Shown: positions 1 to 64,000 of the stretch, piece after piece
Position numbering within the stretch: position 1 is the first letter of the stretch
How the letters are laid out: the number at the start of each line of letters is the position of its first letter
DNA from: Dictyostelium discoideum
Taxonomy: Eukaryota
Length of the DNA stretch: 64,000 nucleotides
Reading direction: 5' to 3'
NCBI GenBank assembly: GCA_000004695.1
Contig: CM000154.2
Span: 4,416,001-4,480,000, forward strand
Made by a program: the position numbers and the translations under genes
Notes under the pieces: model-generated
What the model saw: only the letters and a program-made list of their open reading frames with translations
Told to the model about the DNA's origin: nothing
Databases searched by the model: none

Positions 1-206
1 ATATATGTGTGTTTGAGTTGATATTTTATTTAATAAATAGGTGGCCCATTAATTAAATTAATTATAATTTCAATAATATGAATATTTTTTTTTTTTTTTT
101 TTTTTTTTAGTTTATATATACGAAAATATACACACTGACAAGTATAAAAATAAATTCGAAAGAAGTTAAATTTGTTATACTTTTTATTAATGTAGATCCA
201 AAAATT

Positions 207-239
<33 letters not shown>

Positions 240-460
240 AGAAAAACACTGTTATATACCACTTTTATTATAAATTAGTTGATACTATTTCTACATTAAG
301 TAATTGTTATTGTGATCAAAGATACCACACTAATAGAAATTAAAAATGTAAAAATTTATACAATTTAATATTTTTTTTTTTTTTTATTACTTAAAGTGGT
401 TAGATTTAAATTATTTTTTTTAATTATAATTTTTAATTATTATTATTATTATTTTTATTA

Positions 461-598
<138 letters not shown>

Positions 599-785
599 TA
601 TTATTATTATTTTTTAAAAATTGAATAAAAAAATAAATAAAAAAAAAAAAAAAACCAAAAACTTATTCCAATTTTGGAAAACAATTTATACATTGAATAA
701 ATTGATTAATACTGGTTTTTTTTACAAAAAAATCAGAATATATACTAGCAGATTTATATATTAATTAAACTAATTAATATAAAAA

Positions 786-818
<33 letters not shown>

Positions 819-819
<1 letters not shown>

Positions 820-919
820 NNNNNNNNNNNNNNNNNNNNNNNNNNNNNNNNNNNNNNNNNNNNNNNNNNNNNNNNNNNNNNNNNNNNNNNNNNNNNNNNN
901 NNNNNNNNNNNNNNNNNNN
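819..919. other. Assembly gap (run of N)
   Basis: 101 n characters. The flanking 920-1260 contains poly-G/poly-C runs that are atypical for this genome and look like low-quality read ends. Confidence 0.95.
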
Positions 920-1234
920 CTCACCACACTTTTTTTTATTTGGGAAAACCCGGGCTTCCCCTTTTTGCCAAAAAATGGGGGGGGGGGGGGGATTTTCTTT
1001 TTATCCCTCCTTTAAAAAAAAAATTTTTTTTTTAAAAAATTTTTTTTTTTTGGCCCCCGGCCCAAAAAACGGGGGGTCAATTTTTTTTCCCTTTTTTTGT
1101 TAAAAAAAACTTTTTAAAAAAAAAAATTTAAAAAAAAACCTCCCCTTTTTTTAAAAAAACCTTTTTTTTTTTTTTTTTTTTTTTCCCCCCTTTTTTTTTT
1201 TTTTTTTAACATTTTGTTTTTTTTTTTTTTCCCT

Positions 1235-1286
<52 letters not shown>

Positions 1287-2035
1287 GAACTAATTAATTT
1301 TATTTTATCTAAAAATTATTTTATTTTTTTTCTTTTTTTTTTTTTATTTTTTTTTTTTTTTTTTTTTTTAATGAATTAATTAATTTTAAAAATATGATGA
1401 TGACGAAAATTAGGTTAATCCAAATTGGTGGTTGTACTTGTAGTGTGTTTGTTGGTGGGTTTAAAATAATGATAAATAAATAAAAAAAAATATTTTATCT
1501 TTTTTTTTTTTTTTTTTTTTTCTTTCAACATACAAAAAATTGGATTATTAAATAATTAATTAATTTATTAATTAATTATCAGATATTTAAATTGTAAAAT
1601 AAATTTAAATCGAATATTGTATTTTAAAATCAATTATTTAAAATTTTTTTATTTTTATTTTTTAATTTTTATTTTATTTTTTATTTTTTATTTTTGTATT
1701 GTATAAAAAAATGAAATTTGGAGAATAAAAAAAAAAAAAAGGAAAAAAAAAAAGGAAAAAAAAAAAATAAAAATAAGAAAATTAAATATAAAAATAAAAA
1801 AATTACATTTCGGCTATTGGTTTTTTTTATTTTTTTTTTATTTTTATTTTATTTTTAAAAAAAGCTGATCAGAATCTGAATCAACAACGAAATATTGTTA
1901 AAAAAAAAAAAAAAAAATCTACATAAAAAAAAAAAAATTAAAAAAAAAAAAAAAAAAAAAATTAAAAAAAATCAATTAATTGTGATACCACTAATCACAT
2001 TTCACCTCAGTTGAGGTTGTGTAAATAGTTTTAGC

Positions 2036-2084
<49 letters not shown>

Positions 2085-2371
2085 TAAAAATATATAAAAA
2101 CAATAAAAACAATAAAAAAAATTAAAAAATAGTTTCAAAGATCTTTTCATACATCTTTTTTTTAAAAGTATTTTTATTTTTATTTTTATTTTTATTTTTA
2201 TTTTTATTTTTATTTTTTTTTTTAAAATATGCAAATTAAAATAAAGTGATGTGATTTTGGAAGTGAGTTTTTTTTTTTTTTTTTTAAAACAATGTAGGTT
2301 GAAGCATCTTGTTAAAACTTTTGGCAAAATTAAATTTTAATTCCGAAAAAAAAAAAAAAAAAAAAAAAATC

Positions 2372-2411
<40 letters not shown>

Positions 2412-3332
2412 ATGATGGGTGCCAATCACTTGTCTGTTTATCTTTATTATAATTTACTTTTTTGTATAACATCTGTATTTATTATTTTCTAAAAAAATAT
2501 AAAAATTGAAAATATGAAAAAAAAAAAAAAAAAAAAAATTAATTTAAAAAAAAAAAAAAAAGATATAATAAAAAAAATAAATAAAAAATTCTATAGGGAC
2601 CTTTTTTTTTTTTTTTTTTTTTGGTTTTAAATTTAATTGATTAATTATATTGAAAAAAAAAAAAAAAAAAAAAAATAATTTATGAAAAAGTTGTTGTTGT
2701 TGTTGTGATAAGAATAAAAATAAAGTAAAAAAAAAAAAAAATTTGGAAAAAAAAAAAAAAATAAAAAAAATAAAAAAATAAAAATAAAAAAAATTAAAAA
2801 ACAATCGATTTTTAAAATCGTATGAGTGTTGTATGGATACAAATACAAATTGTGTAGGACATTGCATACTCAATGTGCCACTTTTCCTCAAAATTCTTTT
2901 TTTTTTTTTTTCAAAAAATATCTAAAAATCATTCCAAAATCATCACATAATTTTTATTTTTCATTTTTTTTGTAAATAAAATATTTTTCATTGCAGATGT
3001 GACCCCAAAACAATAAAGTGGACCAAAGTTTCCATTTTTTTTTTTTTTTTTTTGTCGTCATGTAAAAGTTCGTTTTTTATTATTTTTTTTTTTTTTTTTC
3101 ATATTTTCACACCAATAACAATTTTTATTTTTAATTTTTTTTTTAATTAATTTATCCAATCAATTTTTTTTTTCATTTTTTTTTTTTTTCATTTTTTTTT
3201 TTTTTTTCATTTTTTTTTTTTTTTTTTTTTAAAAATTAATTAATTTAATTATGTTTTTAATTAATTTATTTTTAATTAATTTATTTTTAATTAATCTATT
3301 TTTAATTTTTTTTTTTTTATTTTTTATTTATT

Positions 3333-3989
3333 TTATTGTGATAATTGTTTTGGTGGAGATGAATCAATTACAGATTCCAAATAATGATTTATAATTGGTT
3401 GTGATTCTAAAAATAGAGAATGAAGCATATCTTTTTTAAATGGTACAATCATTTCATTATTATTTATAAATTCTTCAAAACCAAACCATTTACATTCTTC
3501 AAATTCCGGTTCCTCTTCAACATTTAAATTGACAGTTTTAATTAAATCATTTGGTAAGTAAAATAGATACCAATGTATCATTTGTCCAATATGACCACCA
3601 CTTCTAGATTTTGGTGAATCTTCATAAATGTAAGATAATGGATTTTGAAGCTTTGAAACGTATTTTAATGTATCAATTGATGGCTCTAATCCAACTTCCT
3701 CTTTAATCTCTCTTTGTACTGCTACATAATAATCTTCATTCTTTTCAACTTCTACTCCACCTTGTGGAAATTGCCACTAAAATAAAATAAAAATAAAATA
3801 AAAAAAAAAAAAAAACAAATTAGAAATAATAATAATAATAAAAATGAATAAATAAATATTTATAAATGAAGATATAATTACTTTTCCAACAGCAGTTTTC
3901 TTTTTAGATGATCTTTTACAAATTAAAACTTGATTGTTTTGGTTAAAGATTAATGCTCCAACACAACTTCTATATTTTGCTTCATTCAT
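3333..3989 (-). CDS. Nudix hydrolase (MutT/Ap4A-hydrolase-like), 2 exons
   Basis: Exon 1 is 3882-3989 (MNEAKYRSCVGALIFNQNNQVLICKRSSKKKTAVGK, donor GTAATT). Exon 2 is 3333-3776, entered via acceptor ...attttag. Exon 2 begins WQFPQGGVEVEKNEDYYVAVQREIKEEVGL, which is the Nudix box GX5EX7REUXEEXGU. The frame is continuous to the stop at 3333-3335. About 183 aa. Confidence 0.8.
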
Positions 3990-4579
3990 TTTCTTTTTTT
4001 TTTTTTTTTAGTTTATATAATACAACAAATATAAAAAGTTTTTGTATATTACTGGTTAAATTAAAATAAATATAAAGAAAAATAAAATAAAATTAAGTGC
4101 AAACTAAAATTATTTTATTTTTTTTTTTTTTATGCTCACACACCCCCATTCAGAATTAGAAAAATTTCAAAAAAAAAATAAAAAAATAAAAAAATTAAAA
4201 AATAAAAAAATAAAAAAAAATAAATTCACTATTCAAATAAATAAATAAATTCCTAATATGTATATATATTATAATATGAAACTATTTTTTTTTTAAAATA
4301 ATTTTATCATTAAATTTATTGTTTAAGTGAATTAATAAAACGAAATCTAATCAAATTAAAAAAAAAAAAAAATCTAATGGCTTTCGTTTTTGAAAAGATT
4401 ATTGTCATTATTGTTATTATTTTCATACTTTTAAATTTGAAAAATGGCAAATAAAAAAAAAAAAAAAAAATATAAATATGTTTTTTAATCTTTTTAAATC
4501 CAACATTCCTCATTTCTTGCCTCTTTTAAAAATTTAGAATTAATTTAGTGAAAGATTACCAAAATTATAAACTAAAAAC

Positions 4580-4580
<1 letters not shown>

Positions 4581-4619
<39 letters not shown>

Positions 4620-4622
4620 TTT
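4581..4622. repeat. (TTTA)n microsatellite
   Basis: Direct read. Confidence 0.85.
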
Positions 4623-5496
4623 TTTTTTTTTTTGATTATTATCTTTTAAAGTAAAATATTAATTTATTATTATTTAATAAAAAAAAAAAATGATCTGAAT
4701 CTAAATCAACAATGAAACAATTTTTAAGAAAAAAAAATTAAAAAAAAAATAAAAAAATAAAAACCAATTTATTTATTTAATGATTGTGATACAACTAATC
4801 ACATTCCACCTTAAATTGAGGTTTTGTAAATTTAGTTTATATTTTTCCAAAAAAAAAAAAAAAAAAAAAAAAAAATAAATCCCTCAAAAAAAAAAAAATA
4901 TCTGGATTTTAGTTTTTTTATTTTATAATAACACTTTTTTATTTCCAAGTTTTTCTTTATTTTTCAAAAAACCTTTAATTTTTTAAAAGACTCGTCAAAT
5001 CAAATAGATGCTTATTTTTTTTTTTATTTTTTTTTTTTTTTTTGCTATTTGTTTAACTTTAATGATCATAATTTGAAAAAAAAAATAATAAAAAAAAAAT
5101 AATAAAAAAAAAGAAAAATATTTTGTTTGTTGCTTTAAAGCATTTCAAAAGTGAATAAAAAAATCAAATCAAATCAAATTAAAAAAAAAAAAAAAAAAAA
5201 TTATACCCGTGCTACACGGGGTGCCTATTTAAAAAATAAGAAAAATGAAAAAAAAAAAAAAAAAAAATCTGGTGGCTTTGTATTTTTTAAAAGATTATTA
5301 TCATTATCATTATTGTTTTTCACACTAAATTTTCTGAAACACTTAAAAAAAATAGTAAAAATAAAAAATAAAAAAAAAAATTAAAAATAACACAAATCAT
5401 TGAACAGAGTGGTAAATAATATTTAATGTTCGAAAAATGTAATTTATGTTGAGTGGTTAATTGTTTTTTTTATTTTAATTTTAATTTTTTATTTAT

Positions 5497-7041
5497 TTAT
5501 TTATTTCTAATTTTTCTTTTAATTGAAACTCTTTCTAAATTATAATTTGAACATTCAAAAGCTTGAAAAGGTGGAACGAAATGAATATAAGTTCCAATTG
5601 TTATACAAGCAATAATCGGACCAACCATATATGGCCAAATTTTATTAAATATTCCAGTTACAATTGCCGGACATAAACATCTAGCCATATTAAATCCAAA
5701 TATATAATTTGGTGAAATACCAGATGATGCAATAATTGAGAAACCTAATGTAATTGATATGAAAAATGCACCAACTGCTCCACCAATTATTGGAGTTTGT
5801 CTTCTATCCAGGGCAGTTCCAAAAGCAATATACAAATTTAACATTGAAAACATGAATTCCATACCAAGTGCTCCACCACTACTTATATCACCACCATATG
5901 TACACATACCTAAATTTGTCCTTTTCATAACTTCGAATGGAATTATACCTCTAATAATCGCTGATCCAATTATACCACCTGTAATTTGAAAAATAATATA
6001 AAATAAACATCTTATAACTTTTTTTTTATTACACCCCACTCTATTAATATAAAATTATAATTATAATAAATTATAATAAAATTAAATTAAATTAAATTAA
6101 ATACATACAGGATGTATAACCTGAAAAGAAAGTTGCAATTGTAATTGACGGATTTAAATGACCACCACTAACAGGGGCACAAGTTAAAATTAATAAGTAT
6201 AATAATGGTACATGTAAAACAGCAGAAGTTGCAGGCACTCTATAATTTGGTACAGAATTTACCAATGTTTCACCATTAAAATCATTAAGATTTGATATAT
6301 ATGAATAATCAAAATAATTTACAGACGAAATGAAAATACCAATTGACATAAATAAAAATAAAGCACTACCAATCATTTCTGTAACTGATGCTTTGTATAA
6401 TTTACTATCGAATAATTCATTGTATCCTGATATTCTTATAATTTCATTTATTAATTTATCTTTAAATTTTAATTTATTTATTTCACTTTTTTCATCAATT
6501 GATGATTGTTTTGATTTTAAATCTTTTTCACTATTCTCATAATCATCGTCATCATAATTATAATATTCATCATCTTTAAATGACTTTGGAGATATTAAAG
6601 TACTACTTGTATTATTATTATTATTATTGACACTATTACCACTACTACCACTTCTATCACTTCTACTATTATTACTAATATTTGATTCAATATCATAGTT
6701 TATGGGTATTTCTAAATCTATTTCATCATTTTCAATACCATCATTATGATGTTGATTTTGTTGATGTTGATGATGTTCAAGATGTTGATGATGTTGATGG
6801 TGTGGGTGGTGTGGATGATGTTGATGGTGTTGATGGTGTTGACTTTGATAAATATGGTGTATTGTATGTCTTTTTCCATAGTCATTATATTCATCATTAT
6901 TATTAGAACCATACCTTATTAAGCTAGCATACTTATAAAATGGAGCTGCTAATTCATATCTAATTTTTTTTCTTCTCCTTATACTTATATTACTACTATT
7001 ACTATTTCTACTACTACTATTACATGTACTTGGACTTTTTA

Positions 7042-7110
<69 letters not shown>

Positions 7111-7147
7111 TACTACTAATACTATTACTATTACTATAACTACTCAT
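5497..7147 (-). CDS. Major intrinsic protein / aquaporin-like channel with a ~250-aa low-complexity N-terminal extension, 2 exons
   Basis: Exon 1 is 7147 down to about 6109. It starts MSSYSNSN, has a 24-residue poly-N, then an (HHQHH)n His-rich tract, then TM helices, and ends ...SGGHLNPSITIATFFSGYTS. Donor is GTATGT at 6108 (alternative GTATTT at 6104). Exon 2 runs from about 6017 (alternative acceptor at 6040) to the stop at 5497-5499. Exon 2 contains VIRCLFYIIFQITGGIIGSAII and GFNMARCL. The two MIP signature boxes read NPS and NMA instead of NPA/NPA. The overall six-TM topology is recognisable. The exact exon-2 acceptor is ambiguous; both options are in phase. Confidence 0.7.
7043..7105 (-). 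repeat. Coding (AAT)n tract encoding poly-Asn inside the aquaporin-like gene
   Basis: Plus-strand (tta)n translates to the N24 run on the minus strand. Confidence 0.9.
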
Positions 7148-8260
7148 TTTGACTATTTTTATAAAAAAACACAGACTGTGGTTATTTATATAAAAAAAAA
7201 AAAGAAAGAAAAGTAATTAAAAATAATTGTAAAAAGAGAACATGTGGGAATGAAAATTTTTTAATTCATTCTATTTGTGGGGATTTTATTTTTATTTTTC
7301 ATTTTTTATTTTCATTTTTTATTTTTTATTTATTTTCTCATTCCATTTTAAATCTAGGGTTTTTAATTTTTTTTTTTTTTTTTTTTTAAAACCCAAAATT
7401 AAAATCTTTCTAACAAAGAAAATTATAAAAAAAACAAGGTTTGTATTTAAAAATAAAAAAAAATTCTATAATTATTTTTTTAAAGTATTTAATTAATAAA
7501 TTTATAAGATGTTGAGGAAGTATGGGCCAAAAGATATGTTAAAAAAAAAACCTAAAAAAATCAAGAATTGTATAGTCAATAATAGAAACTAAAAAAAAAA
7601 AAAAAAATATGGAATTAAAACAAGTTTTTTTAAAATAGAAAGATAATTATTTAATTTCATATATTAATTATTAAAATTTCAAATTTATTAGAGGGGTAAA
7701 TATTAAAATAATTTATTAATTCTTTAACTTTAATTTTAATTTTTTTTTTTTTTTTTTTTATAAAAATGTAAATAATTAATATGTTAACTATTGATATTCC
7801 AAATTTCAATGAAAGTCACTCTTGGTGCAATTAAACATGTGGCGTTTCAAAATCTTTTATTATATTATCAAATAATTTAATGGAATCAAAAAAAAATTTA
7901 AATATAAAATTTTGGTGTTGGCTTTGAATTAATTTATTTTTTCTCATAAAAGTTTAGGACTTGTCTAATTTTCTTAGGATATAGCTTTTCGTTATTTGTC
8001 CATCTTCTGGCTACCTCTACTATGAGCATCGCCTGTTGATGAAAAATTAGTAAAAATCAATATTACAGGCAAGTTTGATAAGTCATTAGCTTTTTTGAAG
8101 AAAAATAAACCAGTTGAAAGCCCACCTCAAAATTTTAGCAAATTTTAAGCCAGATGAAATAGTTTTAGCAGATAGAGTTTATTATGGCATTAGTGGCAAT
8201 TTTTTCATACCTAATAAAAAGCCAAATCTAGGAGAATTCAGAGAAGAAGATAAAGTTAAG

Positions 8261-8292
<32 letters not shown>

Positions 8293-8631
8293 ACCCCCAA
8301 ACTGGTCCAGTATCTTCCAATTATTTAAATAAATTTCAATAAAATAATAAAAGGAAAAAAAAAAAAAAAAAAAAAAAGAATTTAAATAACAATTATCTAA
8401 ACAATCAAGAAAATCCATTTTTTTTTTTTTTTTTATTTTTATTTTTTTATTTTTATTTTTTTATTTTTATTTTTTTTTTATTTTTTTTTTTTCAAATTTT
8501 TTTTTTTTATTGAAATAACTTGAAAGTAGGAAACGACTCATTTCATTATCAAACTTTGTCGATTTTTTTTTTTTTATTTTTACCACTTATCCAATTATAT
8601 TCGAAATATAAAATAAAATAAAATAAAAAAA

Positions 8632-10532
8632 ATGACACAAACTCAATTTCAAGTAGTAATTTTAGCAACTGATAAAGCATCAGGAAATTCTAAATTAGAA
8701 CCAATTGATGCTACAATCCCACATTCATTATTACCAATTGCAAATAGACCTTTAATTTCATATCAATTAGAATTCTTAGAGAAAGCTGGTTTTGAAAGTA
8801 ATAATCACATCATTAATAATAACAATAATAACAATAATAATTGTTTTGTTATTGATATCAATACCAATCATCTGATAATAATCATCATAATTATTATTTC
8901 TTACTAATTTTTTTTTTAAAAAAATATTTATATTTATATATAGCTAAAAGTGAACCAGTCATTATTGTAGTTAATGAAACATCTCAAGAAAAGATTAAAC
9001 AATATGTATCAGAAATTTATAAAGGGAAAATTGAAGTTGAATTCTTTGTTTTAAAGGATCAATTAGCAACTTGTGAAATTTTATATAGAATTAGAGATAA
9101 AATTAGAGTAATTATTTATATATAATTTTCATCCACAACAACAACAACAATAATAATAATAATAATAATAAAAATAATAATTAAAAAAAAAAAATTGAGA
9201 AAAAGTTTGGAAAAATAATAAAATAATAGTAATAATATTTCAAATACTAATTAATATATATATGTATATTTATCAATCAATAAATCCAATAAATCAATAT
9301 TATTATTATTAATAAATCAACAATAAAATTTAATTTTCAATTATATATGTAAATATAAAGTTGGAATATTTTATGGTATTAAATGCAAATTTAGTTTTAG
9401 AGGATACATTCATTAGACAAATGGCAGATTTACATAGAAAAGAAGAAAGTTCACTTACAGTTTTATTAAAACCACCAACTCCAAAAGTTGAACAAAAAGG
9501 TAAAGGTGCAACTGAAACATCAACTAAACAAGATAAACTCTTTACTGATTATATCGCTTTAGAAGAGAAATCTCAAAAAATAGTAATGATGGAACCTGCA
9601 ACTGAAGTTGAAGAAGATTTAAACTTTAATAAATCATTATTAAAATAGTAATATTTATAATTTAATTATATCTATATTATATATATAATGAATATATAAC
9701 AAATAACTAACCAATTAAATTAATTTATTAGTTTCCCAAATGTAACGATTTATACAAATTTACAAGATACTCAACTTTATATCTTTTCAAGATGGGTATT
9801 AGATTTAATTATTGAAGATCAAAAAGAAAAGTATCCATTATTCTTTGATATTAAAAAACATTTAATTCCATATTTATTATCATGTCAAATTCCAAATATT
9901 AAACGTAAGAGAGCATTACCAGCAAGTGCATTCAATCAAAATCAAACACTCTCTCAAACTATGTCATCAACTACCTCACCTTTTGATCAATTCTCTGAAT
10001 TAAATGCTCAAAAGAATAAAACAATTAAATGTTTTGCTCATTTATTAAAAAAAGAAGGTTATTGTATGAATGTAAATACAATTAAAAATTATCAACAAAT
10101 TAATAGAGATGTAAGTTTTAAACAATTTTATATTTAATATATTTATATTTATTATTTTAATTAATAAATATCATATTTATTTATTTATTTATTTATTTAA
10201 AAAAGATTGCAAAAGGTGATTTACAATATCTACCAAATGAACCAAAATCAGAAAAGAACTTTTTTATCGATCCAACAGCAAATGTTACAATTACTCAAGT
10301 TGGTCCACAATGTGTAATTGGTACAAGTACAACATTGGGTGCTAAATGTAGTGTTAAATTCTCAATCATTGGTAAACATTGTAAAATTGGTGATGGTGTT
10401 CGTATTGAAAATTCAATCATTATGGATCATGTAATCATTGAAGATAGATGTGTTATTAATAGTTCAATCATTTGTAATGATGTTTATATTAAATCTGGTT
10501 CTTCAACTGTTGGTCAATATTTAACAAAATAA
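8632..10532 (+). CDS. eif2b3: Translation initiation factor eIF2B gamma-like subunit (NTP-transferase N-domain plus left-handed beta-helix hexapeptide repeats), 5 exons
   Basis: Exons are 8632-8797, 8944-9107, 9361-9647, 9732-10110 and 10206-10532. Donors are GTAATA, GTAATT, GTAATA and GTAAGT. Acceptors are ...atatag, ...ataaag, ...ttattag and ...aaaaag. Phases are checked and consistent, giving 440 aa. The N-terminus (QVVILATDKASGNSKLEPID...LLPIANRPLISYQLEFLEKAGFE) is a nucleotidyl-transferase fold. The C-terminus (IGKHCKIGDGVRIENSIIMDHVIIEDRCVINSSII) is a hexapeptide-repeat LbH domain. The symbol is inferred from architecture and size, not from a database hit. Confidence 0.75.
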
Positions 10533-10906
10533 AATAATAATAATAATAGAGTAAATTAATTAAATATATAAAAATAAAAAATAAATAAATAAATTGTTTT
10601 TATAAATATAATTGTTTTTTTTTTTTTTTTTATTTATTTAAATAAATAATTTAAATCTTTTTTGGTATTTCATTTTTTTAAAAGAAATGGATATTGTATA
10701 TATATATTTTTTTTTTTTTTGTTTTTTTTTTTTTTATTTATCTGTTTTTTTTTATCTTTTTTTTTTATCACTTTTTTTTTTATTTTATTTTTTATATTTT
10801 TTTTTTTTATCTCTTTTTTTTTATCTTTTTTTTTATTTGTTTTTTTTTTTTTTTTAAAAAATGTAAATTTTTGTATTCTATTCTAATTTTTTTTTTTTTT
10901 TTTTGT

Positions 10907-13500
10907 TTACATTTTATCCCAAGACCAAACTTTAAGATTACTAGCTAATGAACCAGTAAATAATTGATTTTGATTTCTCCAAAGACAAAGAATTGAAGAT
11001 CTTGTATTGAGAGAAGCTAAATTTTCGTATTTATCATGACTGAAAACTTGTAACCAATCACCGCTACCTGCAAAGATACCTTGATTAGTGACGTGAAGAG
11101 TTTCAACACGATCCTTACATTTGATGGTATTGACGCAACGTGTAGTTTTAAGATCCCAAATTCTAATAGTTTCATCATGAGAACCACTGTAGAGCATATT
11201 GTTATGAGCGTAAAGTGTTTTGACCCAACCTTCATGACCTTGGAAATTGGTGAGAATAGTACCAGTAGCTAAATTCCAAACGTAAATTTGTTGATCATTT
11301 GAGCCAGAGAATAAGAGATTACCCATTGCGCAAACCGATTTAATGGCACGAGTATGACCTGATAAAGTTTTAACGCATTCATATGATCTCATATCCCAAA
11401 CTTTAACGGTTTTATCGTTGCAACCAGTGTACAATAGATTGTCTTGAATGAAAATGGTATTGACTTCGTTGGATTCTTTGATCTCTTTGATGGTTTGTTG
11501 AGTGTTGATATCCCATTCCTTAACCAAAGAGTCTGCACCTGCTGTCAAAATATTTTGATCGAAACCTGGACGTTTAATGACTGCTCTAATCGATTTACCA
11601 TGTGCTTTAATGTTGGTAACATGTTTCAATTCAACAGCATCCCAAACACCGATTTGGCCATCATTTGAACCACTATATAATCTTAAACTATCACCAGTGA
11701 TACATTCTGATTGTAAACCTCTAACTGTATCGATATTCTTTATTGATGTTAAATCCCATTTTTCAAATTCTGAACGATCTGGTGTTTGTTCCATTGATGA
11801 TGTTGATGTCGATTCTGGTGTTGGAACATTCGATGATGATGTTGACGATGCTGATGCTGCTGCTGATGATGGTTGAATTGGTTGTTGTGGTGGTGGTGAA
11901 TTTCTAGAAACTTGAATTGAAATTGGTGCTGCATTTGTAGTTGATGATGATGAAGATGATGAAGATGATGATGATGATGAAGATACGCTACTACTATTAC
12001 TGTTAACACTACTACTATTGCTACTATTATTTATATTATCATTATTATTATTATTATTATTACTATTATCATTGTTACTGCTGATGCTACTATTATTATT
12101 ATTTATATTATCTTGTTCTAATTTTACATTACTATTTTCTTTTGGTGGTGATACAGGTGATTTATTTACTACATTTGATTGTGAAGGTGTTTTTACAATT
12201 TGAGGTACAGGTTTTGAAGTTGGTGAAGAAGGTGATTGCTGTTTATGTAAATTATTACCAGATGGTTGTTTAACCAATGGTGGAGAAGGTTTACTTTTTT
12301 GTTGTTGTTGAGCTCTAATTCTTTCCAATTGTTCTTGAAGCATTTTCTCTTCATCATCTAATGAGATTGGTTGTTGAGCACCACCACCATTTCTAAAGTA
12401 ATTCATATCGTAGTTATTCTTTGGACCACTACCATTACCATTCAACCCGATTGCATCATGGAAATCCATTAATTGTACGACGGGTAATGTACCTCTTAGG
12501 AGGGCTTTCTTTGATTGATTGATTGGTTTCAACTTTAAAAAGTCACAAACTGGATTACACTTGTGTGTTTGAAGGAATTTGTGGAAACCCGTCTCGCCCA
12601 AATTACCCTCGCCAAAGCCCTCGCCTGATTTCGTATGAATTTGAGGATCAGTGTAGAAATCGTTGACACCTTGGATATCAACGATCAACAATTCATGATT
12701 GGAGAGTTCGTATGAGAAATGAGAGAATGATTGTGGTGTATTTCTAGCATCACTACTAACGTAACCACTGTTGTTGTTATGTTTCTTGTAATCTCCCTCA
12801 ATGAATGGTTCACCACCACAAACTGGATAAGGTGGTGGATGATCAATCAATTCGTAAACGTATGATGGTAAGAATGTAATTGGTTTTGGTGGTTTCGCTT
12901 CATTGAATTTCTCTGCCCATTTAGCACAAAATGTTTGCATCAATACATCTGTAAAGTATGAATCTCTTGTCGTCTTTTTATTGGTTGAAAATTTACCAAC
13001 TAATCCTTGATCTGGTTGACTCCAATCCTTTAATTTATGTGCTGTTCTACAACTACCCTTTGCAAATGGAGTCTTCTCAATTGAAACACATACAATACTA
13101 TGTGTCCATTTTGGTTTTAAATCATCACCAATTGTTAATTCCCATCTTTTTTTTTTAATAATAAAAAATAATTATTAGTAAATTTAATAATAAAAATTGA
13201 AAAAAAATTGAAAAAAAAAAAAATTAAAAAAAATTAAAACCATACTTTATTGCTCTTTCACATTTTGTACCTGCAATAACATCGGCAACTGGGAATTTTT
13301 GATTTAATAATGCCAAAGCTGTCATTTGAAAAATAAATAAATAATAATAATAAAATTTTAGTTTTATTAGTAATTTGTTCAACTTTTTTTAAAAAAAAAA
13401 AAAAATAGGTTTCTATGTAGTATAAAAAATATAAAATAAAATAATATTTATTTAAAATTGATAATTTACCTGCTGCTGCTCCTGTTTTTTTTTCTTCCAT
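10907..13500 (-). CDS. mhkC: Alpha-kinase + WD40-repeat protein (myosin heavy chain kinase B/C family), 3 exons, 780 aa
   Basis: Exons are 13470-13500 (MEEKKTGAAAG, donor GTAAAT), 13246-13318 (ALALLNQKFPVADVIAGTKCERAI, donor GTATGG) and 10907-13145. Exon 3 begins WELTIGDDLKPKWTHSIVCVSIEK and continues through the alpha-kinase C-lobe (GGEPFIEGDYKKH...LLIVDIQGV...YTDPQIH...FGEGNLG). After an S/N/Q/P-rich linker come seven WD40 repeats (GHTRAI..., WD motifs). The symbol is suggested only because the architecture and the 780-aa length match what I recall for MHCK-C. It is not verified. Confidence 0.75.
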
Positions 13501-15444
13501 CTTTTTTTTTTTTTTTTTATATTTTATATTTTATTTGATTATCTATATGTATTTTATTTTATTTTATTTTTTTTGTTTTTTTATTTTTTTATATATATTT
13601 ATATATATAATATATTATATGTTATTATTTTATATCTATAATAGTAAGAGTAAGAATGTTAGTGGTTTGGATCTCTATAGTATTTAATTTTATTCATATA
13701 ATATATCTAAAGCATAAGTGTTGTTTGTGAGTGTGTGTGTGTGGGTATTTATAATTATATTATTTTTATTTTAATTATTTTAAAAATTTTGCGCACAATG
13801 GGGGTGGTAATTGTATTGTTTTACTTTTTATTTTTATTTTTTTATTTTTTTAATTATTTGTAGATCTTTAATCGATTAAAAGATAAACAAAGAGGGTGTT
13901 TGGTGGAAAAAAAAAAAAAAAAAAAGTTTTATTCTATTTTTTTTTTTTTTTTTTTTTTTCTATTCTCTTTTTTTTTTTTAATAATACAATAATTTATGTT
14001 TTTTTTCTTTATAATTTTTTTTTTAAAAAAAAATTGTTTAAATAATAATACAATAATTAATGATAATAAAACAAAGTATAGTTTTTAATGAACTAAATTT
14101 TATTATTATTATTTTTTGAGGAGTGTGGGGTGTTTGATTATTTTTGTTAAAAAAAAAAAAAAAAAAAAAAATTTTAAAAAATTGATTTTTTTTAACACAA
14201 AAAAAAAAAAAAAAAAAAAAAGAAAAATAAAAATAAAAATAAAAAAAAAATAAAAATATCAAAAAACTTTTTTTTTAAAAACACATTGAGGGTTTTATGT
14301 GATGGAGAGAAACAACAATGTGTGTGTTGTCAATTTATTTATTATAAATTATTTTTGATGGGTAATGATTACAATAATGAGTGGTATCCTAAAAATATCA
14401 TCATTTTATTTTTATTTTGTTTTTGTTTTTATTTTATTAAAAAAAAAAAATAATTAAAATAATAATTAAAAATAAAATAATAATTAAAATAATAAAAATA
14501 AAAAAAAATTTTTATTTCACTTATTTTATGTTATTTATGTTATTTTATGATATATTATATTTCTATAGGTTATTTTATTTATTTCCAAAAAAAAATTTTA
14601 AATGTGGGGATAAAATAAAAAATTGAATAAAAAAAAAAATTAAGTGAATAAAATTTGTGAAATTCTTTGATAATATATATTTTATAATAATAATAATTAA
14701 TAATTATTATTATTATTTTTAATTTTTTTTATAAACCATAAAAGAATGATTTTTTATTTTACTCTTATTTTATTATTTTTGTCCAATTATTTATTTATTT
14801 ATTTATTTATTTTTTATTTATTTATTTGAAAACCTACAAAAGAAAAAAAAAAAAAAAAAAAAGAAAATGCGATTATCTCTTTTATAAATAACCTAATAAT
14901 AATGAGATATACATATGATATGATTTTTTTTTTTTTTTTTCTTTATTTTTTTTTTTTTTTTTTTTTTCTTTTTTTTTTTATTTTTATTTTTTTTTTTTTT
15001 ATTTTCATTTTATTTGAAAACGGAGGCCAAATATAACTTTTTTTTTTTTTTTTTTTTGAATTTTTTAATTTTTAATTTTTTAAAAAACTTTTTATCGTTG
15101 TTTCCATTACCAAAAAAAAAAAAAAAAAAATAATAATAATTCAAAGATTGATTAAATAAATAAACATTTTGTTCAGTTTAAATTATTTGTGAAAGTAAAA
15201 AAAAAAAAAAAAAATAAAAAAAAAAAAAAAAAAAGATCTTTTCATTTTCAAAAAATTAAATGTGGGTGTTTTAATTTATCACAAATATTATTTTTTTATT
15301 TTTATTTTTTTATTTTTTTTATTTTTTTTTTTACTTTCACATTATGTTATGTTAAAACATAACCTTATTGGATACATATATACATGTAATATCATTTTTG
15401 TAGGATGTCAAAAAGGACAAATATTTACAGATATGACTGTACAT

Positions 15445-15490
<46 letters not shown>

Positions 15491-15512
15491 TTTTTTTTTT
15501 TTTTTTTTGGGT

Positions 15513-15559
<47 letters not shown>

Positions 15560-15660
15560 CACATATCGTCTTATTTAAAATTACACGCAATACCTTTTTT
15601 TTTTTTTATTTTTATTTTATTTTTTTTTATATAAAAATTTATTTAGAATTTTAAATACAA

Positions 15661-15822
15661 ATGGCAAGAACAGTTACAAAGGAAGAAGTTGCTAAACATA
15701 ATACTCGTGATGATTGTTGGTTAATCATCCACGGAAAAGTAAGAATCTATTTTTAGCAAAAAAAAAAAAAAAATAAAAATAAAAAAAAAAACGAATTGGG
15801 GTTTTCAAAATTTTTTAAACAA

Positions 15823-15887
<65 letters not shown>

Positions 15888-15946
15888 TAACTATTTAAAA
15901 TTTTATTAATATTATAATAATAATAATTATTTATTTATTTATTTGT

Positions 15947-16003
<57 letters not shown>

Positions 16004-16254
16004 ATTTTGTTTAAAAAAAAAAAAAAAAAAATTTTAAATGTAAATGGAATTAATAGGTTTATGATTGTAGTAAATTCCATTCACTTCACCCAGGTGAAGG
16101 TATTAATGATCAATATATCGCAGATCATGCAGGTAAAGATTGTACAGATTTATTTGAAAAATTCCATAATAATGACGAACCATTTGAAATGTTAGAAAAT
16201 GCACAAGATGGCAAACAAGAAGGTATAATTTATATTGGCGAATTAGAAGAATAA
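15661..16254 (+). CDS. Cytochrome b5-like heme-binding protein, 2 exons, 91 aa
   Basis: Exon 1 is 15661-15738 (MARTVTKEEVAKHNTRDDCWLIIHGK, donor GTAAGA). Exon 2 is 16057-16254, entered via acceptor ...ttaatag, and begins VYDCSKFHSLHPGEGINDQY...FEKFHNNDEPFEMLE. It carries the HPGG-type cyt b5 fold motif (HGKVYD.SKF...HPG). There is no C-terminal membrane anchor. Confidence 0.75.
15928..16001. repeat. (ATTT)n microsatellite inside the cytochrome b5 intron
   Basis: Direct read. Confidence 0.85.
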
Positions 16255-16333
16255 ACAATAAAAAAAAAATTATAAAATTGAAATTATATATATAAAAAAA
16301 AAAAAAAAAAAAAAAAAAAGTTTATTTATTTAT

Positions 16334-17549
16334 TTATTTATTAAATTTTTCAAAAAGAATTTTATCAACTTGTTTATAAAGTGGATTTTTCTCTAAAAGA
16401 TCTTCATATTCAGTACCTTTAATATATGTTGAATGTTGATCTAATAATACCAATTCTCTACAACCAAAAGTACGACCTTGAGCAATGAAACCTTCAAAAG
16501 GAAGAAACCAAATTTTTGGATCCGATTCCATTACAGAGACAACGATGGTTTTGGTGGGTGACAAGGGGATGAATCTCCAAGCATGGAAGAATATATCAGG
16601 ATGAGAGAATTGTTTTGGTAATGGTGGAAGTTCGTAATCGGATTGTCTATTATTTGCACCATTCACTGCAACGATTACACTACCATCTGGAAGAGTGTAA
16701 GTTAATGTCCAGCAATAGGCAGCACGATTAAATAGAATGAATCTACTTAACACCGAAATGATACTAACTAGTTTGGTTCCTTTATAATCATCCAATCTTG
16801 TTATATGTTGGTACCACTTCCATGTGTTAAAAAGTTGAAGTTCTTCCACTCTTAATAACAAGTTTTTAATTGGCTTATCGATTACTTTTATAAATTTTCT
16901 TGCTTTTAATTGTCTACCATTATGTTTATAGGAATAGGTCACACTTTTATCATCACCAGACAACTCTTTTTCATTAACCCATGCATCTTCACTAAAGAAT
17001 GCATTCATTAAATCTTTTAATTGAATTGATTCTTTCATTAATACTAATATTTCTTTATTTTCATTTATATAATCATTAATTGTTATATAATATAAATCTA
17101 AAAAAAAAAAAAAAAAAAAATTAATTAATAATTAAATATTTATATAAATAAATTAATATAAATAAAATATATGTATTTTTTTTTTAAAAAAAATAATCAC
17201 AATTCTTTTTATAATTACTTTTATTTGATTTTAATTTTTCAATAGTTGTTAAAATTTTAAGAAATTGAACTAATGCTTCATAATGATTTCCAGATAATTT
17301 CAATAAAAGACAATTATCAATTTGACTTTTAAATTTTGATGGATCTGGTATTTCTTTAATTTCTTCTAAAAACATTTCCCAACTATATCCATTATTTAAT
17401 TTACTCCATCTATTTAAAACATTTGTTGGAAATTCAATTGAACCACATGAATTGTTATTATTACTATTAATTTTATTTTTTAAAAATGCATAAGCAGCTC
17501 CTGCACCAATTAAAGATGCAGTAATAGTAGATAAATTTAAATATTCCAT
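16334..17549 (-). CDS. Hypothetical N-terminally membrane-anchored protein, 2 exons (about 345 aa). The C-terminal ~230 aa may be a lipid-binding START/SRPBCC-like fold, but this is weak
   Basis: Exon 1 is 17219-17549 (MEYLNLSTITASLIGAGAAYAFL... TM segment ...ILTTIEKLKSNK, donor GTAATT at 17218). Exon 2 starts at about 17043 and runs to the stop at 16334. Three in-phase acceptors exist at 17045, 17054 and 17099; I prefer 17045 or 17054 because the 17039-17097 stretch has intron-like composition. Domain assignment is tentative. Confidence 0.55.
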
Positions 17550-17550
17550 A

Positions 17551-17552
<2 letters not shown>

Positions 17553-17616
<64 letters not shown>

Positions 17617-17620
17617 TTAA
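17553..17620. repeat. (ATT)n microsatellite just upstream (5') of the preceding gene
   Basis: Direct read. Confidence 0.85.
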
Positions 17621-18267
17621 TTATTGAATTGATTAATTTAAAAAATAAAAAAATTTAATATTATATAAAAAAATTATTGAATAGAAAAAAAAAAAAAAAA
17701 ATTTAAAATATAAAATTTAATATTCAAATAAAAAAATTTAAATAAAATATTTAAAAAAGGTAATTTCATTTTATTTTATACATTATTTAATTGTTTTTTT
17801 TTTAAATTATTATTTTTTATATTAAAATGAATCGTCAAATATAATTCTATCAATTCCATTTTTGTTTATTCATGGTAATTTAAAATTACCACATGCATTA
17901 TTATTTTGAAAAATTATCTGTTATGGTTCTATCAAAGAATTGTATGAAACCCCTTTTTTATTTTTTATTATGGATTATTAATATTCTTTTTTAAAATATT
18001 AAATGTTTCACTGTATTTGGTATAAATAATAAAAGACCACTTTTAAAGATAATTATGTATTTTATTTCATTTTTTATTCTAAATTCATTCAAAAACTATA
18101 AGGATATGATATTGAAATTTTAATTTTTTTTTCTATTGTAATATATAAAACCTTCTCAAATTGTTATTTAAGATTTAGCCAATGCAACTGTCTTATTTTT
18201 AAAGATTAAAAAAAAAATAAAAAAAAAAAAATCAATTTTTAAATTATTTAATTAATTTCATAATCCC

Positions 18268-18299
<32 letters not shown>

Positions 18300-18528
18300 A
18301 ACAAAACTCGATATTTGTTTTTTTTTTTTTTTTTATTTTAAATTTAAATTATAATTGTAATTTTATAATATTATTATATTTTTAAAATAGTACTATTTAA
18401 ATTGGTAAGCTGTTTTTAATATTAAATATCCATGTCAAACAAATTTGTTTTTTCATTAAATTTTTTTTATTTTTTTTTTTTTTAATTTATTTATTTTTTT
18501 ATGCTTCAGTAAACAAAATACCAAACAC

Positions 18529-18572
<44 letters not shown>

Positions 18573-18906
18573 AAAAAAAAATAAAATTTAATCACCACAT
18601 GCAATTAAATGACATTTTTTGTTTAATTTAATAAATAAAAATTTTTGACCCCTTCCTTTCCAAAAACATATCTAATTAAAAAAAATATTTTAAATATTTT
18701 AAATAAAAATAAAAAGGATAAAAAATAATTCCTAAAATCAAATAATTACACTATAATTTTTAATTTTTTTTTATTTCCACTTTAAAAAAAAAAAAAAAAA
18801 AAAAAAAATTTTTTTTATTAAATTGGAAATTATTTTTATAAAAATGGAAAAATAAAGGGGGAGGTTAATTTACATTTTTTTAAAAAAGGGGTTTTTTTTT
18901 TTTAAA

Positions 18907-18986
18907 NNNNNNNNNNNNNNNNNNNNNNNNNNNNNNNNNNNNNNNNNNNNNNNNNNNNNNNNNNNNNNNNNNNNNNNNNNNNNNNN
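18907..18986. other. Assembly gap (run of N)
   Basis: 80 n characters. The flanking 18841-18906 is low-quality-looking sequence (gggggagg, ggggtttttt). Confidence 0.95.
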
Positions 18987-19269
18987 NNNNNNNNNNNNNN
19001 NNNNNNTTCTTTTTATTTTTTTTAATTTTTTTAATTTTTTTTTTTTATTTTAATTTTTTTTTTTTTTTTAGAAATCTGGTGATTTCTTGTGATGAAAAAA
19101 AAATCAAAAATAGTTGCAAGATATTTTTTATTTTTTTATTTTTTATTTTTTATTTTTTTTTTTTTTTTTTTTTTTTTCACAAATTTAATTTTAAATTACA
19201 ATCTTATTATATTTGTTTTTTTTGGTTTATTTATTGCTTTATTTATTTCTATATTCTTTTATTTAAACC

Positions 19270-21847
<2,578 letters not shown>

Positions 21848-22039
21848 TAAAAAATATATAATAATTTTATTGCAATCCTATATGCATTCTTATCAAAGAT
21901 TTAAAAATTAAAATTAAAATTAATCAATAAAATACACATACTATTGTTTTTGGTTCAACTGAAATATACATTATCTCATTTTTTTAAATTTTTTTTTTAT
22001 TTTTACTTAGATTAATCTTTTTTTTTTTATTATCTTTAA

Positions 22040-23610
22040 TTAGTTATTGTTATTATTAATATTTTTTAAAATGATTGATTCATTAATTTCCCAATCTTGA
22101 TGATTATAAGAACCAATTGAAGTTAATAATTCTTTTGTGCTATTTGACATTTTGAATAAACTATTGATTTTAAAATTTGATACCATTAAATTTTGATTAT
22201 CGTGAATGTGGAATGTTGAATATCTTTTGGAAGACATTCCATTTGATTTTGAAACTAATTCAATCCATTCTTGGTAATCAATCTCTTTGCAATTGTAATT
22301 ATTTTCTAAAAATTTATAAATTGATTTCATTTCAATTGAATTACCATTTAAACTGTAAATTGAAATTGGTTTTGATTTATTTTGATTCCAACTGTTTTCA
22401 TTGAATATTAAATCGATTGTGGTTTTAGCTATAGTTGTAACTGGAGTTGTGAAAATTGATTTATAAATATTTGGATAATAACCAATCTCTTTTGAAGTTT
22501 TTAATAAAAGTGATACGAAATCATTTGAATGACCTATACCTGTTATTGGATTTGAGAATATATCTGTATTTATTATAATAATAATAATAATAATAATAAT
22601 AAAATGTTTATTTTATTAGAATCTATAAATTAAATATTAAAGGTTTATCATATATGATCTATATTTATTAATTACATACCAGGTGGTCTAATAATGATTG
22701 ATGGTATACCTCTTGATTCTGCTGCGTTTGTTAATAATTTCTCTGAAATAACTTTACATTGAATATATCCAATTGGTGTAGTATCAAAATTTGGTAATAT
22801 ATTTGTTTCTTCAAATTCTTCTCCATCTTTAAAAGGATGATTAATAAATACTGCAATTGATGAAAAATGAACTATTAACTTTTGTGAGCTATTATTTGAA
22901 ACTGATAATTTTACAATTTGATTGACGCTGTTAACATTTACAGTTTTACTTTCTTCGTAGTTTGATTTTAAATTTAAATCTGCTGCTGAATTTATAATAA
23001 TATCACATTCATTTGATAGTTTTAAATAATCTTGTTCAGTTAAACCAAATTTATCTTTTGAGATATCACCAATCATTGGAATGATTTTAATTAATTGATC
23101 TTCACTTATTTGTTTATAATATTCACTATTTTCAATATTACTTAATTTATCATTTGATATATTACCTGTATGATTGATTATTTTTGTTAATCTTTGATTT
23201 GGTGATTCTTTGTTCATATTTATTAATTGATGTTTCTTTAAATTATTAATAATTACATCGATTGGATTTGTTAATTTTGAATTATTTCTTATTAAACAAT
23301 AAATTTTTGATATATTGTTCATTTTAATTAATTCTGTTAATAAATATGCACCCAAGAATCCTGTTGAACCTGTTAAGAATATTGATTTACTATTATTACT
23401 TTTATTTAATATATTTTTAATTGAATATGGTCTTGAAATGATTGATTCATTTAATTTCATTTCATTTTTAATAAATTCATCAAGTGATTGTTGTTCTTTT
23501 TTAACCAAATTATTATTATTATTGTTATTTTTATTATTATTAATATTATTATTAATATTATTATTATTTTTATTATTATTATTATTATTATTCTTATTAT
23601 TATTATTAAT

Positions 23611-23641
<31 letters not shown>

Positions 23642-26600
23642 TTATTATGAGCAGATAAAATAATTTCAATTGATTGATTGATTTTATTATTTTGTAATTG
23701 TTGAATTGTGATAATATTATGACCTAATTGATTATCGATAAAATTCTTTAATTGTACAATCACTAAACTATCCATACCATATTGTGTGAGTTGAAGGTCT
23801 TCATTGATTTTAGATTCATCAATTGATAATAATTCACAAATCTTATTTAAAATTGTCGAACGAATAATTTCATTATTATTATCACCATCATTACTACCAG
23901 TGAAAGATTTGATTTGATTTGATTTTTTAACAATATTAATTTCAAAATCAAATTTTGAATGGTATTGATTTGTTAAAGTTGATGGTAAAATTTCAAAATT
24001 GAAATCTGATAAACAATAGTTTGGATATTGATGTTGATTTTGAATGAATAAATCTAATGAACTAATAACGAGTTGAGGTGAGAATAGTTTTAAAATTGAA
24101 CTCTTGAACATTGTTTCAATTGCATTATTACGTGATACGAAACCAGTTGATGATATCGCACCTAAATTAATGGCTAAAGATGGTAATCCAATTGAATGTC
24201 TATACTTTGATAATGAATCGATAACACTACATGCACTAACATAACAACATTGTTGATCTGATCCCAATATTGAGACTACTGATGATGCCATTATAAATTG
24301 TTTGATATTCCATGAACGATTAATCGATTGATTGTGAAGATTGATTGCTCCAATTGTTTTAGCACCATGTGTATTATTTAAACGATTCATATCGACTTGT
24401 TGGACATCACCAATATCATTCATAAATGCAAAATGAATGATTGAATCAATATTTGTAATATTTTCATTTAATTCTAATTGATTTAATACTTGATTAACTT
24501 TATTTGAATCTTCAATATCGATTTGATTGAAATGGAATTTAATATTATTATCTTTTTTAAATTTGCTTTGATTGATTAATAATTCTAATTCCCATTTTAA
24601 TTTTGATTTTGAAAGTATTATTATATTTTCAATTGAATCATTTGAATATTTAACCAAATATTTTAATATTTCTAAAACAATACCAGTTTGACCAGTGAGT
24701 AAAATATTCTTACCAATATTTAATTTTGAAATATCATACGAATGTTTCAATATGATTTGATTGTTATTACTTTGATAATTATTATAAACTCTATTAAATT
24801 CATCTTGATTGTGATTAACAATGATTTTACCAATATGTTTTCTTTGATTTATATATTCAATTGCATCTTTAAATTGATTATTTGAATATTCAATGATTGG
24901 TACACTTAACTCTAATTTATTTGAATTAATCATTTTGATAATTTTCTTTAAATAGCTTTTGATTAATTTACTTGTGAAATCTTCTACATACACATTACCA
25001 TAGTTCATATTAAATTTGTAATGATTGTTTGTCATATAATCATTTGATGTGAGATGAATGATACTTAAATCAACGATACGTCCTGATAAATTTAAACATT
25101 GGAAATTTGAATCCATATACTCTGATGATAATGTATTTAATATTAAATCTACACCTTGTTGATGTTGTTCAACTACACCTAATTCTATTAATTTATTCTT
25201 AATTTCATAAACATAATCTTTATTACGAGATGAATAGATAGCAGTAATTAATGATCCATATTTATTTATTAAATATTCTTCTTTATCTTTTGAACCAACT
25301 GTTAAAAATATATAACCTTGATGTTGTTTACTTTTTAATAAATCTAAAGATGATATACCGACACCACCTGCTGCTGAATGAATTAAAATTGATTCATTTG
25401 ATTTTAAACTACCAATACCATAGAGACTATGTAATGATGTAATATAAACAGATGGTATTAAGGCTGAAACTGAATGACTATAATTTAATGGTTTATAATA
25501 AATGTAATCATAATCTACAATAATATGAGAACTACTTGTTTTTGAGCCGACACCACAAACTTGATCACCAACTTTAAATTTCTTTACATTACTACCTAAT
25601 CTTGTGATTATACCGCTAAAGTCTTTACCAATTTTTGGATTATTAAAACCAATACAATTTTCAATTTCTTTACCATATTTAATATCTAAATTCGTACCAA
25701 TCATACCGATATACATTAAATAATCTTTATAATTCATACCAGTTGCTTTAATTTCTATCTCTACTTCATTTGAATTTAATTTATCTTTTTTACTATATAA
25801 TTGATATTCTAAATTTGAATTTAATTGAATACATAAATTATCTTTATTGTTTTCAAATGATTTAGATTGAAGTTTTGATTTAATATTATTTGATCTTCTA
25901 CAATATCTTTCATAGTATACTCTATTATTGTTAATCGTAAATTCTTTTTGAATATTATTATTTGGATTGATTAAATAATTGATTAATGATAATTGTTGAT
26001 TATTTTCAATTGAAACATTATCATAATTTAAAGTTAATAAATCTAATTGTGGGAATTCAACGAAATAACGAGCAGCACCAACAATTGATGATGATAAATA
26101 ATTATCAGTGCTTGAATTTAATGATAATAATAAATGTTTGAAATTATTTGATAATTCTAATTTTAATATTAATTGATTAATTTGAATGTATTCAAATGTG
26201 ATCTCTTTGAAATTTGAAGTATTCATTATTGATTCAATTGATTTTAAAAATATTATTAATGTTTTATTACAATCATCTTTAGTTTGATTATTTGTGATCC
26301 ATGATTGAAATTCATTAAAATTATTAATATTAATGATTTTATGTTTTAATTCTTGATTTAATGTTATTGAATCAAGAATACTACTGCAACTATTTCTATT
26401 ATTATCACTATTATTATTATTATTATTATTATTGTTATTACTAAATAAAATAATATTATTGAAAGAATTTAATTGATCTAATGATATTGATTGTTCTGAA
26501 ATGATTTCATTAATTGTTGGTTTTCTAGTTTGAATTAAAAATAGTAAATTATCATTACCAGACATTATTGTATCTCTATAATTACATTGATTTAAAAGGT

Positions 26601-29600
26601 TGATCCATTTCTCTTGTTTCATACAACATCTATCAGGTCTTAATTCGATATCACTATCAGAGGATGGCCACCATTGTGAAAAACAACCGAAAACAGAATC
26701 ATAAATAAATGATTTGTGTGGTGGTTCTATTAATAAAAGTTGACCATTTGGTGTTAATATATTATGAATTTCATTTAATGTTGGTTTGAGTTTCTTAACG
26801 ACATGCATAACATTTGACATTACAACGAAATCATAATAGGATGCTTTAAGATCTTGATCTAATAATGGTTTTTCTAAATCTAATACACGATAGATAATAT
26901 TTAAATTGTTGCGATTTGTAAATGATGAGAACTTTTCTTTAATTTCAGCGAAAAATGATGCAGATATATCACTCCATGTAAATTCTATATTAATGATTGA
27001 TGTTGTACTATTATTATTTAATAATTTACAAATCTTTTCTAAAATTAATAAACTAAGACTACCAGTACCGCCACCTGCTTCTAATATACGAAATACAATT
27101 GGTTCATTTAAAATTGGTTTTAGAGTTTCGACTATAATTTCACTTAATAAACTATTCAATGGTTGAACTACTCTTGAATTCTTATAAAAGTCATCAAGAT
27201 AACCACTTTCAAATAATGATTGTGGTGTATCTGTAATGGAATCATCATCTTTTAATGGGAATAGCTGTTTTGCCATTATTTTAGTTGTTCTAATAAATAA
27301 CTCTTCATTTTTTGATTTAATATTACTGTGATCATTGTCAAGGTTAACAATATTACTGTATTTCTTTAAATTTTCAAAAATGAATTTGAAAAGATTTTCA
27401 TTTGCAGAACTATTATAATATAATTGTTTAAATTGATTATATTCTAATGTTGTTAATGATTCTAAATTGATACTTGGACATCTATTATTAATATGTTTAT
27501 AAAATAATGACAATAATGATTCATTTGAAAGAAATTGATTATCTTCTTCTTTGACACTAAATTCATCTACTCTATATAAATGTTTGAATTGTTCAGGTTT
27601 ATTAATTACTGAATCTTTTGATTGAAGATATGGTGTATAGATATTATTTGATGGTGGTTCACATATTATTGTGCTATCAGGATTGGAGTCAAGTGAAACT
27701 AAAGCGCAAACCACATTTGAGATATCAACTAATAATGTACCATTTGGAAGTATGATTTTAACTGATATTGAATATGTTTGAGAATTGGTTCTTGGTTTAA
27801 TATCTGAAAAAACATATAATTCTTTAATATCATCATCATTATCATCATTATTGTTGTTATTTTTATTTAATGATGGAATGTTTGAAGAGTAATATTTGAA
27901 ACCTTCAATTTTATCAAGTACTACTGGTTGTGTGACTGCAACTAATGACCCATGTAAACAAGTATCTAAAATTGCTGTATTTAAAAATGTATTCATATTG
28001 CTATTGTTTATTAAATGATTATATTCTTTTTGATTGTAAATTTCATTTAATGATACTATTGCTAATGAACAATTATTACCGATATGACATTGTTTTACAC
28101 CTTGAAATAAACCTTTGTATGTTAAATTTGTTTTAATTCTAATAGTTTCATAAAAATCTTGTTTTGATATGCTTGTAAAATTACATTTATCTTTTAATGA
28201 TTGAATATTAATTAATTTGTTACTGATGATACTGTTGTGTTTGGTTAAACTAAAATTACCAAGAGATGTTAATATCCATTGATTTGTTTTTTGATCTTTG
28301 TAATAACTTTTGATATTGAATTCATTCTTTGATAGTGGTGCAATTGTAGTTTGTAAACATTGTCTATTACCTTCTGTTAATACTAATGGTGATTTAAATT
28401 CTAATGAGCTAATTGTAATATCTTGATTTGGATAAATTGATAATAAATTGTGAACATATCCCATTCCTGGATAATAGAATTTATCACTAACTTGATGACC
28501 TTTTAACCATTGGAATGGTGATTTCTTGATATCGATAAATGTTTGATATGATGGGTTAGGTGAATCTGTATTATTGCCAAGACCATGAATGGATGGACCT
28601 TCACTTTTAATCTTTTCAAGTAATGAGTTTAGTTTAAAGTATTCTTTATCATCCCATTGGTAAAGTGGTAAATTATTTAATTGGTTTGAATAGTTATTAT
28701 TGTTGTTGTTGATTAATTGTGATTTGAAATTAATATCAAAATTATTTTTGACATATAATAAAGAGATTGTCTTTAAGAATTCATTATAATCATTCTTCTT
28801 TTTATTTAATGGTGAATAGATTGTAATGTTTTTACCATTATTAAAGTAACTTGATTGAGTTGATTTCATTTGATTTAAGTAATATTGTAATGTTGGATGT
28901 GGTGAAACTTCAATGAATGTAATTTCATTACCCATATCATTTGATTCGATATGTTTGTAAAGATTTGTAATTGTTTGTGTGAAATATACTGGTTGAATAA
29001 TATTATCAAATACATAATTTGCATTGAATGGCGAGCTTTGATGATTGAATAAATTGGTTGTAACTGTTGAAAATACTGCTATCGATGGTTGTTTTGATGA
29101 AATATTTAATGAACATACTTCATCTTTAATCATTTGTTGACTTGATGTATGAAATGATGATAATGATCCTAACATTGAACAAAAGATATCATTTGATTTG
29201 AATTCTTTGGTAATTTCATTTAATAAGTCTTCTTTACCTGCGATAACGATTGATGTCGGTGAATTGTAACATGCAATTTCTAATGATTTATATTTAGTTG
29301 TAGATTGATATTTATTAATGAATTCATCTGAACTAATATTAACTGATAACATTCTACCTGTACCTGTGGTTCTATTTTGAGCTACTGATCTATGGTAAGT
29401 CAAGTAACATAATGTTTGAAAATCAATCATACCTGAACAATATGGCGATGATACTTCACCAAGAGAATGACCAATGATAATATCTGCTGAAACACCCCAA
29501 TGTTTATATAATTCATAGAGTGATACTTGAATCATTACATTTGCAGGTTGTGCTAAAATTGGTTGATGAATTGATATTAAATCTTTATCATCAATTGATC

Positions 29601-32016
29601 TTAATTTATCTAAAACTGAATAACCATAATATTTGAATAACTCTTTATCGAATCTATTGACAGATTCTCTAAATATTGGTTCATTATCATATAATGATAA
29701 TGCCATTTTATTATATTGTGAACCTTGACCACATAATACCATTACTGTGATTGGTGATTTCTTTTTTTCAACTGTAATATTTGAAATTAAATTATCACTA
29801 TTATTTAATTTAATTTGATTATTTTCATCTTGAAATTCATTCCAATCACTTGCGATTATAACTGATTTTTGAATTAATGATGTTGATTTGAATTTAATTT
29901 GATTATATACAAATTCTTTGAAACTTGTTGTTGTTGTTGTGGTTGATGAATTTGAATGTTTAATTATTGATGATTTATAATTATTTAATGATGTTGATGA
30001 ATTACTTGAGAGTGGTATTAAATATTTCTTTTTTTCTTCACTTAATTTATTATCAATTTCCATTTTGTGATAATCATTATGATTATTTTCAAATTCAGAT
30101 AATATTAAACAAACATTTGAACCTAAATTAAAATTGATTTTAAATTGTTAATATAAATTATTTGGAAAAAAATTATAAGATGATGTAAATATTTACCAGT
30201 TATACCGAAATTATTAATTAACATGACAGTTGGTTTATTTTCATTAAATTTAATTGGTTCAGTGACAACTTTTAATCCCCATTCTTTAAAATTAATTAAT
30301 GGATTTGGTTCTTTGAAATTAATATTTTGAAGAAATAGTTTATTTTTAAACATTAAACAACATTTAATTAATGATGCAACTCCTGAACATGCTGTTATTA
30401 TTTTTTATTATTTATTATTATTATTATAAATAATATTTAGTGTTAGTAATTAATGATTGACTATGGTTATTTATACAACTAAATTTAATTAACTTACCTT
30501 CAGTATGACCAATATTTGATTTAATTGATCCAACTAAAACTTGTTTATTATTATTATTTGTTGTTGTTGATGCTATATTATTGAAAACTCTTGATATACC
30601 TTCTAATTCTATTGGATCACCAGTTGGAGTACCAGTACCATGAGTTTCACAATAATCAATATCAGATTCATTGATTTGACCATTGGTTGATTTGATTGCT
30701 AATTTGATATTTTCACACTGAGATGATTTCGATGGTGAATAAAAGTTTAATTTATCAAAGTTACCATCGATATTTGAACTTGATCCTTTGATTACACAAT
30801 AGATGTTATTTGAATCTTTGATTGCATCTTTTAATTTCTTTAATACAACGATACCAACACCTTCTGAACGAACATAACCATCAGCATCCGATGAAAATGT
30901 ATGACATCTACCTGTTGGACTTAAAAGACCTAATTGAGTAAATGATTTTGAAAGGTGTGGGTCTATAAATAAATAAAAATTATTTGATAATTAATATATA
31001 ATCTTTTTCTTTTTTTAATTTTTAATTTGTCACATACCTAATAAAAAATTAACACCACCAACAATTGAAACATTTGATTTATTTGATTTAATTGAATTAT
31101 ATCCACAATTAATTGCATTTGATGAACTTGAACAAGCTGTATCAATTGTTAAATTTTCGCCTCTATTTTTTAAAAAAAATAATCATGATAATAACAGTTA
31201 GTATTATAATTAAGTTTTTAGTGTGTGCCAAAAAAGATAAATCAAAAACATACCTAAAATCAAAGCAATAACCTATTCTATTTGCAACGGAATGAGTTGT
31301 GGAACCAAAAATATTATTTTGAGTTTCAAATGGTGATCTTTGAAGAATAGAATAATCAATAGTACTACTACCAATAAATGTACTTGTATTGGTACCACGT
31401 AAACTAATTGGATCAATACCACTATCTTCTAATGCTTCCCATACACCTGTTTGTTGGTTTTATTTTAAAAAACATTATTAATAAATAAAAATAATTAATA
31501 ATTAAAAAAAAAAAAAAAAATGAAAAAATAAAAAAAAAAGTAGAAAAAAAAAAATTTAAAAAAATTTTTGGATTATTTATTTTTTTTTTTTTTTTGGCGC
31601 CATTGAATGAATATTTCCAAAACACTTAACAAATACATACATTTTAATAATAATCTTTGTTGTGGATCTATTGAACTGACATTATCATTGCTTGGATTAA
31701 TTGCAAAGAAGATTGGATCAAATTGTTTCCATTCATCAAGTGGAAGTAAACCAGCAAACTTTGAAACGATTTCACCATTTAAATAATAATTATCAGACCA
31801 TCTTTCAGAAGTTGTAACGATTCCATCTAATCCATTCAATAATTCATTAAATAATTGATTTGGTTTTGAAATTGATTCTTTTAAATTACCACTTGGAAAT
31901 CTTAAACCAATACCAATCACTGCAATATCACCACTATCAACATCATCATTATCATCATAATCATTTCTATCCCTTATTAATTTACTATTTCTAGTATTAT
32001 CTGTATTTTGTACCAT
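22040..32016 (-). CDS. Type I iterative polyketide synthase, copy A, 7 exons, about 3106 aa; KS-AT-DH-cMT-ER-KR-ACP-R
   Basis: Exons in plus coordinates are 31641-32016, 31254-31446, 31038-31162, 30498-30962, 30197-30391, 22680-30122 and 22040-22563. Donors are GTATGT x4, GTAAGT and GTAAAT. All phases were checked. Motifs: [23 protein letters not shown] and GSIKSNIGH; [10 protein letters not shown] and GHSLGE; [13 protein letters not shown]; C-methyltransferase [12 protein letters not shown]; [15 protein letters not shown]; [13 protein letters not shown]; ACP QYGMDSL; terminal thioester-reductase Rossmann fold [15 protein letters not shown]. The 96-aa ORF at 22040-22330 is the last exon and continues the reductase domain. 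Confidence 0.9.
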
Positions 32017-32853
32017 TTTCTCTTTTTATAAATAATATAAATATAAAATAAAAATAAAAATAAAATAAATTTGAAATTTAAATTATTGTTTAATATAAAT
32101 TTTTAAAAAGAAATAAATAAAAAAAAATTAAATTTTGGTTGGTTTATTATAAACTGTTCATTTTTAGTTCATATTAAATTAAAATTAAAACTGATATATT
32201 TAACAGCTTGCTTACTAAAATTTGTAAGAGGGGTGGGGGTGTGGTAAAAGTTTTTCGAAATGAAGATTAAAAAAAAAAAAAGTAATATAAAAAAAAGGGT
32301 TAGATTGTATTGATTAGATATTACCTGTAACAATATTTCTATGAATATCTTGTTATATTAATAACCCAATTTATTTTTAGTATACTTTACAATACAATAA
32401 TTATCGTCTCATTAAATTAAAAATTAATAATTATAAAATATTCAATTTTGATAATTAATTACCATTTTATACTAAATTTTATTTAATTTTTACTACGTAT
32501 GTACATTTTTATTTAATTAAATTAATTCAAAAATTTTAATTCTCCACTTGTCAGATATACACTAAGATTTAGATAATGATACTAAGGATAGAGAGAATAA
32601 TTTTAAATTCAATTCTTCATACTAAATAAGATCAAATTAAAGAAATTATTGATAATTATTATATTAATAATAAAAATCAATCACTTTTTCTAAATATTTC
32701 CCAACTCCAACCAGATTGAATTAGATGTAAAAGATAGGATTTTGAAGATATACATTATCTCATTTTTTAATTTTTTTTTTTTTTATTATTACTTTGATAA
32801 ATATTTTTTTAGTTATTTTTTATTAATTTATTATTATTTAATATTATGTTTTT

Positions 32854-33384
32854 TTAGTTACTGTTACTATTAATATTATTTAAAATGATTGATTCATTAA
32901 TTTCCCAATCTTGATGATTATATGAACCAATTGAAATTAATAATTCTTTTGTGCTATTTGACATTTTGAATAAACTATTGATTTTAAAAGTTGATATCAA
33001 TAAATTTTGATTATCATGAATGTGGAATGCTGAATATCTTTTTGATGATTTTCCATTTGATTTTGAAACTAATTTAATCCATTCTTGGTAATCGATTTCT
33101 TTGCAATTAAATTTATTTTCTAAAAACTCATAAATTGATTTCATTTCAATTGAATTACCATTTAAACTGTAAATTGAAATTGGTTTTGATTTATTTTGAT
33201 TCCAACTGTTTTCATTGAATATTAAATCAATTGTGGTTTTAGCTATAGTTGTAATTGGAGTTGTGAAAATTGGTTTATGAATATTTGGATAATAACCAAT
33301 CTCTTTTGAAACTTTTAATAAAAGTGATACGAAATCATTTGAATGACCTATACCTGTTATTGGATTTGAGAATATATCTGAATT

Positions 33385-33475
<91 letters not shown>

Positions 33476-36400
33476 GTAATAATAATATTAATAATAATAA
33501 TAATAAAATGTTTATTTTATTAGAATCTATAAATTTAATATTAAAGGTTAATCATATATTAAATATTACATACCAGGTGGTCTAATAATGATTGATGGTA
33601 TACCTCTTGATTCTGCTGCGTTTGTTAATAATTTCTCTGAAATAACTTTACATTGAATATATCCAATTGGTGTAGTATAAAAATTTGGTAATATATTTGT
33701 TTCTTCAAATGTTTCTCCATCTTTTAATTGATGATTAATAAATACTGCAATTGATGAAAAATGAACTATTAACTTTTGTGAGCTATTATTTGAAACTGAT
33801 AATTTTATAACTTGATTGATGCTGTCAACATTTACAGTTTTACTTTCTTCATAATTTGATTTTAAATTTAAATCTGCTGCTGAATTTATAATAATATCAC
33901 ATTCATTTGAAAGTTTTAAATAATCTTGTTCAGTCAAACCAAATTTATCTTTTGAGACATCACCAATCATTGGAATGATTTTAATTAATTGATCTTCACT
34001 TATTTGTTTATTGTTATTTTCACTGTTTTCAATATTACTATTTAATTTATCATTTGACATATTACCTGTACGATTGATTATTTTTGTTAATCTTTGATTT
34101 GGTGATTCTTTGTTCATATCTATTAATTGATGTTTTTTTAAATTATTAATAATTACATCGATTGGATTTGTTAATTTTGAATTATTTCTAATTAAACAAT
34201 AAATTTTTGAGATATTGTCCATTTTAATTAATTCTGTTAATAAATATGCACCCAAAAATCCTGTTGAACCTGTTAGGAATATTGATTTATTATTATTATT
34301 ATTTAATATATTTTTAATTGAATATGGTCTTGAAATGATTGATTCATTTAATTTAATTTCATTTTTAATAAATTCATCAAGTGATTGTTGTTCTTTTTTA
34401 ACTAAATTGTTATTATTATTGTTATTTTTGTTTTTGTTATTATTGATATGAGCCGATTTAATAATTTCAATTGATTGATTGATTTTATTATTTTGTAATT
34501 GTTGAATTGTGATAAGATTATGACCTATTTGATTATCGATAAAATTCTTTAATTGTACAATCACTAAGCTATCCATACCATATTGTGTGAGTTGAAGGTC
34601 TTCATTGATTTTAGATTCATCAATTGATAATAATTCACAAATCTTATTTAAAATTGTTGAACGAATAATTTCATTATTATCACCACCATTACCACTAGAA
34701 GAAGATTTGATTTGGCTTAATTTTTTAGAAATATTAATTTGATAATCGAATTTTGTTAGGAAATGATTTGTTAAAGTTGATGGTAAAACTTCAAAATTGA
34801 AATCTGATAAGCAATAGTTAGGATATTGATGTTGATTTTGAATGAATAAATCTAATGAACTAATAACGAGTTGAGGTGAGAATAGTTTTAAAATTGAACT
34901 CTTGAACATTGTTTCAATTGCATTATTACGTGATATGAAACCAGTTGATGATATCGCACCTAAATTAATGGCTAAAGATGGTAATCCAATTGAATGTCTA
35001 TACTTTGATAATGAATCGATAACACTACATGCACTAACATAACAACATTGTTGATCTGATCCAAATATTGAAACTATTGATGATGCCATTATAAATTGTT
35101 TGATATTCCATGAACGATTAATTGATTGATTGTGAAGATTGATTGCTCCAATTGTTTTAGCACCATGTGCATTATTTAAACGATTCATATCAACTTGTTG
35201 AACATCACCAATATCATTCATAAATGCAAAATGAATGATTGAATCAATATTTGTAATATTTTCATTTAATTCTAATTGATTTAATACTTGATTAACTTTA
35301 TTTGAATCTTCAATATCGATTTGATTGAAATGGAATTTAATATTATTATCTTTTTTAAATTTGCTTTGATTGATTAATAATTCTAATTCCCATTTTAATT
35401 TTGATTTTGAAAGTATTATAATATTTTCAATTGAATGGTTTGAATATTTAACCAAATATTTTAATATTTCTAAAACAATACCAGTTTGACCAGTGAGTAA
35501 AATATTTTTACCAATATTTAATTTTGAAATATCATATGAATGTTTCATTATGATTTGATTGTTATTACTTTGATAATTATTATAAACTCTATTAAATTCA
35601 TCTTGATTATGATTAACAATGATTTTACCAATATGTTTTCTTTGATTTATATATTCAATTGCATCTTTAAATTGATTATTTGAATATTCAATGATTGGTA
35701 CACTTAACTCTAATTCATTTGAATTGATCATTTTGATAATTTTCTTTAAATAGCTTTTGATTAATTTGCTTGGGAAATCTACGACTTCTACGTTATTGTA
35801 ACCCATATTAAACTTGTAATGATTGTTTGTCATATAATCATTTGGTGTGAGATGGGTGATACTTAAATCAACGATACATCCTGACATATTTAAACATTGG
35901 AAATTTGAATCCATATACTCTGATGATAATGTATTTAATATTATATCTACACCTTGTTGATTTTGTTCAACTACACCTAATTCTATTAATTTATTCTTAA
36001 TCTCGTAAACATAATCTTTATTACGAGATGAATAGATAGCAGTAATTAATGATCCATATTTCTTTGTTAAGTATTCTTCTTTATCTTTTGAACCAACTGT
36101 TAAAAATATATAACCTTGATGTTGTTTACTTTTTAATAAATCTAAAGATGATATACCGACACCACCTGCTGCTGAATGAATTAAAATTGATTCATTTGAT
36201 TTTAAATTACCAATACTATAGATACTATGTAATGATGTAATATAAATAGATGGTATTGATGCTGAAACTGAATGATTATAATTTAATGGTTTATAATAAA
36301 TAAAATTGAAATCTATAATAACATGTGAACTATTTGTTTTTGAACCAATACCACAAACTTGATCACCAACTTTAAATTTCTTTACATTACTACCTAATCT

Positions 36401-39400
36401 TGTAATTATACCACTAAAGTCATTACCAATGTTTGGATTATCAATACCAATACCATTTTCAATTTCATACTCTTTACCATATTTAATATCTAAATCTGTA
36501 CCAATCATGCCAATATACATTAAATAATCTTTATAATTTATACCATTTGCCTTAACTTCTATCTCTACTTCATTTGAATTTAATTCAGCTTTTTTACTAT
36601 ATAATTGATATTCTAAATTTGAATTTAATTGAATATATAAATTATCTTTATTGGTTTCAAATGATTCAGATTGGAATATACTTTTAATATTATTTGATCT
36701 TCTACAATATCTTTCATAGTATACTTTATTATTATTAATTGTAAATTCTTTTTGAATATTATTATTTGGATTGATTAAATAATTGATTAATGATAATTGT
36801 TGATTATTTTCAATTGAAACATTATCATAATTTAAAATATATAAATCTAATTGTGGGAATTCAACGAAATAACGAGCAGCACCAATAATTGATGATGATA
36901 AATAATTATCAGTGCTTGAATTTAATGATAATAATAAATGTTTGAAATTATTTGATAATTCTAATTTTAATATTAATTGATTAATTTGAATGTATTCAAA
37001 TGTGATTTCTTTGAAATTAAAAGTATTCATTGTTGATTCAATTGATTTTAAAAATATTATTAATGTTTTATTACAATCATCTTTATTTTGATTATTTGTG
37101 ATCCATGATTGAAATTCATTATAATTATTAATATTAATGATTTTATGTTTTAATTCTTGATTTGATCTTATTAAATCAAGAATACTACTGCTGCAACTAT
37201 TTCTATTTTTATCATTACTATTATTATTATTGCAAAATAAAATGATATTATTGAAAGAATTTAATTGATCTAATGATATTGATTGTTCTGAAATGATTTC
37301 ATTAATTGTTGGTTTTCTAGTTTGAATTAAAAATAGTAAATTATCATTACCAGACATTATTGTATCTCTATAATTACATTGATTTAAAAGGTTGATCCAT
37401 TTCTCTTGTTTCATACAACATCTATCAGGTCTTAATTCGATATCACTATCAGAGGATGGCCACCATTGTGAAAAACAACCGAAAATTGAATCATAATAAA
37501 ATGATTTGTATGGTGGTTCTATATATAAAAGTTGACCATTTGGTGTTAATATATTATGAATTTCATTTAATGTTGGTTTGAGTTTCTTAACGACATGCAT
37601 AACATTTGACATTACAATGAAATCATAATAGGATGCTTTAAGATCTTGATCTAATAATGGTTTCTCTAAATCTAATACACGATAGATAATATTTAAATTG
37701 TTATGATTTGTAAATGATGAAAACTTTTCTTTAATTTCAGCAAAAAATGATGCAGATACATCACTCCATGTAAATTCTATATTAATGATTGATGTTGTAC
37801 TATTATCGTTTAATAATTTACAAATCTTTTCTAAAATTAATAAACTAAGACTACCAGTACCGCCACCTGCTTCTAATATACGAAATACAATTGGTTCATT
37901 TAAAATTGGTTTTAGAGTTTCGACTATAATTTCACTTAATAAATTATTCAATGGTTGAACTACTCTTGAATTCTTATAAAAGTCATCTAAAAAACCACTT
38001 TCAAATAATGATTGTGGTGTATCTGTAATGGAATCATCATCTTTTAATGGGAATAGCTGTTTTGCCATTATTTTAGTTGTTCTAATATATAACTCTTCAT
38101 GTTTGGATTTAATATTACTGTGATTATTGTCATGGTTAAGAATATTACTATATCTCTTTAAATTTTCAAAAATGAATTTGAAAAGATTTTCATTTGCTAA
38201 ACTATTATAATATAATTGTTTGAATTGATTATATTCTAATGTTGTTAATGATTCTAAATTAATACTTGGAGATCTATTATTAATGTGTTTATAAAATAAT
38301 GACAATAATAATTCATTTGAAATGAATTGATTATCTTCTTCTTTGACACTAAATTCATCCACACTATATAAATGTTTGAATTGTTCAGGTTTGTTAATGA
38401 TAGAATCTTTTAATTGAAGATATGGTGTATAGATATCATTTGATGGTGGCTTACAAATTATTGTGCTATCAGGATTGGAGCCAAGTGAAACTAAAGCGCA
38501 AACTACATTTGAGATATCAACTAATAATGTACCATTTGGAAGTATGACTTTAACTGATACTGAATATGTTTGAGAATTGGTTCTTGGTTTAATATCTGAA
38601 AAAACATATAATTCTTTAATACTATCATCATCACTATTATTATTGTTGTTATTTTTATTTAATAATGGAATATTTGAAGAGTAAAATTTGAAAGCTTCAA
38701 TTTTATCAAGTACGACTGGTTGTGTAACTGCAACTAATGACCCATGTAAACAAGTATCTAAAATTGCTGCATTAAAGAATGTATTCATATTGTTATTGTT
38801 GATCAAATGATTATATTCTTTTTGATTATAAATTTCATTTAATGATACTATTGCTAATGAACAATTATTACCGATATAACATTGTTTTACACCTTGAAAT
38901 AAACCTTTGTATGTTAAATTTGTTTTAATTCTAATAGTTTCATAAAAATCTTGTTTTGACATGCTTGTAAAATTACATTTATCTTTTAATGATTGAATAT
39001 TAATTAATTTGTTACTGGTGATACTGTTATGTTTGGTTAAACTAAAATTACCAAGAGATGATAATATCCATTGATTTGTTTTTTGATCTTTGTAATGACT
39101 TTTAATATTGAATTCATTCTTTGATAATGGTGCAATTATAGTTTGTAAACATTGATTATTACCTTCTGTTAATACTAATGGTGATTTAAATTCTAATGAG
39201 CTAATTGTAATATCTTGATTTGGATAAATTGATAATAAATTATGAACATATCCCATTCCTGGATAATAGAATTTATCACTAACTTGATGACCTTTTAACC
39301 ATTGGAATGGTGATTTCTTGATATCGATAAATGTTTGATATGATAGATATGGTGAATCTGTATTATTACCAAGGTTATTAATGGATGGACCTTCACTTTT

Positions 39401-41226
39401 AATCTTTTCAAGTGATGAGTTTAGTTTAAAGTATTCTTTATCATCCCATTGGTAAAGTGGTAAATTATTTAATTTGGTTGTGTTACTAATGTTGTTGTTG
39501 TCATTGATTAATTGTGATTTGAAATTAATATCAAAATTATTATTGACATATAATAAAGAGATTGTCTTTAAGAATTCATTATAATCATTCTTCTTTTTAT
39601 TTAATGGTGAATAGATTGTAATGTTTTTACCATTATTAAAGTAACTTGATTGAGTTGATTTCATTTGATTTAAGTAATATTGTAATGTTGGATGTGGTGA
39701 AACTTCAATGAATGTAATTTCATTACCCATATCATTTGATTCGATATGTTTGTAAAGATTTGTAATTGTTTGTGTGAAATATACTGGTTGAATAATATTA
39801 TCAAATACATAATTTGCATTGAATGGTGAAGTTTGATGATTGAATAAATTGGTTGTAACTGTTGAAAATACTGCTATCGATGGTTGTTTCGATGAAATAT
39901 TTAATGAACATACTTCATCTTTAATCATTTGTTGACTTGATGTATGAAATGATGATAATGATCCTAACATTGAACAAAAGATATCATTTGATTTGAATTC
40001 ATTGGTAATTTCATTTAATAAGTCTTCATTACCTGCGATAACGATTGATGTTGGTGAATTGTAACATGCAATTTCTAATGATTTATATTTAGTTGTAGAT
40101 TGATATTTATTAATGAATTCATCTGAACTAATATTAACTGATAACATTCTACCTGTACCTGTGGTTCTATTTTGAGCTACTGATCTATGGTAAGTCAAGT
40201 AACATAATGTTTGAAAATCAATCATACCTGAACAATATGGCGATGATACTTCACCAAGAGAATGACCAATGATAATATCTGCTGAAACACCCCAATGTTT
40301 ATATAATTCATAGAGTGATACTTGAATGATAACATTTGCAGGTTGTGCTAAAATTGGTTGATGAATTGATATTAAATCTTTATCATCAATTGATCTTAAT
40401 TTATCTAAAACTGAATAACCATAATATTTGAATAACTCTTTATCGAATCTATTGACAGATTCTCTAAATATTGGTTCATTATCATATAATGATAATGCCA
40501 TTTTATTATATTGTGAACCTTGACCACATAATACCATTACTGTGATTGGTGATTTCTTTTTTTCAACTGTAATATTTGAAATTAAATTATCACTATTATT
40601 TAATTTGATTTGATTGCTTTCATCTTGAAATTCATTCCAATCACTTGCGATTATAACTGATTTTTGAATTAATGATGTTGATTTGAATTTAATTTGATTA
40701 TATACAAATTCTTTGAAACTTGTTGTTGTTGGCGATGAGTTTGAATTTGAATGTTTAATTATTGATGATTTATAATTATTTAATGATGTTGATGAATTGC
40801 TTGAGAGTGGTATTAAATATTTCTTTTTTTCATTTAAATTATTATCAATTTCCATTTTGTGATAACCATTACCATTACCATAACGACTAAGATTATTTTT
40901 AAATTCAGATAATATTAAACAAACATTTGAACCTAAATAAAAATTGATAATTTTAAATTGTTAATATAAGTTATTTGTATAAAAAGTATGTAATGATATA
41001 TTTACCAGTAACACCGAAATTATTAATTAACATGACAGTTGATTTATTTTCATTAAATTTAATTGGTTCAGTGACAACTTTTAATCCCCATTCTTTAAAA
41101 TTAATTAATGGATTTGGTTCTTTGAAATTAATATTTTGAAGAAATAGTTTATTTTTAAACATTAAACAACATTTAATTAATGATGCAACTCCTGAACATG
41201 CTGTTATTATTTATTATTATTTATTT

Positions 41227-41266
<40 letters not shown>

Positions 41267-42868
41267 AATAATATTAAATGTTAGTAATTAATGATTGACT
41301 ATGGTTATTATTGATCTAAGTCTAATTTTTAATTAATTAGCTTACCTTCAGTATGCCCAATATTTGATTTAATTGATCCAATTAAAACTTGTTTATGATT
41401 ATTATTTGTTGTTGCTGGTGCTTTATTGAAAACTCTTGATATACCTTCTAATTCTATTGGATCACCAGTTGGAGTACCAGTACCATGAGTTTCACAATAA
41501 TCAATATCAGATTCATTGATTTGACCATTGGTTGATTTGATTGCTAATTTGATATTTTCATACTGAGATGATTTTGATGGTGAATAAAAGTTTAATTTAT
41601 CAAAATTACCATCGATATTTGAACTTGATCCTTTGATTACACAATAGATATTATTTGAATCTTTGATTGCATCTTTTAATTTCTTTAATACAACGATACC
41701 AACACCTTCTGAACGAACATAACCATCAGCATCCGATGAAAATGTATGACATCTACCTGTTGGACTTAAAAGACCTAATTGTGTAAATGATTTTGAAATG
41801 TGTGGATCTATAAATAAATAAAAATTATTTGATAATTAATATATTTGTTTTAATTTTTTTTTTTTTTTTTTTTTATTTTTTTTTTTTTAATTTTTAAATT
41901 TATCACATACCTAATATAAAATTAACACCACCAACAATTGAAACATTTGATTTATTTGATTTAATTGAATTATATCCACAATTAATTGCATTTGATGAAC
42001 TTGAACAAGCTGTATCAATTGTTAAATTTTCACCTCTATTTTTTATAAAAAAATAATCACGATAATAACAATTAGTATTATAATTAAGTTTTTAGTGTGT
42101 GCCAAAAAAGATAAATCAAAAACATACCTAAAATCAAAGCAATAACCAATTCTATTTGCAACGGAATGAGTTGATGAACCAAAAATATTATTTTGAGTTT
42201 CAAATGATGATTTTTGAAGATTATTATAATCAATAGTACTACTACCAATAAATGTACTTGTATTGGTACCACGTAAACTAATTGGATCAATACCACTATC
42301 TTCTAATGCTTCCCATACACCTGTTTGTTGATTTTATTTTAAAAAACATTATTAATGGGTAAATGAAAAAAAAATGAAAAAAAAAATTTGGTGGTTATTT
42401 TTTATTTTTTTATTTTTTTTTTTTGGTTGGTTTCATTTTTATATTTTTTGGCGCCAAACCTGATGAAAATTTCCAAAACACTTATAATGAATACATACAT
42501 TTTAATAAAAATCTTTGTTGTGGGTCTATTGAACTGACATTATCATTGCTTGGATTAATTGCAAAGAAGATTGGATCAAATTGTTTCCATTCATCAAGTG
42601 GAAGTAAACCAGCAAACTTTGAAGCAATTTCACCATTTAAAAAATAATTATCAGACCATCTTTCAGAAGTTGTAACGATTCCATCCAATCCATTCAATAA
42701 TTCATTAAATAATTGATTTGGTTTGGAAATTGATTCTTTTAAACTACCACTTGGAAATCTTAAACCAATACCAATAACTGCAACATCACCACTACTACCA
42801 GCATCATCATAATCATTTATATCCCTTATTAATTGATTGTAAGTATTATTATCTGTATTTTGTACCAT
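32854..42868 (-). CDS. Type I iterative polyketide synthase, copy B (paralog of A), 7 exons, about 3075 aa
   Basis: Exons are 42499-42868, 42128-42320, 41911-42035, 41346-41807, 41006-41200, 33574-40932 and 32854-33377. Intron positions and domain motifs are identical to copy A. Length differences against copy A are confined to poly-N linkers and one codon in exon 4. Confidence 0.9.
33387..33508. repeat. (AAT)n microsatellite in the last intron of PKS copy B
   Basis: About 120 bp here versus about 30 bp at the same site in copy A (22570-22600) and about 95 bp in copy D (56704-56800). Confidence 0.9.
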
Positions 42869-43100
42869 TTTCTTTTTTCTTAATAAATTAATATAACAAA
42901 TTAAAATAAAATATAATAAAATAAATGTGATATTTAAAAATTAAAATTAATAGAAAAAAAATAAAAATTAAATTTTATTTTAAACTGTTTAACAATTTTT
43001 AGTTCATATCAAATTAAAATTAAAACTGATATTTTTAACAGTTTTGCTTACAAATTCAAAGAAGATCTGGGTGTGCTGATATTTATTTGGGAAAAATGAT

Positions 43101-43137
<37 letters not shown>

Positions 43138-44221
43138 ACAGATTGCACAGGTATAGTTTAGATTTATTTATTTTTAATTTATATAAAATCAAAATCATAA
43201 TATAACCCCCACTCCCAACATTAATAATTAATTTTATTCTTATTTTAACAATTTTTTTTTTTTTTTTTCATAAAGTTTAATATTTTCGTTGGAATTAATG
43301 ATTGGTTTTAAAATTTATAAAAAAACAGTTTATTGCAACCACATTTGTACAATAATAATTTTATCTTTTTTTTAATTGGAAAATGGTTATCAAAATTCTA
43401 ATAATGAATTTAATTTTTTCTGTTGTTTTAAAACGTTTCAAGTGTGTTTATTTTTAGAAATAATAAAAAGTTTATTAATTAATTAAAAAAAAAAAAAATT
43501 TGGTGGTTGATTTTTTTTTTTTTTTAAAAAAAAGATGTTAAATTTTAACCCAATTCCCCCATTTAAAGATCAATTTATTTTAACAAACAAAACGTTTTTT
43601 TCAATAATTTTTTTTAATATTATTTTATATAAAAAATAGTCCCTACTCTTTAAAATAATAAATCATAAAAAATAAAATAAAATAAAATAAAAAAAAAATA
43701 TTTTTTTTTATTTTAGTGATATTACCTTTTTTTATTTGATTTTTATTTAAATTGCCTCGCCGAATTGTTTTCGATTAGTTTTTAAATTTTAAAAAAAATA
43801 TCAAATTCCACTGGAAAATTTATATTATTTTTATCTTTAATTATTTTTTTTGGTAATATAACCATATTTTAATTAAAAAAAAAAAAAAAATAAAAAAAAA
43901 TATTAGAATCAAACCTTTATACTTTTATTTATCAATTAATTTAAAAAAAAGGCACTTTAACAATTGGTGAATAGAATTGTACTATATTAGTTAATAGTTT
44001 TCATGGTGAATCACCAAAATTATTTTTTATATTTAATATCTTAGTTCACATTTTCATAAGATCAAATTTTAGAATTTTATTGTTTGCCATTCATTCTTTG
44101 AAAATGGTTTTTTATTTTAAAGAACAACCAGAAGGGGGTAAATTTTATTTGTGATTTTTATAAAAAAAAAAAAATTAATTCGATTTGATTTATGAACATG
44201 GTCTTCAAATGATTGATTCAT

Positions 44222-47200
44222 TTAATTATTTTTGTTTTTGTTATTACTATTATTTTTATTATTATTATTATTATTATTTTTGTTGTTGTTTTTAGCCGAT
44301 TTAATAATTTCAATTGATTGATTGATTTTATTATTTTGTAATTGTTGAATTGTGATAATATTATGACCTAATTGATTATCGATAAAATTCTTTAATTGTA
44401 CAATCACTAAACTATCCATACCATATTGCGAGAGTTGAAGGTCTTCATTGATTTTAGATTCATCAATCGATAATAATTCACTAATTTTATTTAAAATTGT
44501 TGAATGAATAATTTCATTATTAGCACCACTATTACCACTAGAGAAGGATTTAATTCGATTTGATTTTTTAACAATATTAATTTGATAATCAAATTTTGAA
44601 TGGTATTGATTTGTTAAAGTTGGTGTTAAAACTTCAAAATTGAAATCTGATAAACAGTAATTTGGATATTGATGTTGATTTTGAATGAATAAATCTAATG
44701 AACTAATAACGAGTTGAGGTGAGAATAAATTTACAATTGAACTCTTAAACATTGTTTCAATTGCATTATTACGCGATACAAAACCGGTTGATGATATCGC
44801 ACCTAAATTAATGGCTAAAGATGGTAATCCAATTGAATGTCTATACTTTGATAATGAATCGATAACACTACATGCACTAACATAACAACATTGTTGGTCT
44901 GATCCAAATATTGAGACTACTGATGATGCCATTATAAATTGTTTGATATTCCATGAACGATTAATTGATTGATTGTGAAGATTAATTGCTCCAATCGTTT
45001 TAGCACCATGTGCATTATTTAAACGATTCATATCGACTTGTTGAACATCACCAATGTCTATCATAAATGCAAAATGAATGATTGAATCAATATTTGTAAT
45101 ATTTTCATTTAATTCTAATTGGTTCAATACTTGATTAACTTTATTTGAATCTTCAATATCGATTTGATTGAAATGGAATTTAATATTATTATCTTTTTTA
45201 AATTTGCTTTGATTGATTAATAATTTTAATTCCCATTTTAATTTTGATTTTGAAAGTATTATTATATTTTCAATTGAATGGTTTGAATATTTGATTAAAT
45301 ATTTTAATATTTCTAAAACAATACCAGTTTGACCAGTGAGTAAAATATTTTTACCAATATTTAATTTTGAAATATCATATGAATGTTTCATTATGATTTG
45401 ATTGTTATTACTTTGATAATTATTATAAACTCTATTAAATTCATCTTGATTATGATTAACAATGATTTTACCAATATGTTTTCTTTGATTTATATATTCA
45501 ATTGCATCTTTAAATTGATTATTTGAATATTCAATGATTGGTACACTTAACTCTAATTTATTTGAATTAATCATTTTGATAATTTTCTTTAAATATCTTT
45601 TGATTAATTTACTTGGGAAATCTTCGATATCCACATTACCATAGTTCATATTAAATTTGTAATGATTGTTTGTCATATAATCATTTGGTGTGAGATGAGT
45701 GATACTTAAATCAACGATACGTCCTGATAAATTTAAACATTGGAAATTTGAATCCATATACTCTGATGATAATGTATTTAATATTAAATCTACACCTTGT
45801 TGATGTTGTTCGACTACACCTAATTCTATTAATTTATTCTTAATTTCATAAACATAATCTTTATTACGAGATGAATAGATAGCAGTAATTAATGATCCAT
45901 ATTTATTTATTAAGTATTCTTCTTTATCTTTTGAACCAACTGTTAAAAATATATAACCTTGATGTTGTTTACTTTTTAATAAATCTAAAGATGATATACC
46001 AATACCACCTGCTGCTGAATGAATTAAAATTGATTCATTTGATTTTAAATTACCAATACTATAGATACTATGTAATGTTGTAATATAAATAGATGGTATT
46101 GAGGCTGAAACTGAATGACTACAATTTAATGGTTTATAATAAATAGAATTGAAATCTATAATAACATGTGAACTATTTGTTTTTGAACCGAAACCACAAA
46201 CTTGATCACCAACTTTAAATTTCTTTACATTACTACCTAATCTTGTAATTATACCACTAAAGTCATTACCAATTTTTGGATTATCAATACCAATACCATA
46301 TTCAATTTCTTTACCATATTTAATATCTAAATCTGAACCAATCATACCAATATACATTAAATAGTCTTTATAATTTATACCAGTTGCTTTAACTTCTATC
46401 TCTACTTCATTTGAATTTAATTCATCTTTTTTACTATATAATTGATATTCTATATTTGAATTTAATTGAATATATAAATTATCTTTATTGGTTTCAAATG
46501 ATTCAGATTGGAATTTACTTTTTATATTATTTGATCTTCTACAGTATCTTTCATAGTATACTTTATTATTATTAATTGTAAATTCTTTTTGAATATTATT
46601 ATTTGGATTGATTAAATAATTGATTAATGATAATTGTTGATTATTTTCAATTGAAACATTATCATAATTTAAAATATATAAATCTAATTGTGGGAATTCA
46701 ACGAAATAACGAGCAGCACCAATAATTGATGATGATAAATAATTATCAGTGGTTGAATTTAATGATAATAATAAATGTTTGAAATTATTTGATAATTCTA
46801 ATTTTAATATTAATTGATTAATTTGAATGTATTCAAATGTGATTTCTTTGAAATTTGAAGTATTCATTGTTGATTCAATTGATTTTAAAAATATTATTAA
46901 TGATTTATTACAATTATCTTTATTTTGATTATTTGTAATCCATGATTGAAATTCATTATAATTATTAATATTAATGATTTTATGTTTTAATTCTTGATTT
47001 AATCTTATTAAATCAAGAATACTACTGCTGCAACTATTTCTATTTTTATTATTACTAAATAAAATGATATTATTGAAAGAATTTAATTGATCTAATGATA
47101 TTGATTGTTCTGAAATGATTTCATTAATTGTTGGTTTTCTAGTTTGAATTAAAAATAGTAAATTATCATTACCAGACATTATTGTATCTCTATAATTACA

Positions 47201-50200
47201 TTGACTCAAAAGGTTAACCCATTTCTCTTGTTTCATACAACATCTATCAGGTCTTAATTCGATATCACCATCAGAGGATGGCCACCATTGTGAAAAACAA
47301 CCGAATATCGAATCAAAATAAAATGATTTGTATGGTGGTTCTATATATAAAAGTTGACCATTTGGTGTTAATATATTATGAATTTCATTTAATGTTGGTT
47401 TGAGTTTCTTAACGACATGCATAACATTTGACATTACAACGAAATCATAATAGGATGCTTTAAGATCTTGATCTAATAATGGTTTCTCTAAATCTAATAC
47501 ACGATAGATAATATTTAAATTGTTATGATTTGTAAATGATGAGAACTTTTCTTTAATTTCAGCGAAAAATGATGCAGATACATCACTCCATGTAAATTCT
47601 ATATTAATGATTGATGTTGTACTATTATCATTTAATAATTTACAAATCTTTTCTAAAATTAATAAACTAAGACTACCAGTACCACCACCTGCTTCTAATA
47701 TACGAAATACAATTGGTTCATTTAAAATTGGTTTTAGAGTTTCAACTATAATTTCACTTAATAAATTATTCAATGGTTGAACTACTCTTGAATTCTTATA
47801 AAAGTCATCTAAAAAACCACTTTCAAATAATGATTGTGGTGTATCTGTAATAGAATCATCATCTTTTAATGGGAATAACTGTTTTGCCATTATTTTAGTT
47901 GTTCTAATAAATATCTTTTCAATTTTTGGCTTAATATTACTTTGATTATTGTCATGGTTAAGAATATTACTATATCTCTTTAAATTTTCAAAAATGAATT
48001 TGAAAAGATTTTCATTTACTAAACTATTATAATATAATTGTTTAAATTGATTATATTCTAATGTTGTTAATGATTCTAAATTAATACTTGGACATCTATT
48101 ATTAATGTGTTTATAAAATAATGACAATAATAATTCATTTGAAATAAATTGATTATCTTCTTCGTTGACACTAAATTCATCCACACTATATAAATGTTTG
48201 AATTGTTCAGGTTTATTAACTACTGAATCTTTTGATTGAAGATATGGTGTATAAATATCATTTAATGGTGGTTTACAAATTATAGTACTATCAGGATTGG
48301 AGCCAAGTGAAACTAAAGCGCAAACTACATTTGAGATATCAACTAATAATGTACCATTTGGAAGTATGATTTTGACTGATATTGAATATGTTTGATAATT
48401 GGTTCTAGGTTTAATATCTGAAAAAACATATAATTCTTTAATATCATCATTATTGTTGTTTTCATTTAATGATGGAATATTTGAAAAGTAATATTTGAAA
48501 CCTTCAATTCTATCAAGTACGACTGGTTGTGTAACTGCAACTAATGACCCATGTAAACAAGTATCTAAAATTGCTGTATTTAAGAATTTATTCATATTGC
48601 TATTGTTGATTAAATGATTATATTCTTTTTGATTATAAATTTCATTTAATGATACTATTGATAATGAACAATTATTACCGATATAACATTGTTTTACACC
48701 TTGAAATAAACCTTTGTATGTTAAATTTGTTTTAATTCGAATAGTTTCATAAAAATCTTGTTTTGATATGCTTGTAAAATTACATTTATCTTTTAATGAT
48801 TGAATATTAATTAATTTGTTACTGATGATACTGTTATGTTTGGTTAAATTAAAATTACCAAGAGATGATAATATCCATTGATTTGTTTTTTGATCTTTAT
48901 AATGACTTTTAATATTGAATTCATTCTTTGATAGTGGTGCAATTGTAGTTTGTAAACATTGATTATTACCTTCTGTTAATACCAATGGTGATTTAAATTC
49001 TAATGAGCTAATTGTAATATCTTGATTTGGATAAATTGATAATAAATTGTGAACATATCCCATTCCTGGATAATAGAATTTATCACTAACTTGATGACCT
49101 TTTAACCATTGGAATGGAGATTTCTTGATATCGATAAATGTTTGATATGATGGATATGGTGAATCTGTATTATTGCCAAGACTATGAATGGATGGACCTT
49201 CACTTTTAATCTTTTCATGAAATGAAGCAATTTTAAAGTATTCTTTATCATCCCATTGGTAAAGTGGTAAATTATTTAATTTGGTTGTGTTACTAATGTT
49301 GTTGTTGTCATTGATTAATTGTGATTTGAAATTAATATCAAAATTATTATTGACATATAATAAAGAGATTGTCTTTAAGAATTCATTATAATCATTCTTC
49401 TTTTTATTTAATGGTGAATAGATTGTAATGTTTTTACCATTATTAAAGTAACTTGATTGAGTTGATTTCATTTGATTTAAGTAATATTGTAATGTTGGAT
49501 GTGGTGAAACTTCAATGAATGTAATTTCATTACCCATATCATTTGATTCGATATGTTTATAAAGATTTGTTATTGTTTGTGTGAAACGAACTGGTTGGCG
49601 AATATTTTCAAATGCATAATCTGCATTGAATGGCAAGCTTTGATGATTGAATAAATTGGTTGTAACTGTTGAAAATACTGCTATCGATGGTTGTTTTGAT
49701 GAAATATTTAATGAACATACTTCATCTTTAATCATTTGTTGACTTGATGTATGAAATGATGATAATAATCCTAACATTGTACAAAAGATATTATTTGATT
49801 TGAATTCATTGGTAATTTCATTTAATAAGTCTTCTCTACCTGCGATAACGATTGATGTTGGTGAATTGTAACATGCAATTTCTAATGATTCATATTTAGT
49901 TGTAGATTGATAGTTATTAATGAATTCATCTGAACTAATATTAACTGATAACATTCTACCTGTACCTGTGGTTCTATTTTGAGCTACTGATCTATGGTAA
50001 ATCAAGTAGCATAATGTTTGAAAATCAATCATACCTGAACAATATGGTGATGATACTTCACCAAGAGAATGACCAATGATAATATCTGCTGAAACGCCCC
50101 AATGTTTATATAATTCATAGAGTGATACTTGAATGATAACATTTGCAGGTTGTGCTAAAATTGGTTGATGAATTGATATTAAATCTTTATCATCAATTGA

Positions 50201-52561
50201 TCTTAATTTATCTAAAACTGAATAACCATAATATTTGAATAACTCTTTATCGAATCTATTGACAGATTCTCTAAATATTGGTTCATTATCATATAATGAT
50301 AATGCCATTTTATTATATTGTGAACCTTGGCCACATAATACCATTACCGTGATTGGCGATTTCTTTTTTTCAACTGTAATATTTGAAATTAAATTATCAC
50401 TATTTTCTAATTTGATTTGATTATTTTCATCTTGAAATTCATTCCAATCACTTGCGATTATAACTGATTTTTGAATTAATGATGTTGATTTGAATTTAAT
50501 TTGATTGTGTACCAATTCTTTGAAACTTGTTGTGGTTGTTGGCGATGAGTTTGAATTTGAAAGTTTAATTATTGATGATTTATAATTATTTAATGATGTT
50601 GATGAATTGCTTGAGAGTGGTATTAAATATTTCTTTTTTTCATTAACTTTACTATCAATTTCAATTTTGTGATATTCATTTTCATAACGATTATGATGAT
50701 TTTTTTTTAATTCAGATAATATTAAACAAACATTTGAACCTAAATTAAAATTGATAGTTTTAAATTATTAATATAAGTTATTTGGAATCATTAATGATGT
50801 ATATTTACCAGTTATACCGAAATTATTAACTAACATGACAGTTGATTTATTTTCATTAAATTTAATTGGTTCAGTGACAACTTTTAATCCCCATTCTTTA
50901 AAATTAATTAATGGATTTGGTTCTTTGAAATTAATATTTTGAAGAAATAGTTTATTTTTAAACATTAAACAACATTTAATTAATGATGCAACTCCTGAAC
51001 ATGCTGTTATTATTTATTATTATGAAAAATATTTAATGTTAGTAATGATTTATAGCTCTAAAGTTAATTAATTAACTTACCTTCAAGATGTCCAATATTT
51101 GATTTAATTGATCCAACTAAAACTTGTTTATTATTATTTATTGTTGTTGATGGTATTTTAGCACTATTGAAAACTCTTGAAATACCTTCTAATTCTATTG
51201 GATCACCAGTTGGAGTACCAGTACCATGAGTTTCACAATAATCAATATCAGATTCATTGATTTGACCATTGGTTGATTTGATTGCTAATTTGATATTTTC
51301 ACACTGAGATGATTTTGATGGTGAATAAAAGTTTAATTTATCAAAGTTACCATCGATATTTGAACTTGATCCTTTGATTACACAATAGATATTATTTGAA
51401 TCTTTGATTGCATCTTTTAATTTCTTTAATACAACGATACCAACACCTTCTGAACGAACAAAACCATCAGCATCTGATGAAAATGTATGACATTTACCTG
51501 TTGGACTTAACATATCTAATTGGGTGAACGATTTTGAAATGTGTGGGTCTATAAATAAAATTTTTTTGATAATTAATATATAATTCTAAAATTTTCTTTT
51601 TTTTTTTTTCAAATTTATCACATACCTAATATAATATTAACACCACCAACGATTGAAACATTTGATCTATTTGTTTTAATTGAATTATATCCACAATTAA
51701 TTGCATTTGATGAACTTGAGCAAGCTGTATCAATTGTTAAATTTTCACCTCTATTTTTAAAATAACAATTAGTATTTAAGTTTTATTCTTCCAAAAAAGA
51801 TAAATCAAAACATACCTAAAATCAAAGCAATAACCAATTCTATTTGCAATTGAATGAGTTGATGAACCAAAAATATTATTTTGAGTTTCAGATGGTGATC
51901 TTTGAAGATTATAATAATCAATAGTACTATTACCAATAAATGTACTTGTATTGGTACCACGTAAACTAATTGGATCAATACCACTATCTTCTAATGCTTC
52001 CCATACACCTGCATGTTTGTTAATTTTATTTTAAAAAACATTATTAATGGGTAAATAAATAAATAAATAAAATAAATAAATAAATAAATAAATAAAAGAA
52101 AAAAAAAATTTTGGTGGGTTCATTTTTTTTATTATTTATTTTTGGCCAAACCTGATGAAAATTTCCAAAACACTTAATAAATACATACATTTTAATAATA
52201 ATCTTTGTTGTGGGTCTATTGAACTGACATTATCATAAGTTTGATTAATTGCAAAGAAGATTGGATCAAATTGTTTCCATTCATCAAGTGGAAGTAAACC
52301 AGCAAACTTTGAAACGATTTCACCATTTAAATAATAATTATCAGACCATCTTTCAGAAGTTGAAACGATTCCATCCAATCCATTCAATAATTCATTAAAT
52401 AATTGATTTGGTTTTGAAATTGATTCTTTTAAATTACCACTTGGAAATCTTAAACCAATACCAATCACTGCAACATCACCATCATCATTTCTATCAACAT
52501 CATCATCATCATTTCTATCCCTTATTAATTTATTATTATTATTATCTATATTTTGTGTCAT
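44222..52561 (-). pseudogene. PKS copy C, 3'-truncated: KS-AT-DH-cMT-ER-KR-ACP intact, reductase domain and last exon lost
   Basis: Exons are 52189-52561, 51816-52008, 51626-51750, 51081-51548, 50809-51003 and 44222-50739. The reading frame is open for about 2623 codons. Homology to copies A/B ends at about 44185, inside the sequence encoding NESIISRP of the reductase domain. A deletion of about 70 bp relative to copy B shifts the frame to a TAA at 44222-44224. Sequence below 44185 is unrelated to PKS. It could still be expressed as a reductase-less PKS. Confidence 0.75.
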
Positions 52562-52574
52562 TTTCTCTTTTTAC

Positions 52575-52690
52575 AAATAAATAAAATAAAATAAAATAAA
52601 ATAAAATAAAATAAAATAAAATAAAATAGAATAAAATAGAATAAAATAGAATAAAATAGAATAAAATAGAATAAAATAAAATAAAATAAA
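52575..52690. repeat. (AAAAT)n / (GAATAAAATA)n minisatellite immediately upstream of the PKS copy C start codon
   Basis: Direct read: aaataaaataaaat... then five units of aataaaatag. Confidence 0.85.
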
Positions 52691-53975
52691 TAAATAAATT
52701 TGATATTTAAATAATAGAAATAAAAAAAAAAATTAAATAAAAAATTTGATGACGTTTATAGTTTTTGAAAAAATAAAAATAAAAAAAAGGTTAGATTGTT
52801 TGGATATTACTTTCAACACAAATAATTAATTTTAATTTTTGTTTTTTTTTTATTTGACCCAAAATTATGTTTTTTTTTATTTTTTTTTATTTTTTTTTTT
52901 TAAAATCTGGTGACTCTATATAAAAAACTATTTAATAGATTTAACTTAATGTATAGTTTGCTTTTGTGTTTGTAAATTTAGAAAAAAAAAAAAAAAATGA
53001 AATGTTGCAACTTTTTTATTTTTTTTGTTTCTATTTGATATCTCTTTTTTGTTATATGTTTACTTTACGAATTTATTACAGAAAAAATATAAATACATTC
53101 ATCTAAAATATAAATGCATTAATCTAAAATTTACATTTTTTCTGAAATCTAAAATTTTATACATTCATCTAAAATATGATTTTTTATTTCAGAAAGTGAT
53201 ACCTTTTGGTCACATATTTTACATGGCACAACTATTGGTGAAAGTTTACTCATTTCAGTCATTTTTAAATTTAAAGATAAAATATATATGTATTAGACAA
53301 AAAAAAAAAAATTAAAAAAATTTATATGAGACTCCTTATTATGTTTTATAAATTTTAATACGACAACAATTTCGACAAAAAAAACATTTTTTTTTCAAAA
53401 AAAAAACTTTTTTTTTCTGAAAATATTACACCCAGACACAAAAAATTAATTTTTCACCACTTTAATGCTGAAATTTTTACACCCTTAATTAGATTATAAC
53501 TTTTTTTTTTTTTTTAATTTATTGTTTTTATTTTTATTTTTGTTTTTATTTTTGTTTTTAAAATTAAATAATAAAAAAACAGTTTATTGAAATCAAGATG
53601 TTGAAGTATATTACAAAAGGTACAATGGTCATTTTTTTATTTTGGTTTTTTTTTTAAAATTAAAATAAAATAAAATTAAACAGTTTTCAAAAAATAAATT
53701 AAAAAAACTTTTTTTTAAACTGTTTTCAAGTGCGTTTTTAGAAATAAAAAAAGTTTTTTAATTATTAATAAAGAAAAAAAAAAAAAAAATTTGGTGGTTT
53801 TTTTTTTTTTAATAGAAGGTTAAAATTATTTTAACCCACTTCCCCAAAATTTAAATATATCAATTTGTTTTTAACAAAAACATTATTGGTTTTTTTATTT
53901 CATAATTTAAATAGTTTTTTTTTAAAAAAACTTTAATATAAAAGATTCTCAATTTATATATTTTATAATATTACA

Positions 53976-55730
53976 ATGAATACAATATTTACAATTATTT
54001 TAACAATTACAATATTAGTATTATCATTAATATTAAAAGTAAAATTTTAAAATATTATATATATTATTGACTATTAAAAATTAAACACTTACTTATACTT
54101 TTATTTTTTTAAATAGGATTTATTATTTGAAGGTAGGATTAAAAAAATTAATAAATTAATACCTGGTCCTTCTACAATTCCAGTTTTTGGTAATTTATTA
54201 CAAATTAACGCAAAAGATTTCCCAAAAAGTGTAAATGATTTCTATGAAAGATATGGCAAAGTTTTTAGATTAAGATTGGGTAGTGTTGAAATTGTTGTTC
54301 TAACTGGACCTGAAGTTATTGATGAATGTTTTAATAAAAAACATAGAGAAATTTTCAAAGAAAGATATATTAAATTCTCAAGATTTTTGGGTAAAGATTA
54401 TAATATTTTTTCTTCAAATGGTGATTATCATTATGTTCTAAGAGGAATTCTTACAAGTGAAATTACAACAAGAAAGTTAAATAATGGCAGATTAGAATCA
54501 AATAAATTTATTTTAGAAATGTTTAGTAATCTTTGTAAAGATAATAAAGAAACTCTTGTTAAAAATACACCAAATCAAATTAGGATTCTTGCTGTTAAAT
54601 TAATATTAAATTTCACATTAGGAATTGAAGAGAATGACGAAACCATTCTAATCATTGTAGAAAAGATTAAATGCATTTTTGAAGCTGCTGGATTATTAAT
54701 TTACTCTGATTATTTACCATTTTTATTTCCATTAGATATAAAATCAATGTCAAAGAATGATATTATTTCTAGTTACTTTTTTATAAAAGATTTTATAGGT
54801 ATAAAACTTGATGCTATTAAAATTAAATATGAAAAAGAAAATGAATTGAAAAATGAAACTACTGATGAAACATCTTCAAAACTAAACAATATTCCAATTA
54901 TTGAGAATTATTATAAAAATTATTTAGATGGTTCAATTCATTATGATTCAATCTTGTTTTCAATTTCTGATATTATTTTTGCAGCAGTTGATTCAACATC
55001 CAATGGGTTTAGTCTTTTAATTGGTCAATTAATTAATAAACCTGAAATTCAAGATAAAATATATGAAGAAATCATGAGAAATGATGAAAATAATAATACA
55101 AATAATATATCATTTGCTGATCATACAAAATATCCATATATTATTTCTGTAATGAATGGTAATTATCCATATATATATATATATATTGGTATTAATATGT
55201 GTTGATATATTTTTTCAAAAAATAAATTTTGTATTAATTTGAATAATAGAATCATATAGATATAATTCTTCAGTACCAATAACTGAACCGAATAAAACAA
55301 CAGAAGATGTTGAAGTAAATGGATATAAAATTGCAAAAGGTACAATGATAATTAAAAATCTTCGTGGTACACATTTATCAAAAGAGTTTTGGGGTGAAGA
55401 TGCTTTAGAATTTAAACCAGAAAGATTTAAAAATCAACCTTTAAATCAAAAAGGACTTTTTCATTTTGGTGCAGGTATGTTTTAAACTATTTTGAAATGG
55501 GAATCAAAATTTATCACTAATACAATAATAAATATTATTTTATTTAAACAGGAGCTAGAGCTTGTCCAGGAGGAAGATTTACAGAATCTTTTACTTTTAC
55601 TTTTTTGGTGATAATGTTAAAGAATTTTAAAATAGTCAATCCAACTGATATTCCAATTGATGTTGAAGGAGAAGTTGGTTTGGCAATGCAATGTAAACCT
55701 TTTGATGCCTTATTCATAAAACGTAATTAA
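53976..55730 (+). CDS. Cytochrome P450 monooxygenase, 4 exons, 502 aa
   Basis: Exons are 53976-54038 (MNTIFTIILTITILVLSLILK, signal anchor), 54117-55158, 55250-55474 and 55552-55730. Donors are GTAAAA, GTAATT and GTATGT. It has the I-helix AAVDSTS (AGxDTT-like), the PERF motif (EFKPERF) and the heme-binding loop FHFGAGARACPGGRF. It is divergently oriented to PKS copy C, whose ATG is about 1.4 kb away. Confidence 0.85.
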
Positions 55731-55914
55731 AAAAAAAAAAGAATATATTTTTTATTATTTTAATTATTGTTTTCATTTAAATGTAAATAAAAAAAAAAAA
55801 AAAAATAATATTTAATATATTTGTTTTTTAATTTGGTTTCTTTTATTGTTTTTTTTTATTATTGTTTTTTAATTATTTTTATCATTAATTTTTTTTTTTA
55901 TTGTATTTTTTTTA

Positions 55915-56100
55915 AGAATTATATTTTCAAGATGGTTATTTTATAATAAACCCAGATATTAATTAAGTGGTCACTTAAAATATTAAATAACCAGTTTGAA
56001 TGATTAAGATAGATCAATTACCTATCACTCATATTATATTTGATAACAAAAATAATAAACAATAAGTAATAATTTTATTGCAATCCTATATAGGATTTTG
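55915..56100 (+). other. Degenerate partial copy of the 3' end of the 19370-21847 orphan gene (relic of the duplicated unit)
   Basis: 55921-55990 is similar to 21301-21360 (agatggttattttataataaacc.agatatta.ttaagtg). 56003-56100 is similar to 21806-21895 (atcaattacctatcactc....ataattttattgcaatcctatat). About 440 bp of the source gene between those blocks is absent. 56100-56165 continues homology with the region downstream of the PKS-A stop (21985-22080). Confidence 0.7.
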
Positions 56101-56162
56101 GTTTTATCTCTTTTTTATTATTATTAATCTTACTTTGATTAATCTTTTTATTTTATTTTATT

Positions 56163-64000
<7,838 letters not shown>

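Follow-up and report, generated by a model that had tools for sequence, protein, structure and literature searches.

The gene at positions 5497–7147 of the window (the whole 64,000-nucleotide stretch of Dictyostelium discoideum DNA analysed here) is a real, intact and uncharacterised member of a known channel family. We consider it likely that this two-exon gene of AX4 chromosome 5 encodes an XIP-like (MDC3) MIP and represents the copy at the ancestral locus, with a solute-conducting pore and a short N-terminal motif as its proposed functional elements. Its altered NPA boxes are a trait of the clade, and its His-rich tract, though striking in isolation, is a coding repeat typical of this genome.

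Gene model and genomic location

Open reading frames and splice enumeration gave a minus-strand gene of two exons and one intron, encoding a protein of 519 aa (Table 1). The originally predicted span was confirmed: the ATG lies at 7147, in an AAAATG context and with no in-frame start upstream, and the TAA stop codon (5497–5499) closes the gene. Two exons had also been proposed correctly, with their junction left open; splice enumeration and the introns of the homologues place it at donor 6108 and acceptor 6018. The predicted spliced junction reads ...ACATCCT joined to TTATAAGATG. This splice takes the intronic read-through (LGCNKKKV / ...CMYLI) out of the protein and restores the canonical 22-residue distance between the first box and the conserved Gln. 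The intron site and phase (GYTS^F) are common to the D. discoideum paralogue (3740–3861 of locus L003) and the D. purpureum orthologue (3320–3377 of locus L004), and the donor context T^GTATGT is the same in both. Donor 6108 combined with acceptor 6039, which would yield 526 aa and the junction GYTS-LGCNKKKV, was ruled out by the homologues and their introns, and the same comparison disposed of four further in-frame splice combinations. An exact look-up of the six candidate protein models in the protein collection returned no match, and scanning the window for Rfam families and tRNAs gave no hits.

In genomic contigs of another strain, about 99% identical, neither the ORF nor the splice sites nor the two boxes are disrupted, and a 5-nt indel between the two strains falls within the intron. 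Since the two strains keep the ORF, splice sites and boxes, and the homologues keep the equivalent positions, these gene features are not due to chance.

Table 1. Features of the XIP-like MIP gene, in window coordinates
Feature	Position	Strand	Basis or content
Whole gene, XIP-like MIP CDS with one intron	5497..7147	-	ORFs, splice enumeration, Pfam MIP, other-strain contigs
Exon 1 (aa 1–346 and first base of codon 347)	6109..7147	-	N-terminal extension, TM1, TM2, loop B with NPS box, start of TM3
Poly-Asn, 21 residues (aa 15–35), (AAT)n microsatellite	7043..7105	-	Sequence, TRF
Conserved motif PFYKYASLIRY (aa 69–79), preceded by basic cluster RRRKK	6911..6943	-	Paralogue, D. purpureum, relatives
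His/Gln tract (aa 103–134, 32 aa, 18 His)	6746..6841	-	Imperfect 9-nt (QHH)n tandem repeat, TRF period 9, ~11 copies
MIP channel domain (aa 248–485, span includes intron)	5602..6406	-	Pfam PF00230; PDB aquaporin matches; dN/dS
His312, predicted ar/R H2	6212..6214	-	Ungapped, 20 residues before first-box Asn, equivalent to AQP1 F56
First box NPS (aa 332–334)	6146..6154	-	Sequence, homologue alignment, relatives table
Intron, 91 nt, phase 1, 11% GC, internal ATTAA repeat (TRF)	6018..6108	-	Position and phase match homologues
Exon 2 (rest of codon 347 to aa 519 and stop)	5497..6017	-	TM3–TM6, loop C, loop E with NMA box
Loop C LGMC (aa 382–385), equivalent to XIP LGGC	5902..5913	-	Alignment; PMC2386804 definition
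Ser445 (predicted H5, codon 5722–5724) and Phe453 (predicted LE1, codon 5698–5700)	5698..5724	-	phmmer and profile alignments to AQP2, AQP4
Second box and XIP signature NMARC (aa 456–460; R459 = LE2, C460 = XIP cysteine)	5677..5691	-	Alignment; PMC2386804 motif

The neighbouring gene is DDB_G0290695 of D. discoideum AX4 chromosome 5 (100% identity); on this ground an origin in a different species, suggested by a best D. discoideum match of only 65% identity, was rejected. The order NUDIX–MIP–NTP_transferase is shared with D. purpureum, in which a single gene, DICPUDRAFT_9720 (XP_003294465, annotated as partial), is the syntenic orthologue, with 64% identity and the same intron. Like the window gene, it encodes a lengthy N-terminal extension in which poly-N and the conserved motif both occur, but its boxes are NSS/NIT and the N-terminus is missing from the gene model as published.

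The D. discoideum paralogue, DDB_G0274209 (XP_644262; the divergent ‘DdXIP1;1’ of Danielson & Johanson 2008, PMC2386804, and Gupta & Sankararamakrishnan 2009, PMC2789079), was equated with XM_639170 from the constant offset between RefSeq XP and XM numbers. It shares with the window gene 66.8% identity in the channel domain, the intron site and phase, the NPS first box, the loss of the second-box Pro (NIA in place of NMA), the RC and LGMC cysteines and the N-terminal motif, as well as His at H2, Phe at LE1 and Arg at LE2; at H5, the alignment gives Gly for the paralogue and Ser for the window gene. At about 140 aa, its N-terminus is the shorter of the two and lacks the His tract. Unlike the window gene, it lies on chromosome 2 with a fucosidase gene as neighbour, and because this context is non-syntenic, we interpret it as a relocated copy. 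The window gene appears from these comparisons to be the copy retained at the ancestral locus. A literature search on DDB_G0274209 and the neighbouring gene identifiers returned nothing relevant.

Channel domain, pore and selection

The aquaporin-family assignment of the original prediction is borne out by the Pfam MIP profile (PF00230), which matches from residue 248 with 96.9 bits (cut-off 25; E = 1.9e-27), and by matches to PDB aquaporins that reach 2.7e-16 with the single sequence and E = 3e-60, to AQP4, with a profile. The homologue search was run with the domain alone, as the low-complexity N-terminus swamped the full-length query. The AF2 model of the paralogue (pTM 0.76, channel-domain pLDDT >90) superposes on AQP2, AQP1, PIP2 and TIP2;1 with TM-scores of about 0.82–0.85 in Foldseek. 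The hourglass fold, with six TM helices and two re-entrant half-helices, is found in this model of the 67%-identical paralogue and is predicted by extension for the window protein, which would also form the usual tetramer with its own pore in each subunit.

XIPs are defined by a Cys after the second box (NPARC), a loop C Cys (LGGC) and replacement of the first-box Ala by V/L/I/S/C (PMC2386804). The corresponding hallmarks are present here: NMAR-C460, LGM-C385 and a first box in which Ala is replaced. The paralogue clusters with plant and fungal XIPs in published trees (PMC2386804, PMC2789079), and these trees, together with the 67% identity to the paralogue, suggest that the channel belongs to the XIP-like (MDC3) branch. 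Two XIP-MDC3 genes have been counted in D. discoideum; we infer that the window gene is the second of them, and it is probably already catalogued.

Both NPA boxes are altered, exactly as first read (HLNPSIT, N332; GFNMARC, N456), and neither is a canonical NPA, while both Asn residues are kept and are invariant in the close homologues. Canonical boxes are not obligatory in MIPs, as PfAQP, AQP11/12, SIPs and XIPs illustrate. A canonical first NPA occurs in none of the 37 close relatives; the second box reads N-[I/M]-[A/S/T]-RC in the nearest of them and NPA in more distant ones, and LGxC is found in most. The suggestion that altered boxes mark an unorthodox or gated aquaporin is therefore not upheld, as this is the normal XIP-like (MDC3) state. 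Nor are such boxes peculiar to this gene, since they are clade-wide and the paralogue was so described in 2008–2009. The loss of the second-box Pro had been noted for the paralogue, and the authors who defined XIPs doubted a shared XIP function (PMC2386804).

For the ar/R filter, a check proposed with the original prediction, the alignment predicts His312/Ser445/Phe453/Arg459. His occurs at H2 in 24 of the 37 relatives, and Arg459 at LE2 is invariant in the close homologues. The H5 residue depends on the alignment, being Ser445 here and Ile in the 2009 homology model published for the paralogue (PMC2789079). The asparagines N332 and N456 and Arg459 would still form the central and outer constrictions, and the S-for-A and M-for-P replacements would alter helix-capping residues only, a situation known from other MIPs that function with altered boxes. 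The disulfide proposed for XIPs may form here between C385, in loop C, and C460.

The sequence does not fit the aquaglyceroporins: Froger P2–P3 is Cys460–Ala464, an AQP-like pair, rather than Asp-[Lys/Arg], P4–P5 is Tyr–Met, a mixed state compared with the aquaglyceroporin Pro-[aliphatic], and likeness to the GLPs (GlpF, AQP3/7/9/10) is limited to a small H5 and Phe at LE1. GlpF and AQP7 have far lower scores than AQP4 and AQP1 in the profile comparison, and the structural matches are to orthodox AQPs. A water-selective aquaporin of the orthodox type, its altered boxes notwithstanding, would account for the AQP-like P2–P3 pair and for best sequence and structure matches to AQP4, AQP2, AQP1 and PIPs instead of GlpF or AQP7. 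We nevertheless regard this as improbable, as the water-selective filter Phe-His-(Cys/Ala/Thr)-Arg has a His at H5 that is missing here, LE1 is Phe as in GlpF, and characterised plant and fungal XIPs combine high solute with variable water permeability (PMC12300952). By analogy with those XIPs, the filter and the Cys–Ala pair suggest a channel that passes small neutral solutes (of the H2O2, glycerol, urea or ammonia class) and is modestly permeable to water.

The channel domain shows purifying selection, with dN/dS values of 0.34, 0.25 and 0.17, versus about 1.1 in the aligned N-terminus. Lineage-specific changes are fewest in the window copy (27, versus 34 and 41). It deviates from family-conserved columns at 4 of 46 positions, the same as its relatives, and two of these four lie in the poorly alignable N-terminal region. 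The two strains differ by four non-synonymous changes and one synonymous change, numbers too small to interpret that give no sign of strong constraint.

These data bear on whether the protein conducts at all. A MIP that is closed or does not conduct, or a gene copy on its way to losing function, kept for a non-transport role, would agree with the lost second-box Pro, the bulky His, Phe and Arg of the filter and the excess of non-synonymous strain differences, and the paralogue could cover the function; there is also a precedent in the wild-type D. discoideum AqpB, which conducts in oocytes only once an intracellular loop has been shortened (PMC13332306). This explanation is, however, unlikely in our view. 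Two strains have an intact ORF and splice sites, domain dN/dS is 0.25–0.34, lineage-specific changes are fewer than in the paralogue, family-conserved columns are kept as in relatives, the protein still has both Asn, the Arg and both signature Cys, and three of the four non-synonymous differences between strains fall outside the channel domain. We continue to favour a conducting solute channel.

The N-terminal extension

Because the Pfam MIP match starts at residue 248, the extension of about 250 residues described originally is correct. Its low complexity, and a D. purpureum model annotated without it, might suggest a separate gene upstream, or an artefact of annotation or of the ORF, an explanation to which we give practically no credence. 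A single uninterrupted ORF runs from the ATG into TM1–TM2, and the annotated protein of the paralogue has the same layout. The paralogue has the same N-terminal motif, as does an in-frame 5' extension of the D. purpureum gene that is missing from its annotation, and 32 of 37 relatives have it ahead of the MIP domain, so the extension belongs to the same gene, as had been assumed.

The motif takes the form [FY]xG[GSA][LIF][VIL][RQK]Y across the clade, or [FY]xG[GSA][LI][VI][RQK]Y when written more narrowly, and reads PFYKYASLIRY in the window protein. In the paralogue model, its block reaches a pLDDT of 84, with flanks below 50. The conserved N-terminal element is thus a short motif, which the original prediction overlooked, and the XIP papers PMC2386804 and PMC12300952 do not mention it. 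Apart from this one clade-wide motif, most of the extension evolves neutrally and through its repeats, and the cytosolic N-terminus would be mostly disordered and of low complexity.

Both repeats noted at the outset are present, at lengths other than those given. The poly-N run was put at 24 residues and is 21 residues long when uninterrupted, and the His/Gln tract was put at 35 residues, with a quoted string of 31 aa, and measures 32. Poly-N and (QHH)n are coding microsatellites typical of this genome. The His/Gln tract shows an in-frame length difference of one QHH unit between the two strains and is absent from the paralogue and the wider family. His enrichment as a family trait was rejected, since family N-termini contain 2.6% His, which equals background.

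The tract had been proposed to confer metal or pH sensitivity, and a cytosolic (QHH)n sensor regulating the channel is conceivable: with 18 His in 32 residues, such a tract would bind Ni/Zn and titrate near pH 6–7, and only about 25 residues separate it from the conserved motif. Analogues are plant PIPs, with their His-based gating, and the pH-sensing, His-rich hisactophilin of Dictyostelium. The syntenic D. purpureum orthologue also has a short His run, HNENHHHHH, but because it lies on the opposite side of the motif, it is not positionally homologous to the tract. Binding of metal by the 18 His in vitro is almost certain and would be uninformative on function. A 9-nt tandem repeat that is polymorphic in length between strains, absent from the paralogue and positionally unconserved in D. 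purpureum, within an extension whose aligned part evolves at a dN/dS of about 1.1 in a family with background His content, argues against a functional sensor, which we consider quite unlikely.

Following its basic cluster, the conserved motif (aa 69–79) probably packs on the cytosolic face, and its conservation and the pLDDT of the paralogue model suggest a role in gating or trafficking. A bolder version, in which the motif is an autoregulatory (pore-plugging) or trafficking element of the whole XIP/MDC3 clade, perhaps made pH- or metal-responsive here by (QHH)n, is a speculation with only a small chance of being right. If true, it would make this gene a tractable model for XIP control.

Comparison with known channels

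XIP-like MIPs are an ancient branch, possibly from the last eukaryotic common ancestor, and the physiological role of XIPs has been called ‘largely speculative’ (PMC12300952). D. discoideum, a haploid model in which genes are easily knocked out, possesses exactly two XIP-like MIP genes, both uncharacterised. With the correct 519-aa model, the ancestral-locus status and the focus on the motif rather than the His tract, a clean functional study becomes possible.

Plant and fungal XIPs (MDC3, PMC11316224) resemble the window protein in the Cys after the second box, the loop C Cys, the replaced first-box Ala and a variable ar/R filter. Plant XIPs differ from it in having a canonical second NPA, which is NMA here, and a hydrophobic filter, V/I-T-A/V-R, compared with H-S-F-R. 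In Fps1 and Aqy1 of yeasts, a short conserved element in a long cytosolic N-terminus controls the pore. An Fps-like N-terminal regulatory region has also been noted in the literature (PMC12300952). There is no sequence similarity between Fps1 or Aqy1 and the window protein, in which a regulatory role for the motif is suggested by its conservation and by the model pLDDT.

For the boxes themselves, there is a parallel in PfAQP of Plasmodium falciparum, an aquaglyceroporin with NLA/NPS boxes and a W/G/F/R filter. These boxes are also cited in PMC2789079. PfAQP belongs to a different MIP branch and has its box changes in the opposite order but, like the window protein, it has changes in both boxes, one having another residue in place of Pro and the other having Ser for Ala. 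Since PfAQP works with such boxes, those of the D. discoideum protein are compatible with a fully functional channel.

Structure of the MIP gene and its neighbourhood

The segment 5497-7147, whose originally predicted limits coincide exactly with an ATG and a stop codon, is a genuine gene of a model organism for an XIP-like MIP, intact and maintained by selection, and is embedded in DNA of 21% GC with long homopolymer runs. A Pfam MIP domain (96.9 bits; cut-off 25) extends across both ORF pieces and begins at residue 248, and the protein matches solved aquaporins, including AQP2 (E = 2.7e-16). Splice enumeration yielded 14 possible in-frame GT...AG combinations for the intron, among which the junction peptides of homologues decide: ...GYTSFIRCIIY... 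in the D. discoideum paralog DDB_G0274209 and ...GYTSFTRCVFY... in D. purpureum fit a donor T/GTATGT at 6108 paired with an acceptor AAAG/TTATAAGAT that ends at 6018. In both homologues the gene has just one intron, in the same position and phase and with near-identical flanking bases. In the spliced product of 519 aa, the first box and the conserved TM3 Gln are 22 residues apart, the canonical spacing; read-through models of the intron, which place 7 additional residues in this interval, were rejected. Moreover, within 6018-6108 two SRA-derived contigs (~99% identity with the window) show a 5-nt indel, which corresponds to one unit of a strain-variable (ATTAA)n repeat and is incompatible with coding sequence. 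Homologue junctions, intron positions, box-to-Gln spacing and the non-coding indel together settle in silico the exon 1/2 junction, a question originally referred to cDNA, which would be the final proof.

Features in and around the MIP gene
Feature	Position	Strand	Basis or occurrence
NUDIX gene	~3333-3989	same relative orientation as D. purpureum	synteny comparison
ORF piece 2, 180 aa	6039-5497	-	ORF scan
Intron, 91 nt, phase 1, 11% GC	6018-6108	-	splice choice by homologues
ORF piece 1, 351 aa	7147-6092	-	ORF scan
N-terminal motif PFYKYASLIRY, aa 69-79, after basic cluster RRRKK	6911-6943	-	also in L003 (paralog locus), L004 2275-3000 (D. purpureum locus) and relatives among P0027-P0060
NTP_transferase gene	~8632-10457	same relative orientation as D. 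purpureum	synteny comparison
Alpha-kinase/WD40 (MHCK-like) ORF: C-terminal alpha-kinase part, long Ser/Asn-rich linker, then WD40 propeller	10907-12943	-	
Four tandem ORFs, 2100-2460 aa, highly reducing type I PKS (AT-DH-MT-ER-KR-ACP-reductase)	22672-63907	-	

The tRNA and Rfam scans of the whole window returned no matches, including for a GC-rich hairpin (CCCGTG-CTA-CACGGG, ~5207-5222) that stands isolated in an extremely AT-rich spacer, ~280 nt downstream of the stop codon of the MIP gene. A single-exon stretch of a neighbouring gene (16334-17038) matches AX4 DDB_G0290695, whose product is START-like, at 100% identity, other D. discoideum strains at 98% and D. firmibasis at 85%, which places the window on AX4 chromosome 5. 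The alpha-kinase/WD40 ORF has the domain layout of a myosin heavy chain kinase. The N-terminal sequences of the four PKS ORFs are near-identical, which suggests recent duplication or gene conversion; their KS domains must be encoded by separate exons further upstream. The window also contains a P450 fragment. None of the neighbouring genes points to an operon-like connection with the MIP gene.

XIP-like membership and the ancestral locus

Both altered boxes were found as predicted (HLNPSIT, N332; GFNMARC, N456), and the original observation stands as regards aquaporin domain, boxes and coordinates, except for the lengths of the poly-N and His/Gln tracts. The signatures by which PMC2386804 defines XIPs (a Cys after the second box, a loop C Cys and replacement of the first-box Ala) are all present, as NMAR-C460, LGM-C385 and NPS. 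A profile search over 1.84 billion representatives gave 27 relatives below 1e-30. The second box of the nearest relatives reads N-[I/M]-[A/S/T]-RC, with two further NMA/NMS cases among 37 close XIP-like members; ar/R position H2 is His in 24 of these 37, and LGxC is widespread. The boxes had been regarded as exceptional, but with a canonical first NPA box in 0 of the 37 they are clade traits, normal for XIP-like proteins. One relative, P0033 (710 aa), has an XIP-like MIP domain with a second box SIN-RC and an apparently missing last helix, followed by ~350 residues resembling an endonuclease/exonuclease/phosphatase-type domain, and represents either a true fusion or a merged gene model.

The top D. 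discoideum protein match (65-67% identity) is the cluster of DDB_G0274209 (Q8SSP2, XP_644262), and the window gene is therefore its paralog. In 2008, XM_639170, which we infer to encode XP_644262 because RefSeq XP and XM numbers differ by a constant offset, was the sole sequence from outside plants that grouped with the X-intrinsic proteins, then newly recognised, and was called 'a very divergent sequence', whose NPA boxes as well as its ar/R filter were unlike those of other XIPs (PMC2386804). Its protein was named DdXIP1;1 in 2009, with a modelled filter H-I-F-R (PMC2789079). In a 2024 survey (PMC11316224), slime-mould sequences fall into the XIP/MDC3 deep clade, with two XIP-MDC3 genes in D. 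discoideum and a single one in each of D. purpureum, Cavenderia, Heterostelium and Tieghemostelium; AQPA and AQPC are assigned to a different clade. Since the latter two belong elsewhere and DDB_G0274209 is single-copy in AX4, the second D. discoideum gene is, on those counts, most likely the window gene. It has probably already been counted in that survey, and the other member of the pair is already in the literature; the gene itself is uncharacterised.

The locus order in D. purpureum is NTP_transferase-MIP-NUDIX, and the three genes keep this relative order and orientation in the window, whereas the chromosome 2 paralog adjoins a fucosidase gene; the window gene is therefore the ancestral-locus copy of the pair. 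The channel domains of the window, paralog and D. purpureum proteins are near-equidistant (66.8%, 64.0% and 61.7% identity), with the fewest lineage-specific substitutions in the window copy (27 vs 34 and 41). Domain dN/dS (Nei-Gojobori) is 0.34 for window/paralog, 0.25 for window/D. purpureum and 0.17 for paralog/D. purpureum. Across 34 more distant relatives, 46 columns reach >=75% conservation; the window protein deviates in four of them, as many as its relatives do, and two of these four, in the poorly alignable N-terminal region, are probably alignment artefacts. The window copy is not degenerating. Its full-length AX4 product was not found in a 15-billion-protein collection, though products of neighbouring AX4 genes are there, and no homologues of either paralog were returned from D. 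firmibasis, D. citrinum or D. dimigraforme, whose proteomes are in the searched collection.

The N-terminal extension

The extension preceding the MIP domain belongs to this gene rather than to a separate upstream one, given that a single ORF runs from the ATG through to TM1-TM2, the paralog shows the same arrangement, and the D. purpureum model, which bears the annotation 'partial', continues upstream in the same frame for another ~245 residues as far as an ATG. This extension (L004 2275-3000, in D. purpureum GL871501.1) of DICPUDRAFT_9720 (275 aa) includes poly-N, HNENHHHHH and the N-terminal motif, and the public model is thus probably 5'-truncated. The window extension is mostly low-complexity, with a dN/dS of ~1.1 over 136 alignable codons, and most of it evolves neutrally. 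Its uninterrupted poly-N run has 21 residues, not 24, and its His/Gln tract 32 (18 His), not 35.

Upstream of TM1, a conserved motif with the consensus [FY]-x-G-[GSA]-[LIF]-[VIL]-[RQK]-Y is found in 32 of 37 XIP-like relatives, and 33 of the 35 sequences in the alignment keep its Tyr. The AF2 model of the paralog has a single confidently modelled part in its N-terminal tail, the 10-residue block around the motif (pLDDT 84, flanks < 50, then a helix), which suggests that the motif packs against the channel. The XIP papers PMC2386804 and PMC12300952 make no mention of it, and this clade-wide motif is the most promising lead from the gene.

The His tract, proposed as a metal or pH sensor, is repetitive coding DNA that is polymorphic: ~11 imperfect tandem copies of a 9-nt unit, with one QHH unit fewer in another strain, which over ~1.6 kb otherwise shows 4 non-synonymous and 1 synonymous differences. 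The alignment contains no counterpart in the paralog, and the short His run of D. purpureum sits across the conserved motif, on the opposite side from the window tract. Family N-termini have 2.6% His vs 2.3% in the remainder of those proteins, and the window N-terminus without the tract has 1.4%. Because of this repeat nature, length polymorphism, lack of a conserved counterpart and lack of family His enrichment, a sensor role is unsupported and unlikely.

The pore and its predicted transport

The ar/R filter, which the original prediction proposed to check, was assigned by alignment to aquaporins: His312 is the ungapped counterpart of AQP1 Phe56 (H2), and positions H5, LE1 and LE2 are Ser445, Phe453 and Arg459 by profile and pairwise alignments, in which loop E is one residue shorter through a deletion. 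The H5 residue is uncertain, because the published paralog model has Ile (PMC2789079) and our alignment Ser. Read directly from the sequence, the residues that follow the second box (Cys460...Ala464) resemble those of AQPs and TM6 has the pair Tyr-Met. Orthodox AQPs, PIPs and TIP2;1 head the matches both by sequence and by structure, ahead of GlpF and AQP7.

Both box Asn residues and the Arg are invariant in close homologues. PfAQP (NLA/NPS), in which both boxes are altered as in the window protein, is fully functional. From this invariance and the PfAQP precedent, we infer that the window protein may be a conducting channel, which would carry small neutral solutes and be modestly permeable to water, in line with the summarised properties of characterised XIPs.

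Follow-up and report, generated by a model that had tools for sequence, protein, structure and literature searches.

How the finished polyketide chain leaves its synthase is the question raised by pks29, a Dictyostelium discoideum gene in a 64,000-nucleotide stretch of contig CM000154.2 (the window; all coordinates are window positions). The C-terminus of the protein is very probably a genuine terminal thioester-reductase (TR) domain of the extended SDR type that would release the chain reductively as an aldehyde or alcohol. An initial annotation of the window had described release by social-amoeba polyketide synthases (PKSs) as poorly characterized, which agrees with a 2025 report in which the products of all but three D. 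discoideum PKSs are unidentified (PMC12828403). Of the 40 PKSs of D. discoideum, the same report credits 19 with a C-terminal thioester reductase, "most likely monomeric thioester reductases" (PMC12828403), and pks29 is presumably among the 19. Neither element is new, since annotation of pks29 and publication of the TR class in these PKSs both came earlier.

Gene model and domain organization

A splice model built from GT..AG junctions places seven exons on the minus strand (32016-22040) and yields a 3106-aa product, residue for residue the same as pks29 of D. discoideum AX4. Features of the gene, including its terminal reductase (R) domain, are as follows.

22040..32016, minus strand: pks29 (DDB_G0290699) gene, by GT..AG splice model and protein identity to XP_635588.1 / UniProt Q54FQ3
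32016-31641, 31446-31254, 31162-31038, 30962-30498, 30391-30197, 30122-22680, 22563-22040, minus strand: pks29 exons
23614..23889, minus strand: ACP domain, aa 2530-2621 (Pfam PF23297, E 1.4e-32, and PF00550)
23509..23658, minus strand: Asn/Lys-rich linker from ACP to R, 50 residues, aa 2607-2656
22680..23508, minus strand: exon 6 part of the R domain, aa 2657-2932, with a pre-Rossmann segment and the Rossmann fold (Pfam NAD_binding_4, TIGR01746, MxaA alignment and invariant columns)
23119..23214, minus strand: Asn/Ser-rich insertion in R (aa 2755-2786, about 32 residues), located after strand beta2 and before the following helix of the Rossmann fold
22564..22679, minus strand: last intron in the splice model, 116 nt, GTATGT...ATACAG, phase 1, splitting codon 2933 inside the R domain
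22040..22563, minus strand: last exon in the splice model, 524 nt (174 codons and stop), aa 2933-3106, with the end of the Rossmann fold and the C-terminal substrate-binding subdomain of R

The domain order from Pfam is KS-AT-DH-CMeT-ER-KR-ACP, followed by the poly-Asn linker and R. There is one KS-AT-DH-(CMeT)-ER-KR-ACP set, every domain has a Pfam match, and active-site motifs are present; this predicted architecture makes pks29 a highly reducing type I PKS that works iteratively. The CMeT, ER, KR, and DH motifs were found intact by motif inspection, and therefore a reduced, C-methylated chain with reductive release, as the initial annotation had predicted, is a reasonable expectation.

The phosphopantetheine-attachment residue of the ACP is Ser2570 in GMDSL (23767-23769, minus strand). 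R starts at aa 2657, directly after an ACP whose DSL serine is intact, which is the carrier-adjacent position of a terminal TR. Measured from QSIEII to LVKKEQQ, the ACP-R linker has 56 residues in pks29, 24 in the tandem paralogue pks30 and 31 in pks32.

The long open reading frame 22672-30063 on the minus strand contains every sequence landmark quoted in the initial annotation (QYGMDSL, the poly-Asn linker and the peptide up to YCLIR). Its interval of 22040-32016 is correct for the whole gene but not for the R domain itself, which occupies 23508-22043 (minus strand). The ORF of about 96 aa that it read as the following exon does belong to the R domain, beyond the splice junction, but is not a whole exon; the ORF at 22040-22330 is the ATG-delimited tail of the 524-nt exon.

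Sequence evidence for the reductase domain

That the synthase ends in a thioester-reductase (NAD_binding_4) domain, the central proposal of the initial annotation, was confirmed by Pfam on the spliced protein. Residues 2701-2980 match PF07993 over profile positions 1-257 of 258 (E 1.2e-45, 156.1 bits; gathering cut-off 20.1 bits), and this profile match is far beyond chance. It crosses the last splice junction to aa 2980, and alignment with free-standing TR homologues extends to the C-terminus.

The top NCBIfam family for R of pks29, pks30, and pks32 is TIGR01746, thioester reductase (172, 171, and 174 bits), followed by models for the R domains of alpha-aminoadipate reductase, MxcG, and CAR. 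All three scores are below the NCBI curated cut-off of 213.35 bits, set for a model intended to annotate bacteria and archaea; taking out the Asn-rich insertion gives 185 bits, still below, and TIGR01746 stays the top family. The sub-threshold score marks a divergent member and not another family. Word-indexed homologue searches gave 17 and 6 matches, which were low-complexity words or close Dictyostelium relatives only.

Residues of the putative cofactor and active site are at the following positions.

23350-23373, minus strand: cofactor motif TGSTGFLG, aa 2702-2709, fitting TGxxGxxG
23287-23289, minus strand: Arg2730 in YCLIR, nearly invariant among homologues
22858-22863, minus strand: Ser2872-Ser2873, with Ser2872 invariant in the 13-homologue alignment
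22765-22767, minus strand: Tyr2904
22753-22755, minus strand: Lys2908

Numbered from the start of the R query, T46, G47, T49, G50, F51, L52, S216, Y248, and K252 are invariant in the 13 homologues, down to 27% identity. In the alignment with the R domain of MxaA, GYAQSKWVAEKL lies opposite a 12-residue partner segment and VST lies opposite FSS. Ser2873 is opposite the Thr of the MxaA VST, and Tyr2904 and Lys2908 are opposite MxaA GYAQSK, giving pks29 a Ser-Tyr-Lys triad. Replacement of the usual catalytic Thr by Ser is conservative and is seen in several homologues.

Predicted fold

Terminal PKS/NRPS R domains are the best solved relatives both by sequence and by AlphaFold/Foldseek, in line with the release type named in the initial annotation. 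By sequence, the top matches with a solved structure are MxaA R (4u7w, E 8e-27) and the PKS TR 8v1x (E 3e-19). An AlphaFold2 model of R has a confident core and a pTM of 0.73; mean pLDDT is only 67.7 because the alignment is shallow (13 rows). Two loops and the last 59 residues are modeled with low confidence. The insertion of about 32 residues is predicted to be disordered (pLDDT about 30 at model residues 99-130) and has no counterpart in bacterial TRs, forming a gap opposite MxaA and other homologues. Foldseek ranks 1-24 in the PDB are all terminal PKS, NRPS, or CAR reductase domains, with MxaA best (E 1.5e-20); a fatty-acyl-CoA reductase and sugar epimerases are below the top 24. The modeled two-subdomain fold, Rossmann and C-terminal substrate-binding, is nearest to solved TRs.

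Paralogues in the window

Three tandem paralogues of pks29, about 90% identical, are encoded in the window: pks30, pks31, and the paralogue from 56163 onward, presumably pks32 by gene order.

32857..34405, minus strand: pks30 (DDB_G0290701) R domain, with TGSTGFLG at 34250-34273, VHFSS at 33752-33766 and GYIQCK at 33647-33664 (gene 42868-32854, same as Q54FQ2)
56166..57706, minus strand: pks32 R domain, with TGSTGFLG at 57551-57574, VHFSS at 57056-57070 and GYIQSK at 56951-56968 (stop at 56163; the gene runs past the window end at 64000)
44193..44225, minus strand: 33-nt relic of R coding sequence at and just past the pks31 stop codon, 31/33 nt the same as in the three R-bearing paralogues

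In pks29, pks30, and pks32 the R reading frame is uninterrupted and carries the complete set of motifs. Loss of the catalytic Tyr or Lys, the check proposed in the initial annotation, was found in none of these R-bearing copies (3/3 retain both, as GYIQCK in pks29 and pks30 and GYIQSK in pks32), and Ser stands in place of Thr. Across the three, dN/dS is 0.23-0.39 for R and 0.27-0.40 for KS-ACP.

The pks31 gene (52561-44222, minus strand) encodes 2623 aa, is identical to Q54FQ1, and has no R domain. No degraded R domain was detected downstream of pks31 at the protein level (best E 0.1), where the 33-nt DNA relic is the only trace. The loss of R in pks31 is evidently secondary, by deletion. The pks31 reading frame is still open, its constraint is comparable (dN/dS 0.35-0.38), and the gene is transcribed (PMC12625978). 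A synthase about 90% identical is thus maintained and transcribed without R, so R is dispensable for retention of this synthase type.

The P450 gene CYP514A4 lies inside the pks array. No P450 remnants were found in the other inter-PKS spacers of the array in the window.

Comparison with known reductases

The R domain of MxaA, from the myxalamid PKS-NRPS of Stigmatella aurantiaca (PDB 4u7w/4w4t), is the best solved relative by sequence and fold. It shares with pks29 R the TGxTGFLG motif, the arginine of CL(V/I)R, YxxxK, the two-subdomain architecture, and a position immediately behind a carrier domain. Identity is about 22%. MxaA R sits behind the PCP of an NRPS in a modular bacterial assembly line, pks29 R behind the ACP of an iterative highly reducing PKS from a eukaryote. 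Unlike MxaA, pks29 R has Ser for the triad Thr, the disordered insertion, and an intron inside the domain. In work by Barajas et al. in 2015, MxaA reportedly reduces by four electrons to an alcohol.

The second-best relative by sequence and by fold (E 1.9e-19) is 8v1x, a thioreductase domain from a type I PKS of Streptomyces coelicolor. It is likewise an ACP-linked terminal TR, but comes from a bacterial modular PKS and has about 18% identity to pks29 R in the structural alignment. The TRs of pks30 and pks32 share organism and architecture with that of pks29, are about 90% identical to it and show no substantive difference; pks29 has the longest linker of the three.

Fungal highly reducing and non-reducing iterative PKSs with a terminal R release aldehydes or alcohols. 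By general description they have the same ACP-R logic as pks29, and PhqB R (6nki) and Neurospora CAR R (8aep) are among the Foldseek matches.

The nearest experimentally tested precedents in eukaryotic microbes are C-terminal R domains of protist type I FAS/PKS enzymes, here likened to pks29 by description. Both reduce acyl thioesters in vitro: Cryptosporidium CpFAS1-R is an active reductase of a protist megasynthase (PMC2995488), and the Toxoplasma TgPKS2 TR (TgTR) goes through four electrons to the alcohol (bioRxiv 10.1101/2023.05.23.541938). The triad of TgTR is Asn-Tyr-Lys and its only cofactor is NADH; one residue is enough to alter the cofactor used (bioRxiv 10.1101/2023.05.23.541938). 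CpFAS1 and TgPKS2 are modular, multi-module enzymes, unlike pks29. In contrast to the Asn-Tyr-Lys of TgTR, pks29 R has Ser-Tyr-Lys, and it retains the Arg that usually goes with NADPH.

Release mechanism

Reductive release by R is the most likely reading of these sequences. An improbable alternative is that R has been kept without any catalytic role, perhaps as a structural or docking element, and that the chain leaves by another route such as spontaneous or trans hydrolysis or transfer to another enzyme. Consistent with an idle R are the maintained, transcribed pks31, the TIGR01746 score under the curated cut-off, and the dictyodene maker Pks5, which lacks any release domain (PMC9618038), so D. 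discoideum PKSs can off-load without one. However, all cofactor-binding and catalytic residues are intact in the three R-bearing copies, and purifying selection on R equals that on the catalytic core. With about 10% of residues differing between the paralogues, an idle R would be expected to show motif loss.

It is very unlikely that R is a fatty-acyl-CoA-reductase-like ("male sterility") enzyme that makes fatty alcohols from free acyl-CoAs and is fused to the PKS incidentally. PF07993 is common to fatty-acyl-CoA reductases, and the plant enzyme 7eoz is among the sequence and fold matches, but it is far weaker than the TRs (E 4e-6 versus 8e-27 by sequence; rank 25 by fold). Pfam detected no C-terminal Sterile domain at E <= 0.01, and in three paralogues R is joined covalently behind an ACP, as in a carrier-protein-dependent TR. 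This assignment was rejected.

A redox-inactive R* domain releasing by Dieckmann/Claisen cyclization, as in fungal PKS-NRPS tetramate synthetases, shares with pks29 R only the fold common to both classes (both match NAD_binding_4) and was rejected as the remotest of the three, since absence of the catalytic Tyr, and often of the glycine-rich cofactor motif, characterizes R* domains, whereas Tyr2904, Lys2908, and TGSTGFLG are all there in pks29, and a Pfam search of the spliced protein found no NRPS domains and hence no NRPS module or aminoacyl unit for cyclization.

For reductive release by pks29 R, the following course is proposed. The finished acyl chain would be held in thioester linkage by the pantetheine arm on Ser2570, and the flexible Asn-rich linker would let this arm swing into the active site of R. 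With TGSTGFLG and Arg2730 binding NAD(P)H, the cofactor would deliver hydride to the thioester carbonyl, polarized by Ser2873, Tyr2904, and Lys2908. Collapse of the hemithioacetal would free the aldehyde, which may leave or undergo a second reduction to the primary alcohol. Direct observations cover the domain itself, with its motifs, fold class, conservation, and placement behind the ACP. Its catalytic activity, cofactor preference, extent of reduction (two-electron or four-electron), and product are presumed from sequence. To our knowledge, there is no reliable sequence rule for two-electron versus four-electron reduction or for NADH versus NADPH use, and no biochemical test or metabolite evidence for any Dictyostelium TR was found in the literature searched.

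Implications

The R-bearing and R-less paralogues could form a natural experiment. If they build the same chain, one gene family with a co-located CYP514A4 might supply matched alcohol or aldehyde and acid congeners, although this is a rather doubtful prospect. Were it true, knock-out metabolomics would show directly what R contributes, along with any action of the P450 on the reduced terminus.

If R is active, the ACP-R didomain is the obvious first target for biochemistry, and the products of pks29, pks30, and pks32 would carry a reduced C1, as an aldehyde or primary alcohol. By extension the same would apply to about half of the 40 D. discoideum PKSs, which would narrow the mass-spectrometric search for their orphan metabolites.

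Gene models and domain architecture

The window has a G+C content of ~20% and contains four tandem minus-strand polyketide synthase genes of ~10 kb each, whose products are ~90% identical (tblastn, within the window). Gene pks29 was spliced by hand from canonical GT..AG junctions.

32016-22040, minus, pks29, seven exons (32016-31641, 31446-31254, 31162-31038, 30962-30498, 30391-30197, 30122-22680, 22563-22040), GT..AG splicing
42868-32854, minus, pks30, 3075 aa, exact match to Q54FQ2
52561-44222, minus, pks31, 2623 aa, exact match to Q54FQ1
stop at 56163, running past the window edge, minus, fourth copy, presumably pks32 from gene order

The pks29 product is 3106 aa in length and exactly matches XP_635588.1 / UniProt Q54FQ3, "Probable polyketide synthase 29" (DDB_G0290699) of D. 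discoideum strain AX4. The AX4 annotation of pks29 and its neighbours is exactly as modelled here. Start-to-start distances are 10852 nt (pks29-pks30) and 9693 nt (pks30-pks31). In front of the start codons of pks29 (32017-32300) and pks30 (42869-43100) lies recognisable common sequence (for example ...ctgttaaa.atatcagttttaattttaattt.atatgaactaaaaat...), and the duplicated unit therefore takes in the promoter region.

The spliced pks29 protein encodes KS, AT, DH, CMeT, ER, KR, ACP (aa 2530-2621), and NAD_binding_4 (aa 2701-2980) domains (Pfam). The last covers profile positions 1-257 of 258 (E 1.2e-45, 156 bits). The protein ends in an R (thioester reductase) domain, as the initial annotation had proposed from the ACP motif QYGMDSL, the Asn-rich linker, and YCLIR, all of which are present. 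Its placement of the continuation of this fold on a following exon, equated with a 96-aa ORF, was partly right: the fold does continue there, and the real last exon spans 524 nt (174 codons), with the ORF being only the part after the first in-frame ATG. A 116-nt phase-1 intron (22679-22564) cuts the long ORF off at ..IIIRPP. The Rossmann domain is completed by the last exon, which also carries the entire C-terminal subdomain. Active-site motifs of KS, AT, DH, CMeT, ER, KR, and ACP are intact in all copies, and Pks30 serves as a reference for an active methyltransferase (PMC12828403).

None of the genes flanking the array resembles a polyketide-tailoring gene: one is a two-exon MIP/aquaporin gene, another encodes an alpha-kinase carrying WD40 repeats, and a 922-aa ORF immediately downstream of pks29 had no Pfam match at E <= 0.001.

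5497-7147, minus, flanking gene
10907-12943, minus, flanking gene
19079-21847, plus, flanking gene

Between pks31 and the putative pks32, the opposite strand carries an intact cytochrome P450 gene of four exons. It encodes the heme motif FGAGARACPG and is a possible candidate for a tailoring enzyme. The accession number of CYP514A1, its mate in a 90% identity cluster, is close to its own, suggesting that duplication of this PKS region took CYP514A genes with it.

53976-55730, plus, CYP514A4 (exons 53976-54038, 54117-55158, 55250-55474, 55552-55730), product identical to Q54FP9

Family, fold and catalytic residues of the R domain

Of the NCBIfam families, TIGR01746, "thioester reductase domain," scores highest against the C-terminal regions of pks29, pks30, and pks32, followed by R domains of alpha-aminoadipate reductase, MxcG, and carboxylic acid reductase (CAR). 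Scores of 171-174 bits, or 185 bits with an Asn-rich insertion cut out, fall below the NCBI curated cut-off of 213.35, and at the model level the domain is classed as a divergent member. By sequence, the best match among solved structures is the terminal R domain of myxalamid synthetase MxaA (4u7w, E 8e-27), followed by a Streptomyces PKS thioreductase (8v1x, E 3e-19). In the sequence alignment, GYAQSKWVAEKL pairs with a 12-residue stretch, and VST pairs with FSS.

An AlphaFold2 model built from a 13-row alignment has a pTM of 0.73 and a confident Rossmann core. Its low-confidence parts are a 32-residue Asn/Ser-rich insertion (aa 2755-2786), a single loop, and the C-terminal 59 residues. In Foldseek searches of the PDB, the best 24 matches are all carrier-protein-dependent terminal reductases, including MxaA, 8v1x, PhqB, fungal and bacterial CAR, an archaeal NRPS T-R didomain, and a Mycobacterium tuberculosis NRP R domain. 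Plant fatty-acyl-CoA reductase and sugar epimerases rank below these.

23119-23214, pks29, Asn/Ser-rich insertion of ~32 residues in the Rossmann fold (aa 2755-2786), pLDDT ~30, predicted disordered

The insertion divides the HMM match into two stretches, and is absent from bacterial thioester reductases (TRs) and free-standing Dictyostelium TR-like proteins. Three of the latter from outside the window (P0010-P0012; Dictyostelium cf. discoideum, D. citrinum) are 418-441 aa in length with their own Met start. They share 35-39% local identity (BLASTP) or 41-44% (multiple alignment) with the R-domain query at 98% coverage, and keep GYIQ(S/T)K and a 10-residue motif. These may be trans-acting thioester reductases or gene-model artefacts.

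The R-domain motifs of pks29 are TGSTGFLG (2702-2709), Arg2730 in YCLIR, Ser2872-Ser2873, Tyr2904, and Lys2908. The alignment shows no variation in the glycine motif, Ser2872, Tyr2904, or Lys2908 among homologues down to 27% identity, and their equivalents, including the catalytic Tyr and Lys, are kept in each of the three copies with an R domain, where pks32 shows the consensus GYIQSK. The bacterial and fungal TRs that have been characterised carry Thr-Tyr-Lys, with Thr at the site held by Ser2873 in pks29. TR domains in general have Ser/Thr-Tyr-Lys (TgTR preprint, bioRxiv 10.1101/2023.05.23.541938), so the Ser-Tyr-Lys of pks29 is a conservative variant, and it is common to several homologues in the alignment.

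Loss of the R domain in pks31

The pks31 frame ends within its poly-Asn linker; the stop comes 23 codons after the tblastn match to pks29 (aa 2609) ends. No R-like protein similarity was detected in the 1.35 kb downstream. A 33-nt relic at the stop codon matches the start of the R-region coding sequence in the other three genes and is out of frame in pks31. This relic indicates that the ancestor of pks31 had an R domain, which was secondarily deleted. The truncating frameshift falls in the same Asn-linker repeat tract that differs in length among paralogues through AAT/AAC repeat expansion or contraction. The Asn/Lys-rich ACP-to-R linker is 56 residues in pks29, 24 in pks30, and 31 in pks32.

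44225-44193, minus, R-domain relic, 31/33 nt identity to paralogues
23509-23658, minus, ACP-to-R linker of pks29
upstream of 34405, minus, ACP-to-R linker of pks30
upstream of 57706, minus, ACP-to-R linker of pks32

A stretch downstream of pks31 (43423-43587) resembles one just upstream of CYP514A4 (53710-53878) in minus-strand orientation (165-183 nt, 75% identity, E 3.5e-26). The match may be left over from an earlier repeat unit that contained a P450, or may be a dispersed AT-rich element.

Chain release

Reductive chain release, as initially proposed, is the best-supported reading for pks29. Between paralogues, pairwise dN/dS (Nei-Gojobori) is 0.23-0.39 in the R domain, against 0.27-0.40 from KS to ACP; purifying selection on the R domain is the same as on the catalytic core. 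No frameshift or stop was found in the R domains of pks29, pks30, or pks32. That the R domain is idle in pks29 has a low probability. Such a reading draws on pks31, which does without the domain, yet is still an open frame with dN/dS of 0.35-0.38 versus paralogues and is detected in RNA-seq (PMC12625978); pks31 is the chief evidence that synthases of this type can do without an R domain. A redox-inactive, Dieckmann-type R* domain was rejected because of the presence of Tyr and the cofactor motif and the lack of an NRPS module. A fatty-acyl-CoA reductase was rejected because of the lack of a Sterile domain, much weaker similarity, and fusion to ACP.

In reductive release, the mature acyl thioester on the Ser2570 pantetheine arm would enter the R active site, where Ser2873, Tyr2904, and Lys2908 would polarise the carbonyl for hydride transfer from NAD(P)H. 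An aldehyde would be set free, and might be further reduced to an alcohol. The analysis shows what the domain is, where it sits, and its motifs, fold class, and selective constraint; its activity, cofactor, number of reductions, and product are inferred. Experimental precedents for R-domain reduction in protist megasynthases are CpFAS1-R, which reduces very-long-chain acyl-CoAs (PMC2995488), and the TgPKS2 TR, which uses NADH to reduce an ACP-bound substrate by 4 electrons (bioRxiv 10.1101/2023.05.23.541938).

An off-loading enzyme is found downstream of ACP in 21/40 D. discoideum polyketide synthases (PMC12828403, 2025), and Figure 4 of that paper shows which synthases have one. Products are identified only for Pks1, Pks5, and Pks16 (PMC12828403). 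No biochemical study of a Dictyostelium TR was found in the literature searched. The R-domain finding is correct but re-derives published annotation. Minor additions, possibly useful for experiment design, are the secondary loss of R in pks31 with its relic, CYP514A4 within the array, the poly-Asn linker of variable length, and the insertion in the Rossmann fold, predicted to be disordered and specific to Dictyostelium.

Follow-up and report, generated by a model that had tools for sequence, protein, structure and literature searches.

A rearrangement junction and the loss of the reductase domain in pks31, a polyketide synthase gene of Dictyostelium discoideum

In fungi, highly reducing polyketide synthases (PKSs) that lack a release domain rely on a hydrolase encoded apart from them, an example being LovB with LovG. 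Among the D. discoideum PKSs (DdPKSs), 21 of 40 possess an off-loading domain and 19 of 40 do not (PMC12828403), and dictyostelid PKS genes have been described as subject to lineage-specific expansion and turnover (Sucgang et al., 2011, PMC3188802). The stretch analyzed here (the window, 64,000 nt) belongs to chromosome 5 of D. discoideum AX4 and carries pks32, a cytochrome P450 gene, pks31, pks30 and pks29, in this order. A self-comparison of the window revealed four tandem PKS units of about 10 kb and 92-95% identity on the minus strand, namely copies A (pks29, 21960-32296), B (pks30, 32743-43132), C (pks31, 44193-52667) and D (pks32, 56104-64000+). In line with the turnover reported for dictyostelid PKS genes, this array is young and tandem, its copy number is species-specific and decayed copies are present. 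A single junction, concerted evolution and recurrent domain loss at the nucleotide level were, however, not described there (PMC3188802). The features referred to below are:

53975..55730, plus strand: cytochrome P450 gene, intact and oriented away from pks31 and towards copy D
44222..52561, minus strand: pks31 (DDB_G0290703, UniProt Q54FQ1, "Probable polyketide synthase 31", 2623 aa)
44222..44224, minus strand: TAA stop of pks31, its frame set by a leader deletion of about 52 nt (B equivalent about 34349-34401)
44193..44227, minus strand: 35-nt fossil of the leader preceding the reductase domain, 31/35 identical to A 23421-23455
44175..44191, minus strand: 17-nt exact copy, AAATCAAATCGAATTAA, of pks31 pre-ACP sequence (44550-44566), one base from the break
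43636..44174, no strand assigned: AT-rich spacer without detectable similarity within the window, partly conserved in isolates FIR and FIW (44011-43412)
43242..43751, no strand assigned: decayed paralog of 53493-54038, the half of the bidirectional P450/pks31 promoter that lies nearer to the P450
42869..43132, minus strand: proximal upstream region of pks30 (ATG at 42868), common to the pks29 upstream region and forming the upstream edge of the B unit
32854..34352, minus strand: pks30 leader and reductase domain (PF07993 at residues 2668-2943), absent from pks31

The protein encoded by copy C matches the annotated pks31 product with 100% identity and coverage (ATG at 52561); pks31 is thus a known gene, and its annotation is already reductase-less. 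A literature search for DDB_G0290703 found no paper mentioning that identifier. A Pfam search yielded the domain order KS-AT-(DH)-MT-ER-KR-ACP without a thioester reductase (TR), with KS, AT, MT, ER (ADH_N / ADH_zinc_N_2), KR and ACP above the curated cut-offs and PKS_DH_N just under its own (26.2 vs 27). The KS Cys/His/His motifs (DTACSS, HGTGT, NIGH), the AT motif GHSLG and the ACP motif GMDSL are kept, and the 2623-codon open reading frame is uninterrupted in AX4, with every checked catalytic motif present. By domains and motifs pks31 is a type I iterative highly reducing PKS. As in DdPKSs without an off-loading domain such as Pks16, the KS-AT-DH-MT-ER-KR-ACP architecture ends at the ACP and release presumably occurs in trans. 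Most of these other TR-less DdPKSs are found in other clades, whereas pks31 lost its TR recently, the domain being still present in the neighbouring copies, which are 92-95% identical to it. The LovB-type fungal enzymes are likewise highly reducing PKSs ending at or after the ACP without product release of their own, although their homology to pks31 is at the level of general PKS domains only.

The junction at the 3′ end of pks31

The reference state is given by pks29, pks30 and copy D, whose TR domain (PF07993 NAD_binding_4, E=4.5e-44) directly follows the ACP, as it does in terminal release domains of the MxaA type. Among solved structures, terminal reductases come closest to it (MxaA 4U7W, E=8e-18). 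The domain is a putative reductive release domain, forming an aldehyde or alcohol. In pks30 the TR region consists of two exons separated by an intron of about 100 nt with an (ATT)n tract; the equivalent regions span 22040-23455 (pks29) and 56163-57653 (copy D), and the stops of the three TR-bearing copies lie at 22040-22042 (A), 32854-32856 (B) and 56163-56165 (D). In contrast, pks31 lacks any such domain, only 35 untranslated nt of the leader being left, and PF07993 was absent in the Pfam search from both pks31 and its counterpart C′ in D. cf. discoideum. In the window, four PKS bodies are accompanied by exactly three TR regions, and each of these regions is contiguous with its own gene.

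A four-way alignment of the 3′ ends (A/B/C/D) agrees with the first-pass annotation of this DNA that copy C can be aligned with A and B through the ACP and the poly-N linker and retains about 35 bp thereafter; the alignment gives 35 nt (44193-44227). The 16-mer AATGAATCAATCATTT sits within this remnant, at 44207-44222, and the equivalent sequence encodes 11 residues in the paralogs. The last homologous base is 44193, and nothing can be aligned from 44192 downward. The abrupt loss of similarity proposed for about 44185 is therefore real, with its boundary moved to 44192/44193. An internal deletion is real as well, but it measures about 52 nt instead of about 70 bp and, in the coding direction, precedes the remnant, towards the ACP, instead of following it. 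The predicted stop at 44222 was correct, the reading frame ending with TAA (44222-44224), which is in frame only because the 52-nt deletion lies just upstream.

Earlier, the break had been placed in the middle of the reductase domain. It is found at a pks30-equivalent residue of about 2651, with the TR domain starting at 2668, that is, 16 codons before the NAD_binding_4 match and its LTGSTGFLG motif. Since it precedes the Rossmann motif by this distance, the entire TR domain is gone in a clean whole-domain loss. The missing part is also larger than the stretch down to 33566 proposed earlier for comparison: pks31 is devoid of about 1.4 kb of 3′ gene sequence because the reductase region of A, B and D runs past the intron into a second exon. 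A candidate reading of the 35-nt remnant as a recombinant of two 16-nt repeats flanking the TR was rejected, since the following 14 nt match the leader and not the C-terminal tail.

The 17-mer AAATCAAATCGAATTAA next to the break has only two exact matches in the window, with 0.03 expected by chance (up to 1 mismatch), and its source lies 359 nt away. Of the copies in the window, only C carries this variant of the source sequence, which is found again in copy C′ of D. cf. discoideum. The copy at 44175-44191 is probably templated filler from end joining or template switching, and a templated insertion of this kind is a signature of non-homologous repair. Position 44192/44193 is a genuine, old, non-homologous rearrangement junction at the pks31 3′ end, and, as the first-pass annotation had it, the break coincides with the edge of the duplicated unit.

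Beyond the break follow, in order, the 17-nt pks31 copy, about 540 nt of unmatched DNA, a decayed copy of the P450-side promoter and the pks30 upstream region. The promoter remnant derives from the 5′ flank of the P450 gene and is now part of the pks30 upstream region; it is 64.5% identical to its source, and its core (43423-43635 vs 53710-53930) scored 131 compared to 43 +/- 6 for dinucleotide shuffles. These values come from local alignment, since aligning the B-C spacer and the C-P450 intergenic region over their full lengths told nothing. Isolate FIR has an orthologous remnant, which matches the P450 promoter of the same isolate (score 188 vs 52 +/- 7). Paralogy to the P450-proximal region, formerly described over 600 bp, is therefore real, but the stretch covers about 380-500 bp. 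Below 43132 the self-comparison shows the upstream sequence common to pks30 and pks29, consistent with the copy B upstream region previously assigned below about 43200. When paralogs of 43636-44192 were searched for in the window and five related loci, only the orthologous FIR spacer rose above the noise ceiling set by reversed sequences (about 69 bits). Similarly, tblastn with relaxed settings for P450 or TR remnants in 43100-44300 returned low-complexity noise only, and the spacer contains no tRNA genes (possible retrotransposon targets) and no Rfam family.

Distribution and origin of the junction

Units of about 10 kb at 92-95% identity are hard to assemble from short reads, and contigs misjoined inside the repeat, with the real pks31 reductase located elsewhere, might in principle produce the observed arrangement. 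The first-pass annotation had itself named such a mis-assembly as its refuting case. However, the 1301-nt junction segment is present as an exact match in the independent AX4-type chromosome-level assembly GCA_054883475.1, the same arrangement occurs in three further assemblies (GCA_054859385.1, GCA_054859355.1 and GCA_054859235.1), and the three TR regions of the window are already accounted for by their own genes. An assembly artefact is thus effectively refuted and retains a negligible probability.

In the wild isolates FIR and FIW the poly-N linker is joined to the same post-junction DNA (44011-43412) with a further deletion of about 207 nt, at whose AX4 borders AAAAATAATT direct repeats were read by eye from the sequences. 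The layout in D. cf. discoideum is D-P450-C′-B′ with an orthologous spacer, C′ encoding 2600 aa in an intact reading frame, and a second, independent TR loss affects the third copy of this array. D. firmibasis shows D-P450 followed by a full-length PKS at the pks31 position, and D. citrinum shows P450-PKS-P450-PKS fragment-P450-PKS, with truncated or deleted PKS copies. The P450 gene is followed by a single PKS gene in D. firmibasis, by three in AX4 and by five in FIW. In FIW, P450 3′ fragments (L008 20077-20193 and L006 7759-7912) immediately follow the 3′ flanks of two full-length copies.

It is rather improbable that C′ was truncated independently and that the AX4 junction is specific to D. 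discoideum. This would be in accordance with the clearly separate TR loss in the same D. cf. discoideum array and with the 270 nt after the C′ stop, which cannot be aligned with AX4 and in which the 35-nt remnant was not found as such. On the other hand, gene order and position are the same as in AX4, the stop context AATAATTAAAT is common to both and followed by what may be a degenerate remnant (..AATCAAT.ATT.G..), both carry the C-specific variant of the 17-mer, and the spacer is orthologous over 43255-43489, beyond the upstream region found in all copies (score 119 vs 48 +/- 7). Because TR loss recurs and these 270 nt are unalignable, a common origin is the parsimonious reading only.

Taken together, the best explanation overall, which we consider reasonably probable, is an old non-homologous junction that left pks31 without its TR, followed by gene conversion, in a gene that may well still be working in AX4. 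The break lies in the short leader between the post-ACP poly-Asn linker and the terminal TR domain, and the 17-nt templated copy points to end joining or template switching and not to homologous exchange as its likely route. A second deletion, of 52 nt, would then have put the TAA in frame, giving a predicted product of KS-AT-DH-MT-ER-KR-ACP with a poly-Asn tail.

As for the event itself, the most economical origin appears to be a head-to-tail duplication spanning about 9.9 kb between the P450 5′ region and the TR leader, if with a probability somewhat short of even. It would leave the upstream copy (pks31) without a TR and hand the downstream copy (pks30) a partial promoter copy together with its native TR and 3′ flank. 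The earlier proposal that a duplication started in the reductase domain is hence retained insofar as one step covers the pks31 TR loss, the promoter remnant and a full-length pks30, but not with respect to a start within the domain. The P450-side promoter would be the proximal boundary sequence of such a unit and is found 440-560 nt past the break; since the roughly 540 nt at 43636-44174 match neither P450 5′ exons nor anything else, a simple two-breakpoint junction is not demonstrated. Alternatively, and as a substantial though more tentative possibility, a whole [P450 + PKS] unit may have been duplicated and later have suffered a deletion of about 3.4 kb removing the pks31 TR exons, short intergenic DNA and the second P450 body, with the promoter left before pks30. 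The final structure predicted in this way is identical to the observed one and fits as well as that of the one-step duplication. Large deletions are frequent in the array, the [P450-PKS]x3 units of D. citrinum demonstrate whole-unit duplication with truncated or deleted copies, and the FIW P450 3′ fragments between full-length PKS copies are of the same kind. Nevertheless, this takes two events for what a single one can explain, neither P450 nor TR coding remnants were found in 43636-44192 at the DNA or protein level, and the predicted intermediate occurs at the pks31 position in none of the sampled genomes.

Gene conversion and the functional state of pks31

Synonymous divergence (dS) among paralogs is 0.085-0.103 in AX4 and 0.079-0.089 in FIZ, compared to 0.101-0.130 between AX4-FIZ positional orthologs; the D. 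firmibasis paralog pair differs by 0.037, and by about 0.5 from discoideum. The commonest pattern of shared substitutions is FIZ_B+C+D, an exclusive AX4_C+FIZ_C class does not occur, and the nearest paralog of copy C switches along the gene. With paralogs closer to each other within a genome than to their positional orthologs, and with mosaic similarity, the array shows concerted evolution. Since the junction formed, gene conversion has held the pks31 body at 92-95% identity with the neighbouring copies. Ordering the duplications by copy divergence was discarded, as gene conversion erased positional orthology, and with the copy genealogy erased, the earlier statement that the duplication produced copy B is beyond the reach of divergence.

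The first-pass annotation had offered a reductase-less PKS and a decaying pseudogene as alternatives. This pair was fairly chosen: AX4 favours an intact, constrained gene, while the wild isolates show decay. In FIR, pks31 carries a frameshifting 3.6-kb deletion and a 5-nt insertion and has the features of a disabled pseudogene, and in FIW it is partly so, an in-frame deletion of 1167 nt having removed the end of the AT and the DH region. Since wild isolates carry such large internal deletions, pks31 is dispensable. The AX4 gene does not have the features of a disabled pseudogene, its reading frame being open, its motifs intact and its omega 0.26-0.39. For AX4-C vs FIZ-C, dN/dS is 0.39 over 2157 codons, and the substitutions unique to AX4-C (24 N : 22 S) correspond to an omega of about 0.26 (p=1e-5 vs neutrality), in which pks31 does not differ from pks30 and copy D. 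This test is weakened by gene conversion, as a low omega and an open reading frame could come from functional neighbours.

The reading of pks31 that we consider most likely, at about an even chance, is that it still functions as a highly reducing PKS without a TR, from which the product would have to be released in trans, as in the other DdPKSs that have no off-loading domain. Possible, if doubtful, is that pks31 in AX4 is a non-functional relic, inactivated by the loss of its release domain and upheld in reading frame and low dN/dS by conversion from pks29, pks30 and pks32. The strong concerted evolution across the array, the independent large internal deletions in FIR (frameshifting) and FIW (DH region lost) and the further, neutral-looking 3′ decay by the 52-nt and 207-nt deletions are in line with a relic. 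Against this, AX4 retains a 2623-codon reading frame with all checked catalytic motifs and D. cf. discoideum an intact one of 2600 codons, and the pks31-unique substitutions of AX4, which do not stem from conversion by a sampled copy, are constrained like those of pks30 and copy D. Additionally, pks31 transcripts have been reported as differentially expressed in RNA-seq (PMC12625978), and a TR-less architecture is normal in about half of the DdPKSs (PMC12828403).

The TR loss of pks31 is an ordinary turnover product in a fast-changing gene array, and the present results are mostly a clarification, pks31 being already annotated and a release domain being absent from about half of all D. discoideum PKSs. 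The breakpoint nonetheless provides a dated, nucleotide-level case of a TR-less architecture arising from a reductase-bearing ancestor in an array that is still duplicating, converting and deleting. For natural-product work, pks31 and pks30 or pks32 (92-95% identical) form a near-isogenic pair with the release domain as the main difference. Expression and knockout work on pks29-32 needs copy-specific markers, as copy number and integrity vary between AX4 and wild isolates.

A more far-reaching reading, which we regard as unlikely, is that the TR of this PKS clade is a detachable cassette lost at least twice independently, yielding TR+/TR- synthases with selectable release forms or heterodimers. 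If so, near-identical TR+ and TR- synthases might set one and the same chain free in chemically different forms, or TR- synthases might form heterodimers with their TR-bearing neighbours. One of the two losses is that at the pks31 junction, and the other affects the third D. cf. discoideum copy. The brackets of such a cassette would be a perfect 16-nt direct repeat (encoding NESII) found at both TR ends, together with tracts of Asn codons (AAT/AAC).

Organization of the PKS array

The window has a G+C content of 13-27%, and its long minus-strand ORFs encode type I polyketide synthases (PKSs), which self-comparison resolves into four head-to-tail units on that strand (copies A to D). The ORF at 44225-50515 matches DDB_G0290703 of strain AX4 at 100% identity (UniProt Q54FQ1, 'Probable polyketide synthase 31', 2623 aa). 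Copy D is probably pks32, since a published pks32 qPCR primer matches it exactly, whereas A and B match with mismatches only.

Features of the array and its neighborhood
6095-7147, minus: neighboring ORF with a weak MIP/aquaporin match
10910-13171, minus: neighboring gene, alpha-kinase with WD40 propeller
21960-32296, minus: unit A, pks29 (DDB_G0290699, 3106 aa)
32743-43132, minus: unit B, pks30 (DDB_G0290701, 3075 aa; ATG at 42868)
44193-52667, minus: unit C, pks31
53975-55730, plus: intact cytochrome P450 gene between C and D
56104-64000+, minus: unit D, from self-comparison

The alpha-kinase and WD40 pair at 10910-13171 resembles the domain pair of myosin heavy chain kinases. A 922-aa ORF at 19079-21844 (plus strand) sits in repeat-rich DNA and gave no match in a Pfam search. 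Two short blocks 3′ of pks29 (21296-21357 and 21802-21883; 92% and 81% identity) recur in the DNA that separates the P450 stop from the 3′ end of copy D (55912-55973 and 56010-56091). Hence the 3′ flank of pks29 is of D-type origin.

The 3′ end of pks31

When the four 3′ ends are aligned, C tracks its paralogs to the end of the Asn-rich linker that follows the ACP. About 52 nt are then missing, after which 35 nt remain (44193-44227; 31 of the 35 identical to A); from 44192 downward C can no longer be aligned. Its stop codon TAA (44222-44224, minus strand) lies inside this remnant and is in frame solely through the 52-nt deletion. The first-pass annotation had described the truncation, coordinates included, essentially correctly on this alignment; the deletion and abrupt break that it reported exist, the former being about 52 nt long instead of about 70 bp and the latter lying at 44192/44193 instead of about 44185. 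Its placement of the break in the middle of the reductase domain did not hold, and its assumed domain extent was too short. The break falls at about residue 2651 of pks30 (between SRPY and SIKN), upstream of the Pfam domain NAD_binding_4, which starts at residue 2668 at the Rossmann motif LTGSTGFLG, and in A, B and D the reductase crosses an intron of about 100 nt into the last exon (3′ ends at 22040, 32854 and 56163, respectively). Since the break precedes the domain start, pks31 has lost the reductase domain entirely and not just half. What is missing is a terminal thioester reductase (TR); the nearest solved structures are those of MxaA (4U7W, E=8e-18), a type I PKS reductase (8V1X) and NRPS or CAR reductases. 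Within the intron of the reductase region lies an (ATT)n microsatellite, which is long in pks30 (33381-33506) and copy D (56699-56801) and short in pks29 (22572-22602); similar tracts occur at 19270-19984 and in spacers of the wild isolate FIW.

Beyond the break, one base away, 17 nt (44175-44191) repeat pks31's own 44550-44566 exactly. This 17-mer is present at just two places in the window, where chance predicts 0.03 matches (at most one mismatch), and its source holds C-specific variants shared with C′, the copy at the C position of D. cf. discoideum FIZ. We infer that it is templated filler, of the kind that end joining or template switching typically leaves. For the following ~540 nt (43636-44174), no match was found, no P450 or reductase remnant at the DNA or protein level, and nothing in tRNA and Rfam family searches. 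Further on, 43242-43751 matches 53493-54038 at 64.5% identity as a decayed paralog of the P450-proximal promoter (core 43423-43635 versus 53710-53930: score 131 versus 43 ± 6 for shuffles), and below 43132 follows the upstream region of pks30, common to pks29.

Conservation and origin of the junction

The 1301-nt junction segment occurs unchanged in a second chromosome-level assembly (GCA_054883475.1). The first-pass finding is accurate: the junction is real and no artefact. It is also old. FIR (GCA_054859385.1) and FIW (GCA_054859355.1), two further D. discoideum isolates, likewise have P450, truncated C and B in this order, with the poly-Asn tract running into the same post-junction DNA (AX4 44011-43412). 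Both lack about 207 nt kept in AX4, the 35-nt fossil included, and the AX4 allele is therefore the most informative; by eye, this segment is flanked by direct repeats of AAAAATAATT. FIZ (GCA_054859235.1) has the order D, P450, C′ (2600 aa, no PF07993), B′, with a spacer orthologous to AX4 43255-43489 (score 119 versus 48 ± 7). A common origin of the FIZ and AX4 junctions is the parsimonious reading, unproven because the 270 nt adjoining the C′ stop do not align with AX4. The C′ stop context is identical to that of AX4, AATAATTAAAT (FIZ locus L002 18495-18560 versus window 44240-44200). After its (AAT)5 run, C′ continues with TAATCAATATTGG, perhaps a degenerate version of the leader remnant of AX4, GAATCAATCATTTG; this statistically unsupported likeness is suggestive only.

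Within-genome paralogs (dS 0.08-0.10) are closer than AX4-FIZ positional orthologs (dS 0.10-0.13), and the two copies of D. firmibasis are 0.037 apart and about 0.5 from D. discoideum. In addition, species-specific substitutions are the commonest class among those shared, and the closest paralog of C changes along the gene. These patterns point to concerted evolution of the array by gene conversion, and divergence therefore cannot choose between models of origin.

In D. firmibasis, the order D, P450, full-length PKS, unrelated genes is likely the ancestral state. One tandem duplication of about 9.9 kb, with breakpoints in the P450 5′ region and the TR leader, would leave an upstream duplicate without TR followed by a promoter fragment, and a downstream duplicate with native TR and 3′ flank. 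The proposal of the first-pass annotation, that a duplication breakpoint truncated C, would thus explain the observed order most economically. It is not demonstrated, since the 540 nt beside the break show no recognisable P450 origin, and we put it just short of an even chance. The same end state would be reached if a whole P450+PKS unit was duplicated and about 3.4 kb, comprising TR and the second P450, was deleted afterwards. Plausibility is lent to this two-step course by D. citrinum, with three tandem [P450-PKS] units, two having decayed PKSs (L004 20217-30100), and by FIW, which carries short P450 3′ fragments between full-length PKS copies (L008 20077-20193, L006 7759-7912); it is a tentative possibility, appreciably below even. 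The junction is what duplication, conversion and deletion ordinarily produce in a tandem gene family that evolves fast. The TR-less architecture of pks31 was already annotated, and what is new is a well-resolved example of a known process.

The second D. citrinum PKS comprises the first ~1.7 kb only and the third has several internal deletions. In FIW (L008 and L006, contig JBTAPG010000038.1), five PKS copies come after the P450 (2244, 3070, 3012, 3033 and 3075 aa), versus three in AX4, and the P450 3′ fragments follow two of the full-length ones.

Recurrent reductase loss and coding capacity of pks31

The third FIZ copy after the P450 (L007 21217-29877, the locus extending to 29877; 2617 aa call) ends directly past the ACP; what follows is the 3′ flank usual for the full-length genes (score 108 versus 50 ± 7, pks30 flank). 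Its TR was cleanly excised, from the Asn-codon tract between ACP and domain to the C-terminal one; this is a second, independent loss, by a different deletion. A perfect 16-nt direct repeat, AATGAATCAATCATTT, which encodes NESII, flanks the TR region on both sides in A, B and D. It was found seven times in the window against 0.01 expected; copy C retains just the leader copy.

Positions of AATGAATCAATCATTT
22069-22084 and 23436-23451: pair in pks29
32883-32898 and 34333-34348: pair in pks30
44207-44222: single, copy C
56201-56216 and 57634-57649: pair in copy D

Given the second loss and these bracketing repeats, promotion of recurrent TR loss by the repeats is plausible, if rather unlikely.

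The pks31 ORF is unbroken, with the catalytic motifs of KS, AT and ACP present, and the C ORF is intact in D. cf. discoideum too (AX4-C versus FIZ-C dN/dS = 0.39). Substitutions found only in AX4-C (24 non-synonymous, 22 synonymous) give an omega of about 0.26 (p=1e-5 for departure from neutrality), which cannot be told apart from that of pks30 and copy D. In an RNA-seq experiment, pks31 was among the pks transcripts that change (PMC12625978). Only 21/40 D. discoideum PKSs have an off-loading domain, so that ending at the ACP is normal (PMC12828403). Counting against function, gene conversion can import constraint from functional neighbors. In single assemblies, the FIR ortholog (L001 5860-9119) has a frameshifting deletion of about 3.6 kb plus a 5-nt insertion, and the FIW ortholog (L008 1564-8954) an in-frame 1167-nt deletion (AX4 49547-48381) that takes out the DH region together with the end of AT; either true polymorphism or assembly collapse could account for them. 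Overall, pks31 is a TR-less synthase, probably still functional but dispensable, whose product, in our reading, must be released in trans. The FIR copy at the pks29 position (L001 21201-30012) also looks disrupted, with about 985 nt missing relative to AX4 pks29 (26444-25459) and a longest ORF of 455 codons.

Follow-up and report, generated by a model that had tools for sequence, protein, structure and literature searches.

In Dictyostelium discoideum, a close described counterpart of the locus analysed here is DdTPS8-CYP521A1, a head-to-head cluster of a terpene synthase and a P450 gene (eLife 2019, PMC6524965), for which co-expression of the two genes (r = 0.994), reconstitution in a heterologous host and a mutant provide validation (PMC6524965). 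Another divergent pair, pks24/pks25 (PNAS 2025, PMC12625978), was analysed by metabolomics of a double knockout (PMC12625978); both of its members are polyketide synthases (PKSs), whereas the partner of pks31, the PKS gene considered here, is the P450 gene cyp514A4. The genome holds 41 intact CYP and about 40 PKS genes (PMC6524965). The products of few of these PKSs are known, and in the literature examined we found no tailoring enzyme tied to a non-Steely D. discoideum PKS.

Like DdTPS8-CYP521A1, the cyp514A4/pks31 locus joins a scaffold synthase and a microsomal-type P450 head-to-head across an AT-rich spacer, and the P450s belong to lineage-specific families. It differs in that the synthase is not a terpene synthase but a PKS, known here from sequence alone; in that the spacer measures 1414 bp, compared with 685 bp in DdTPS8-CYP521A1 and 580-685 bp among terpene synthase/P450 pairs; and in that near-identical paralogues surround the pair in a tandem array. 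Fungal highly reducing PKSs are likewise clustered with P450s that oxidise the released chain, for example LovB and LovA in the lovastatin cluster. In those clusters, as in the Dictyostelium locus, an iterative type I PKS with the domain order KS-AT-DH-MT-ER-KR-ACP adjoins a P450. Fungal clusters usually add a pathway regulator, a transporter and other tailoring enzymes, whereas the Dictyostelium locus comprises only two gene types, in several copies, with no sign of a cluster-specific regulator.

The P450 gene and the neighbouring synthases

The features of the locus are listed in Table 1 by their position in the window, that is, the whole 64,000-nucleotide stretch of D. discoideum DNA that was analysed.

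Table 1. Positions of genes, spacers, modules and relics in the window
Feature	Positions	Strand	Evidence
P450 proximal-promoter relic, B-C spacer	43254-43587	+	BLAST, alignment, enrichment
pks31 (DDB_G0290703, Q54FQ1; PKS copy C)	44222-52561	-	Splice model and exact match to EAL62086.1
Divergent spacer, pks31 ATG to cyp514A4 ATG, 1414 bp	52562-53975	.	Gene models
PKS-proximal module	52562-52818	.	BLAST homology upstream of PKS copies A and B (31900-32128, 32276-32332; 42802-42925)
Imperfect 21-bp tandem repeat with four ATCTAAAAT cores	53084-53177	+	Tandem Repeats Finder: 4.3 copies, 70% matches
cyp514A4-only segment, ~370 bp	53091-53463	.	BLAST blocks 52481-53095 and 53463-54200 versus locus L002; alignment
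37-codon mini-ORF MTEMSKLSPIVVPCKICDQKVSLSEIKNHILDECIKF, C2HC zinc-finger-like pattern	53149-53262	-	ORF scan
P450-proximal module	53463-53975	+	93.7% identity to cyp514A1 upstream region, ~72% to strain ACTFIR
P450 exon-3 relic	53595-53627	+	Two collinear 14-mers matching 55306-55319 and 55333-55346
Conserved boxes ATTTGGTGG (53789-53797) and AACCCACTTCCCC (53833-53845)	53789-53845	+	Alignment and enrichment
cyp514A4 (DDB_G0290707, UniProt Q54FP9)	53976-55730	+	Gene model and exact match to XP_635592.1/EAL62088.1
cyp514A4-PKS copy D spacer, 432 bp, tail-to-tail	55731-56162	.	Gene models
PKS copy D, runs beyond window	56163-64000	-	Gene call and Pfam

An earlier note on this DNA had described, from 52562 to 55730, a complete P450 gene with the heme loop FGAGARACPG, a PERF motif and an I-helix, and all of these were found. 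The first of these positions is the base just past the pks31 ATG and the last is the final base of the cyp514A4 stop codon. The gene has coding exons at 53976-54038, 54117-55158, 55250-55474 and 55552-55730, separated by three GT..AG introns of 78, 91 and 77 nt, and the spliced product of 502 aa is identical (100%) to the UniProt/NCBI entry for CYP514A4 of D. discoideum AX4 (the DDB_G identifier and the CYP514 names are those of the eLife supplement). Its full-length match to Pfam p450 (PF00067; 1.9e-64, 218.6 bits, cut-off 22.8) covers residues 37-496 of 502. The heme loop occupies aa 441-450, its codons being split by intron 3, and residues F441, G442, G444, R446, C448, P449 and G450 are invariant in 14 relatives. 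PERF lies at aa 425-428, the ExxR motif (ESYR) at aa 369-372 and the I-helix stretch AAVDSTS at aa 309-315, with Ala in the usual Gly position of (A/G)Gx(D/E)T(T/S). With every P450 signature motif in place and canonical splice sites throughout, cyp514A4 is by these signs intact, and its dN/dS against orthologues (0.24-0.33) indicates purifying selection. Apart from the 33-bp exon-3 relic, tblastn found no second P450 in the 64-kb window.

CYP514A4 is 98% identical to CYP514A1, 64-65% to CYP514A2 and 46-47% to CYP514 of D. purpureum; judged by the identity thresholds of P450 nomenclature (family, >40%; subfamily, >55%), it is a member of family CYP514, subfamily A. Its close homologues are all dictyostelid CYP514 proteins, indicating that CYP514 is a dictyostelid-specific family separate from CYP51. 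The gene thus falls in a lineage-specific family and not in a housekeeping subfamily such as CYP51; membership of a housekeeping subfamily was what the earlier note had named as counting against its reading. CYP51 was absent from the best 60 solved-structure matches, which comprised CYP2, CYP21, CYP17, CYP1, CYP3, CYP24, plant cinnamate 4-hydroxylase, and ferruginol and sugiol synthases. Outside Dictyostelia, the best matches are animal CYP2, CYP17 and CYP21 and plant CYP71-clan members such as CYP81, which align over the full length at ~25% identity. CYP514A4 has in common with microsomal class II P450s the N-terminal anchor, the proline hinge and the signature motifs, and the hydrophobic helix at its N terminus, with the IPGP hinge, suggests that the enzyme is microsomal and anchored in the ER; CYP514 is nonetheless a distinct dictyostelid-only family, whose class II relatives are too distant for a substrate to be inferred from them.

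The P450 is flanked by two of the four PKS copies of the array, which are 90-94% identical to one another and are highly reducing iterative type I PKSs. pks31, which is transcribed (PMC12625978), has minus-strand exons at 52561-52189, 52008-51816, 51750-51626, 51548-51081, 51003-50809 and 50739-44222, and encodes a product of 2623 aa with the Pfam domains KS-AT-DH-MT-ER-KR-ACP. A terminal reductase domain is missing in pks31 and present in PKS copies A, B and D. In PKS copy D, whose last exon is 56163-56462 (minus strand), the large ORF 56870-63907 encodes AT-DH-MT-ER-KR-ACP-R, and the R domain matches Pfam NAD_binding_4. The orientation given previously, divergent from copy C and convergent with copy D, agreed with the gene models: cyp514A4 adjoins pks31 head-to-head, with 1414 bp between them, and PKS copy D tail-to-tail, with 432 bp between them. 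Within the latter spacer, BLAST revealed relics of the 3' end of the gene neighbouring PKS copy A (55911-55973 and 56010-56091).

Recurrence and probable loss of the PKS/P450 arrangement

The head-to-head arrangement is not confined to this locus: it is seen again at paralogous and orthologous loci and appears to have been duplicated as a unit. The order PKS(-)/P450(+)/PKS(-) was also found in D. discoideum strain ACTFIR, D. cf. discoideum, D. citrinum and D. firmibasis. D. citrinum has three P450s interleaved with one PKS and PKS fragments, and D. firmibasis has two PKS/P450 units; each of the D. discoideum-clade genomes examined keeps one or more intact P450s within its PKS array. The cyp514A1 locus is likewise arranged PKS(-)/P450(+) and has ~1.1 kb of spacer and the start of PKS exon 1 in common with cyp514A4. 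There the P450 is apparently intact, while the partner PKS is disrupted, presumably broken by the retrotransposon now within it. No PKS was found within 10 kb of cyp514A2 or of the three or four D. purpureum CYP514 genes, whose neighbours are signalling proteins with RGS/LRR, Cbl/SH2/RING, TRAF/MATH or MAPEG domains. Adjacency is, in these genomes, restricted to the D. discoideum/citrinum/firmibasis clade.

Within the window, a relic of the P450 proximal promoter lies in the B-C spacer, indicating that a P450 once stood there and that a PKS together with a P450 made up the repeat unit. The spacer passes from these promoter relics directly into a PKS ACP region, which accounts for the lack of a reductase domain in pks31; a single deletion would have taken out both a P450 and the reductase-domain end of pks31. 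Altogether, two of the three spacers in the window have lost their P450, with the PKSs remaining intact, and PKS copies A and B are intact without an adjoining P450. There is good support for inferring that a two-gene cassette of PKS and P450 was copied by segmental duplication, which enlarged the array, and that losses came afterwards.

The divergent spacer and its tandem repeat

The layout of a bidirectional promoter is present, namely, divergent genes, a 1414-bp spacer and no recognised intervening gene, and tRNA and Rfam scans of the spacer gave no match. Sequence comparison revealed neither conservation of the spacer as a unit nor common cis-elements; its modules occur independently elsewhere. 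The PKS-proximal ~60-250 bp, in a module that holds an (AAATA)n microsatellite (52575-52698, Tandem Repeats Finder), are also found upstream of PKS copies A and B, which have no P450, and the P450-proximal ~510 bp are found again at cyp514A1, next to the dead PKS, and in the B-C spacer, where they survive as a relic. Between the two lies a segment of ~370 bp that is replaced by ~20 bp upstream of cyp514A1 and has no counterpart in loci L001 and L004. A search for its source in the window and ten loci gave just low-complexity BLAST matches and no repeat or transposon match. Because the PKS-proximal and P450-proximal parts occur separately elsewhere, the 1.4 kb is not demonstrably a single shared promoter, and the reading that fits the spacer best is that of two promoter modules set side by side. 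The 1.4-kb bidirectional promoter proposed in the earlier note therefore stands as a head-to-head spacer of 1414 bp, and not demonstrably as one shared unit, given its separable modules and a middle ~370 bp specific to cyp514A4.

The P450-proximal module contains the exon-3 relic, which consists of two adjacent, collinear 14-mer matches; one such match arises in 23 of 1000 dinucleotide shuffles. It also contains the boxes ATTTGGTGG and AACCCACTTCCCC, which lie ~130-190 bp upstream of the P450 ATG and are kept in cyp514A4, cyp514A1, strain ACTFIR and the B-C relic. These boxes are the best candidates for P450 promoter elements, better ones than the four-fold repeated motif put forward earlier as a transcription-factor site.

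That motif is indeed present four times: exact copies of the 9-mer ATCTAAAAT start at 53101, 53122, 53147 and 53167, within 75 bp (53101-53175). Across the whole window the 9-mer matches 13 times, where 6.15 matches would be expected. The nine outside the spacer all fall in coding sequence: one is at 19442, and the other eight sit at paralogous sites of the four PKS copies. A run of four within 75 bp goes far beyond chance, but Tandem Repeats Finder reads it as one tandem array. [quoted passage not shown] We consider this improbable, since tandem duplication of a 21-bp unit accounts for the pattern, and such arrays are common: 79 with periods of 10-60 occur in the 64-kb window, this one among them. 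Furthermore, the segment that hosts the repeat is missing from the promoter of the 98%-identical paralogue and from other strains and species. No exact copy was found in ten other spacers (A-B, B-C, P450-D, cyp514A1 and orthologous), so that the proposed search of other PKS promoters came back empty upstream of the other copies, of cyp514A1 and in orthologous spacers; one-mismatch matches there were at the background rate of ~2.5 per kb. The array is a recent 21-bp minisatellite in a cyp514A4-specific insertion, and a conserved regulatory site is unlikely. A MEF2 or GATA reading of ATCTAAAAT was rejected, as the repeat, compared by eye only, does not fit the MEF2 consensus YTA(W)4TAR. That reading had been suggested by a mef2A mutant reported to alter 'Pks32'; the inconsistent gene identifier in the primer table of the paper concerned was a second ground for the rejection.

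Most unlikely, in our estimate, is an unrecognised small gene that splits the spacer into two ordinary promoters, be it the minus-strand mini-ORF or the unplaced identifier DDB_G0290705. The mini-ORF MTEMSKLSPIVVPCKICDQKVSLSEIKNHILDECIKF is ATG-initiated, with 37 codons and a CxxC...HxxxxC pattern, and one number is unused between the dictyBase identifiers DDB_G0290703 and DDB_G0290707. The Pfam scores of the ORF (CEP104_ZnF, 2.4e-4; zf_C2HC_14, 1.7e-3) nevertheless fall short of the curated cut-offs, and the ORF had no homologue in a collection of 5.8 billion sequences. Six-frame pieces of the spacer from 52700 to 53975 likewise matched no protein of that collection among the 8000 low-complexity candidates listed. 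A 2025 re-annotation of the chromosome places no gene in the spacer, and the ORF lies within the cyp514A4-specific insertion. On the minus strand, the tandem repeat reads as repeats of the 'ILDEC' tail of MTEMSKLSPIVVPCKICDQKVSLSEIKNHILDECIKF, which is probably a non-functional fragment.

A shared pathway or a passenger gene

The explanation that we favour jointly, with a probability of roughly 0.55, comprises the identity of the P450 as CYP514A4, duplication of the cassette, P450 tailoring of PKS products and the two-module spacer. The terminal reductase domain of the neighbouring PKSs would release a reduced, methylated chain in aldehyde or alcohol form; CYP514A4, presumably reduced by the P450 reductases RedA or RedB, would then hydroxylate or epoxidise it. 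PKS and P450 appear to have been duplicated together, and a shared pathway is plausible but unproven. Adjacency itself carries limited weight here. The D. discoideum genome has ~12,500 genes, and a rough estimate from this number with 41 CYP and ~40 PKS genes gives ~0.3 chance CYP-PKS adjacencies per genome, so that one ancestral adjacency alone is not significant. Its later duplication as a block is no independent evidence for a pathway. Nor does its conservation in D. discoideum strains, D. citrinum, D. firmibasis and at cyp514A1, with absence at cyp514A2 and in D. purpureum, discriminate strongly, because gene order is generally conserved among close relatives.

It is possible, at well short of even odds, that the P450 came to adjoin a PKS once by chance in an ancestor of the D. 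discoideum clade and was then carried along by segmental duplication, while serving an unrelated pathway (lipid, sterol-like or xenobiotic oxidation) under independent regulation. Such a passenger would fit the CYP514 genes that have no PKS neighbours, the separable promoter modules, the P450-free spacers beside intact PKSs and the apparently intact cyp514A1 next to its disrupted PKS. It would also fit the reported finding that knockdown of RNP1A raises the expression of CYP514A4, which is transcribed, along with that of several unrelated CYP genes, no PKS being mentioned (bioRxiv 10.1101/2022.07.08.499268). Retention of an intact P450 in the array throughout the clade, purifying selection on cyp514A4 and the validated synthase-P450 precedent in the same species (PMC6524965) argue against such a passenger. 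We would put just short of an even chance on a more specific form of the tailoring reading, in which PKS and CYP514 constitute a true two-enzyme cassette that was duplicated whole before one partner was lost. In that case a whole family of near-identical PKSs ending in a reductase domain would share one or two P450s, and reductase-less variants such as pks31 would lead to new chemistry. Both genes had been annotated before, and pairing a PKS with a tailoring P450 is a conventional idea; if real, the cassette would be the first cluster of a PKS and a P450 to be described from Amoebozoa.

If cyp514A4 and cyp514A1 act on the products of pks31-type PKSs, the locus becomes a concrete knockout target, and the predicted mass shifts could be used to assign orphan features in existing metabolomics datasets. 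The history of the locus, with duplication of the unit, deletion of a P450 together with a reductase domain and a PKS killed by a retrotransposon, bears on the design of such experiments. Because duplication of the cassette has left paralogues that are 90-98% identical, guide RNAs and RNA-seq mapping must be paralogue-aware.

The cyp514A4 gene and its PKS neighbours

A P450 gene, cyp514A4, could be assembled between the third and fourth of the four long minus-strand PKS reading frames of the window (copies A to D). Its three introns (78, 91, and 77 nt) are all of the GT..AG type, and the spliced model encodes 502 amino acids, of which residues 37 to 496 match the Pfam p450 profile (1.9e-64). 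The product carries FGAGARACPG (441-450, across intron 3), PERF (425-428), ExxR (369-372), and the I-helix sequence AAVDSTS (309-315), which bears out the call, in the earlier note, of a complete P450 with heme loop, PERF, and I-helix. It begins with a hydrophobic helix followed by IPGP, a layout that would be typical of microsomal P450s. The spliced protein is identical to XP_635592.1/EAL62088.1/Q54FP9 of D. discoideum AX4 ("Probable cytochrome P450 514A4"; DDB_G0290707 in the eLife CYP catalogue), and copy C, reconstructed with five canonical introns, exactly matches EAL62086.1/Q54FQ1 (pks31, DDB_G0290703), so both genes are already annotated.

Close homologues of CYP514A4 were found only in Dictyostelium species, followed by other dictyostelid P450s at 28 to 31% identity and, beyond dictyostelids, by CYP81-type enzymes of plants and CYP2-type enzymes of animals at ~25%; judged from such matches, CYP514 is a dictyostelid family. 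The solved-structure matches were led by CYP2C, 2R1, 2E1, 2B, and 21A2, with no CYP51 among the best 60, which, together with the CYP514 homologues, speaks against a housekeeping P450 of the CYP51 kind. The dN/dS of 0.24 to 0.33 against orthologues indicates that the gene is constrained; dS between cyp514A4 and its paralogue cyp514A1 is only 0.018. At heme-loop residue 445 (window 55475-55560), CYP514A4 has Ala (FGAG-A-RACPG) and cyp514A1 and four other relatives compared have Pro; the Ala is probably harmless, since this position is variable across P450s generally.

The bounds given in the earlier note, 52562-55730, are exact, running from the base next to the pks31 start codon to the final base of the cyp514A4 stop codon. 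The two genes are head-to-head across a 1414-bp spacer, and copy D ends at 56163, 432 bp from the cyp514A4 stop, confirming that the P450 is divergent from copy C and convergent with copy D. The long ORFs of copies A to D are 90 to 94% identical as proteins. The Pfam domains of pks31 are KS-AT-DH-MT-ER-KR-ACP, and the protein ends within a poly-Asn linker after the ACP, while copy D extends past the ACP into an NAD_binding_4 thioester-reductase domain; the reductase motif is present in copies A, B, and D and missing from copy C. The window is extremely rich in A+T: G+C content is ~13 to 27% per kb, except for one stretch of 34 to 37% at 11 to 13 kb, in which an alpha-kinase/WD40 protein gene (10907-12943, minus strand) lies to the left of the array. 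Also to the left is a minus-strand gene (6092-7147) whose product shows a weak MIP (aquaporin-like) domain; neither gene is related to the array.

Composition of the pks31-cyp514A4 spacer

Features of cyp514A4, of the spacer upstream of it, and of the spacer between PKS copies B and C
Feature	Position	Strand	Remarks
cyp514A4 exons	53976-54038, 54117-55158, 55250-55474, 55552-55730	+	
PKS-proximal module	52562 to ~52818		(AAATA)n microsatellite; common to copies A and B
Middle part	to 53095		common only to the cyp514A1 locus
cyp514A4-specific segment, ~370 bp	~53091-53463		present only upstream of cyp514A4
P450-proximal module	53463-53975		cyp514A1 93.7%, strain ACTFIR ~72%; survives as B-C relic
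Mini-ORF, 37 codons	53149-53262	-	C2HC zinc-finger-like pattern CxxC-x11-H-x4-C
B-C relic	43254-43341		corresponds to 53501-53595
B-C relic	43423-43587		corresponds to 53710-53878

Each promoter half was found elsewhere without its partner gene, which argues for two juxtaposed promoters rather than one obligatorily shared element, an arrangement that would be compatible with co-regulation. Of the shared 1.4-kb bidirectional promoter proposed earlier, the head-to-head spacer stands, but the single shared unit is not supported, its modules being separable. Conservation across A4, A1, ACTFIR, and the B-C relic is confined to two footprints, ATTTGGTGG (53789-53797) and AACCCACTTCCCC (53833-53845), and the 9-mer ATTTGGTGG has 4 matches in the window versus 0.73 expected. 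Both the P450 proximal promoter (53789-53797) and its relic (43498-43506) have the box A(n)-TTTGGTGG-T(n), which is found, also on the plus strand, in intron 1 of copy B (42386-42394, exact) and of pks31 (52110-52119, variant TTTTGGTGGG); its recurrence could reflect a shared element or coincidence. Two TTACACCC boxes (53428-53434 and 53479-53485, the second conserved upstream of cyp514A1) lie in an otherwise ~10% G+C stretch, and look similar to the CA-rich sites that G-box factor recognises in promoters of Dictyostelium.

The spacer also holds the four-fold motif that had been put forward as a candidate transcription-factor site. Its four copies, ATCTAAAAT, are indeed present (starts at 53101, 53122, 53147, and 53167), forming a tandem array of 4.3 copies of a 21-bp unit with 70% matches (Tandem Repeats Finder). 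The array is one of 79 of period 10 to 60 in the window, and its onset is at most ~10 bp from where the A4-specific segment starts on the left. The motif does not recur in the other spacers compared: no copy was found upstream of cyp514A1, in six orthologous spacers, or, within the window, between copies A and B, between copies B and C, or between the P450 and copy D. Given the tandem structure, the A4-only segment, and this absence, the array looks like a recent local duplication within a recently acquired fragment, and a functional cluster of transcription-factor sites is very improbable. Read on the minus strand, the repeat is ATTTTAGATGAATG, coding for ILDEC, the tail of the mini-ORF, which gave sub-threshold Pfam matches to CEP104_ZnF and zf_C2HC_14 and no homologue in a protein collection search.

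History of the array and of the PKS-P450 pairing

The B-C spacer keeps collinear relics of the pks31-cyp514A4 spacer, which contain the boxes ATTTGGTGG and AACCCA(A/C)TTCCCC and end ~100 bp before the would-be P450 ATG. Past ~600 bp of unmatched sequence, homology to PKS coding sequence resumes at the equivalent of copy D position 57620, in copy D's ACP linker; the stretches concerned are the B-C spacer, 42869-44221, and the adjoining end of pks31, 44222-44300. This is most simply explained by a P450 that formerly lay between copies B and C; a single deletion apparently took out this P450 and the reductase-domain (3') end of pks31 together, which would explain why pks31 is truncated. Of the PKS-proximal part, the A-B spacer retains no more than ~250 bp. 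Within the upstream region of cyp514A4 itself, ~350 to 380 bp before the ATG, lies a 33-bp relic of P450 exon 3 (53595-53627), made of two collinear 14-mers matching cyp514A4 at 55306-55319 and 55333-55346; cyp514A1 carries the same relic, which looks like the remnant of an older tandem P450 copy. Taken together, the shared spacers, the B-C relics, and the exon 3 relic indicate that the repeat unit of the array was PKS plus P450, with later losses. In the spacer 3' of cyp514A4, 55911-55973 and 56010-56091 are 85 to 92% identical relics of 21296-21357 and 21802-21883, the 3' end of a 922-codon ORF (no Pfam domain) adjoining copy A, indicating that the duplication giving copy D carried part of copy A's neighbour gene.

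The paralogue cyp514A1, 98% identical to cyp514A4, sits ~23 kb beyond it in AX4, outside the window. By BLAST, the sequence upstream of it shows homology to window 52481-53095 (79.7%) and 53463-54200 (93.7%), so the duplication of the P450 took in the entire spacer and the beginning of PKS exon 1. A ~6.4-kb non-LTR retrotransposon (2465-8861 of locus L002) splits exon 1 of the partner PKS of cyp514A1; its ORFs encode an endonuclease (Exo_endo_phos) and a reverse transcriptase (RVT_1), and it has a poly(A) tail and shows a target-site duplication of 10 bp, ATCATCATTT. The start codon of this PKS also reads AAG. The cyp514A1 model (L002 10001-12111) has 575 amino acids, with ...FIKH where cyp514A4 has ...FIKRN-stop, and then splices to an extra exon, reflecting either a lost stop codon or an annotation artefact.

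In the genomic context fetched for CYP514 relatives, the order PKS(-)/P450(+)/PKS(-) was also found in another D. discoideum strain, in D. cf. discoideum, in D. citrinum (where one intact PKS and PKS fragments are interspersed among three P450s), and in D. firmibasis (two consecutive units). No PKS was found within 10 kb of the older paralogue cyp514A2 or of the CYP514 genes of D. purpureum (a tandem of three and a single one), whose neighbours are signalling proteins. This fits the lineage-specific PKS expansions between D. discoideum and D. purpureum (PMC3188802) and indicates that the pairing arose once, in the D. discoideum/citrinum/firmibasis lineage.

Proposed function of the pair

An intact, selectively constrained CYP514 P450 adjoins highly reducing PKSs, the majority with a reductase domain at their end, and PKS and P450 genes were duplicated jointly. 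The products set free by terminal thioester-reductase domains are aldehydes or alcohols, while an NADPH-P450 reductase is required by microsomal P450s. D. discoideum has RedA and RedB (PMC2257935). CYP514A4 may oxidise the released reduced, methylated PKS chain. We give this account, comprising the PKS/CYP514 pair, its joint duplication, and a P450 oxidising the released chain, a probability of about 0.55.

The gene cluster of PKS and tailoring P450 suggested in the earlier note is partly supported, by adjacency and joint duplication, but the CYP514 loci lacking a PKS, cyp514A2 and those of D. purpureum, weigh against it, and a P450 that is only a passenger is a possible, less probable alternative. 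With ~12,500 genes per genome, ~0.3 CYP-PKS adjacencies are expected by chance in each, so that one founding adjacency is not significant. The counts entering this estimate are 41 intact CYP genes and ~40 PKS genes (PMC6524965). The position of the P450 inside the array is an automatic result of block duplication, and the pairing evidence is limited by copies A and B, intact though without a P450, and by cyp514A1, apparently intact beside a dead PKS.

The genes are known, and the cluster hypothesis is conventional, new only as an unstudied instance, and readily testable; no description of a PKS-CYP514 cluster was found in the literature searched. Both genes are transcribed, as pks31 is reported to be moderately down-regulated in aggregating cells of a mutant in a phosphopantetheinyl transferase (PMC12625978), and RNP1A knockdown is reported to up-regulate several CYP genes, CYP514A4 included (bioRxiv 10.1101/2022.07.08.499268). 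In a mef2A paper, the "pks32" qPCR primers are given the same identifier as tgrF1, DDB_G0292732 (PMC3640940), making it uncertain which PKS was measured there. A comparable arrangement is that of DdTPS8 and CYP521A1, which are head-to-head, 685 bp apart, co-expressed (r = 0.994), and act consecutively (PMC6524965); likewise, pks24 and pks25 have been treated as linked because of their common promoter region (PMC12625978).

Follow-up and report, generated by a model that had tools for sequence, protein, structure and literature searches.

Organization of the locus

The locus analyzed here is a stretch of 64,000 bp of Dictyostelium discoideum AX4 (GenBank assembly GCA_000004695.1, contig CM000154.2, positions 4,416,001 to 4,480,000 of the forward strand), hereafter called the window. 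It has a GC content of 21% and carries four repeat units arranged head to tail on the minus strand, each consisting of a type I PKS gene of approximately 10 kb and its upstream region (Table 1). Copy D is pks32, and copies A to C are presumably pks29 to pks31, judging from the gene numbering. Two 100-N gaps are present in the window, and the sequence directly beyond copy D is a truncated PKS, not a P450 gene. Primers published for the quantitative PCR of pks32 (PMC3640940) match perfectly only in copy D.

A P450 gene, the spliced product of which is an exact match to XP_635592.1 / Q54FP9 (cyp514A4), is divergent from copy C and convergent with copy D. The zone between cyp514A4 and pks32 is 432 bp in length, and it is within this zone that the relic described below is located.

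Table 1. Features of the locus, in coordinates of the window (position 1 is its first nucleotide).
Feature	Coordinates	Strand	Remarks
Parent gene of the relics	19370-21847	+	Intronless ORF of 825 aa (from translation), convergent with PKS copy A
Source of relic block 1	21296-21357	+	Parent codons 643-663
Source of relic block 2	21775-21883	+	Last 23 codons, stop (21845-21847) and 36 bp of the convergent spacer
Convergent spacer	21848-22039		192 bp, from the parent stop to the PKS A stop (22040-22042)
A-specific insertion	21884-21945		~62 bp, inside the parent/PKS A spacer
Unit A	21960-32296	-	PKS and upstream region
Relic B	32661-32738	+	~78 bp, parent about 21740-21803, downstream of copy B
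Unit B	32743-43132	-
Remnant of the cyp514A4-upstream element (53500-53880)	43254-43590	+	In the B/C spacer, without P450; nhmmer E = 4e-7
Unit C	44193-52667	-	Without the 3' 1.6 kb (reductase domain)
cyp514A4	53976-55730	+	Intact, four exons: 53976-54038, 54117-55158, 55250-55474, 55552-55730
cyp514A4 3' flank	55731-55911	+	T-rich 55870-55911 contains the junction with the relic
Relic D, block 1	55912-55973	+	57/62 identical to 21296-21357 without gaps, in the parent frame
Filler at the internal-deletion site	55974-55987		14 bp replacing parent 21358-21774
Relic D, block 2	55988-56091	+	C-terminal codons, former stop and downstream flank of the parent
PKS D 3' flank, common to A and B	56104-56162	-	Outward from the PKS stop (56163-56165)
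PKS copy D (pks32)	56163-64000	-	Annotated with 3101 aa in the identical assembly; runs beyond the window

The 825-aa gene and its neighborhood

At the left edge of the array lies an intact gene for an 825-aa protein, which is referred to as the parent gene below. A Pfam scan of its product yielded no domain above the cut-off. A sequence-only reading of this DNA had called the gene an orphan, a label that needs to be dropped: orthologues were found in ACTFIR, which is another D. discoideum assembly, in ACTFIY, and in D. dimigraforme (88, 85, and 59% at the amino acid level, respectively), together with paralogues at 34-36%, including AX4 DDB_G0285087. The gene is a member of a small family restricted to Dictyostelium.

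In ACTFIR, ACTFIY, and the outgroup D. dimigraforme, the full-length gene is convergent with a PKS gene at the edge of the array and lies beside the same conserved neighbors, namely, two C2-domain genes and one Hexapep gene. Since the intact gene is convergent with PKS in all three, the arrangement on the A side is regarded as ancestral, and the earlier proposal of an ancestral A-like unit is upheld. In AX4, a gap interrupts the sequence to the left of the 825-aa gene, and this sequence lacks collinearity with the other genomes.

The spacer between the parent gene and PKS A contains a sequence of approximately 62 bp that is missing from the A flank of ACTFIR, from copies B and D, and from one ACTFIY junction (L012); it is therefore an insertion in A and not a loss in D. 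This insertion largely accounts for the 75 bp that A has in excess between the counterpart of block 2 and the PKS flank.

A decayed fragment of the parent gene between cyp514A4 and pks32

Similarity searches at this base composition depend strongly on scoring. A permissive BLAST (+1/-1) returned hundreds of spurious AT-rich alignments, many of them around 55700-55915, and was replaced by +2/-3 scoring combined with nhmmer and empirical nulls. In the permissive search, 55744-56400 also seemed to match 32381-33082 over 712 bp, but this was an AT-rich artefact and was discarded. A 45-bp match between 19038-19082 and 52870-52913 is mostly poly-T.

Under the stricter scoring, the two blocks that the sequence-only reading had placed at 55915-56165 and assigned to the 3' end and downstream flank of the 825-aa gene proved to be real. 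Block 1 has a local score of 99, the best other match of the same 62 bp in the window on both strands being 32, while block 2 has a score of 90, with a best match elsewhere in the window of 45 (both strands). The strict BLAST core of block 2 is 56010-56091 against 21802-21883 (81% over 86 columns), and nhmmer widens it to 55988-56092 against 21775-21884. In a composition-corrected nhmmer search of the whole window, blocks 1 and 2 had E values of 6e-7 and 2e-3, respectively. The local alignment of 55900-56170 with 21250-22080, proposed earlier as a check, is significant and not a low-complexity coincidence: 55915-56100 against 21250-22080 gave a Smith-Waterman score of 98, compared with a maximum of 45 over 288 real segments of the window and of 41 over 1000 first-order Markov simulations. 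At the protein level, the relic matches residues 648-663 of the parent product (tblastn, E = 5e-4). The best non-self matches of 55200-56140 and 21200-22000 are each other (reciprocal, +2/-3).

The two blocks follow the parent gene in order and orientation, and 12 bp after block 2 the homology of the PKS 3' flank begins (56104 = 21971), extending over 56104-56900 = 21971-22702 at 85%. The relic passes the former stop codon into the intergenic spacer, followed by the PKS flank and the PKS itself, in the order and orientation seen at copy A. Because the relic is contiguous with the PKS flank, it arose by co-duplication at the DNA level and not by retroposition. No poly(A) tract is present at its 3' end; the parent gene is intronless, and intron retention cannot serve as a criterion for a retrocopy here. 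The duplicated segment spanned the 3' end of the gene and the PKS, as had been proposed, since the blocks are genuine copies that abut the PKS 3' flank.

The decay noted earlier for copy D is evident in three lesions. The relic lacks codons 1-642 of the parent; it has a nonsense codon (TAT>TAA at 55960-55962), with block 1 reading LRIIFSRWLFYNKPRY*LSG in the parent frame where the parent reads FRIIFSRWLFYNKPRYYLSD; and it has lost parent 21358-21774 internally. This last deletion measures 417 bp, or 444 bp when the strict BLAST blocks alone are considered, in agreement with the previous estimate of about 440 bp. The interval represents part of an unprocessed pseudogene that was duplicated as DNA. 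Scanning the relic-containing spacer for Rfam families and tRNAs yielded no match.

On the left side, the homology of the cyp514A4 3' flank extends to 55777 with AX4 cyp514A1, to 55806 with ACTFIR, and to 55870 with ACTFIZ. The start of the relic lies within approximately 40 bp of the last of these ends, which fits a junction composed of the end of a repeat unit and a clipped neighbor gene.

Corresponding relics at copy B and in related genomes

Downstream of the stop of copy B, the sequence-only reading had recognized only about 100 bp of shared sequence and no relic. This view requires revision: a relic of approximately 78 bp is present there (relic B), and its ACTFIR counterpart is longer. 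In ACTFIR, a relic of 147 bp precedes the second PKS copy (L001 13993-14139 = 21699-21869, E = 1e-26), in a spacer that is equivalent to the A/B spacer of AX4, its flanks matching 31665-32601 (left) and 32785-33488 (right). The core of relic B (32702-32736) is identical to this ACTFIR relic at 31 of 35 positions. The losses in the two types of relic are complementary: the B-type relic of ACTFIR keeps 21699-21775, which is missing in D, and D keeps 21296-21357, which is missing in the B type. Neither type can therefore be the source of the other, and the two go back either to a longer fragment or to separate gene copies.

Block 2 of relic D was also found at the same P450/PKS junction in ACTFIR (L004 11853-11976) and ACTFIW (L011 11881-11977), as well as at the P450/PKS junction of the second unit of ACTFIY (L012), while block 1 is missing in ACTFIR and ACTFIW. 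The first P450/PKS junctions of ACTFIZ and ACTFIY yielded neither block, and a search of the P450/PKS junctions of D. citrinum and D. firmibasis, and of the sequence after AX4 cyp514A1, revealed no relic. These junctions in D. citrinum, in D. firmibasis, and after cyp514A1 indicate that the relic-bearing unit is not the sole type of unit. When every spacer was searched by tblastn and nhmmer for other pieces of the 825-aa gene, nothing beyond the relics described here emerged, and the B/C spacer had none. At copy C, which lacks its 3' flank, there is no place for a relic to survive. The A/B spacer at 32332-32660 and the B/C spacer at 43590-44193 each have the corresponding ACTFIR spacer as their sole match.

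The repeat unit and sequence exchange within the array

The sequence-only reading had held that the relic also shows how the P450 gene came to lie between PKS copies. The relic alone is insufficient for this purpose; alternating arrays in other genomes and the unit containing cyp514A1 provide the explanation. P450 genes on the plus strand and PKS genes on the minus strand alternate in D. citrinum (with three P450s), D. firmibasis, ACTFIY, and ACTFIW, and divergent P450-PKS pairs are repeated at L004, L005, L006, L007, L008, L011, and L012. Beyond copy D in AX4, a block consisting of a PKS 5' end, a spacer, and cyp514A1 (L009 8860-11849) corresponds to 52481-55777 of the window. An element located upstream of cyp514A4 survives as a remnant in the B/C spacer, and this element also follows the orthologue of copy D in ACTFIY. 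A tblastn search for P450 coding remnants in the A/B, B/C, and ACTFIR spacers found none. Taken together, the alternating arrays, the cyp514A1 block, and the surviving upstream element indicate that the P450 gene was an original member of the unit and was not inserted. The repeat unit is a divergent PKS-P450 pair, and the P450 has been lost from the other spacers. With regard to the truncated PKS beyond D, the statement that a P450 follows every unit holds only if further deletions are invoked.

The PKS paralogues of AX4 are 92.7-95.5% identical to one another (D versus B, C, and A: 95.3, 95.5, and 94.6%, respectively), and D shares 93.1-95.6% identity with its positional orthologue in ACTFIR. 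Similarly, cyp514A4 is 94.6% identical to AX4 cyp514A1 and 91.4% identical to its positional orthologue in ACTFIR. Distance matrices calculated per kilobase for the PKS copies are mixed and star-like, at 2-6%, and pairs from the same genome are the closest in several cases, clearly so only for the two copies of D. firmibasis (0.8-0.9% apart) and some pairs in ACTFIY and ACTFIZ. In AX4, ACTFIR, and ACTFIY, the 825-aa gene lies 32.1, 40.1, and 24.0 kb from the P450, respectively, and unit A has shrunk to a remnant in ACTFIR. These distances, together with the approximately equal divergence of paralogues and orthologues, indicate that the array varies in copy number and exchanges sequence. The PKS bodies look homogenized, and this homogenization appears to be partial, with a divergence of 2-6% remaining. 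The truncation of copy C also occurs in ACTFIR and ACTFIZ and is therefore old, and the B/C spacer is common to AX4, ACTFIR, and ACTFIZ.

Character states of the relics relative to an outgroup

The age of the relics was assessed by counting sites at which three ingroup genes of the discoideum complex agree and D. dimigraforme differs. The ingroup state was found at 5 such sites and the outgroup state at 1 in block 1 of AX4 relic D, with the same figures in block 2; the corresponding counts were 16 and 7 for ACTFIR relic 2, and 8 and 5 for AX4 relic B. An outgroup state is kept, for example, in AAAAGATAAATC, which corresponds to AAAGTGTATATC or AAAATAT(A/T)TATC in the intact genes. Since the relics mix derived and outgroup states, an origin on the stem of the discoideum complex is suggested. 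They probably arose once D. dimigraforme had branched off but while AX4, ACTFIR, and ACTFIY still formed one lineage; this dating is approximate, as the counts are small and the alignments AT-rich. The occurrence of block 2 at P450/PKS junctions of several genomes, together with the shared B/C spacer and truncated copy C, is structural evidence for this age.

Discussion

The following history would account for the observations, and we assign it a probability of roughly 0.72 as a whole, from the ancestral layout and founding duplication to the later decay and the absence of function of the relic. Ancestrally, the 825-aa gene and a PKS gene would have been arranged tail to tail, with less than 200 bp between their stop codons, and the PKS would have been head to head with a P450 gene. 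A segmental duplication in tandem, which we infer to have been a single founding event, would have taken place on the stem leading to the D. discoideum complex, with its left breakpoint inside the 825-aa gene, at or to the left of codon 643, and its right breakpoint just downstream of a P450 gene. The new junction would have comprised the P450 3' flank, followed by the last ~550 bp of the 825-aa gene and then the PKS. The left edge of the relic at 55912 could be the limit of what has survived and not the original breakpoint.

Relic-bearing units would then have been amplified and contracted by unequal crossing-over. Gene conversion would have homogenized the PKS bodies, while the flanks outside the conversion tracts decayed by independent deletions. 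In this process, D would have undergone an internal loss of 417 bp and acquired a stop codon, B would have kept approximately 78 bp, and C would have lost its whole 3' end; block 1 would have been lost in ACTFIR and ACTFIW, and P450 genes would have been deleted from the A/B and B/C spacers. One or two C residues shared in block 2 hint, if faintly, that relics B and D may go back to one founding event. As for the order of events, which the relic had been said to fix, the first step is indeed polarized, with the unit adjacent to the 825-aa gene as the source; the order in which B, C, and D arose is given neither by the relic nor by the PKS bodies, which look homogenized.

Among other explanations for the relic, one is that a break in or near the 3' end of a PKS D already placed tail to tail with the P450, as in D. 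citrinum or D. firmibasis, was repaired ectopically, or by gene conversion, from copy A, so that the flank of D was replaced. Synthesis would have run into ~740 bp of the A flank, with end joining in the P450 3' flank. Such an event would yield a junction structurally identical to that observed, the PKS copies clearly exchange sequence, and P450/PKS junctions without a relic, with 81-290 bp between the stop codons, exist in D. citrinum and D. firmibasis and represent an old type. However, a separate, similar event would be needed for relic B and its ACTFIR counterpart, and the outgroup states in the relics, which have been lost from all present-day copies of the gene, mean that the event would still be ancient. 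Repair from copy A is thus less parsimonious than the amplification of one relic-bearing unit, and we consider it unlikely. It is scarcely credible, in turn, that the gene first resided beside D, with a full copy moving to the A side and the copy on the D side decaying. A truncated copy alone is no proof of the source locus, and the gapped, non-collinear sequence to the left of the gene in AX4 would be compatible with such a move; nevertheless, the intact gene occupies the array edge beside the same neighbors in ACTFIR, ACTFIY, and D. dimigraforme, the P450/PKS junctions hold at most the last ~550 bp of the gene among the genomes examined, and the relic at B would demand yet another copy. Chance similarity between AT-rich sequences, or an artefact of assembly, might be suspected at 21% GC, given that permissive scoring floods 55700-55915, that T-rich runs come near block 1 in raw BLAST bit score, and that the window contains two 100-N gaps. 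The blocks are nevertheless not of low complexity, they score two to three times higher than the best match elsewhere, and they keep collinearity with the PKS flank; over 43976-64000, an independently submitted assembly agrees with the window at 99.995% identity, and orthologous relic sequence exists in ACTFIR, ACTFIW, and ACTFIY. With the score nulls and the nhmmer result for block 1, these findings rule out an origin of the relic by chance or artefact, the probability of which is practically nil.

A different possibility concerns the part of the relic that has been conserved, which might have been kept for a function as a module for 3'-end processing or termination of the PKS or of both convergent genes; only the part derived from coding sequence would then be a relic. 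The segment 56067-56091 is identical to 21859-21883 at 25 of 25 positions, the rest of the block being ~81% identical, and the motif occurs only twice in the window. The sequence TAATTTTAT(T/G/A)GCA(A/C)TCCT is also found in the A flank of ACTFIR and at the P450/PKS junctions of ACTFIR, ACTFIW, and ACTFIY L012, and its reverse complement has AATAAA 75-95 nt downstream of the pks32 stop. On the other hand, the core is missing in copy B, at the first ACTFIZ and ACTFIY junctions, and in D. dimigraforme, D. citrinum, and D. firmibasis; strings resembling AATAAA are common at 21% GC, and the blocks derived from coding sequence decay freely. We regard retention for such a function as quite improbable; at most, the invariant 25-nt core, with AATAAA on the PKS strand, may belong to the 3'-end processing region of the PKS. 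Another conceivable role follows from the arrangement of the genes. The relic, situated between convergent genes, keeps perfect matches of 23 and 25 nt to the parent coding region and 3' flank, and convergent transcripts, where they overlap, could form dsRNA from which small RNAs of the relic would regulate the parent gene in trans. This mechanism would couple the expression of the 825-aa gene to the activity of the PKS/P450 pair, but we rate it as very improbable, as the decay of the relic is free and lineage-specific. The disabling lesions and lineage-specific loss instead suggest that the relic is non-functional, which is part of the duplication history that we favor.

The relics are of value because, lying outside the exchanged tracts, they record the history of the array, which the partly homogenized PKS coding regions cannot. 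They point to an architecture of the pks29-32/cyp514A array that is older than the split of the genomes of the D. discoideum complex, and to a repeat unit that is a PKS-P450 pair bounded by a clipped neighbor gene. Later change appears to have consisted mostly of loss, namely, of P450s, PKS 3' ends, and whole copies. Flank relics of this kind may be of use in annotating or dating secondary-metabolite clusters in Dictyostelium.

The relic resembles the unprocessed pseudogene fragments that are found at the junctions of segmental duplications, in which a neighboring gene is clipped by the breakpoint and remains collinear with the co-duplicated gene. Like these fragments, it carries a nonsense codon and deletions and has been lost differently across lineages. 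Nothing essential differs between the two, and only the tight tail-to-tail packing is particular; with 192 bp between the stop codons, the duplication of a complete PKS transcription unit almost inevitably clips the neighbor. The array also shares features with the concerted evolution of tandem arrays, in its head-to-tail units, differences in copy number, and paralogues that are as similar as positional orthologues. It departs from full concerted evolution in that homogenization appears only partial, a divergence of 2-6% being retained. The units are comparable to pairs of a PKS and a tailoring P450, being divergent and co-duplicated in at least five Dictyostelium genomes, whereas most units in AX4 have lost the P450.

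The PKS family of D. discoideum has been described as large, recently expanded, and lineage-specific (Sucgang et al., 2011, PMC3188802; Zucko et al., 2007, cited therein), and the present array, with copy D as pks32, is part of this expanded family. The account in PMC3188802 treats the expansion by means of gene trees, as far as its text on the family goes, and flank relics, the PKS-P450 unit, and the shared architecture are apparently not among the subjects described there. Rather than representing a new mechanism or element, the relic is a familiar scar of duplication in a known, expanding family.

Truncated PKS copies and extent of the array

PKS copy C, the third of the four head-to-tail polyketide synthase units A to D, is annotated as a 2623-aa protein in the identical assembly; it lacks the C-terminal reductase domain, and the protein stops directly after the ACP domain. 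Since the same truncation point is found in two other assemblies, ACTFIR (L004 4504) and ACTFIZ (L005 664), the reductase-less PKS has been retained for a long time. ACTFIR copy C carries an additional internal deletion of 3.6 kb. Copy A is also reduced in ACTFIR (L001 12445-13806), where what is left is the final ~390 bp of the PKS joined to its upstream region, a remnant that the annotation lists as a 186-aa gene. In the assembly ACTFIY, a PKS upstream fragment (L002 12326-12744) directly follows the 825-aa gene, which is convergent with copy A in AX4.

The AX4 array extends past copy D into L009, initially with a PKS of which only the KS-AT 5' part is left. A 6.4-kb insertion with an RVT_1 retroelement, at the equivalent of window position ~52485, is followed by the P450 gene cyp514A1 (575 aa annotated) and then by a full PKS, the orientation of which is inverted.

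Features of the array and its surroundings (window positions unless a locus is named)
Feature	Position	Remark
Alpha-kinase/WD40 gene	10907-12943	left of the 100-N gap
100-N gap	18907-19006	
Spacer segments without a traced source	32332-32660; 43590-44193	
End of PKS copy C	44193-44230	
Adjoining B/C spacer	43132-44193	
~330-bp element	53500-53880	upstream of cyp514A4
~330-bp element	43254-43590	between B and C
~330-bp element	L006 19452-19690	ACTFIY
Long AAT/ATT triplet tracts	56704-56800; 19261-19372; 19821-19948; 437-622	poly-Asn/Ile coding
L009	~67-89 kb on the window scale	AX4

Spacers and mobile elements

The ~330-bp element upstream of the P450 gene cyp514A4 was found again without an adjacent P450 in the B/C spacer and, in ACTFIY, past the D orthologue, and is probably part of a divergent promoter region common to PKS and P450 genes. 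In ACTFIY, this element lies behind a degenerate D orthologue and is directly followed by a fragment of a DDE_Tnp_4 (Harbinger/PIF-type) transposase (L006 20822-21190, Pfam E = 2e-13). The P450/PKS spacer of ACTFIZ, at the position at which AX4 carries the relic of the 825-aa gene, is filled by a 244-bp element (L005 12206-12449) whose 15-bp terminal inverted repeats (CACTGTGAGAAATTT) match perfectly. The element comes after a long (AAT)n tract and looks like a MITE-like insertion.

The two segments without a traced source had no match within the window, and their sole matches were the corresponding ACTFIR spacers. The ACTFIR spacer version resembles coding sequence at L001 13780-13880 (…NGSGLGSGSGVTYPTIHNP…). 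Long AAT/ATT tracts, which occur in the last PKS exon, inside the 825-aa gene and ahead of it, and at other places, swamp raw BLAST output, and masking is needed for any self-comparison.

Left edge of the array and divergence of the locus

Left of the 100-N gap, where the alpha-kinase/WD40 gene and others are located, collinearity with ACTFIR, ACTFIY, and the outgroup D. dimigraforme is absent. In all three, the 825-aa gene is immediately preceded by a pair of C2-domain genes, ahead of which lies a Hexapep gene; in ACTFIR and ACTFIY, a ~900-aa gene additionally separates the C2 pair from the 825-aa gene. The non-collinear left part of the window reflects either a rearrangement in AX4 or the joining of scaffolds.

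AX4 differs from ACTFIR and ACTFIW (L001, L004, and L011), all of which are labelled D. discoideum, by 5-9% of nucleotides across the locus, a figure that covers the 825-aa gene, the P450, and the spacers. This divergence at the locus is large for a single species, and could reflect deep lineages inside 'D. discoideum' or a region that is evolving unusually fast.
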